Source: Rickettsiales bacterium
GTDB taxonomy: Bacteria; Pseudomonadota; Alphaproteobacteria; Rickettsiales; UBA3002
Assembly (NCBI GenBank): GCA_002725445.1
Contig: PBPD01000059.1
Coordinates: 1 to 33,370, forward strand
Direction: 5' to 3'
Length of the DNA: 33,370 bases
This document shows positions 1-33,370 of the stretch, in pieces (positions within the stretch are counted from its first letter, which is position 1; each line of letters begins with the position of its first letter). The notes under the pieces are model-generated. The model ran no database searches, was not told where the DNA came from, and saw only the letters and a list, made by a program, of their open reading frames with translations. Position numbers and translations under genes: made by a program.

Positions 1-139
1 ACCCATTCAGCCGAAAATGATGCATGCCGAAATGGCAATGTCAGCACGGAGCGCGGGCAGCATGGATGCTGTTAGCCCGCCCATGGGACAAATTAATGTG
101 ACTGGTCATGTCACCGTAACGTTTGAGTTGGAGCAGTAA
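1..139 (+). CDS. 3' end of an unidentified CDS (partial, runs off the left edge)
   Basis: Frame 2 is the only plus-strand frame open from the window edge. It ends at TAA 137-139, 10 nt before the pdhC ATG. The tail ...[20 protein letters not shown] does not resemble the conserved PdhB C-terminus (..AVKAVCYR-like) usually found upstream of pdhC. Confidence 0.3.
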
Positions 140-149
140 GAGGAACGCT

Positions 150-1487
150 ATGCCCATAGAAATTACCATGCCCGCATTATCACCTACCATGGAAGAGGGA
201 AACCTCGCCAAATGGGTGAAAAAAGAAGGGGACACTATCAGCGCAGGTGATGTGATCGCCGAGATCGAAACCGATAAGGCTACCATGGAAGTGGAAGCCG
301 TGGATGAAGGTGTGCTGGGCAAAATTGTGGTGGCAGAAGGCACCGACAATGTGAAGGTGAACGAAGTGATCGCCCTTTTGTTGGAAGAAGGCGAAGACAA
401 AAAGGCGTTGGATGACTGGAAGCCAGCCAAGCCTGAGCCTAAGAAAACAGAAGCAGGCGATGGTGGCGAAGCGCAAACCAACGAGAAAGACGGTGCCGAC
501 AAGCAGGCGACCGAAGCTAAAGGTTATGGCACGGGCGGCGGTGCTCCGGTGTCGCAGGCAACCAAAGCGCCTGATGGGCCCGTGAAGCCAGAATCTGGCA
601 AAGCCACTGGCGCAGGCGAGGGCACAAAGGCCAGCCCGCTTGCCAAGCGCATCGCGGCTGATAACAGTATCGATCTTAGCCGTGTGTTGGGCACAGGCCC
701 GCATGGGCGCATTATCCGCGCAGACGTAGAAGAAGCGTTGTTGCGTGGCGGTGCAGGCGGTGGCAAGGTGACGCGTCATCCGGTTGATTTCTACAAAGTG
801 CCAAATTCGGGCATGCGTAAAACGGTGGCCAAGCGTCTGACCGAGTCGAAGCAGCAAATCCCCCATTTCTACCTGACGGTGGAATGTGAGATTGATGACA
901 TGATGACGGTGCGTAAGCAGCTGAATGGTGCCGCGCCTGAAGGCGAAGATGGTAAGCCTGCTTATAAAGTGTCGGTAAATGACATGGTGATCAAGGCAGT
1001 GGCCTGCGCCATGCGCGACAAGCCGGAATGCAATGCAAGCTGGTATGACGACGCGATTGTGCAATATAACAATGTCGATATTTCGGTGGCCGTTGCTATC
1101 GATGGTGGACTGATTACCCCAATCGTGAAGAATGCGGATCAGAAATCATTGCCGCAGATTTCAAATGAAATGAAATCACTGGCAGGACGTGCACGCAAAG
1201 GTGCCTTGCAGCCTGAGGAATATCAGGGCGGAGGCTTCAGCATTTCTAACCTCGGCATGTATGGCGTGCAGCAATTTGGGGCGATTGTGAATCCGCCGCA
1301 ATCCTGCATTCTGGCGGTAGGTGCTGGTGAAGAGAAAGTCGTGCGTCGCAACGGTGAATTTGCCGTAGTCAACGTGATGCGCGTGACCTTGTCGGTTGAC
1401 CACCGCGCCGTTGATGGCGCGCTGGGCGCCGAATTCCTGCAGGCTTTCAAACAATATATCGAGCAACCCGTGCTCATGTTTATCTAA
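150..1487 (+). CDS. pdhC: Pyruvate dehydrogenase complex E2, dihydrolipoamide acetyltransferase (single lipoyl domain)
   Basis: Lipoyl domain [22 protein letters not shown]...[13 protein letters not shown]; Pro/Ala/Gly linker; E3-binding domain [34 protein letters not shown]; catalytic DHRAVDGA motif. I chose ATG 150 (SD AAGAGGA at 138-144) over the TTG 123 used by the ORF track. Confidence 0.95.
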
Positions 1488-1503
1488 ATATATCGAGGCG
1501 ATT

Positions 1504-2910
1504 ATGGAACAGGCAAAACACGATATTGTGATCATTGGTGGTGGCCCGGGTGGCTATGTGGCAGCGATCCGCGCGGCACAGCTGGGTATGGATGTGGCGT
1601 TGGTGGAGCGTGAGCATTTGGGTGGTATCTGCCTGAACTGGGGCTGTATTCCAACCAAGGCGCTGCTGCGCTCGTCGGAGATTCACCATCTGTTACATAA
1701 TCTGGATGAGTATGGATTCTCGGCAGAGAATATCAAAGTCGATTTCAAAAAAGTCGTGAAGCGTTCGCGCGATGTGTCGGCGCAATTGACGCAAGGCGTC
1801 AAAGGCCTGATGAAGAAAAACAAAGTGAAAGTCTATGACGGACACGGCGCACTGGCTGGCAAAGGCAAAGTGTCGGTGAGTGACGAGGACAAAAAGAAAA
1901 TTGCCGAGTTGAGTGCGGAGCATATTATTTTGGCGACGGGCGCGCGTGCGCGCAGCTTGCCAGGGCTGGAGCCAGATGGTGATCTGGTATGGACGTATAA
2001 GGAAGCACTGGTGCCAGAAAAAATGCCAAAATCGCTGTTGGTCATCGGCTCTGGTGCGATCGGGTCGGAGTTTGCAAGCTTCTATCTGAATATGGGCGCT
2101 AAAGTGACCCTGGTGGAAGTGATGGATCGCATCCTGCCAGTGGAAGACGAGGAAGTGTCGAAGTTTGTGCGCAAGCAGTTTGAAGCGCAAGGCATGGATG
2201 TGAAGACCAAAACCACCGTTACGGGACTGGATAAGGGCAAGTCGAATGTGACCGCGACCCTGAAAGGTGAAGACGGCAAGGAAGTGAAACAAAAATTTGA
2301 TAAGGTGATTCTGGCCGTTGGTATTGTGGGCAATACCGAGCATATTGGGCTGGAAGGCACTAAGGTGAAGGTTGAGAAAAGCCATATCATCGTAGATGAA
2401 TGGTGCCAGACCCATGAGCAGGGTGTTTACGCGATTGGTGATCTGACAGGCGCACCGTGGCTGGCGCACAAAGCGAGCCACGAGGGCGTGATCTGCGTGG
2501 AGAAAATTGCGGGTGAGAAACATGTGCATCCGCTGAAAGTTGAGAATATTCCCGGCTGTACCTATTGCCGCCCGCAGGTGGCAAGCGTGGGCATGACCGA
2601 GGCAAAAGCCAAAGAAGCGGGCTATGACGTGAAAGTGGGACGCTTCCAGTTTATCGGTAATGGTAAGGCGATTGCATTGGGTGAGCCGGAAGGGTTTGTG
2701 AAAACCGTGTTCGATGCCAAAACCGGTGAAATGCTGGGCGCGCACATGGTGGGTGCCGAAGTGACCGAGATGATTCAGGGCTACGGCATTGCCAAAACGC
2801 TGGAAGGTACCGAGCTAGATCTGATGCACACGGTCTTCCCACACCCAACTCTGTCTGAGATGATGCATGAGAGCGTGTTAGACGCTTACGGCAAGGTTGT
2901 GCATATGTAG
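1504..2910 (+). CDS. lpdA: Dihydrolipoamide dehydrogenase (E3)
   Basis: FAD-binding DIVIIGGGPGGYVAA, redox-active disulfide GGICLNWGCIPTKALL, second Rossmann motif LLVIGSGAIGSEFA, C-terminal HPTLSE interface motif. I chose ATG 1504 (GAGG at 1494-1497) over the upstream start at 1396. Confidence 0.95.
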   Translation: MEQAKHDIVIIGGGPGGYVAAIRAAQLGMDVALVEREHLGGICLNWGCIPTKALLRSSEIHHLLHNLDEYGFSAENIKVDFKKVVKRSRDVSAQLTQGVKGLMKKNKVKVYDGHGALAGKGKVSVSDEDKKKIAELSAEHIILATGARARSLPGLEPDGDLVWTYKEALVPEKMPKSLLVIGSGAIGSEFASFYLNMGAKVTLVEVMDRILPVEDEEVSKFVRKQFEAQGMDVKTKTTVTGLDKGKSNVTATLKGEDGKEVKQKFDKVILAVGIVGNTEHIGLEGTKVKVEKSHIIVDEWCQTHEQGVYAIGDLTGAPWLAHKASHEGVICVEKIAGEKHVHPLKVENIPGCTYCRPQVASVGMTEAKAKEAGYDVKVGRFQFIGNGKAIALGEPEGFVKTVFDAKTGEMLGAHMVGAEVTEMIQGYGIAKTLEGTELDLMHTVFPHPTLSEMMHESVLDAYGKVVHM

Positions 2911-2926
2911 TAGCACTGCGCGTAAA

Positions 2927-2948
2927 CATATGCTATATATAGTATATG
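2927..2948. repeat. 22-bp AT-rich imperfect palindrome CATATGCTATATATAGTATATG overlapping the ATG of the 2946 ORF
   Basis: Read directly: 10 of 11 pairs are complementary and the mismatch is G/T. It shares the 11-nt core GCTATATATAG with the palindrome at 12204-12219. Confidence 0.8.
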
Positions 2949-3623
2949 CATGCGCGTCCTATCTTCTTTAAGTCGGTATACTCGGAAGACGAGCTGGACG
3001 ATTGCTTTGACGAATTAATGTCAGCAGCCATCGATGAGCAAGACAAGATAGAGATTGCCTGCCTTATTCAATATTTCGCGATTTTGAAATACCATGAGCA
3101 TTTTCACCTGCCGGTAGATTTTATTAAGAACCGACAAGGCGAAGGCCCGGACTTCACGATATGCAATGGCAGCTTGTTTGGCGTTGAGATGACCAAGGCG
3201 ACCACGGCCGATTATCAGGTCTGGCTGAAGAAAAGCCTCAATTATCGCCCTATCAAAAGCCTGCAGGACTACCAGGAACACCGCCCAGAGCAACGGGTGA
3301 GTGATCTGGCGATGGTGCGCGTGCAAAAGAAAAATTACAAAATACAGAATTATTTCTATGCCGTGCCCGAGATGGAATATTGCGATTTGGTGCTGGAAGA
3401 AGACGGTGATTGTTGCATGCATACCGAGGTGCTGATGGACATGCTGCAACAGAAGATTGGCAAGCTGCGCTACCAGAAGTTTCGCAAAATCTCGATGATT
3501 TCCGGCTCGATATTATATTATGCGATTAACACATGCGACGCCGCGATACTGCCAGCCCCAGTGGTCACCGCACCACCTTTGAGCGGGGGCGTAACACATG
3601 CGAATCTTAGCCTTGTGAGGTAG
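2946..3623 (+). CDS. Hypothetical protein, possible PD-(D/E)xK-like nuclease fold (weak)
   Basis: 225-aa ORF with no recognisable family. The segment QGEGPDFTICNGSLFGVEMTKA (D69, E81, K84) has the hairpin pattern of restriction-endonuclease-like folds, but the spacing is ExxK rather than ExK. Its 3' end overlaps the convergent COQ9-like gene by 17 nt. Confidence 0.5.
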   Translation: MHARPIFFKSVYSEDELDDCFDELMSAAIDEQDKIEIACLIQYFAILKYHEHFHLPVDFIKNRQGEGPDFTICNGSLFGVEMTKATTADYQVWLKKSLNYRPIKSLQDYQEHRPEQRVSDLAMVRVQKKNYKIQNYFYAVPEMEYCDLVLEEDGDCCMHTEVLMDMLQQKIGKLRYQKFRKISMISGSILYYAINTCDAAILPAPVVTAPPLSGGVTHANLSLVR

Positions 3624-4272
3624 GCGCCGCCTTTGCTTTGAATTGTTCAAAAGGTGCCCAATTCGTCAAATCGCGGGCTTTGGCTTTCAGCTTTTCTATC
3701 TGCATAACATCACTGATGCGGCGATGCAGGAAGGCCTCGGTTTCTTCCAGATTGTCTGAATGATCATCGAGCCAGACATACATCGTGCTCATATACACTT
3801 TAGAGAGCAACATGCGCTTGGTGTAAAAGTTGAAGTCGGTCGACTGGTCGCCAGCCGCATGCCACATGGCATCTACTGTACGGTAAAGCGAGCGCATGCC
3901 ACGCCCTGCATTCCAGGGCATGGAATAAACGGCTAGCCCACGGCGTACGGCTTCACGGTTCTCGCTATGTTGGCGAAGGCGCACCATAACGGCAGTCGCA
4001 ATGCGTTCGCGTATTTTCATTTCAGACAATGCGTACTCGTTCTGGAGTGTTTCCAGCATGGTGTCATCTGCGCGTTTGGTAAAAAATTCCAACGCATCGA
4101 TAGCGCCATCAGGGAATACGCGGCGTACGTCCTCGGGGCTTAGGCCTGCATCTTCAGCGCCACGGTTAAGCGCCCGCATGCTCCAGCCATCAAAAGCGAT
4201 ATGCGGTAGCGATGCATCCAGAATGGTCTGCTGCGTCTCAGTAATGGGATCGGTTGCTGTTTTTTCTGCCAT
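3607..4272 (-). CDS. COQ9 family protein (ubiquinone biosynthesis accessory, rpsU-divergently-transcribed type)
   Basis: 221 aa. The pattern HIAFDGWS...AGDQSTDFNFYTKRMLLSKVYMSTMYVWLDD matches the bacterial COQ9-family signature (DFNWYTKR-like) as I recall it. Confidence 0.7.
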   Translation of the reverse strand: MAEKTATDPITETQQTILDASLPHIAFDGWSMRALNRGAEDAGLSPEDVRRVFPDGAIDALEFFTKRADDTMLETLQNEYALSEMKIRERIATAVMVRLRQHSENREAVRRGLAVYSMPWNAGRGMRSLYRTVDAMWHAAGDQSTDFNFYTKRMLLSKVYMSTMYVWLDDHSDNLEETEAFLHRRISDVMQIEKLKAKARDLTNWAPFEQFKAKAAPTSQG

Positions 4273-4308
4273 ATCCCAAAAATAGTGCAGCCCATGGCAG
4301 AAGTAAAG

Positions 4309-5667
4309 CTATGCCGCGACGGCCTGACGAATTTTATCTTTGGTTTTGATGCGTGCAGACAGGCTGATCACCCGGTCTTTTGGCAGCATAACAGAGGCTT
4401 CGGTGCCTTTTTTGGTGCTGGTGATGCTGAGTGTTCCCTCATGCAGCGCGGTTAATTCGCGTGCGAGTGCCAGTCCGATGCCAATACCCTCAGATTCGGC
4501 CTGATAGTAAGATTGATCGGAGCTCAACGCCTCTTGAATGCTGCGCAATTTGGCGCTCGCAATGCCGCTGCCTGAATCGCAGACACGGAAAATAAAACGC
4601 CCGCGCCCGTCAATGTCGCCCTCAATAGCAATTTCATCGCCCTCGCTGCTATGCTCGATAGCATTGGCCAGCAAGTTGCTCAGGCAATGGGTTAACTTGA
4701 TACGGTCAGCACGCAACACCACCGCACGTTTGGCAAGCTCATTGCGCAAGCTGACCTGTTTGCTGAAAGCGGCGTGCGAGTGCATTTCGATCGCGGCATT
4801 CACAATGTCATTCACGTTAACGGGCAAATCATGCAATTCCATGCGCCCTACATCCATATTGGCGAGTTCTAACAGGTCGTTTACCCGGCTGAGCAGCAGG
4901 GTGCCGCTTTCCTGAATATTTTCAACATATTCGCTATAGGCCGCATTGTTCAATTTGCCAAACACTTCGGACTGGATCATCTGAGTGAAGCCAAGGATAG
5001 CATTGAGTGGGGTGCGTAGTTCGTGGCTCATGTTGGCGAGGAATTTAGAACGCGATTGCTCCGCCACGCGGCTGGCCGTTTGCGCTTGGTGCATGTCTTG
5101 CTGCACCTGCATATCGCTATCGATATTGCGCACAATCATGCCCAGACAACCATCATTATTGGCATGCTGCGCGGCGGGGACAAATTGCAGATTAAACCAG
5201 CTCCACGTCTCATCGCCATTGGCCATCTGAATCTGTATGTCATTTGGCAGGCCACTATGGCGAATGGAGCCTGTTCCGACGAATTGCTCCAACGCATTGA
5301 ACAGTTTGTTATGATAATCCGGGTGAATAAAGTCGAACCAGCCGGTGCCGTCGCATACATCTTTGGACAGGCGTGTGATATGCTCCCAGTTTTGAGAATG
5401 GTAGACGCAGCCCTCTATCGGGTGCCATACGCACATGGCCTGATTGCTATGCTCAAGCAATAGCGACTCATAGCCAATATCAATGGACGCGTCGCCCATC
5501 GCTGGCGGTTGAGGTGCTGCGCTTTGCTGCTCGGAGTTGTTCACTGTCACAGCGCTGCGCGACGAAGGTGCGCAAGCCTGCTGCTGAAAATCCAATAATT
5601 GCTTATAGTATTCCTGCCATAACAGCCAATACATAGTCCACATACCCAACGTTAAAAGTTCAAACAC
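4309..5667 (-). CDS. PAS-domain sensor histidine kinase
   Basis: H-box FLANMSHELRTPLNAILGF, N-box LSNLLANAIEHS, G-boxes DSGSGI and GIGIGLALAREL, and a PAS-like region upstream. The N-terminal hydrophobic segment is MFELLTLGMWTMYWLLW. The exact start is uncertain. Confidence 0.85.
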   Translation of the reverse strand: MFELLTLGMWTMYWLLWQEYYKQLLDFQQQACAPSSRSAVTVNNSEQQSAAPQPPAMGDASIDIGYESLLLEHSNQAMCVWHPIEGCVYHSQNWEHITRLSKDVCDGTGWFDFIHPDYHNKLFNALEQFVGTGSIRHSGLPNDIQIQMANGDETWSWFNLQFVPAAQHANNDGCLGMIVRNIDSDMQVQQDMHQAQTASRVAEQSRSKFLANMSHELRTPLNAILGFTQMIQSEVFGKLNNAAYSEYVENIQESGTLLLSRVNDLLELANMDVGRMELHDLPVNVNDIVNAAIEMHSHAAFSKQVSLRNELAKRAVVLRADRIKLTHCLSNLLANAIEHSSEGDEIAIEGDIDGRGRFIFRVCDSGSGIASAKLRSIQEALSSDQSYYQAESEGIGIGLALARELTALHEGTLSITSTKKGTEASVMLPKDRVISLSARIKTKDKIRQAVAA

Positions 5668-5832
5668 GCTTGCCGGGATTGTGGATAATCCAACTAGTCT
5701 TTTTTATTTTTTATATTTTTACGATTATAGGCGACAATAGGCGGGGCAATAAAGCCTGTCGCATTCGCTAAGGCGCGCCAGACTGGTATAGCCAGCAAAG
5801 CCCCCATTATTCGTGATAATTATGCCACATAA

Positions 5833-6099
5833 TTAACCGTCAGAGGCTTCCAAAAGCGGGTCTAGCTCGCCTTTACGCTCAAGCGCCGCCAGATCGTCAT
5901 AACCGCCTACATGGGTGCCGTTGATGAAAATTTGCGGAACGGTACGCATGCCCCCCGTCAGATCCATCATTTTTTGACGCTCTGTCGGATCACTCACATC
6001 CTGCTCATCAATTGCGTCGTAGCCTTTGCCTTTCAGCAATTGCTTGGCACGTACGCAATACGGACAGATAGGAGTGGTATACATTACAATGTTACTCAT
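5833..6099 (-). CDS. grxC: Glutaredoxin 3
   Basis: 88 aa with the CPYC active site (YTTPICPYCVRAKQLL), plus TVPQIFING.HVGGYDDL. SD AAGAGGA lies upstream on the minus strand. Confidence 0.95.
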   Translation of the reverse strand: MSNIVMYTTPICPYCVRAKQLLKGKGYDAIDEQDVSDPTERQKMMDLTGGMRTVPQIFINGTHVGGYDDLAALERKGELDPLLEASDG

Positions 6100-6141
6100 A
6101 CCTTATATTTAGTCCTCTTATGATCGATGACAAGTCTTAGA

Positions 6142-6810
6142 TTAGAAATCTGGGTCGTTATAATGCGCGGGCGGACGGAAGCCGGTGACGCGGTCTTCCA
6201 GAATAGTGCGGAAAGCAGGGCGCGATTTGATCAGCGCATACCAATCTTTGGTGGCTGGCTGGTGCTCCCACGGCACATCGCCCAGATAATCCAGACAGGA
6301 AAGATAGGATGCGGCATTAATGTCGGCCAGCGTGAGATAATCACCTGCCAGCCAGTTGCGATTGTTGAGCAGGTGCGCGATATAGTCCATATGAAACTTA
6401 ATGTTGGTTTTACCCGCGCGTATTGCCTCGGAATTCGGTTCGCCATAGCCCATCAGGCGTTTGAATACCTTCTCAAACAGAATATTCTGCGCCACCTCGT
6501 GGTCAAACTTGGTGTTGAACCAGTCAATGATGCGGCGTACTTCGGCCTTTTCTTCGCCCGAGCCACCGAAAAACTGAATGTCAGGATAGGTTTCTTCCAG
6601 AAATTCACTGATGGCATAGCTGCCACACAAAACTGCGCCTTTTTCTTCGAGCAGTACCGGCACTTCACCCGCTGGATTCAGCCGAAAGAACTCACGGCGG
6701 CGTAGCCATATATCTTCTTCCACGAGCTCATAATCGAGCTCTTTTTCTGTCAGCATCAGCCGTACGGTGCGGCAGGCTGGCGACAATGGAGTGTGATACA
6801 GGGTACGCAT
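6142..6810 (-). CDS. Glutathione S-transferase family protein
   Basis: 222 aa. The N-terminal thioredoxin-like GST domain is LYHTPLSPACRTVRLMLTEKELDYELV...LNPAGEVPVL...CGSYAISEFLEE, followed by a helical C-terminal domain. Confidence 0.8.
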   Translation of the reverse strand: MRTLYHTPLSPACRTVRLMLTEKELDYELVEEDIWLRRREFFRLNPAGEVPVLLEEKGAVLCGSYAISEFLEETYPDIQFFGGSGEEKAEVRRIIDWFNTKFDHEVAQNILFEKVFKRLMGYGEPNSEAIRAGKTNIKFHMDYIAHLLNNRNWLAGDYLTLADINAASYLSCLDYLGDVPWEHQPATKDWYALIKSRPAFRTILEDRVTGFRPPAHYNDPDF

Positions 6811-6865
6811 AGCAGATATTCTACCTTAAAAAATCGGAGCATTGATGTAGCAGAGTAGGGGCTGC

Positions 6866-7726
6866 TCAATCAACGAATTTTTGTTTAACCGACCATACTG
6901 CAAAGAACATGAAAACAACAGCCAATACAATATACACGCTCACTTCTGTGCCTTCGCCAATGGCTGCGGTTTTGCCTATATTGATGACGATAGGAGGTGT
7001 CAGCGCATAAGCGGCCAGCCGCACCGAATGATGATATAACAACGGTGTGCTGAGTATGAGAGCGATTAATTTGCCGAACAAACCGAGCAGTAATGCCTGA
7101 ATAATCCAGATCACGAAAAATAGCGCCAGGCAAACCACCCAAATGGTTGCACCAATAGTCGCAAGCAGGAGCACGATATTTTCATTGAGCCAGCTGAGTG
7201 TGACGCTGATAACTTGTTTTGCTAGGTTGTTATCAAAATAGATAGAGTTTAGCGCTGGGTCTGAATCATTGATGTCCTGATAGTAAAAGACCTGAGCGCC
7301 GTTACTTTTACGCATCAAGATCTCGCGCTCTGTGAAAAGCAAGAATGCATTTGTGTCTTGCATGCTGGTGATTTGTCCCGTTGTGTCGATCACAGCAAGC
7401 GTATATTTTTCCTCGTTTTCGTCGGCGCTGAGGTTGATTGCGTAGGGCATCTCTACTTGTGTTTGCAGGGCGCCGTCCTGAATAACCAGCGGCGGTATCT
7501 GAGCGGCAATTTCATACAGCACGGTTTCTGCTTTGCTGTTGCTAAGCTCCTGAGTAGCGGTTAAGCCGCCATAAATCATGTAAAGCACGTAGGCCGTGAT
7601 CAGCGTCACAAGCAATAAGGCCAGCTTGAACAGATACATCAGGCCAAGTCCCTCGGGGCGCCCATGCACTTCGCGGTAGAAGCTGGGGTCAAAGAAACTG
7701 CGGGGAATAGCGGTGAAAACAGACAT
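6866..7726 (-). CDS. Multi-pass membrane protein, DUF1189-like
   Basis: 286 aa. The N-terminus MSVFTAIPRSFFDPSFYREV.. and the topology (one TM, a large loop, then 3-4 C-terminal TMs) resemble DUF1189 as I recall it. A TAGGAG SD overlaps the stop of the upstream gene. Confidence 0.5.
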   Translation of the reverse strand: MSVFTAIPRSFFDPSFYREVHGRPEGLGLMYLFKLALLLVTLITAYVLYMIYGGLTATQELSNSKAETVLYEIAAQIPPLVIQDGALQTQVEMPYAINLSADENEEKYTLAVIDTTGQITSMQDTNAFLLFTEREILMRKSNGAQVFYYQDINDSDPALNSIYFDNNLAKQVISVTLSWLNENIVLLLATIGATIWVVCLALFFVIWIIQALLLGLFGKLIALILSTPLLYHHSVRLAAYALTPPIVINIGKTAAIGEGTEVSVYIVLAVVFMFFAVWSVKQKFVD

Positions 7727-7735
7727 GGCGAGCTC

Positions 7736-8677
7736 CTATGCAGCGATATCGGTAGCGTTCTTGGCACGCCAATGCGCCAAATATTGCGGTACAATCATAT
7801 CCACCGTTTGCGGCACGATGCCAAGCGCATCAAGACCCGGATATTCACCGCTAACCACATTGTCATATTTCAGCAGGCGTACCTGATCGGCGGTTAATGG
7901 CGGGTTTGGCAGCAGGCTGGTAAAACGCCCGATAAGTGATGCAGCGGGAAATGGAATATGCACCAGCAGGCGGTTACGCTTGGTAACACGCAAAATATAT
8001 TCCATCAATTCCTCGAAACGGTACACATCAGGCCCGCCAAGTTCATAAATGCCTTTAGCGGCGGGATCTTGCAGTGTGGCAGTGATCGCATGCGCTACAT
8101 CATCCACATATACAGGCTGGAACTTGGTTTTGCCGTCGCCGATTAATGGCAGGGCAGGGCTCAGTATGGCCATGCGTGCAAATTTGTTGAAGAATTCGTC
8201 TTCCGCACCAAAAATGATGCTTGGGCGCATAATAATTGCATCGGGATACATGCTTAGCACGGCATCTTCGCCGAGGCGTTTGCTGCGTGCGTAACGCGAA
8301 GGTAATGCGTGGTCGATGCCCAAAGCAGACACTTGCACAAACCGTTTTACGCCAGCCTCTTTGGCTGATTCAGCCAGTTGCTTGGCACCTTCGGCCTGTA
8401 CATTCTGGAAGGTCTGACGACCTGACTCCGCCAGCACGCCCACCAAATTGACGACGGCATAGGAGCCTTTGAGCTTCTTGCGTAATGTGTCAGGTTTTGT
8501 AATGTCGGCATAGTCTGGCACAATCTGGCCTACATCACCGGCTGGGCGTAAAAACTCTGCCTGCGACGGATGGCGGGTTAACACGCGCACCGTATAACCA
8601 GCATCAGCCAGCGCATGCACCACATAGCGCCCTAAAAAACCTGAGCCACCAACAACACTAACAATATGATTACGCAT
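7736..8677 (-). CDS. NAD(P)-binding complex I NDUFA9-like / NmrA-type epimerase family protein
   Basis: Rossmann motif VVGGSGFLGRYVVHALADAGYTVRVLTR, plus YARSKRLGE and the RPSIIFGAEDEFFNKFA..LPLIGDGKTKFQPVYVDDVA pattern typical of alphaproteobacterial NDUFA9-like proteins. Confidence 0.8.
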   Translation of the reverse strand: MRNHIVSVVGGSGFLGRYVVHALADAGYTVRVLTRHPSQAEFLRPAGDVGQIVPDYADITKPDTLRKKLKGSYAVVNLVGVLAESGRQTFQNVQAEGAKQLAESAKEAGVKRFVQVSALGIDHALPSRYARSKRLGEDAVLSMYPDAIIMRPSIIFGAEDEFFNKFARMAILSPALPLIGDGKTKFQPVYVDDVAHAITATLQDPAAKGIYELGGPDVYRFEELMEYILRVTKRNRLLVHIPFPAASLIGRFTSLLPNPPLTADQVRLLKYDNVVSGEYPGLDALGIVPQTVDMIVPQYLAHWRAKNATDIAA

Positions 8678-8791
8678 AACACTCCCCTTACTTTGTGTTT
8701 CACGGTTTAGCCCATGGGAAACAGCAAGGCAAGTGACAACAATGTATTGATACTGGACAGGGGGGCAAAATTTCTATAGTTGCAAGCGGTA

Positions 8792-10945
8792 ATGAGTAAT
8801 CTCGCACATAAATTAAAAGCCGTTTTGTTCTATGCTAAAACCGCGCTGAAAGTGCACGGTATTGGCAAAATTGGCCGTATGGCGATGCGCATTATCGAAG
8901 CGCACGGCGTAATAGGCGGACTGGTTTATCTTAAGAACAAAGCCTCTTACATGATGCCGATTGTATCGTCGCACCACGGGGCGGCGGAGGAAAAGAAGGT
9001 TTTTCCGCATTATTTACCAGTGGATGTCATCGTATGTGTGCATAACGCGCTGGAAGATGTGCAACGCTGCCTTTCGTCGGTGGTGCGCCACAGTTTGCCA
9101 CCTTACCGTATTATTATTGTTGATGACGGCAGTGATGCCCCCACGCGCGACTATCTAAAGCGCTTTGCCGAAACACAAGGCGCAGAGCTGGTTCGCCATG
9201 AAGAGGCGAAAGGCTACACGCTGGCGGCGAACGCAGGCCTGCGTGCGAGCGATGCGGAATGGTCGATTCTCCTTAATAGCGACACAATCGTTACCCCTTA
9301 CTGGCTGGAACGTATGGTCGCATGTGGCCAAAGCCATGGCCAGATTGGCTTGGTGGGGCCATTGTCCAACACTGCGTCGTGGCAATCTGTGCCACAGGTG
9401 ATGGACGGTGATGACTGGGCCGAAAATCCACTACCTGAAGGTATAAGCGTAGCCGAATGGGGGCAGGTGATTGCGGGCGGTTCTGCGCGCGCTTATCCGC
9501 GTGTTGGGTTCCTCAACGGATTCTGCCTGATGATTAAAAAAGCCGTGCGCGAAGATCTGGGCTTGTTCGATGAAGAAACTTTTGCAGCGGGCTACGGTGA
9601 AGAGAATGACTATTGCTTGCGCGCCCGTAAAAAGGGCTGGGAACTTGCGGTAGCCGACGATACCTATATTTACCACGCGCAGTCCAAGAGCTATTCGCAT
9701 GAGCGCCGCCAGAAATTATGTGAGCGCGCCGACAAGGCTTTGCGAGAGAAACATTCTGAGGCTGCCATTCTGAGCGCATTAGAGATTACCAAGTCCAGCG
9801 AAGTTCTGGAAGGAGCGCGGGCACGCATCAGCTATTACCTTGAGCGTGAGCAATTGCGGGCAGATGTGCGCCGTCGCTATGAGGGCAAGCGTGTTCTGTT
9901 TATTTTGCCTGTGGCAGACCCGGGCGGTGGTGCCAAAGTGGTGTTTCAGGAAGCCTATGCCCTGCGCAATATGGGGGTGAATGTAGAAGTGGTTAACTTC
10001 AAGCATCATCAGGAAAGCTTCGAGAAAAGCTACAAAGGCTATCAGATTCCGGTGCATTTCATTGATTCGCCGACCTTACTGGCACAAGTGGCCAGCGAAG
10101 CCGATGCCGTTATTGCTACATTGTTCAGCTCGGTGTTTTGGATTCGCGACTATTTGCTACCGCATGCGCCGCATGTAAAAGTGGGCTATTACGTGCAGGA
10201 TTACGAGCCTTATTTCTTCCCGGAAGACAGTGACGAATATAAAGAAGCAAAAGACAGCTACACCGCGCTGGATAACATGCAGATTGTGACCAAAAGCCAG
10301 TGGAATAAGCAGGAGCTGGCGGAAAAAGAGCAGGTGAACGCGTATGTGATTGGGCCTAGCTACGACTGGTATCATTATTATCCGGTGCGTATGCGTCCGC
10401 CCGGTGCTGGCATCGTGCGCATTTGCGCCATGATTCGTCCGTCCACCCCGCGTCGTGCGCCCGAGCTGACCATTCGTGTGCTGGCGCGATTGAAGAAGAC
10501 ATTTGGCGATCGCGTGGTGATTACTATTTTCGGGGCTGACGAGAATGATCCATTCTTCAAAGAAAAGGCAGAAAGTTTCTCGTATATCAATGCAGGTGTT
10601 GTTGCCAGCAAAGACATGCCCGCATTGTTGAACTCCAATGATATTTTCCTCGACCTGTCGACTTATCAGGCGATGGGGCTGACAGCTCTGGAAGCTATGG
10701 CGTGCCGTCTGGCTGTTGTGGTGCCGGAAGAAGGCGGCGCAAAAGAGTTTGTCCTGCAGGAAGATACCGGTCTGGTGGTCGACTCCGCGGATGAAAATGC
10801 TTGCTACGAAGCCGCTGCACGTCTGGTGGAGGACAATGAGCTGCGCGAGCGCGTGGCCTCGGCTGGTTTGATGAAAGCGGCTGGCTTCTATCCTGAAAAA
10901 CCCGCCTGCCACATGCTTGAAGCTTTGTTTGGGGAGGAGCTGTAA
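8792..10945 (+). CDS. Two-domain glycosyltransferase (N-terminal GT2, GT-A fold, fused to C-terminal GT4-like, GT-B fold)
   Basis: GT2 domain: VDVIVCVHNALEDVQRCLSSVV..IIIVDDGSDAPT...LNSDTIV...GYGEENDYCLRARKKGW. GT-B domain: KRVLFILPVADPGGGAKVV ... GLTALEAMACRLAVVVPEEGGAKEFV. The start is ambiguous (TTG 8780, ATG 8792, ATG 8879, ATG 8951) and none has a convincing SD. Confidence 0.8.
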   Translation: MSNLAHKLKAVLFYAKTALKVHGIGKIGRMAMRIIEAHGVIGGLVYLKNKASYMMPIVSSHHGAAEEKKVFPHYLPVDVIVCVHNALEDVQRCLSSVVRHSLPPYRIIIVDDGSDAPTRDYLKRFAETQGAELVRHEEAKGYTLAANAGLRASDAEWSILLNSDTIVTPYWLERMVACGQSHGQIGLVGPLSNTASWQSVPQVMDGDDWAENPLPEGISVAEWGQVIAGGSARAYPRVGFLNGFCLMIKKAVREDLGLFDEETFAAGYGEENDYCLRARKKGWELAVADDTYIYHAQSKSYSHERRQKLCERADKALREKHSEAAILSALEITKSSEVLEGARARISYYLEREQLRADVRRRYEGKRVLFILPVADPGGGAKVVFQEAYALRNMGVNVEVVNFKHHQESFEKSYKGYQIPVHFIDSPTLLAQVASEADAVIATLFSSVFWIRDYLLPHAPHVKVGYYVQDYEPYFFPEDSDEYKEAKDSYTALDNMQIVTKSQWNKQELAEKEQVNAYVIGPSYDWYHYYPVRMRPPGAGIVRICAMIRPSTPRRAPELTIRVLARLKKTFGDRVVITIFGADENDPFFKEKAESFSYINAGVVASKDMPALLNSNDIFLDLSTYQAMGLTALEAMACRLAVVVPEEGGAKEFVLQEDTGLVVDSADENACYEAAARLVEDNELRERVASAGLMKAAGFYPEKPACHMLEALFGEEL

Positions 10946-12000
10946 TGCAGCACATCCACGTGATTAGGGAACGCGATGCCATGGGGCATTTGCACAGTTG
11001 TAGCTATATTCGTTTGCAACAACCGCTAACGCACCCAACTCTTGCACAAGACGTGTCAGTCACGTTTGAAGATGAGCAAGAGCCAGACACGATCGATGCA
11101 GCCATCATTGAACGGTTGGTGTTCGAGCAAAAATTCGGCATGCAGGATGCGCTGACCATGCTCGCGCATTTTGAAAAACGCGACGTGCCTATCATCTACA
11201 CCATCGATGATAACTTGCTCGACCTTAATCGTGATCCGGGCATCTGGCATTTTCCAACCGAGGAACAGCGTGCCGTGCTGCGTCTATTTGCGACGCGTGC
11301 ATCTGGTATTATCGTGTCTACCGATGAGCTGGCAGACCGCCTCAGTGGGCTGAATAATAATATTGTGGTGGTGCCCAACCAAATTGATGAGCGCCACTTC
11401 ACCCAGCCACCTGCGCGTCAGGCGGGCGACAAGGTGGAAATCGGCTATATGGGCAGCGCGACCCACCTGCAGGATGTGTTGATGATTCTTCAGCCATTGC
11501 GCGAGTTTTTGTACGATAACCGCGACACAGTAGAGCTGGAGCTGGTGGGGGTTGCCAGTGCAAACCACATTCAGGGCATGTTTGGCGATTTGCCCGTGAA
11601 ACATACGCTGGTGCCTAAGGCCTATGCGCCTTATCCGAAATTTGCAGGCTGGATGCTGGAAAATGTGCAATGGGACTTTGCCATCGCCCCGTTGGCGCGC
11701 AATAGTTTCAGCGATTGCAAGTCCGATCTGAAAATTCTGGATTATGGTATTCTCGGCATTCCGGGCATTTTCAGCGATGTGCCAAGCTATCACAGCACCA
11801 TCCGTCATGGTGAAAACGGCATGTTATCTGCCAATGAACCGCAAGCATGGCGCGATACGCTGCAAACCCTCACCGACGATGCGTGCTTGCGTGCCAAACT
11901 CTCCGATGCCATTAGCGACGAAGTATGGAGCAACCGCACATTGGCGCAGCAAGCAAAGCGCTGGGTGGAAGCGGTTGAGACCATAATCAAAGCGGCATAA
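10945..12000 (+). CDS. Glycosyltransferase-like protein (GT-B type, family uncertain)
   Basis: 351 aa. The start overlaps the upstream stop as TAATG (10943-10947), which suggests translational coupling. The pattern IRLQQPL...IIYTIDDNLLDL...IIVSTDELADRL...VVPNQID...IGYMGSATH recalls GT1/GT4-type O-antigen or glycan transferases. Confidence 0.55.
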   Translation: MQHIHVIRERDAMGHLHSCSYIRLQQPLTHPTLAQDVSVTFEDEQEPDTIDAAIIERLVFEQKFGMQDALTMLAHFEKRDVPIIYTIDDNLLDLNRDPGIWHFPTEEQRAVLRLFATRASGIIVSTDELADRLSGLNNNIVVVPNQIDERHFTQPPARQAGDKVEIGYMGSATHLQDVLMILQPLREFLYDNRDTVELELVGVASANHIQGMFGDLPVKHTLVPKAYAPYPKFAGWMLENVQWDFAIAPLARNSFSDCKSDLKILDYGILGIPGIFSDVPSYHSTIRHGENGMLSANEPQAWRDTLQTLTDDACLRAKLSDAISDEVWSNRTLAQQAKRWVEAVETIIKAA

Positions 12001-12031
12001 TCTTTTTGCGCTTTTTTGCGCTAACTCTACG

Positions 12032-12059
12032 TTGACAAAAGCTGTGGAGCATGTATAAA
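12032..12059 (+). promoter_or_regulatory. Sigma-70-type promoter for tRNA-Leu (TTGACA-16 nt-TATAAA)
   Basis: TTGACA at 12032-12037, a 16-nt spacer, and TATAAA at 12054-12059. The mature tRNA 5' end lies 18 nt downstream of the -10 element. Confidence 0.55.
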
Positions 12060-12077
12060 GAGCGCCTCTTTTCGCGT

Positions 12078-12164
12078 GCCCAGGTGGCGGAATTGGTAGA
12101 CGCGCTAGCTTCAGGTGCTAGTTCTCTTCGGGGAGTGGAGGTTCAAGTCCTCTCCTGGGCACCA
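12078..12164 (+). tRNA. tRNA-Leu (anticodon CAG), CCA encoded
   Basis: Acceptor stem GCCCAGG/CCTGGGC, discriminator A plus CCA, anticodon arm CTAGC-TTCAGGT-GCTAG (anticodon CAG), long variable arm, and T-loop GGTTCAAGTCC. 87 nt in total. Confidence 0.93.
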
Positions 12165-12203
12165 TTCAAATTCATCAAACTGTCACATTTTTTTCGGCTG
12201 ATA

Positions 12204-12219
12204 GGGCTATATATAGCCC
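12204..12219. repeat. Perfect 16-bp palindrome GGGCTATATATAGCCC
   Basis: Read directly. It lies between tRNA-Leu and the 12245 ORF, 26 nt upstream of that ATG. No U-tract follows on either strand, so it is more likely an operator or protein-binding site than an intrinsic terminator. Confidence 0.8.
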
Positions 12220-12244
12220 GTCATTATTAGCGTGAGTGTGCCCC

Positions 12245-12694
12245 ATGATTTCTGAAGATGTTTTGCAGCAAGCGCGTGCTGAAGGCGCGCGTATTCAACA
12301 AGCCAGCGCGCAAAGCAATGGCTATAACATTGTCTATATTGGCTGGTCGGGCTGTTCCTCAACCCCCACGCATTTGGTGGCGCAATCATTAGCGCAACAA
12401 TTTGGCACAGGACTGGCTTTTGTGAATTACGAAGAGTCGGTGTTGGGCTGGCCGCGTGGCAGCATGCCGTTGCCCGAACTGCCAGGTCGTGAGCTGCATA
12501 TTGACCCGCGTCGCGTAGGATTGGACGGGCCAGGGCCGTATATCGCAATGGTAGATGATAGAGGTCGCGTGGTGCTATCGAATGTGCGCATTGAGGAAGC
12601 AGAAGAGCGCATTGCTGAAGTGATCGAGCGGCGTGGCGCATCTTTGCAGAATGAGGAGATGATGCCGCAACAAGCAGAGCGTGGGCGTGGATAA
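12245..12694 (+). CDS. Hypothetical cytoplasmic protein, possible monothiol thioredoxin-fold
   Basis: 149 aa from ATG 12245 (the ORF track starts at GTG 12236). The beta-alpha-beta pattern NIVYIGWSGCSSTPTHLVAQSLAQQFG..LAFVNY, then GPGPYIAMVDDRGRVVLSNV and a C-terminal helix, resembles a TlpA/thioredoxin-like fold with CSST replacing CxxC. No signal peptide. Confidence 0.55.
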   Translation: MISEDVLQQARAEGARIQQASAQSNGYNIVYIGWSGCSSTPTHLVAQSLAQQFGTGLAFVNYEESVLGWPRGSMPLPELPGRELHIDPRRVGLDGPGPYIAMVDDRGRVVLSNVRIEEAEERIAEVIERRGASLQNEEMMPQQAERGRG

Positions 12695-13529
12695 TACATC
12701 GCATGCAGCGGCTTCGCATGACCATTCGCAGCATCTGAACCCTTATCTGATTGGCGGAACAGCGGCGGCGAGTGGCGTAATGCTCGCGCCCTATGTGCTG
12801 CCATTTTTCAATATTGGAAATTTTCATCTAACGGGTGCATGGGCGCATATTCTGGAAGGTTCCAGTTATTTTGCCGAGGCTGGTTCGGCCTATTATGGTA
12901 CCGGCGTAGCAGGGGCGCTGATGGAAGGGCTTGCCGCTGTGCCGCTATTGGGGCAAGCGCTCACCTCGAGTGCTATCATTACCTTGCCGGGCATCGGCGT
13001 AGGCGTGGCTGCGGGTGTGCTTGCGAGTGTGACAGCGGTTGCAGGGTTGGCAATTGGCGGCACCTTATTGGCCAATTGGATGGAAAAGCGAGAAGATGAC
13101 ACTGATAAGATAAAATGGAGCAAGGTGGTGCGTTATGGCGCATTGGCCAGTAGCGCGCTCATTGCTATGCCACATATTCTGGGGGCACTGAGCCTCGGCA
13201 TTACGGCCATTGCCTTTGCTATGGGCGGAAATGCCGTGCTGGGTGGCACTATTTCGTTTCTGCAAGGCACGCTTGGTGCACCAGTTATGGAGCATGGCGC
13301 CGCTACCGGGTTGGCAGCAATGCTGGTGCCGCACCTTGCAACATGCGGGAGTATTGTCGCATCGTTTTTGGGCGGGCTTTTCTGGGAAGAGACGCTTAAA
13401 CGCCCCAAAGAAAGCGGGCAGGCTGTGGATATGGAAAGTGCGCCCCCCAAAGGTGAAGTGTCTGCCTGCCATGCGCAGCATCATGGGCGGGCGGTGACAT
13501 CCCATTCGCAGGCAATGGCCTGCGTTTAG
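12681..13529 (+). CDS. Gly/Ala-rich multi-pass membrane protein with His-rich N-terminus and His/Cys-rich C-terminus
   Basis: 282 aa with a GTG start overlapping the upstream ORF by 14 nt. About 5-6 hydrophobic segments carry glycine-zipper runs (GIGVGVAAGVLASVTAVAGLAIGG). The tails are SHAAASHDHSQH and SACHAQHHGRAVTSHSQAMAC. I recognise no family. Confidence 0.6.
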   Translation: MGVDNTSHAAASHDHSQHLNPYLIGGTAAASGVMLAPYVLPFFNIGNFHLTGAWAHILEGSSYFAEAGSAYYGTGVAGALMEGLAAVPLLGQALTSSAIITLPGIGVGVAAGVLASVTAVAGLAIGGTLLANWMEKREDDTDKIKWSKVVRYGALASSALIAMPHILGALSLGITAIAFAMGGNAVLGGTISFLQGTLGAPVMEHGAATGLAAMLVPHLATCGSIVASFLGGLFWEETLKRPKESGQAVDMESAPPKGEVSACHAQHHGRAVTSHSQAMACV

Positions 13530-14731
13530 GCTGCGTGTGCTGCCAGCTGTTGTTTCAGCTGCGTGGCGGCCAATGCATAGCCGCCGTTATTACCATCAAT
13601 AAAATGAATGTGCCCGTCGGAGGCGGTTGAGGTGACCAAACAGGTCATCAGCGCGCTGTCGGCCTGATGCATGCCATAGACAATGTGTCCGCGTGCATGC
13701 AGGTCTGCCAGATATTCCTCGATTTGCTGTAATTGCTCAGGCGTGCAGTCCAACACCATACGTAACATATCATCGAATTTACGGAAATCGGAATTGGTCA
13801 GCATATCCTTGCGGTATTGCACCACGTCGAAATTTCCGAGTTTGCCGTTGGTAAGATGAAGCACGTGGAACAGTGTGATCATGCCAATATGCCCCAGCAG
13901 TTGCTTCACAATATTGCCACGCTGCCAGACCATGCGGGCATTGCGCAATGCATGCCAGCCCGGCCATTGATAGCGCAAATGCGTTAGTGGTATGGCAGGT
14001 GTGCCATCATGCCCGATAATGTCTGCCATACGCTGGTTGATCTCGGAGTAAAGATTGTCGGCCCCGTCATTGAGCACCAGCACCAAAAGGCTGAGCATGC
14101 TGCCATGCGAGGTTTTGATAGGGTGCCACCGACAGGATAAACCGTCAAGATCAGGCTCCTCCGTCCCGTCATTCGCTTCAACTACATAGCCTTCATGCTT
14201 CACCAGATCGTCGGCGAGCCCTAAGCCGCCCCCGCGAAACATGGCCATTTCACAGCCTGTTTCCATGCGGTGTTTGGCCACACGCACCTGTTTGCCGCGC
14301 GCATAGACCTCGCTGATGGGCACATTGCCCACACGTAGTGACAGCCCATGCATACGCTGCGCAAATGTCTGCACGGCCAATAATTGGGCGATAACAGCAT
14401 CCACATAGGTTGGCGGCACGAGAAGGGTTGCGCCATCGCCACCAAACACATAGGGCAAGCGAATGCCCTTGCAGGTGTTCTGTGCTGCCGTAATGCAAGC
14501 CGCACCCACCATGTTTACCTGCTTGTAGCGTCCTTGCTGGATTGCTTTGGTTGAGCCAGCGACATCGGTTAGCAGTATATGCCAGTCATCTGGTGCAGCG
14601 ACATAATGGTCAGGCTTGCAGGCATCTGCAAAACGCGTGAATGGGGCAAGGTCTTCATAAAACCGGTTGAGCTGAGATGCAGACGGAGTAGAGGCAGGAG
14701 GGGTGGAAATAGGAGGATTAGAGGCAGGCAT
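13526..14731 (-). CDS. DUF3095 family protein (class III nucleotidyl cyclase-like N-terminal domain)
   Basis: FYEDLAPFTRF...PDDWHILLTDVAGSTKAIQQGRYKQVNMVGAA...PYVFGGDGATLLVP matches my recollection of DUF3095 and carries the two metal-Asp contexts of cyclase/GGDEF palm domains. Start is ATG 14731 or TTG 14740. It overlaps the upstream peptidase gene by 14-23 nt. Confidence 0.7.
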   Translation of the reverse strand: MPASNPPISTPPASTPSASQLNRFYEDLAPFTRFADACKPDHYVAAPDDWHILLTDVAGSTKAIQQGRYKQVNMVGAACITAAQNTCKGIRLPYVFGGDGATLLVPPTYVDAVIAQLLAVQTFAQRMHGLSLRVGNVPISEVYARGKQVRVAKHRMETGCEMAMFRGGGLGLADDLVKHEGYVVEANDGTEEPDLDGLSCRWHPIKTSHGSMLSLLVLVLNDGADNLYSEINQRMADIIGHDGTPAIPLTHLRYQWPGWHALRNARMVWQRGNIVKQLLGHIGMITLFHVLHLTNGKLGNFDVVQYRKDMLTNSDFRKFDDMLRMVLDCTPEQLQQIEEYLADLHARGHIVYGMHQADSALMTCLVTSTASDGHIHFIDGNNGGYALAATQLKQQLAAHAA

Positions 14732-15509
14732 CAGCACCAAGCAGTTGTTTGCATTTGGTGTTCAGAATCATGATCTTGGTAGCGACCTCACGGTCTTGCG
14801 ATTTGGATATATATTCGTTCAGTGCGGTAGGGTTGAGCAGGATATAGCTGAACAGCTCGGCGCGTTCTTCGTGCGGGAAGCTGCGCGCATAACCATTAAT
14901 GAAGCCCACACCGCCACTGCCAAAGCGGGTTTCGCCGGCTTTTTTGCCGTAACTGTTGTTGTAACCGGAAAAATGCTTATCCCACGTATTGTCGTTTTGT
15001 GAGTTGTTTTGCAGCTCAATCAGATGGTAAAGCTCGTGAAGCGAAGTGTAGGGTAGGCGTTGGCTGACTGCATTTTTGCCGGTGGCCAGCATCAACAGCT
15101 TGAGTGGTGGTACCGGAATACCGCCAATATCGCGCCCATTTGCCTGTGCGTTATTGCATAATAGCACATAGTCTAATTCGATGTTTTCCCACGCTTGTGC
15201 AGACAGTCGCGAAAACGCCATTTCTATTTGTTTCATGGCGGGTGCGATGGTGGCATTTTTGCTACCGCCACACATATATTTGCCGCTGCCCAGACTGGTG
15301 TCTTTCTCTACATAGGCCACATTGATCGCGCGCTTTCTCAGGGCGGGAGAGGGGCTGGCTAATTTCAGGTTTGGGACATAGAGTGCCTTGGCGGCTTGCT
15401 TCTCGGCGGCGGTCTGTTCAGCCGCTATTGCTCCGCCTGCATGAAGGCACAGTGCCCCGACAAAAGCTGTCAAAATAACTTTGTGTGATTTAATTGTGCT
15501 AAATATCAA
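14718..15509 (-). CDS. Secreted putative zinc metallopeptidase (HExxH, gluzincin-like)
   Basis: Signal peptide KVILTAFVGALCLHAGGAIAAEQ; HELYH at residues 158-162 (nt 15024-15038); downstream GFINGYARSFPHEERAELF resembles the GF.s.YA...EDfAE block of the 'putative zinc-binding metallopeptidase' families. The start is TTG. Confidence 0.6.
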   Translation of the reverse strand: MIFSTIKSHKVILTAFVGALCLHAGGAIAAEQTAAEKQAAKALYVPNLKLASPSPALRKRAINVAYVEKDTSLGSGKYMCGGSKNATIAPAMKQIEMAFSRLSAQAWENIELDYVLLCNNAQANGRDIGGIPVPPLKLLMLATGKNAVSQRLPYTSLHELYHLIELQNNSQNDNTWDKHFSGYNNSYGKKAGETRFGSGGVGFINGYARSFPHEERAELFSYILLNPTALNEYISKSQDREVATKIMILNTKCKQLLGADACL

Positions 15510-15601
15510 TGTGTTGCAGAAAAATGGCCAAGGTTAATATTACTGTCACAATAATAACGTAAACTGGTGAATGGTAAACCAAAAAACGAGATGCCAGCTA
15601 G

Positions 15602-16936
15602 GTGAGCATTACTGTACAGAAGAATTTGGAGACATTACGCGCTGTTCTGCCCGAACAAAGCGACATGCCAGGATTGCCACCTGTGGTCTACGATGCGTTC
15701 ATCTCAGATGCGCGGCTTCGCCAGTCTCATATTGAGCGGCTGAATGAATTTCAGGGGTTGCTGGCTGGTGAGAAAAAAAGCGAATATCAGCAATTAGCAT
15801 TCACGCAGCTACGCAATGCGATGGGCTTGCGCGAGCCCGATGCCATGAAGCAAAGCTTCAGCGTGACCAAAGACCTGCTGGAGTTGGTGGCCGAGCATCC
15901 CACAGACGAACAGCCAGACGTCTTTAAGCAATTGCTAAAAGACATCAAAAACAAGGGCTATTACGTCGATAAGAGCCATGTCAAACACCATGTGGATCTA
16001 AACCGTGGTTGGGATGTGAGCTTTATGGTGGGTGGTTTTCTGGCGGCGAGCATTGCGTTGTTTTCAGCAGCGGTGACGCAGTTCTGGCCAGCGTGGTTCA
16101 ACTCTGGTTTGTCAGCCTATGCAGGCATTGGCCGGCTGGGGGCGCTTATAGACAAGTCCAAGCAGAAGCCAGAAATTATGCGGGAATATCCTGACCTTTT
16201 CGACATGGCTGCGATGGAAAGTTATACCGAACACCGTTTGGAAATGGCATTCCGACCGTTGGAGCGTTTCCGGCACGACTTGGTGGAGAATGCATCCGTA
16301 TGCGCGGAAATGCAGGATAATTACCGGCTGGATAGCGATGTATTTGCGACTATCGCAGCAGTTGATATGCTGATTCGTCTTTCGCATAAAGCGCCATCGC
16401 GTGCGGTGAAGCTATTGCAATTGCCAACCAGTGCGCCTGCCAGTGACGCGGAAGGTATTTTAAGTCCGACACAGGTGTTCACGCCTCATTCTTCGGAGGA
16501 AGAAGCTGAAAGCGAAACGTTGCGTATTGAAGAAGCGCTACGCGAGCGATTCAACTATAAATCCACTTCGGAAGCCGTCATTGACGGTTTGAAAACAGAA
16601 TTCCGCCTGATGGGCGTAGATATGAGCAAAGAAAAACATCCAGACTATGATGTCACCTCGCCCACACGTTTTAGAGAAGTCTCCCCTAAAATTAAAAAAA
16701 TTGCCGACGAATGCGCGACCGCTTTCCTGACGGCGAACGCGAACCGCGATATGCCGTTAATGATGAATATCTTGCTGCCTGATGCAGATCAGCTGCCCAA
16801 GGGTAAGCACGCAGATGTATTGATTGAACGTTTGAGTGAAACGCTGCAGCGTCTGGCGATTGCTATTCAGCATGACAGACGCCACGAATTCACAGGACCT
16901 GAAAAGGCAGAATCAACGGTGGCTATGCAGCGTTAG
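15602..16936 (+). CDS. Hypothetical protein with central hydrophobic hairpin (membrane-anchored?)
   Basis: 444-aa ORF with a GTG start and no convincing SD. The only recognisable feature is a hydrophobic stretch FMVGGFLAASIALFSAAVTQFWPAWFNSGLSAYAGIGRLGAL (about residues 150-192). No known motifs. Confidence 0.55.
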   Translation: MSITVQKNLETLRAVLPEQSDMPGLPPVVYDAFISDARLRQSHIERLNEFQGLLAGEKKSEYQQLAFTQLRNAMGLREPDAMKQSFSVTKDLLELVAEHPTDEQPDVFKQLLKDIKNKGYYVDKSHVKHHVDLNRGWDVSFMVGGFLAASIALFSAAVTQFWPAWFNSGLSAYAGIGRLGALIDKSKQKPEIMREYPDLFDMAAMESYTEHRLEMAFRPLERFRHDLVENASVCAEMQDNYRLDSDVFATIAAVDMLIRLSHKAPSRAVKLLQLPTSAPASDAEGILSPTQVFTPHSSEEEAESETLRIEEALRERFNYKSTSEAVIDGLKTEFRLMGVDMSKEKHPDYDVTSPTRFREVSPKIKKIADECATAFLTANANRDMPLMMNILLPDADQLPKGKHADVLIERLSETLQRLAIAIQHDRRHEFTGPEKAESTVAMQR

Positions 16937-17023
16937 CAATTGTGACAGTTCGTTGAAATAAATACAGGCTATATTGCGCTTTTGGAAAAGCCGAATAAAG
17001 TAACGGCCGACAAAGAATGAAGG

Positions 17024-20000
17024 ATGACGATGATGAGCGGATCGCCTCGCGAACTTTTATCCAGTGATGCACGCGAAGTTGCACATTATCTGGTGCAGCA
17101 ATATGTAACGCAATTAGCAAATGCGCACCCGGAGATAGCTAATCACATTCGTGATTTGGAGGCGGTGACGCTGGATGCAAAAAATCCGAATGGCACCAGT
17201 AAAGAGGCGTTGCAGGCACAAAAAGATGCTACGTTCAAACATGTGCTTGACGATGTGAAATCCCTTCAAGACAAGCGCACATTGATTGATGCGTATGCAA
17301 AAATGGGGCACCTAAACGACCTTGGCGGGCTGATCGCGCGCGAGAATTATCTGCGTAATTACCGCGTGGATGGCCGCACAGCGGCACCAGGCGGTCCGGG
17401 AGGGCCTGAAGAATTCGTGCATAAGAGCCGCGAGTCACTGGATCAGCTGATTGAGCGTTTTAATAGCCCTGCCTTTGAAATCGTGATGACAGCGCACCCG
17501 ACCAGTGTGAACTCTCAGGAATTATCCGCGAGTTTACGTGAGGTAGGAAAAGCGGCAGATGCACTGCGTCGTCAGGAGCGCGACGGTAATTATGGTGACA
17601 CACGTGGTTTGCAACAAGCATTGGCGCATTTTGCTGACGTAACCCTTTTGCCGCATGACAGGGTGGAAGGGCCAGACGGGCAGGTGAGTATTAAAGAGCG
17701 GAATCTGGGGGTGGAAGATGAAACCCGCATGGTGCTCTATCATCTGGGTACAATTTATGAGGATTTGCCGCAAGTATACCGTCATTTTGATCAGGCGCTG
17801 GAGCGAAAAAACGCAGATTATAATCCGTTAGCCCTTAACCTTAAGATGCGTTTCTCATCATGGGGTTCATCGGGTGATAAGGACGGCAATGCCAAAGTGA
17901 ATGCAGATACTACCATGAGCGCTATTGCCTTGCACCGTATGGCATTGGCAGAGCATTATCTGCAAGATATCGAAGCGGTGAAAGTGCCCGCCGCTTATGC
18001 AAACCAATGGCAGCATTGGCAGGCGACCTTGCAGGAAGTGAAGCAGGGTTATAAAGCGCTGCATGATAAGCTGGCGTCCTCGCAGGGCATTGATGCCGCA
18101 CATTTCGAGGAATATCAAAAGCAACTGCAAGCGCTTGAAGGTGCATTTGATGCGGATGCGTTGAAAAACAACCTGGAAGAAATATACGAATCCGCGCGAA
18201 CGTCAGAGCCGGAATTTGCACAACACACACTTAATCTGCTGCGCCGGGTGCGCACATTCGGCAGTAGTTTTGCACGCATTGAGTATCGTGAAACGGCCGA
18301 GGAATATACGCGTATCATAGAATATCTCGTGCCGGGCTACAAAGAGATGGACGAATCCGGGCGTGTGCAAGCGTTGGGTGATATTCTGCAAACCCCGGGC
18401 AAGGCGAAAGAATTGTTGCAGGCGAAGTGGTCAGAGATCCGATCAGGCGGGCCGCAAAAACCCTATAGCAATGACAATGTGTTGCCGATTGCCTACCACA
18501 CGATTAGACGCATGGAGCTAGCGCGCGATTGCCCTAGCATGGTGACGGATAATGTGCTGGCTGAATGTGAAACCACCAGCAATCTGCTTGAGGCGGTGTT
18601 TTTGCAGCAGGCAGTCGAAGCCAATGGTAAGCGGGCGGAGTTGGGTGTAGTGCCATTGTTTGAGTCGCCTGAAGTAATGCCGCATGTGGGCGAGATTATG
18701 GGACGAGCGTACGATAACACGGCCTATCAACAACATTTGGCGCTGCTGCAACAAAAACAGGGTGCAGACAAACCCGTCCAGCAAGTGCAGCTGGCGCATA
18801 GCGATAACACTCGCCGCGCAGGCCTGCCTGCCGCCCGTGCGTTCATTCATCAGGCGCATGATTTGTTACGCACGGCAGGCAAGGAGCATGGCATTCAGAC
18901 GCAATTCTTCCAAGGCGGCAGTATGTCCGACCCATATCGCGGTGGTGTGCGCGCACCTACGGCATTGGTGAACCAGTTCCACGTGTATGACTTCCTGAAA
19001 TTCACCTTTCAGGGCGGGGATAACCTCAATTATTTCAACTATCCAGGCTCAACCGAGCGCTTGTTTGCGCGTAGCATGACGCATATGGCCAAGCATTATG
19101 ATGACGAAGTGCAAATGCTGGCAGGGGAGACGTGGGATTCTATTAATGCGGCGGTTACCAAGGCCTTGCAGTCTACATGCGATGATTACCAGCAGGAGGT
19201 GTTCCAGAAAGAAAAGCTGGGTACCATCATGGGCGTCCTGCAAGATGCGCAGCGTGGTGCGGGCACGGTTGGCTCACGTGCAAAGGCGCGTAGTGGTCCG
19301 GCATTTGGCAAAGTTGATTCGGTGTCGGTGGGTAAGGTGCAGGCCGTTGATGTACGCAATGTACGCACTATCACCTTTAGTGAGATTTTACAGCATGGCG
19401 GTATTGTGCCGACATGGTTGGGCGCTTACACGCTGGAAGACGAGCTGAACAAAGCCTTAAATGATATACCTGAAGGCCAAAAATTATTGGCACCTGCGGA
19501 AGGTGGGGATAAAGGCGTGTTGTCAGCCCCCGCTTTCCAGAAACTTTATAAGGAGTCACCCGTATTCCGTGATGTGATGGATCGCGTTATGTATGGTGTG
19601 GTAACGAGTGATTTGGACGGACTGGCCGCACGGCACGAGCAAGTGCGTAACGATGCATTCTTTCAGCAACGCCTGATGCCCGAATATAAACAGGCGGCGC
19701 GCATGGCATATGCTGCGCTGACAGGCCGTTTCCCAGCGCCAGAGCAGATGCAGGAAGCCAGCAGTTTGCGCGATGCTGTGTTGGATGAAATGCCGCACTC
19801 AAAGGCTGTGTTAACCAATAAGCTCGCCTATGCCGAATTTGCGCAGGCGGCGAGGGATGATTGGAACAAACAGCTGAAAGAGAATCCGCCGCAGGATGAG
19901 CAACAAAGTAGCCTGGTCAATAGTATCTTCCAGCGCATTCATGCCGCGCTTGATATTGTGACCCATGGACGCAACCCTACCATTGATGACATACGTTACG

Positions 20001-20032
20001 GGCAGGCGCTGACTGGTGGCAAGCAGCGGTAA
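17024..20032 (+). CDS. Highly divergent phosphoenolpyruvate carboxylase (PEPC) family homologue with degenerate signature motifs
   Basis: 1002 aa with SD AAGGA upstream. It is colinear with PEPC: VMTAHPTS (canonical VLTAHPTE), SSWGSSGDKDGNAKVNADTT (SWMGGDRDGNPNVTA), RIEYRETA (RIDIRQES), VVPLFES (PLFET), QLAHSDNTRRAG (IGYSDSAKDAG), FFQGGSMSDPYRGGVRAP (FHGRGGSIGRGGAP), GSRAKAR (GSRPAKR), RTITFSEILQHGG (RAIPWIFAWTQNR). There is no C-terminal NTG. Confidence 0.75.
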   Translation: MTMMSGSPRELLSSDAREVAHYLVQQYVTQLANAHPEIANHIRDLEAVTLDAKNPNGTSKEALQAQKDATFKHVLDDVKSLQDKRTLIDAYAKMGHLNDLGGLIARENYLRNYRVDGRTAAPGGPGGPEEFVHKSRESLDQLIERFNSPAFEIVMTAHPTSVNSQELSASLREVGKAADALRRQERDGNYGDTRGLQQALAHFADVTLLPHDRVEGPDGQVSIKERNLGVEDETRMVLYHLGTIYEDLPQVYRHFDQALERKNADYNPLALNLKMRFSSWGSSGDKDGNAKVNADTTMSAIALHRMALAEHYLQDIEAVKVPAAYANQWQHWQATLQEVKQGYKALHDKLASSQGIDAAHFEEYQKQLQALEGAFDADALKNNLEEIYESARTSEPEFAQHTLNLLRRVRTFGSSFARIEYRETAEEYTRIIEYLVPGYKEMDESGRVQALGDILQTPGKAKELLQAKWSEIRSGGPQKPYSNDNVLPIAYHTIRRMELARDCPSMVTDNVLAECETTSNLLEAVFLQQAVEANGKRAELGVVPLFESPEVMPHVGEIMGRAYDNTAYQQHLALLQQKQGADKPVQQVQLAHSDNTRRAGLPAARAFIHQAHDLLRTAGKEHGIQTQFFQGGSMSDPYRGGVRAPTALVNQFHVYDFLKFTFQGGDNLNYFNYPGSTERLFARSMTHMAKHYDDEVQMLAGETWDSINAAVTKALQSTCDDYQQEVFQKEKLGTIMGVLQDAQRGAGTVGSRAKARSGPAFGKVDSVSVGKVQAVDVRNVRTITFSEILQHGGIVPTWLGAYTLEDELNKALNDIPEGQKLLAPAEGGDKGVLSAPAFQKLYKESPVFRDVMDRVMYGVVTSDLDGLAARHEQVRNDAFFQQRLMPEYKQAARMAYAALTGRFPAPEQMQEASSLRDAVLDEMPHSKAVLTNKLAYAEFAQAARDDWNKQLKENPPQDEQQSSLVNSIFQRIHAALDIVTHGRNPTIDDIRYGQALTGGKQR

Positions 20033-20038
20033 TACAGG

Positions 20039-21685
20039 CTATTTTCGTGTGGTATGCAGGCTTAGGAGTTCTTCCAGCATATCCCGGTCAATTGGTTTGG
20101 TGATGAAGTCATTCATGCCAGAGGTAAAGGAGCGCTCTTTTTCTTTCTGTGTAGCATAGGCCGTCATTGCAATAATGGGGGTTTGCTTCAGATTGTTTTC
20201 TTTTTCCCAAGCGCGGAATTGTTCCGTTATCCGGTAGCCTTCCATATCGGGTAAGCGAAGATCCATAAGGATCGCGTTGTAACGTTGGCCTTTCAATAGA
20301 TCCAGCGCTTCTTTACCTGTTTTGGCGATGTCGTAGCTATAGCCAAAGTCGTCCAGCAATAAGCTCGCCACCAGAATATTCGCATCGGTATCTTCAACGA
20401 GAAGAACATGGTTGTCGGTGGTTTTTTGGGCGGACATTTTTTGCGCGGCATCATCTTGCGTCGTCGTATCATCGCTCGCAGCCTGTTTCAAAGGTAGCTG
20501 AATAGTAAAGCACGTGCCTTCTCCTACGGTGCTTACCACATCTATGTGGCCAGCCATCTGCTCTATCAGCTCTTTGCTGATAGCCAGCCCAAGCCCTGTG
20601 CCGCCGTATTGGCGGTTGATCGAGTTATCGGCTTGCGTGAATTTTTTGAATAAATCTTCCAGTTTAGCGTTATCGATACCTACGCCCGTATCTTGAATCG
20701 CGATGGATATATTATAAACGTCGTCCCTTTTTTGTTCGCCATCAACAGACACAGAGATCCGTCCCTCGTCGGTGAATTTTATGGCGTTGTTAATGAGGTT
20801 TAGTAACACTTGGCGGATGCGGGTTGGGTCGCCGACGTAAGTATTGGGCAGAGATGTTTTATGGTATAATTCAATGCCTAGCTTTTTCTCCTCCGCTTTG
20901 ATGCGCATGATCCCAATGGATTCGTCTATAATATTCATTAAATCAAATCTGATATGCTCCAGCTCCATTGATTGAGCTTCGATTTTTGAGAAGTCGAGTA
21001 CATCATTAAGCAGGCTCATAAGGGCTTTTGCGCTATCGCTTAGAGTTTCCGCATATTGGCGTTCTTTTTCGCCGGGCAAGTTACTTTGCGCTAAGCGTTC
21101 TGACAGTAAAACTACTGCATTCATAGGTGTACGAATTTCATGGCTGATATTAGCCAGAAACTCACTCTTGGCATCGCTGGCTGCTTCTGCTCTGCGGCGT
21201 GCGGAGGCCAGCTCTTTATTCGCATCAGCCAGTTCTTTCGTTCGTTGCTTTACACGGCTTTCTACTAAAGTGTATGCATCCTGTAGATCCGCATTCATTT
21301 GCTGCAATTGCTTGGGGCTTGGTAGTTTAATGGCAGATGGCAAAATGCGCCATATGACCAAAGCGGTCAGGGCGGATATGCCGCCGGTTGCCAGTTTAAT
21401 CAGCCCTTCAATGCCATAATACGGATACCATAGCACCATTATGCCAAACAAATGTGTTAAGCCGCATAGGGTAATAAATGACGCAAACATAAGAAATAGT
21501 GGACGAAAGGGCATGTCTGGCCGTTTTTTGGCAAATACCCATAAGGCAAGCGGTATGCTGAAATAAGCAGTAGCGATTAGCAAATCCGCCACGACGTGAA
21601 GCCATACAATTTCAGGCAACCACAGGAAGCAGTAGCCATGAGGCATCATAAAGTTACTACTGAAAAACTGCTCGAAACGTTCCAT
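20039..21685 (-). CDS. Hybrid sensor histidine kinase/response regulator with N-terminal ethylene-binding-domain-like (ETR1-type) membrane sensor
   Basis: N-terminus VADLLIATAYFSIPLALWVFAKKRPDMPFRPLFLMFASFITLCGLTHLF versus Arabidopsis ETR1 [49 protein letters not shown]. The Cys and His of the Cu(I) site are conserved (C74, H78). A coiled coil follows, then H-box ISHEIRTPMNAV, the HATPase G-boxes, and a C-terminal REC domain (VLLVEDTDANI...ILMDLRLPDMEG). Confidence 0.85.
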   Translation of the reverse strand: MERFEQFFSSNFMMPHGYCFLWLPEIVWLHVVADLLIATAYFSIPLALWVFAKKRPDMPFRPLFLMFASFITLCGLTHLFGIMVLWYPYYGIEGLIKLATGGISALTALVIWRILPSAIKLPSPKQLQQMNADLQDAYTLVESRVKQRTKELADANKELASARRRAEAASDAKSEFLANISHEIRTPMNAVVLLSERLAQSNLPGEKERQYAETLSDSAKALMSLLNDVLDFSKIEAQSMELEHIRFDLMNIIDESIGIMRIKAEEKKLGIELYHKTSLPNTYVGDPTRIRQVLLNLINNAIKFTDEGRISVSVDGEQKRDDVYNISIAIQDTGVGIDNAKLEDLFKKFTQADNSINRQYGGTGLGLAISKELIEQMAGHIDVVSTVGEGTCFTIQLPLKQAASDDTTTQDDAAQKMSAQKTTDNHVLLVEDTDANILVASLLLDDFGYSYDIAKTGKEALDLLKGQRYNAILMDLRLPDMEGYRITEQFRAWEKENNLKQTPIIAMTAYATQKEKERSFTSGMNDFITKPIDRDMLEELLSLHTTRK

Positions 21686-21823
21686 AGCGCCAACTAATTG
21701 TTTTTTTGCACACTAACAGTACAAAAAATCTTATCAAGAACACATTAGGAAACGTCCCTAAACCCTACAGCAGAGAGCTGGGGGCATGGTGTGAGGGCAT
21801 CTTTTGCTACGGAAATGCTAAGC

Positions 21824-21839
21824 TGTGTTGCGCTGCACA
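21824..21839. promoter_or_regulatory. 16-bp imperfect palindrome TGTGTTGCGCTGCACA (TGTG-N8-CACA, CRP/FNR-family-like geometry), copy 1
   Basis: Read directly. It lies 68 nt upstream of the 21907 ATG, in the divergent intergenic region. It differs at one position from the copy at 23830-23845. Confidence 0.3.
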
Positions 21840-21850
21840 ATGGTTTTTCT

Positions 21851-21879
21851 TTGTTTTTTAGTGAGATGGCGGGTATAAA
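21851..21879 (+). promoter_or_regulatory. Candidate sigma-70 promoter for the 21907 gene (TTGTTT-17 nt-TATAAA)
   Basis: TTGTTT at 21851-21856, a 17-nt spacer, and TATAAA at 21874-21879, about 28 nt upstream of the ATG. Confidence 0.35.
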
Positions 21880-21906
21880 AATAGTTAAGAAAAATTAACG
21901 GTTGGC

Positions 21907-23823
21907 ATGGCAGAACAGCGTAAGACGGCATTTGCGAAAACGGATAGCACCAGTGTGGGTAAGACCCTGGATGCGGGTCGTCTTGAGTCGTTTCAACGTA
22001 CCGTTTTTCACAATAATGCCGATCTGTTGCGTGCAACCACGCCTGCTGCGCTACATCCTTATTTAGAACCGTGGCTGCAAGCGGGACAGACATGGCTTGA
22101 TTTCTGGTTTGGTGGTAGCAGTAACACGCCAACACCGAAAACAGAACATTCGGCAGGGACTGAGAATTATAAGTTTGTTAAGCGTGCAACGATGGCGTGG
22201 ATGCTGCAAACGCCGCCTCAATACCGTCCTTATATCCGTTATTTTCTAATCGATAATCCTGCTACATCGCAAATGCTGAACACCGGCAACATGGCAACAA
22301 TAATGGACGCGGTGGGAGATTGGTATGGCGGCAAGGATGCGCTGCAAGCACGTAATGGGCAATTTGTTACGCATAATAAAGACGGATCACTCAACGAAAC
22401 ATTACCCTCGCAAGTGACCCAACTGTTCGACCCCAAAACACCTCAGAAATGGCCTAATTTGGTGCTTACCTGCACTCACGCACTGGCAGGTGAAGACGCG
22501 GATCTCTCGCAGATTATGAAGGGCATGCATGCGCTCACGCGCCATTTATACGGCAAGCCCTTATCGCTAGCGCGACATGTGCAGCCAGGCAAAGATTATG
22601 CTGGCAAGGCGATCATGTTGGCGGCAAGCCATACGGAAGATAATGCATGGAAAAATGGCGCGGCCATGATTCGCCGTTATAACACATTGAAAGAGCGTGA
22701 TCCGGACGTGCCGTCCGCACAAGACTGGCAGGATATAGCGCCACATGCTCAGCGATTGGCTCTGTTGATGTTGAGCGCCCTTGTGACCGAACCGGAGCGG
22801 GTGGATGTCAGCCAGCCCGATGCTACGATTGCCGCTTTGCAACGGGCAGACGCCCCGCTTACATTGCGGCTAGATGCCGCGCGGGTAGCGCAACATTTCA
22901 CGCTTATGGGCTATAGTAAGGGCGGTAATGTGGTGACAGATGCGGTGCGCTATCTGGTGCATTGCTTGCAGAGCGAGCAGGATGCAGGCCTTGGGCTTGT
23001 GCGCGTGGATGGGCAGGCCGCAGGCGCGGCCGCACCGTCGCAAGCGGTTATCAGTAATATCGTAAAGAATGTGGGTTTGCTGTCGATTGCCGCTGGCGAG
23101 GTGCCGCTGAGCGAACGTGAGAAGGCGTTTGGTATGCGCCGCACAACCATCATTAACGACAAAGACATAATCGCAGGGCATTTCAGAGCAGGGCAGGAAG
23201 ACGCATTTGGCCAGCATGACGATTTTTATCTGGTGAAGGGCACAGGCCGCCGCGGTGGGCATGACCCTGATCACGCCCTGGGCGTGGATGATAAAATCGG
23301 CTATATCGTTGGTAATGATACGTTCCCCAGCGACCCGCGCGTGATCGACAGGCTGAAAGTGCTGTTCGCGCCGATGTACAAGCGTACTGCTATCGCCGAT
23401 GTGGCGTTTATGCCTGCTGAGGATGACAAACCCGCACATTTGCTTTTGGAGCGAGGGCCGGGCATTGCCGATGCCGCATTTGCCAAGCGCATACCAGAGA
23501 TAGAACGGGCGTTGCAAAAAGCAGGCGTTGCCGGTGCGCGGCTGGAGTGTAGAGGTGGCGAGAGCGGGGTGTGTGAAATAAAGGCCGATATTGATGTGCT
23601 GGAAGACCCTGTAGCCATTAATGCGCTCAAGCGAGGCTTCGAGCAATTAAAGGCTCAAGCCAAAGGGCTGTTTATATCTGAGCAGGTTTTTGCCGAAATT
23701 GACCGTCACTGCGACCGACTGATGCCTGGCAATAAGGTGCATGAGGTGGATGCAGGCACGCGCCATGTGCTGCGTGCAGGGCGTGCGCATGGTGAAGGGG
23801 CAGGGCTTGGTAGCGGCAGCTAA
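21907..23823 (+). CDS. Large hypothetical protein with alpha/beta-hydrolase-like serine nucleophile elbow (GYSKGG)
   Basis: 638 aa. FTLMGYSKGGNVVTDAV (S337, nt 22915-22917) fits GxSxG after a beta-strand. Candidate acid and His residues lie downstream (IINDKDIIAGH, GGHDPDHALG). I do not recognise the roughly 330-aa N-terminal region or the C-terminal 150 aa. Confidence 0.6.
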   Translation: MAEQRKTAFAKTDSTSVGKTLDAGRLESFQRTVFHNNADLLRATTPAALHPYLEPWLQAGQTWLDFWFGGSSNTPTPKTEHSAGTENYKFVKRATMAWMLQTPPQYRPYIRYFLIDNPATSQMLNTGNMATIMDAVGDWYGGKDALQARNGQFVTHNKDGSLNETLPSQVTQLFDPKTPQKWPNLVLTCTHALAGEDADLSQIMKGMHALTRHLYGKPLSLARHVQPGKDYAGKAIMLAASHTEDNAWKNGAAMIRRYNTLKERDPDVPSAQDWQDIAPHAQRLALLMLSALVTEPERVDVSQPDATIAALQRADAPLTLRLDAARVAQHFTLMGYSKGGNVVTDAVRYLVHCLQSEQDAGLGLVRVDGQAAGAAAPSQAVISNIVKNVGLLSIAAGEVPLSEREKAFGMRRTTIINDKDIIAGHFRAGQEDAFGQHDDFYLVKGTGRRGGHDPDHALGVDDKIGYIVGNDTFPSDPRVIDRLKVLFAPMYKRTAIADVAFMPAEDDKPAHLLLERGPGIADAAFAKRIPEIERALQKAGVAGARLECRGGESGVCEIKADIDVLEDPVAINALKRGFEQLKAQAKGLFISEQVFAEIDRHCDRLMPGNKVHEVDAGTRHVLRAGRAHGEGAGLGSGS

Positions 23824-23829
23824 AGCGCT

Positions 23830-23845
23830 TGTGCTGCGCTGCACA
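23830..23845. promoter_or_regulatory. 16-bp imperfect palindrome TGTGCTGCGCTGCACA, copy 2
   Basis: Read directly. It lies 7 nt after the stop of the 21907-23823 gene and about 60 nt upstream of the RNase D-like gene. It could be an operator or a weak 5-bp-stem hairpin. No U-tract follows. Confidence 0.3.
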
Positions 23846-23907
23846 GTATGGCATACCCTTAAACAGTAGGAATTGGCTGATAAAGGAGATGCGCCATTAC
23901 TAATTAT

Positions 23908-24507
23908 TTGCATAAAGGCGACTTGCCCACCGATGTTCAATTCAAAGGCGATATTGCCGTAGATTCTGAGGCAATGGGCCTGAATAATTTTCGTGATCGC
24001 CTGTGTGTGGTGCAGCTGTCAGATGGCAAGGGCGATGCGCATTTGGTGCAGTTTGAAAAAGGTGTCTATAACGCGCCTAATCTGTGCAAACTGCTGACCG
24101 ACGAGTCGCGGGTAAAAATTTTCCATTTTGCGCGCTTTGATGTCGCCATCATGAAGCATTATCTGGATGTGCTGACCGCGCCTATCTACTGCACAAAGAT
24201 TGCATCCAAACTGGTGCGTACCTTCACCGACCGTCATGGGTTCCGCGATTTGTGTCGCGAATTGATCAATGTTGATGTCTCCAAGCTTCAGCAATCGTCT
24301 GACTGGGGGGCAGATACGCTAACGCCTGAGCAAATCGACTATGCGGCTTCGGATGTGCTGTACTTGCACGATTTGCGCGAACGTCTGAATGTCATGCTGG
24401 AGCGTGAGGGGCGCGTGGAGTTGGCTGAGGAATGTTTCCGGTTCTTGCCAGCGCGTGCCGAGCTGGATCTGGCCGGTTGGCTTGATGTTGACATCTTTGC
24501 GCATTAA
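23908..24507 (+). CDS. Short RNase D-like 3'-5' exonuclease (DEDD family)
   Basis: HKGDLPTDV...IAVDSEAMGLNNFRDRLCVVQLSDGKGDAHLVQF...KIFHFARFDVAIM...YAASDVLYLHDL carries the ExoI-III DEDDy motifs. The start is uncertain: TTG 23908, or in-frame ATT 23896, which sits 7 nt from AAGGAG. Confidence 0.8.
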   Translation: MHKGDLPTDVQFKGDIAVDSEAMGLNNFRDRLCVVQLSDGKGDAHLVQFEKGVYNAPNLCKLLTDESRVKIFHFARFDVAIMKHYLDVLTAPIYCTKIASKLVRTFTDRHGFRDLCRELINVDVSKLQQSSDWGADTLTPEQIDYAASDVLYLHDLRERLNVMLEREGRVELAEECFRFLPARAELDLAGWLDVDIFAH

Positions 24508-24524
24508 ATACAGCGCACCATTTT

Positions 24525-25508
24525 ATGAATATGCACAGTAAACAACAGGTTGCTATGAGTCAGGATATTGCCAGCGGCAAATATGTATTGGAGCAGGAAA
24601 TTAAAGGCCTGCAAGCCGTATCAGATACGCTGGATGAGCGTTTTGAAGCGGTGGTAGAGCTGTTTGCTTCCATCAAAGGGCGCGTGATTATCAGCGGTAT
24701 GGGTAAGAGCGGCCATATTGCAAACAAAATTGCGGCTACCATGGCATCGACGGGCACACCGGCCTTTTTTGTCCATCCAAGCGAAGCAAGCCACGGCGAT
24801 CTGGGAATGATCACGCCGGATGATGCGGTGCTACTGCTTTCCAATTCGGGTGAAACGGCAGAGCTGAGTGATCTGATTGCCTTTACCCGTCGGTTTTCGA
24901 TTCCGCTGGTTGGCATGGTGCGGCGAAGCACGTCCACGCTGGTGGATGCGGCTGACATTGCGATTGTATTGCCTGAAATTCCCGAAGCATCGCCTACCGG
25001 CGCACCCACGACATCTACCGCGATGATGCTGGCTTACGGTGACGCGGTGGCAATCGCCTTGCTGGAGCGCAAAGGCTTCACGCCGGAGGATTTCCATGTG
25101 CTGCATCCGGGGGGTAAGCTGGGCAAAGCCTTCATGCGGGTGAAAGATCTGATGCACGGAGCAGACGAATTGCCATTGGTGCAGACAGACCTGCCCATGC
25201 AGGACGTGCTGATAGAAATGACTGCCAAACGCTTTGGCTGTGTCGGCGTGGTAAACAGCGAAGGCGTATTGCAGGGTATCATTACCGATGGGGACTTGCG
25301 TCGCCATATGGGCGATGATCTGTTGTCGCAAACCGCAGGCGGCGTGATGACGCAAGGCGCAGTGACCACCACCCCTAAAATGCTGGCAGCAGAAGCGCTG
25401 GGTATAATGAATGCCAAAGCTATTACCTGCCTGTTCGCGCTGGATGAAGCGCAAAAGCCCGTTGGCATTATCCACATTCATGATTGCCTGCGTGCAGGGG
25501 TGATGTAA
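24525..25508 (+). CDS. kpsF: Arabinose-5-phosphate isomerase (KpsF/GutQ/KdsD family; SIS plus two CBS domains)
   Basis: SIS domain GRVIISGMGKSGHIANKIAATMASTGTPAFFVHPSEASHGDLGMI..LLLSNSGET, then tandem CBS domains. An alternative start at ATG 24555 is possible. Confidence 0.9.
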   Translation: MNMHSKQQVAMSQDIASGKYVLEQEIKGLQAVSDTLDERFEAVVELFASIKGRVIISGMGKSGHIANKIAATMASTGTPAFFVHPSEASHGDLGMITPDDAVLLLSNSGETAELSDLIAFTRRFSIPLVGMVRRSTSTLVDAADIAIVLPEIPEASPTGAPTTSTAMMLAYGDAVAIALLERKGFTPEDFHVLHPGGKLGKAFMRVKDLMHGADELPLVQTDLPMQDVLIEMTAKRFGCVGVVNSEGVLQGIITDGDLRRHMGDDLLSQTAGGVMTQGAVTTTPKMLAAEALGIMNAKAITCLFALDEAQKPVGIIHIHDCLRAGVM

Positions 25509-26182
25509 TGGCAGAGCGGCCCACAAAACAGGCGAGCAGCCAGGGGTGGGTAAACCGCGAGGCCGACAAACTGCTCGCATCCATTGGTAAATACACGCAA
25601 TTCGTGTTTTTCAGCAAAATGTCGCTGTTGGGGCTGGCGCTGTTGCTGATTCTCACCATCATCATTCTGCCTGTCATCAACGCCGACAAAGAGGGGCTGC
25701 GCATCGCATTCAATAATGCGAAAGAAAAAGCCGAATCGGTGCCTATGATGACTAACCCCAAATTTCAGGGGGTGGACGAGAATAATCAGCCCTATACTAT
25801 CACCGCAAATTCTGCCTTGCAGCATGATGCACAAACCATTGTGCTCGATAAAATTCAGGCTGATATTTTTCTGAAAGATGATGCCTGGATGAATTTGTCG
25901 GCCAATGATGGCACGCTGAATACAACCAATAAATCGCTGCTGCTAAAGGGAAATGTACATATTTTTCATGATGCTGGCTATGAGTTCGTGACCGAGGAAA
26001 TGCATGTCGATATGGATCAGAACAAGGCCTATGGTGATAAGGATGTGCAGGGGAAAGGCCCGATGGGCGTATTACGTGCAACCGGATTTAGCGTGACAGA
26101 CCGTGGTCAGGTGATGCAGTTTAACGGTAGGGTGCACTTAACGGTCTATCCAAATGCAGGAGATGAGAAGAATGATGCGTAA
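25508..26182 (+). CDS. lptC: LPS export system protein LptC
   Basis: The ATG overlaps the kpsF stop (TAATG). One N-terminal TM (MSLLGLALLLILTIIILPVI) is followed by a beta-jellyroll-like region (QPYTITANSA...LLLKGNVHIF...). Position immediately upstream of lptA is consistent. Confidence 0.75.
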   Translation: MAERPTKQASSQGWVNREADKLLASIGKYTQFVFFSKMSLLGLALLLILTIIILPVINADKEGLRIAFNNAKEKAESVPMMTNPKFQGVDENNQPYTITANSALQHDAQTIVLDKIQADIFLKDDAWMNLSANDGTLNTTNKSLLLKGNVHIFHDAGYEFVTEEMHVDMDQNKAYGDKDVQGKGPMGVLRATGFSVTDRGQVMQFNGRVHLTVYPNAGDEKNDA

Positions 26183-26696
26183 CATGCTGGCTGGAATGGT
26201 GATGGTATTGCTGCCATGTGTGGCTATGGCGCAAGCCCCGGCGCTGGATAGCGACCAGCCGATTGAGATAACAGCAGACTCTCTGGAAGTGCTGCAAGAG
26301 CAGCAGCGTGCCATCTTCCGTGGCAATGTAGAGGCGCAGCAGGGCAATATTGACATGAATTCCGACACCATGACCGTGTTCTACAAAGGCGGCGGTGGTG
26401 CTGCGATGGGGAGCAAGATTTCCAAGATCGAAGCCACAGGCAATGTGTTCTTTGCCGCACCTCAGGAAACTGCTCGCGGTGAGCAGGCGATCTATGATGT
26501 GGATAGCGAAATGATCTATCTGACCGGCAACGTCGTGCTCACCCGCGATAAAAATGTACTAAAAGGTAGTAAATTAGAATATAATCTCGCCAGCGGCCGT
26601 AGTGTGTTGACGGGTGGCGTGACAACCACAACCGATGGCACTAAAACACAAGGCGGGCGTGTGCGCGGCTTATTCGTGCCGGATAACGCAAAATAA
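26172..26696 (+). CDS. lptA: LPS transport periplasmic protein LptA (OstA N-terminal family)
   Basis: Signal peptide MMRNMLAGMVMVLLPCVAMAQA, then PIEITADSLEVLQEQQRAIFRGNVEAQQGNIDMNSDTMTVFY...ATGNV...YLTGNVVLTRDKNVLKGSKLEYNL. I chose ATG 26172 (GGAG 9 nt upstream) over 26154. Confidence 0.85.
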   Translation: MMRNMLAGMVMVLLPCVAMAQAPALDSDQPIEITADSLEVLQEQQRAIFRGNVEAQQGNIDMNSDTMTVFYKGGGGAAMGSKISKIEATGNVFFAAPQETARGEQAIYDVDSEMIYLTGNVVLTRDKNVLKGSKLEYNLASGRSVLTGGVTTTTDGTKTQGGRVRGLFVPDNAK

Positions 26697-26740
26697 CAGG
26701 CTGGGTTTTCACAGCTGACGCAAAAGAATAAGGAGACGGC

Positions 26741-27586
26741 ATGGCTTGGCTAAGCCTTGTTAAATCAGAAAAAAACAATGCATCTGCCCCCGATTTTGGG
26801 CCGGGCGATGCGCGCGGTGAGTCGTCGGGTGACGACGAGCACAAACCCGCTTTGGTAGATACTCAGTCAGGGCTGGCCGTGTCTAATCTTGGCAAGCAAT
26901 ATGCCAAGCGCCCAGTGGTACGAAATGTCAGCTTGTCGGTGAATCGTGGCGAGGCTGTGGGGCTGCTTGGGCCGAACGGTGCAGGTAAAACGACCTGTTT
27001 TTACATGATTACAGGGTTGGTGCAGCCCAATTACGGTAGCATCTATCTGGATGGAACGGACATCACCAACCTGCCAATGTATCGGCGCGCGCGGTTGGGT
27101 ATTGGTTATTTGCCGCAGGAAGCATCGATCTTTCGTGGTATGACCGTGGAACAGAATATCATGTCGGTGCTTGAGGTGAGCGAGCCGGTAGCCGATGTGC
27201 GCCAAAGCATGCTGGAAGAGTTGATGGCCGAATTTTCGGTGACGCATTTGCGTCAATCGCCCGCGCTTGGTTTGTCGGGTGGTGAGCGCCGCCGCGTGGA
27301 AATTGCCCGTGCACTGGCCAGTCGCCCTTCTTTTATTCTGCTGGATGAGCCGTTAGCGGGTATCGACCCGATCGCTATTTCCGATGTACGCGATTTGGTA
27401 AGCCACCTGAAAGACCGCGGCATTGGCGTGTTGATTACCGACCATAATGTGCGTGAAACGCTGGATATCATTGACCGTGCCTACATCATCCACGATGGAA
27501 CCGTGCTGAAAGAAGGCTCGCCGGATGACATTGTGAATGACGTAGATGTGCGTCGGGTATATCTGGGAGAAAAATTCAGTTTGTAG
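26741..27586 (+). CDS. lptB: LPS export ABC transporter ATP-binding protein LptB (with about 45-aa N-terminal extension)
   Basis: Walker A GPNGAGKTT, Q-loop YLPQEASIF, signature LSGGERRRVEIARAL, Walker B ILLDEP, H-loop ITDHN. The strong SD AAGGAG 5 nt before ATG 26741 supports the extension. Confidence 0.93.
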   Translation: MAWLSLVKSEKNNASAPDFGPGDARGESSGDDEHKPALVDTQSGLAVSNLGKQYAKRPVVRNVSLSVNRGEAVGLLGPNGAGKTTCFYMITGLVQPNYGSIYLDGTDITNLPMYRRARLGIGYLPQEASIFRGMTVEQNIMSVLEVSEPVADVRQSMLEELMAEFSVTHLRQSPALGLSGGERRRVEIARALASRPSFILLDEPLAGIDPIAISDVRDLVSHLKDRGIGVLITDHNVRETLDIIDRAYIIHDGTVLKEGSPDDIVNDVDVRRVYLGEKFSL

Positions 27587-27589
27587 TGT

Positions 27590-29098
27590 ATGGCACACGA
27601 GCAAAAACTTGAGATACGCCAAAGCCAATCGCTGGTAATGACCACCCAGCTGCAGCAATCTATTAAGCTGCTGCAACTCTCCTCCATGGAATTAAATGCC
27701 TTTGTTGCCGAAGAGCTGGAGAAAAACCCGTTGCTGGCACGCGAGGATAGCGACCGGCTGGAAGCAACCGGCACAGAACAAACCCCTGAAGACCGTGATG
27801 CAGAACGTTCTGCGCAATCTGACGAGCGCGGCGACAATGACGACACGCAAACCAGCCGCAGTGATGCGCTGGATGATCAGGGCACCAGCGGCTGGCAGGA
27901 AGACAGTGAATATCGCAGCCAGTCAGTCGGGCGCAAAGACGTGGCCACACGTGCAAGCGGTGGTGGCGGGGGCGATAGTTCGGACTATATTGAGCAGACC
28001 GTCTCGTCCGAGATATCGCTGCGCGATCACCTGTTTGAGCAGCTTCAGGTGGATATTGAAGACCCGCTCAAGCGTATGATTGGCGCGCAGCTGATTGATA
28101 TGATCGACGAGTCGGGCTATCTGCGCGACGATATGGATAGTCTGGCCGAAACGCTGAATGCCGAAGAAGCGCTGATTGAGGAAACCATACAGGAATTGCA
28201 GCAATTCGATCCGGCAGGCATTTTTGCGCGCAGCTTGCAGGAATGTCTGAGCCTGCAATTGAAAGACAAAAACCTCTACGATCCCATCATGCAAACCTTT
28301 GTAGAAAATATTGAGTTAATGGGGCGCGGAGAGCTGCAAAAATTGCAAAAACTGTGCGGGGTGGACGGAGAAGAATTCGCAGATTTGCTGAGGGACATCC
28401 GCCGTATGAACCCTAAGCCGGCCAGTCAATTCATCAACGATGCCGCGCAGGCGATTGAACCAGACGTGCTGGTGCGTCGTGGTAAGGGGGGCAAATGGCT
28501 GATTGAGCTGAATAGCGATACATTGCCGCGTGTGTTGTTAAACCAGCATTATTTTGCCGAGCTGGATGCCAAGGCGCGAGACAAAGAAGCCAAAAAATAC
28601 CTCAACGAGCAATTTTCCAATGCAAGCTGGCTGGTGCGGGCACTGGATCAGCGGGCGAACACCATATTGAAGGTGGCCACCGAACTGGTGAAGCAGCAAG
28701 AAAAGTTTTTGCTATATGGCATTCGTTTTCTGAAGCCACTTACCCTGAAAGATATCGCGTTGGCGGTGGATATGCATGAGAGCACGATTAGCCGGGTCAC
28801 TACCAATAAATTTATGTCGACACCGCGTGGTATTTTCGAGCTGAAATATTTCTTTACCTCTTCCTTGGCGGGGGCCAGCGGCGGCACGGAATATTCCAGC
28901 AAAACCGTGATGTTCTACATCAAAGAATATATCGACAAAGAAGACCCCAAGAAGATCCTTTCCGATGATGCCATCGTCGAAAAACTGAAAGAACGTAATA
29001 TCGAGGTGGCACGCCGTACTGTAGCTAAGTACCGTGAGGCGATGCATATCCCGTCATCGGTGGTGCGTCGTCGCGAAAAAGCACATCTGGTCAGCTAG
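27590..29098 (+). CDS. rpoN: RNA polymerase sigma-54 factor
   Basis: Region I LEIRQSQSLVMTTQLQQSIKLLQLSSMEL, acidic region II, HTH, and the RpoN box ARRTVAKYRE. Confidence 0.97.
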   Translation: MAHEQKLEIRQSQSLVMTTQLQQSIKLLQLSSMELNAFVAEELEKNPLLAREDSDRLEATGTEQTPEDRDAERSAQSDERGDNDDTQTSRSDALDDQGTSGWQEDSEYRSQSVGRKDVATRASGGGGGDSSDYIEQTVSSEISLRDHLFEQLQVDIEDPLKRMIGAQLIDMIDESGYLRDDMDSLAETLNAEEALIEETIQELQQFDPAGIFARSLQECLSLQLKDKNLYDPIMQTFVENIELMGRGELQKLQKLCGVDGEEFADLLRDIRRMNPKPASQFINDAAQAIEPDVLVRRGKGGKWLIELNSDTLPRVLLNQHYFAELDAKARDKEAKKYLNEQFSNASWLVRALDQRANTILKVATELVKQQEKFLLYGIRFLKPLTLKDIALAVDMHESTISRVTTNKFMSTPRGIFELKYFFTSSLAGASGGTEYSSKTVMFYIKEYIDKEDPKKILSDDAIVEKLKERNIEVARRTVAKYREAMHIPSSVVRRREKAHLVS

Positions 29099-29160
29099 CC
29101 AGATATGGTTGCAATCGCGCAGGCCTCTGCTAAAACTAAAAAGAAACACAGAATGAATCT

Positions 29161-30375
29161 ATGACCGAAGCCCTCGAATCGCGCATTGCCCAGTTGGAAG
29201 CCCAGCTAGCCGCTCTTTCAACTCAGTCCGCTCCTGAAGCCGACCACGACGCTGCCGTGCAGGAAATGACCGACGAACTGGTCGCCAGCCTGTCCGATTT
29301 TGGGCCTATTCAGCCTTTGCTGGAAGATGATTCCATAAACGATATTCTTATCAACGGTGCTAAGCAGATCTATGTAGAGCGCAATGGCCGTTTGGAGCTG
29401 ACCGATGTCACCTATCCCGATGAGGCGGCAGTACTGGAGATAGCCGATAAGATTGTGCGTATGGTGGGGCGTAGCCTGAACCGTAACCGTCCCTTGGTTG
29501 ATGCGCGTCTGAGTGATGGTAGTCGTGTGAATATTATTGCGCCACCGCTGGCGGTGGATGGCACATCCATCTCGATTCGTAAATTCGCCAAGAATATTAT
29601 CACGCTGGACGCGATGCGCGATCAGCAGAATGTGTCGCAGGCCTTGTGCGATTTTCTGAAAGTAGTTGGGCGTTGCCGCCTGAATGTAATGATCTCCGGC
29701 GGTACCGGTTCTGGTAAGACGACATTGCTTAATGCGGTGTCGCAAAATATTGATGATTGGGAGCGCGTGGTTACCATCGAGGACGCCGCCGAATTGCGCT
29801 TGCAGCAGCCGCATGTGGTACGCCTGGAAACCAAGCCGGTGTCATTTGGCCGCAGGCGCGAGGAAGAAGTCTCGATGCGTGATCTGGTGAAAAATGCGCT
29901 GCGTATGCGCCCTGACCGCATTATCGTGGGTGAGGTGCGTGGTGCCGAAGCATTCGACATGATGCAAGCCATGAATACGGGCCATGAAGGCTCACTTACC
30001 ACCATCCACGCCAACCACCCGCGCGATGCGTTGTCACGTTTGGAGAATATGATCAATATGGCGAATCTGAATTTGCCGATGAATTCAATTCGCTATCAGA
30101 TATCTTCGGCGATTAATTTGATTATTCAGGTCAGCCGCATGCGCGATGGCCACCGCCGCATCACCTACGTGTCCGAGATTGTGGGTATGGAAGGCGATAC
30201 CATTACTATGCAGGATTTGTTCACCTATAATATTGCCGGTGAAGGCGCTGACGGCAAACTACAAGGCCAGTTCGAATGGACAGGTATTATGCCGCGCTTT
30301 ATTCGCCGGGCAGCGTATTATGGTGAGGCTGACAGGCTGGCAAATGCGCTGGGCGTAAAATTGCCTGCAATGTAG
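29161..30375 (+). CDS. CpaF/TadA-family secretion ATPase (type II/IV secretion NTPase), orphan
   Basis: INDILINGAKQIYVERNGRLE..., Walker A ISGGTGSGKTTLLNA, Asp box VVTIEDAAEL, Walker B RPDRIIVGEVRGAEAFDM, His box NTGHEGSLTTIHAN. No tadB/tadC, pilin or secretin genes are in the window. Confidence 0.85.
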   Translation: MTEALESRIAQLEAQLAALSTQSAPEADHDAAVQEMTDELVASLSDFGPIQPLLEDDSINDILINGAKQIYVERNGRLELTDVTYPDEAAVLEIADKIVRMVGRSLNRNRPLVDARLSDGSRVNIIAPPLAVDGTSISIRKFAKNIITLDAMRDQQNVSQALCDFLKVVGRCRLNVMISGGTGSGKTTLLNAVSQNIDDWERVVTIEDAAELRLQQPHVVRLETKPVSFGRRREEEVSMRDLVKNALRMRPDRIIVGEVRGAEAFDMMQAMNTGHEGSLTTIHANHPRDALSRLENMINMANLNLPMNSIRYQISSAINLIIQVSRMRDGHRRITYVSEIVGMEGDTITMQDLFTYNIAGEGADGKLQGQFEWTGIMPRFIRRAAYYGEADRLANALGVKLPAM

Positions 30376-30437
30376 ACTGAATGCACCGATCCGGCTTGGA
30401 GAAAGAAGTTTTTTGCGCTAAAATGACTAATTGGAAA

Positions 30438-30465
30438 TTGACAAACGCATATCTATCGTTAACTA
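30438..30465 (+). promoter_or_regulatory. Candidate sigma-70 promoter for hpf (TTGACA-16 nt-TAACTA)
   Basis: TTGACA at 30438-30443, a 16-nt spacer, and TAACTA at 30460-30465, about 28 nt upstream of the hpf ATG. The -10 element is weak. Confidence 0.3.
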
Positions 30466-30492
30466 CAACATCAACAAACTAGCGAGGCAGGA

Positions 30493-31092
30493 ATGACAGA
30501 CGTTCGCATTAATATTACTGGTAAAAAAATGGAGTTGGGTGAATCGCTCCAATCGCACATCGAAAACCGTTTGAACGACGTGTTCAGCAAATATCTGGAC
30601 AAAGTCAATGCTGCCGAAGTGGTGGTGACGAAAGAAGCGCATCTTTTCCGTTGTGACATTCAGGCGAATATTGGCACGCATTCAGGTGTGCAGATTAAGA
30701 GCCGTGGCGAGCTGGAAGATGTGTATGGCGCATTTGATGCCGCTGCTGAGAAATGTGAGAAGCAACTGCGCCGCTACAAGCGCCGCATTACCAACCATAA
30801 CAAGCAACGTGCTGAGCAGGAAGCGGCTGTACGTCAGGCCGTGCAATATACACTGGCGCCTGAGCAAGAAGACGAGTTGGCAGAAGAAGGCGGACCAGCA
30901 GTGATTGCTGAAATTCCAACGCAGATTGACACCCTGACCGTAAGTGAGGCGGTGATGCGCATGGATTTGGAAGATTTGCCAGCGCTTACCTTCTATAATT
31001 CTGCGAATGGTAAGATCAATTTTGTCTATCGCCGCCCGGATGGGAATATCTCTTGGGTGGATGTGCATGACGCGGCAGAAGCCGCCGCCTAG
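30493..31092 (+). CDS. hpf: Ribosome hibernation promoting factor, long form (sigma-54 modulation protein family)
   Basis: N-terminal domain INITGKKMELGESLQSHIENRL...YLDKV..AEVVV.KE...F.C.I; C-terminal dimerisation domain TLTVSEAVMRMDLEDLPALTFYNSANGKINFVYRRPDGNISWVD. Confidence 0.92.
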   Translation: MTDVRINITGKKMELGESLQSHIENRLNDVFSKYLDKVNAAEVVVTKEAHLFRCDIQANIGTHSGVQIKSRGELEDVYGAFDAAAEKCEKQLRRYKRRITNHNKQRAEQEAAVRQAVQYTLAPEQEDELAEEGGPAVIAEIPTQIDTLTVSEAVMRMDLEDLPALTFYNSANGKINFVYRRPDGNISWVDVHDAAEAAA

Positions 31093-31128
31093 CGCCTTTA
31101 CGACTAAAAAAAGCACACACATTATCTT

Positions 31129-31581
31129 ATGAATATTGCTGAATTACTCACGCGCGATTCTATTCTATTGCATGTGCCGGCGGGCAGTCAGCGTCAGGCA
31201 TTGCAGCAGATTGCAGCGCACGCCTCGCAAATGACGGAAATACGCGAACGCACATTGCTGGATGGATTGGTCGAGCGTGAGCGATTGGGCAGTACGGCTG
31301 TGGGCGATGGTGTGGCCATTCCGCATGCACGTTTCGCCGGATTGAATAAAGTGTATGGTTTTTTCATTCGCTTGCAGGAAGGGGTAGAGTTTGACGCCCC
31401 GGACGACAAGAAAGTCGATCTGATTTTCGCCTTGCTGGCACCTGAGAGTGCGAATGCAGAACATTTGAAAGTGCTGGCGCGTATTTCCCGCATTTTGCGT
31501 GACGAAAATAATTGCTCGCTATTACGCCAGCAGGATTCCAAAGACCAGATATTCGAGTTGCTCACTTCCGAGGATCAGTAA
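31129..31581 (+). CDS. ptsN: PTS-Ntr enzyme IIA (EIIA-Ntr)
   Basis: 150 aa. LGSTAVGDGVAIPHARF contains the phosphorylatable His. Position downstream of rpoN-hpf is conserved. Confidence 0.92.
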   Translation: MNIAELLTRDSILLHVPAGSQRQALQQIAAHASQMTEIRERTLLDGLVERERLGSTAVGDGVAIPHARFAGLNKVYGFFIRLQEGVEFDAPDDKKVDLIFALLAPESANAEHLKVLARISRILRDENNCSLLRQQDSKDQIFELLTSEDQ

Positions 31582-32040
31582 ATGCAGTGCCATGCCAGCT
31601 GTGTGAAATGGTTTGGCAACGGCATTTTGTTGCTGGGTGAGAGCGGGGCAGGCAAATCAGAGGCGGCGTTGCGCCTGCTGCATGCTGGCGCTGAGCTGGT
31701 GGCCGATGACATTACCCTGCTACGTGAAAAAGACGGAAAACTACTAGCTAGCGCTCCCACTTCGTTGCAAGGAATGCTGGAGGTGCGCGGCGTAGGCATT
31801 TTGCGCTATCCATACGTTGCGGAAAGTGCCGTGCATGTGGCCGTCGCGCTAGGGGAAGAGGAGCGGTTGCCCGCTCAAAACGCGCGTCCGTTTGGCGGGG
31901 TGACGTTGCCTGTTCTCACATTGAATCACCATCATGCTATGTTTGCCGATAAAGTGCGCGCAGCGCTCCATGCACTGCAAGAGCCTGCGCATATAGATGT
32001 GGGATTTTCGGCAGAGTCAGCCACAGAAAAGGCGAGTTGA
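31582..32040 (+). CDS. hprK: HPr kinase/phosphorylase, C-terminal-domain-only alphaproteobacterial form
   Basis: 152 aa. P-loop LLLGESGAGKSEAAL, ELVADD, and signature LEVRGVGIL. The ATG immediately follows the ptsN TAA (TAAATG). Confidence 0.88.
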   Translation: MQCHASCVKWFGNGILLLGESGAGKSEAALRLLHAGAELVADDITLLREKDGKLLASAPTSLQGMLEVRGVGILRYPYVAESAVHVAVALGEEERLPAQNARPFGGVTLPVLTLNHHHAMFADKVRAALHALQEPAHIDVGFSAESATEKAS

Positions 32041-32095
32041 TGCCCGTATTGTCGAGAAGACTTGCATAACGCTTAAAATAGGTTAGACAAGTCGA

Positions 32096-32497
32096 ATGAT
32101 CGGTATCGTACTAGTAACGCACGGAAATTTGGCGCGCGAGTTTATCGCCATTGCGGAGCATGTGGTGGGCCCGCAAACCAATTTGTATCCTGTGTGTATT
32201 GAGCCAGATGACAATATGGAAAACCGGCGCGACGATATTATTGCGGCGGTAAAGCATGTGGATGATGGGCATGGCGTGGTGTTGCTGACAGATATGTTCG
32301 GTGGCACGCCTTCTAACCTTGCGATTTCTGTAATGGGTGAGGGGCAGGTGGAAGTGATTGCGGGCATAAACCTGCCTATGATCATCAAGTTGCTGAGTGT
32401 GCGCAATGCTTTGCCTATCCAACAGGCAGTACTGGCGGCGCAGGAATCTGGACGTAAATACATCAACGTAGCAAGCAATTTACTGAAGCGGGGGTAG
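32096..32497 (+). CDS. PTS EIIA component, mannose/fructose family (EIIA-Man-like)
   Basis: 133 aa. MIGIVLVTHGNLAREF contains the active-site His. VLLTDMFGGTPSN and AGINLPM are typical of EIIA-Man. Confidence 0.88.
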   Translation: MIGIVLVTHGNLAREFIAIAEHVVGPQTNLYPVCIEPDDNMENRRDDIIAAVKHVDDGHGVVLLTDMFGGTPSNLAISVMGEGQVEVIAGINLPMIIKLLSVRNALPIQQAVLAAQESGRKYINVASNLLKRG

Positions 32498-32500
32498 CAT

Positions 32501-32812
32501 ATGCCTCAGGCAAAACGCGTTGCAACCATCTCCAATAAAAAAGGATTACATGCCCGGGCGGCGGCAAAATTTGTCAAGAAAGCGAGCGAGTTTCGTGCTA
32601 TAATATCGGTAACACGATTAGGCACGCCGCCTGAGGGCTTACAGGATGAGGATATGGAGTGGACGGTTTCGGCTACCTCCATATTGGGGCTGATGATGTT
32701 GGCTGCAGAACCCGGTACAGAGCTGGAGTTGCAGGCCGACGGAGAAGATGCCGAAGCAGCAGTGCAAGCGCTGCAAAACCTTATCGATGCTAAGTTCGAC
32801 GAAGGCGAATAA
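32501..32812 (+). CDS. HPr-family phosphocarrier protein (NPr-like) with internal insertion
   Basis: ISNKKGLHARAAAKFV (His15 equivalent), SATSILGLMMLAA (Ser46 region), and ELQADGEDAEAAVQALQNLI. It has about 12 extra residues (LGTPPEGLQDEDMEW) compared with typical 88-92-aa HPr/NPr. Confidence 0.85.
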   Translation: MPQAKRVATISNKKGLHARAAAKFVKKASEFRAIISVTRLGTPPEGLQDEDMEWTVSATSILGLMMLAAEPGTELELQADGEDAEAAVQALQNLIDAKFDEGE

Positions 32813-32885
32813 TTCTGCGTGCATTAAACAGTTGAAAAAGCGTGGCTCTATGCCATGTTAAAATAAAAATACGCAGGGAGTAATT

Positions 32886-33370
32886 ATGTCGCAAAAAGTC
32901 GTAGATGATGTCCGTGTAGAGTCAAAAGGCCAACTGGATTGGGCGAATTATGCTGCAATGTATCACCAATCGATCGAAGACCCGTCTTCTTTCTGGGCCG
33001 AAAAAGGCGAAGAATACACATGGTTTAAAAAGTGGGATGAGGTCAAAGACACCAGCTTCGAGGGCGATGTTGACATAAAATGGTACAAGGGTGGCCAGCT
33101 GAACATCACAGTGAATTGTCTGGATCGGCATCTGGAGAGCCGTGGCGATAAAACCGCCTTTATCTGGGAGCCGGACGATCCTGAAGAAGCGCCGATTCAT
33201 TATACCTACCGTGAGCTGTATCATAAGGTGTGCGAGTTTGCGAACGCGCTGAAATCGCAGGGCGTTAAAAAAGGCGACCGCGTTACATTATACATGCCGA
33301 TGATTCCTGAAGCCGGCATTGCCATGCTGGCTTGCGCACGCATCGGGGCGGTGCATTCGGTGGTGTTTGG
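32886..33370 (+). CDS. acs: Acetyl-CoA synthetase, 5' portion (runs off the right edge)
   Basis: My own translation: [41 protein letters not shown]...[35 protein letters not shown]...[57 protein letters not shown], a typical Acs N-terminus. GGGAG SD lies 6 nt upstream. It is absent from the ORF track because it is open-ended. Confidence 0.93.
   Translation, partial: [161 protein letters not shown]

What the first reader, a model, noticed from the sequence alone, without database searches (positions are those of the whole stretch)
17024..20032. PEP carboxylase homologue in which almost every family signature is altered
The protein is colinear with bacterial PEPC over its whole length but carries many substitutions. 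They are TAHPTE->TAHPTS (residues 156-161), GGDRDGNP->SSGDKDGNA (282-290), RQES->RETA (422-425), GYSDSAKD->AHSDNTRR (591-598), FHGRGGSIGRGG->FFQGGSMSDPYRGG (628-641, His lost and the Gly/Arg loop remodelled), RAIPWIFAWTQNR->RTITFSEILQHGG (781-793), and loss of the C-terminal NTG. The metal-ligand contexts PLFE(S) and HSD are kept. That pattern (metal/PEP-phosphate site retained, bicarbonate/carboxyphosphate-handling loop changed) suggests a neofunctionalised enzyme or pseudoenzyme, not the housekeeping anaplerotic PEPC. The canonical motifs are quoted from my memory of E. coli Ppc.
Basis: partly seen in the sequence, partly recalled or inferred. Interest (0 to 1): 0.7.

Follow-up and report, generated by a model that had tools for sequence, protein, structure and literature searches.

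The report
Deep-branching, rewired PEP carboxylase lineage
This gene encodes a full-length relative of phosphoenolpyruvate carboxylase from a large, uncharacterised sister family found only in uncultured Alphaproteobacteria; it has lost the textbook bacterial/plant signature motifs but keeps nearly every residue shared by all proven PEP carboxylases, so it is most likely still a carboxylase, not a dead or repurposed enzyme.

Summary
Both PEPC signature patterns fail.

The substitutions are not decay. They are invariant or nearly invariant across a family of at least 183 sequences in the two searches, all from metagenomes or MAGs. The family separates from canonical PEPC with 100/100 bootstrap support.

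The AlphaFold model (pLDDT 92.6) matches PEPC crystal structures over the full length.

The key test was a comparison with archaeal-type PEPC. Archaeal-type PEPCs also lack E141, G540, K546, D547, H579, R581, E612, E615 and W717. Of 27 positions conserved in both known PEPC types, 20 are kept at 90% or more in the family. Only two are consistently replaced, both conservatively (G582S, A714T). The kept positions include H138, W248, E506, D543, R587, Q613 and R713; R703 is kept less strictly (73 of 81).

The aspartate allosteric residues are gone.

Neighbouring genes, where conserved, belong to the TCA cycle: NADP-isocitrate dehydrogenase lies directly upstream in five divergent loci.

Best reading: a genuine, non-aspartate-regulated PEPC of a previously undescribed deep type. 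Neofunctionalisation is not excluded. A pseudoenzyme is unlikely.

The parts
17024..20032 (+). PEPC-family gene of the divergent 'AHSDNxRR' type (1002 aa from ATG 17024; probable start ATG 17030, 1000 aa)
   Evidence: Intact ORF. Pfam PF00311 at 164 bits. AlphaFold pLDDT 92.6 and pTM 0.94. Foldseek best hits are plant and E. coli PEPC, TM 0.64-0.73 over the full length. Start-site reasoning.
17489..17506 (+). Residues 156-161, TAHPTS: catalytic His158 (E. coli H138) kept, E141 replaced by S (N in 74 of 81 family members)
   Evidence: Archaeal-type PEPC also has N here (TQHPDN).
17861..17893 (+). Residues 280-290, WGSSGDKDGNA: W280 (E. coli W248, hydrophobic-pocket residue) kept; GGDRDGNP remodelled to SSGDKDGN
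   Evidence: K at E. coli position 253 is shared with archaeal-type PEPC.
18281..18298 (+). Residues 420-425, EYRETA: R422 (E. coli R396) invariant; the flanking residues are family-specific invariants (E420, E423, A425)
18653..18667 (+). Residues 544-548, PLFES: metal ligand E547 (E. coli E506)
   Evidence: Invariant in the family, in bacterial-type PEPC and in archaeal-type PEPC.
18794..18823 (+). Residues 591-600, AHSDNTRRAG: metal ligand D594 (E. coli D543) kept; G540A, Y541H, S544N, K546R and D547R are family invariants
   Evidence: Archaeal-type PEPC reads ARSDPAxNYG, so G540, Y541, K546 and D547 are not universal.
18905..18952 (+). Residues 628-643, FFQGGSMSDPYRGGVR: remodelled Gly-rich catalytic loop; R639 (E. 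coli R587) kept; H579 is Q here (E in most members), R581 is G, with extra residues inserted
   Evidence: The archaeal-type loop IIGVGGAPFRG likewise lacks H579 and R581.
19004..19021 (+). Residues 661-666, TFQGGD: T661 and Q663 (E. coli T611, Q613) kept; E612F and E615G
   Evidence: Archaeal-type PEPC reads T-[IV]-Q-S-[AS].
19271..19402 (+). Residues 750-793: GSRAKAR (R752 = E. coli R699, R756 = R703), a disordered lid loop (759-769, pLDDT below 50), then RTITFSEILQHGG (R781 = R713, I783 = I715)
19958..20029 (+). C-terminus ...VTHGRNPTIDDIRYGQALTGGKQR: the family motif HGR...DDP.Y replaces the bacterial/plant ...GMRNTG end

Best explanation
The gene encodes a catalytically competent phosphoenolpyruvate carboxylase of a deep, previously undescribed lineage. 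It has the large bacterial/plant-type architecture (about 1000 aa, all-helical shell around a beta-barrel) but a rewired second shell in the active site.

Inferred mechanism, by homology. Mg2+/Mn2+ is held by E547 and D594. The PEP phosphate is held by R422, R752 and R781. The Gly-rich loop arginine R639 and the lid-loop arginine R756 close over the carboxyphosphate intermediate. H158 abstracts its proton, so that CO2 is released next to the enolate in the W280/L545 pocket, giving oxaloacetate and Pi.

The residues that bind the allosteric inhibitor aspartate in E. coli Ppc (K773, R832, N881) are absent. The enzyme is therefore predicted not to be aspartate/malate-inhibited in the E. coli manner.

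Its proposed role is anaplerotic supply of oxaloacetate to the TCA cycle in an uncultured alphaproteobacterial lineage that NCBI labels 'Rickettsiales' or 'Alphaproteobacteria bacterium'.

What is shown: homology, fold, which residues are kept, family-wide conservation, and gene neighbourhoods. What is inferred: catalytic activity, the substrate pair, lack of aspartate regulation, and the physiological role.
For: 1. Full-length PEPC fold. AF2 gives pLDDT 92.6 and pTM 0.94. The Foldseek top 50 are all PEPC, TM 0.61-0.73.

2. The universal core is kept. Of 122 columns at least 93% conserved in bacterial-type PEPC, 27 are also conserved in 25 archaeal-type PEPCs. Of these 27, 20 are at least 90% kept in the family, and only G582S and A714T are consistently replaced. 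The kept set includes T136, H138, P139, W248, P503, L504, E506, S542, D543, G549, G580, R587, T611, Q613, R713 and I715. R703 is kept in 73 of 81 members. By contrast, only 22 of the 95 bacterial-type-only invariants are kept.

3. The residues 'lost' in the family are also absent from archaeal-type PEPC: E141N, G540A, K546L/M, D547N, H579I/L/V, R581V/L/A, E612I/V, E615A/S and W717F. Independent MAFFT and hhalign alignments agree. The archaeal-type sequences were verified as PF14010, full length, 600-720 bits.

4. Strong purifying selection. There are 44 invariant and about 70 nearly invariant columns across 79 sequences with 23% mean column identity.

5. The family is large and coherent. 183 sequences from the two searches carry its motifs against 44 canonical. 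All 42 hits among GTDB species representatives are alphaproteobacterial or Pseudomonadota MAGs. The window's RpoN has its nearest relatives in MAGs with the same labels. This is consistent with vertical inheritance as a core gene.

6. Neighbourhoods point to central carbon metabolism.
- NADP-isocitrate dehydrogenase (NF006156, about 720 bits) lies 55-76 nt upstream on the same strand in five loci whose PEPC-type proteins are only 40-51% identical to each other.
- tkt-gap lies directly upstream in L002.
- sdhA is divergently adjacent and nadC is downstream in L005.
- A beta-carbonic anhydrase lies 0.7 kb upstream in three closely related loci.

7. Some deep branches of the family still carry R581 or H579 together with AHSDNxRR. 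The loss of these residues therefore happened inside an otherwise continuous family.
Against: No member has been assayed, and all come from uncultured organisms.

The family has its own strictly invariant residues at active-site positions: E420, E423, H592, N595, R598, S633, D636, R643 and D666. These differ from both known PEPC types, so a changed substrate or a changed step is not excluded.

Archaeal-type PEPC may compensate for missing R581 and H579 with residues elsewhere in its fold, and this family might not share those.

I could not test whether the same genomes also carry a canonical ppc or a pyruvate carboxylase.

The gene neighbourhood is not conserved across the family as a whole: no neighbour family is shared by more than 8 of 47 loci. 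In the window itself the neighbours are an orphan ORF and a histidine kinase.

The NCBIfam equivalog threshold is missed by a wide margin.
Confidence: 0.6

Rival explanations
1. Neofunctionalised enzyme. The protein still binds a metal and PEP (or a similar phospho-enol or 2-oxo acid) but catalyses something other than bicarbonate-dependent carboxylation. Possibilities are a different electrophile, PEP hydrolysis, oxaloacetate decarboxylation, or a lyase-type reaction on the metal-stabilised enolate.
For: The family-specific invariants line the catalytic loops and differ from both known PEPC types: E420, E423, H592, N595, R598, S633, D636, R643 and D666. The Gly-rich loop is lengthened and gains an invariant Asp (D636). 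The stem branch separating the family from canonical PEPC is long (1.08 substitutions per site, 100/100 bootstrap). Neither PEPC signature pattern matches in 80 of 80 members. The NCBIfam equivalog score is a fifth of the cut-off.
Against: All residues shown by mutagenesis or structure to be central to carboxylation and conserved in both PEPC types are kept: H138, R587, E506 and D543, plus R396, R699, R703 and R713. The positions that changed are ones archaeal-type PEPC also lacks. No neighbouring genes suggest a specialised pathway. Where linkage is conserved, it is to icd, sdhA or tkt-gap. The gene behaves as a stand-alone core gene, as ppc does.
Confidence: 0.3
2. Pseudoenzyme or regulatory or structural protein. 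The PEPC fold is kept for a non-catalytic role, for example as a partner subunit or a metabolite sensor.
For: The classical signatures and the aspartate site are lost. The score against curated PEPC models is very low.
Against: Metal ligands, the catalytic His and all phosphate-binding arginines are invariant in 81 of 81 members, even though overall identity is only 30-42%. Pseudoenzymes typically lose exactly these residues. No conserved partner gene is present.
Confidence: 0.06
3. Artefact. The apparent substitutions come from a shifted alignment, sequencing errors or a decaying pseudogene in this one contig.
For: None beyond the a priori possibility. One related locus (L026) does have a split gene.
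Against: The ORF is intact. Three independent alignments agree (phmmer, MAFFT, hhalign). The same residues recur in 80 or more independent metagenomic sequences.
Confidence: 0.01

Closest known systems
Bacterial/plant-type PEP carboxylase (bpPEPC; E. coli Ppc, PDB 1FIY/1JQN; Pfam PF00311)
   Same: Same size and full-length fold (TM 0.64-0.73) and colinear over the whole length (hhalign score 488, 839 columns). The following are kept: catalytic H138; metal ligands E506 and D543; R396, R587, R699, R703 and R713; W248 and L504; T611 and Q613.
   Different: Only 17-19% identity. The signature motifs TAHPTE, GGDRDGNP, GYSDSxKD and FHGRGGxxGRGG and the C-terminal NTG are all altered. The aspartate-site residues K773, R832 and N881 are not conserved. 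Only 22 of 95 bacterial-type-specific invariant positions are kept. The score is far below the NCBIfam equivalog cut-off.
Archaeal-type PEP carboxylase (atPEPC/PepcA; Pfam PF14010)
   Same: It shares the universal catalytic core. It also shares several states that differ from bpPEPC: N after HPT/HPD (position 141), K253, A540, F717, an aromatic residue before the loop Arg ([PA]-[FY]-R-G), and the absence of H579, R581, K546, D547, E612, E615 and the NTG end. It lacks the bpPEPC inhibitor-site residues (PMC8100219).
   Different: atPEPC is half the size (about 475-530 aa against 1002). The PF14010 match is below threshold (17.6 against 25 bits). Profile-profile similarity is marginal (hhalign score 26-57) compared with 488 to bpPEPC. 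This family is a sister of bpPEPC, not of atPEPC.
Plant 'bacterial-type' PEPC (BTPC) and other recognised PEPC classes (review PMC8100219 lists bacterial, BTPC, PTPC and atPEPC)
   Same: They are divergent PEPC subtypes within the large-enzyme architecture.
   Different: BTPC keeps the canonical catalytic motifs (my own knowledge; not tested here). The present family does not. It is not among the four types listed in the review, and a text search found no paper describing it.

Membership tests
Bacterial/plant-type PEPC (PF00311 / NCBIfam NF000584) | Pfam PF00311 match above the gathering score | tested here: met
   164.3 bits against a cut-off of 22.4, E 4.4e-48. The match covers only residues 59-730 and profile positions 35-708 of 919.
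Bacterial/plant-type PEPC (PF00311 / NCBIfam NF000584) | NCBIfam equivalog NF000584 score above the curated cut-off (functional equivalence) | tested here: not met
   154.5 bits against a cut-off of 815.
Bacterial/plant-type PEPC (PF00311 / NCBIfam NF000584) | Full-length PEPC fold | tested here: met
   AF2 pLDDT 92.6. Foldseek against the PDB: all top hits are PEPC, TM 0.61-0.73, about 1050 aligned columns.
Bacterial/plant-type PEPC (PF00311 / NCBIfam NF000584) | Signature patterns [VTI]-x-T-A-H-P-T-[EQ]-x(2)-R-[KRHAQ] and [IVLC]-M-[LIVM]-G-Y-S-D-S-x-K-D-[STAG]-G (PROSITE patterns, recalled from memory) | tested here: not met
   Neither pattern matches the query or any of 80 family members. 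Both match E. coli Ppc, and they match 36 and 28 of 38 canonical hits.
Bacterial/plant-type PEPC (PF00311 / NCBIfam NF000584) | Gly-rich loop FHGRGGxxGRGG with H579 and R581 | tested here: not met
   The query has FFQGGSMSDPYRGG. Across the family, H579 is E or Q in 79 of 81 and R581 is G in 81 of 81. R587 is kept in 81 of 81.
Bacterial/plant-type PEPC (PF00311 / NCBIfam NF000584) | Aspartate/malate allosteric site (E. coli K773, R832, N881; roles from established literature) and the C-terminal NTG | tested here: not met
   K773 is variable (R22, L21, M13, K7 of 81). R832 is K or Q. N881-T-G is absent.
PEP carboxylase in the broad sense (EC 4.1.1.31, both known types) | Residues conserved in both bacterial/plant-type and archaeal-type PEPC (catalytic His, two metal ligands, loop Arg, lid Arg, R713, W248, Q613 and others) | tested here: met
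   20 of 27 such columns are at least 90% kept. Five more are partly kept or ambiguous (V259, G588, G697, R703, and P687, which is gapped). Only G582S and A714T are consistently replaced. The alignment was cross-checked by hhalign.
PEP carboxylase in the broad sense (EC 4.1.1.31, both known types) | Catalyses PEP + HCO3(-) to oxaloacetate + Pi | not testable with these tools
   No family member comes from a cultured organism, and no paper on the family was found. An enzyme assay or complementation is needed.
Archaeal-type PEPC (PF14010) | PF14010 match above the gathering score; size of about 55-60 kDa | tested here: not met
   17.6 bits against a cut-off of 25, covering residues 530-728 only. 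The protein is 1002 aa. Genuine atPEPCs fetched here score 600-720 bits.

The most novel reading that the evidence does not exclude
The 'AHSDNxRR' family is not a carboxylase. It would then be a new enzyme activity built on the PEPC scaffold: a metal-dependent, PEP-enolate-forming enzyme that uses a different co-substrate or outcome. It would be widespread in an uncultured alphaproteobacterial lineage and would be the first functional radiation out of the PEPC superfamily.
Probability: 0.25. Interest if true: 0.75.

Novelty: new variant of a known kind. Interest (0 to 1): 0.42.

Why it matters
Reviews recognise four PEPC types: bacterial, plant-type, plant 'bacterial-type' and archaeal-type (PMC8100219). 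This family would be a further deep lineage. It counts at least 183 sequences in the two searches here, all from uncultured bacteria.

It keeps only about a quarter of the residues that are invariant in bacterial/plant PEPC, yet it keeps nearly all residues shared with archaeal PEPC. This gives a natural experiment that defines the minimal catalytic core of PEPC. It suggests that H579, R581, K546, D547, E612, E615 and the NTG tail are lineage-specific and dispensable for the chemistry.

The family is also a candidate aspartate-insensitive PEPC, a property sought in metabolic engineering of C4-acid production.

Practically, curated equivalog models miss the family. Metabolic reconstructions of these MAGs may therefore wrongly report that an anaplerotic route is missing.

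If the family instead proves not to carboxylate, it would be the first new activity on the PEPC fold.

Tried and rejected
1. A conserved operon as a functional clue. ORFs from 47 loci were clustered, and no neighbour family occurs in more than 8 loci. The window's own neighbours (444-aa and 638-aa ORFs) have no homologue in the other loci.

2. The upstream 444-aa ORF as a partner. It is an orphan in 5.8e9 proteins.

3. Carbonic anhydrase linkage as evidence for bicarbonate use. It occurs in only three closely related loci (carbonic anhydrases 85-88% identical), so it is weak evidence.

4. The idea that D547R compensates for R581G as a strict swap. Deep-branch members carry both R547 and R581, so there is no simple swap.

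5. The idea that the family is intermediate between the archaeal and bacterial types. hhalign places it clearly with the bacterial type (score 488 against 26-57), and it is no closer to atPEPC than bpPEPC is. Only six bacterial-type-invariant positions share the archaeal state, roughly what chance would give.

6. Primary literature on catalytic residues. Ettema 2004, Patel 2004 and Dharmarajan 2011 are not held. Residue roles therefore rest on PMC11832675 (His138, His579, Arg587), PMC10176493, PMC8100219 and my own knowledge of Kai et al. 2003.

7. Organism names for the deep-branch members. None were available.

8. Promoter and terminator scan around the gene. Nothing above the shuffled expectation.

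9. The first NJ tree runs failed. One timed out and one had saturated distances to atPEPC. The analysis was redone without the outgroup.
Full report
**What is there**

The window carries an intact ORF at 17024..20032 on the + strand (1002 aa). A GAAGGA box lies 5-6 nt before the ATG at 17030, and the database copy P0001 starts there, so the real product is probably 1000 aa.

The protein matches Pfam PEPcase PF00311 (E 4e-48, 164 bits), but only over residues 59-730. It scores 154.5 bits against NCBI's PEPC equivalog model, whose cut-off is 815. E. coli Ppc (1FIY) is the best solved relative at E 2e-14.

**Check of the observation**

I aligned the protein with E. coli Ppc (taken from NC_000913), 38 canonical PEPC hits and 80 closer relatives.
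- TAHPTS at 156-161
- SSGDKDGNA at 282-290
- RETA at 422-425
- AHSDNTRR at 591-598
- FFQGGSMSDPYRGG at 628-641
- RTITFSEILQHGG at 781-793
- no C-terminal NTG
- PLFE and HSD retained

The phmmer alignment and the hhalign alignment give the same register, so the by-eye alignment was not shifted. The two PEPC signature patterns (recalled from PROSITE) match E. coli Ppc and most canonical hits. They match neither the query nor any of 80 relatives.

**It is a family, not a one-off**

The 5.8-billion-protein search returned 81 relatives at 30-42% identity (360-720 bits). There was then a cliff down to canonical PEPC at 84 bits or less and about 24% identity.

A profile of 79 of these sequences (A1) was searched against 1.84 billion representatives. 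About 145 of the best 150 hits were of the same kind, reaching down to deep branches at 220-400 bits. By motif, the union of both searches holds 183 family-type sequences, 44 canonical ones and 6 fragments or unclear cases. The motif distribution is bimodal.

The substitutions are family invariants rather than decay. A591, H592, S593, D594, N595, R598, G631, G632, S633, D636, R639, G641, Q663, G664, D666, E420, R422, E423 and A425 are each identical in 79 of 79 aligned sequences. The mean column identity of that alignment is only 23%.

An NJ tree on 769 columns splits the family from bacterial-type PEPC in 100 of 100 bootstraps. The stem branch is 1.08 substitutions per site. Identity is 42% within the core clade, 25% to the deep branches and 19% to canonical PEPC.

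**Who has it**

All 42 hits among 185,579 GTDB species representatives are MAGs. They are labelled Rickettsiales, Alphaproteobacteria, Pseudomonadota, 'Azospirillum' or Rhodospirillaceae.

The window itself is an ordinary alphaproteobacterial chromosome segment. It carries pdhC-lpd, a COQ9-like gene, glycosyltransferases, tRNA-Leu and the cluster lptC-lptA-lptB-rpoN-hpf-ptsN-short hprK-EIIA(Man). The nearest relatives of its RpoN (at most 63% identity) are MAGs with the same labels. The gene therefore looks like a vertically inherited core gene of an uncultured lineage.

**Fold**

AlphaFold2 with the family alignment gives pLDDT 92.6 and pTM 0.94. The only disordered stretches are residues 1-4, 697-699 and 759-769. 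The last of these corresponds to the mobile active-site lid of canonical PEPC.

In a Foldseek search of the PDB, all top hits are PEPC from maize, Arabidopsis, Flaveria and E. coli. TM-scores are 0.61-0.73 over about 1050 columns at 16-18% identity. This covers the C-terminal 270 residues that Pfam does not match.

**The decisive comparison**

Archaeal-type PEPC (atPEPC) is a second lineage, described in the literature as functionally verified (PMC8100219, citing Ettema 2004 and Patel 2004). It therefore shows which residues PEPC chemistry really needs.

I fetched atPEPC genes from metagenomes by scanning for their N-terminal MSTQHPDN motif and extracted 78 full-length ORFs. Four were checked and proved to be full-length PF14010 at 600-720 bits. 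I then aligned 25 of them with 16 bacterial-type, 20 core-family and 17 deep-branch sequences. hhalign confirmed the register from PLFE through RAI.

atPEPC also lacks most of the residues reported as lost:

| E. coli position | atPEPC state | Family state |
|---|---|---|
| E141 | N | N |
| G540 | A | A |
| Y541 | R | H |
| K546 | L/M | R |
| D547 | N | R |
| H579 | I/L/V | E/Q |
| R581 | V/L/A | G |
| E612 | I/V | F |
| E615 | A/S | G |
| W717 | F | F |

The atPEPC loop reads G-V-G-S-x-P-F-R-G. The family loop reads G-G-S-x-S-D-P-Y-R-G-G.

The comparison can be put in numbers:
- 122 columns are at least 93% conserved in bacterial-type PEPC.
- 27 of these are also conserved in atPEPC.
- 20 of those 27 are at least 90% kept in the family. 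They include T136, H138, P139, W248, G251, P503, L504, E506, S542, D543, G549, G580, R587, T611, Q613, Y668, R713, I715, P729 and G733.
- Five more are partly kept or ambiguous. R703 is kept in 73 of 81 members.
- Only G582S and A714T are consistent replacements, and both are conservative.
- Of the 95 columns invariant only in bacterial-type PEPC, the family keeps just 22. These include R396 and R699.

[quoted passage not shown] 1991; Yano et al. 1995, as cited in PMC11832675). H138 and R587 are invariant here. H579 is the one that atPEPC also lacks.

Some deep branches of the family still have R581 (FEGRS) or H579 together with AHSDNxRR. These residues were therefore lost inside an otherwise continuous family.

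**Regulation**

The residues that bind the inhibitor aspartate in E. coli Ppc are K773, R832 and N881 (established knowledge; Kai et al. 1999 and 2003). They are not conserved in the family. K773 is R, L, M or K; R832 is K or Q; the NTG end is absent. atPEPC also lacks the bacterial-type inhibitor residues (PMC8100219). I predict an enzyme that is not aspartate-inhibited in the E. coli manner.

**Genomic context**

Across the family there is no conserved operon. No neighbour family is shared by more than 8 of 47 loci. The window's own neighbours are an orphan 444-aa ORF upstream and a convergent ETR1_N hybrid histidine kinase.

Where linkage does recur, it is to central carbon metabolism:
- NADP-isocitrate dehydrogenase (NF006156, about 720 bits) lies 55-76 nt upstream on the same strand in five loci (L010, L028, L029, L031, L032). 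Their PEPC-type proteins are only 40-51% identical to one another.
- tkt-gap lies immediately upstream in L002.
- sdhA is divergent and nadC is downstream in L005.
- A beta-carbonic anhydrase lies nearby in three closely related loci, which is weak evidence.

This pattern suits an enzyme of the PEP-pyruvate-oxaloacetate node.

**Interpretation**

The best-supported reading (about 0.6) is a genuine PEP carboxylase of a deep, undescribed lineage. It has the bacterial-type architecture, the universal catalytic core, a rewired second shell and no aspartate site.

Neofunctionalisation (about 0.3) cannot be excluded. The family has its own invariant charged residues in the catalytic loops (E420, E423, H592, N595, R598, D636, R643, D666). 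No member has been assayed, and I could not test whether the same genomes also carry a canonical ppc.

A pseudoenzyme (about 0.06) is unlikely, because all catalytic and ligand-binding residues are invariant at 30-42% overall identity.

An artefact is excluded.

**Comparison with known families, and novelty**

The protein passes Pfam's PEPcase threshold and has the PEPC fold. It fails the NCBIfam equivalog cut-off, both signature patterns, the canonical Gly/Arg loop, the aspartate site and the NTG end.

It is not an archaeal-type PEPC. PF14010 scores 17.6 bits against a cut-off of 25, the protein is twice the size, and hhalign scores 26-57 against atPEPC compared with 488 against the bacterial type.

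A full-text search found no description of such a family. The PEP-pyruvate-oxaloacetate-node review lists only four PEPC types. Some MAG records already label members 'phosphoenolpyruvate carboxylase'.

I therefore rate it a new variant of a known kind, of moderate interest. Its value lies in defining the minimal PEPC core and in offering a possibly feedback-insensitive PEPC. Interest would be higher if an assay shows it does not carboxylate.

Noticed in passing
window 15602..16936 (+): A 444-aa ORF lies 87 nt upstream of the PEPC-type gene on the same strand. It has no Pfam or NCBIfam family, no homologue in 47 related loci, and only itself among 5.8 billion proteins. It is an orphan, and it is unclear whether it is expressed.
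   Followed up: yes
window 20039..21685 (-): A hybrid histidine kinase with an N-terminal ethylene-receptor-like domain (ETR1_N, PF25487, E 3e-35), followed by HisKA, HATPase and a receiver domain. It is convergent with the PEPC-type gene, and the two stop codons are only 6 nt apart. A 40%-identical homologue lies near the PEPC-type gene in L039.
   Followed up: partly
window 21907..23823 (+): A 638-aa ORF with no Pfam family and no homologue in the related loci.
   Followed up: partly
window 29161..30375 (+): A T2SSE-type secretion/pilus ATPase (PF00437) is inserted between rpoN and hpf, in an otherwise typical alphaproteobacterial lptC-lptA-lptB-rpoN-hpf-ptsN-short hprK-EIIA(Man) cluster.
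   Followed up: no
window 13526..14740 (-): A full-length DUF3095 protein (PF11294, E 2e-117). It is flanked by ORFs with no family (12681..13529 and 14718..15509) and lies just downstream of tRNA-Leu(CAG) at 12078..12164.
   Followed up: no
L026 2004..5323: In this MAG contig the PEPC-type gene is split into two overlapping ORFs (2004-3371 and 3326-5323). The cause is a frameshift, pseudogenisation or an assembly error.
   Followed up: no
L016, L019, L020, L021, L024, L026, L040 (directly upstream of the PEPC-type gene): A conserved 120-130-aa protein with a signal peptide and a C-terminal ...Y.PD.S....ARP...M..Y...F motif sits immediately upstream on the same strand in seven loci. It has no Pfam family and is absent from the window.
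   Followed up: partly
deep-branch proteins P0162, P0180, P0196, P0210, P0220, P0224: Deep members of the family carry mixed motif states. Examples are TxHPTE with AHSDNxKR, or FEGRS (R581 kept) with AHSDNxRR. Many are 1100-1400 aa long. They may record the stepwise route from the canonical to the rewired active site. Their source organisms are unknown.
   Followed up: partly
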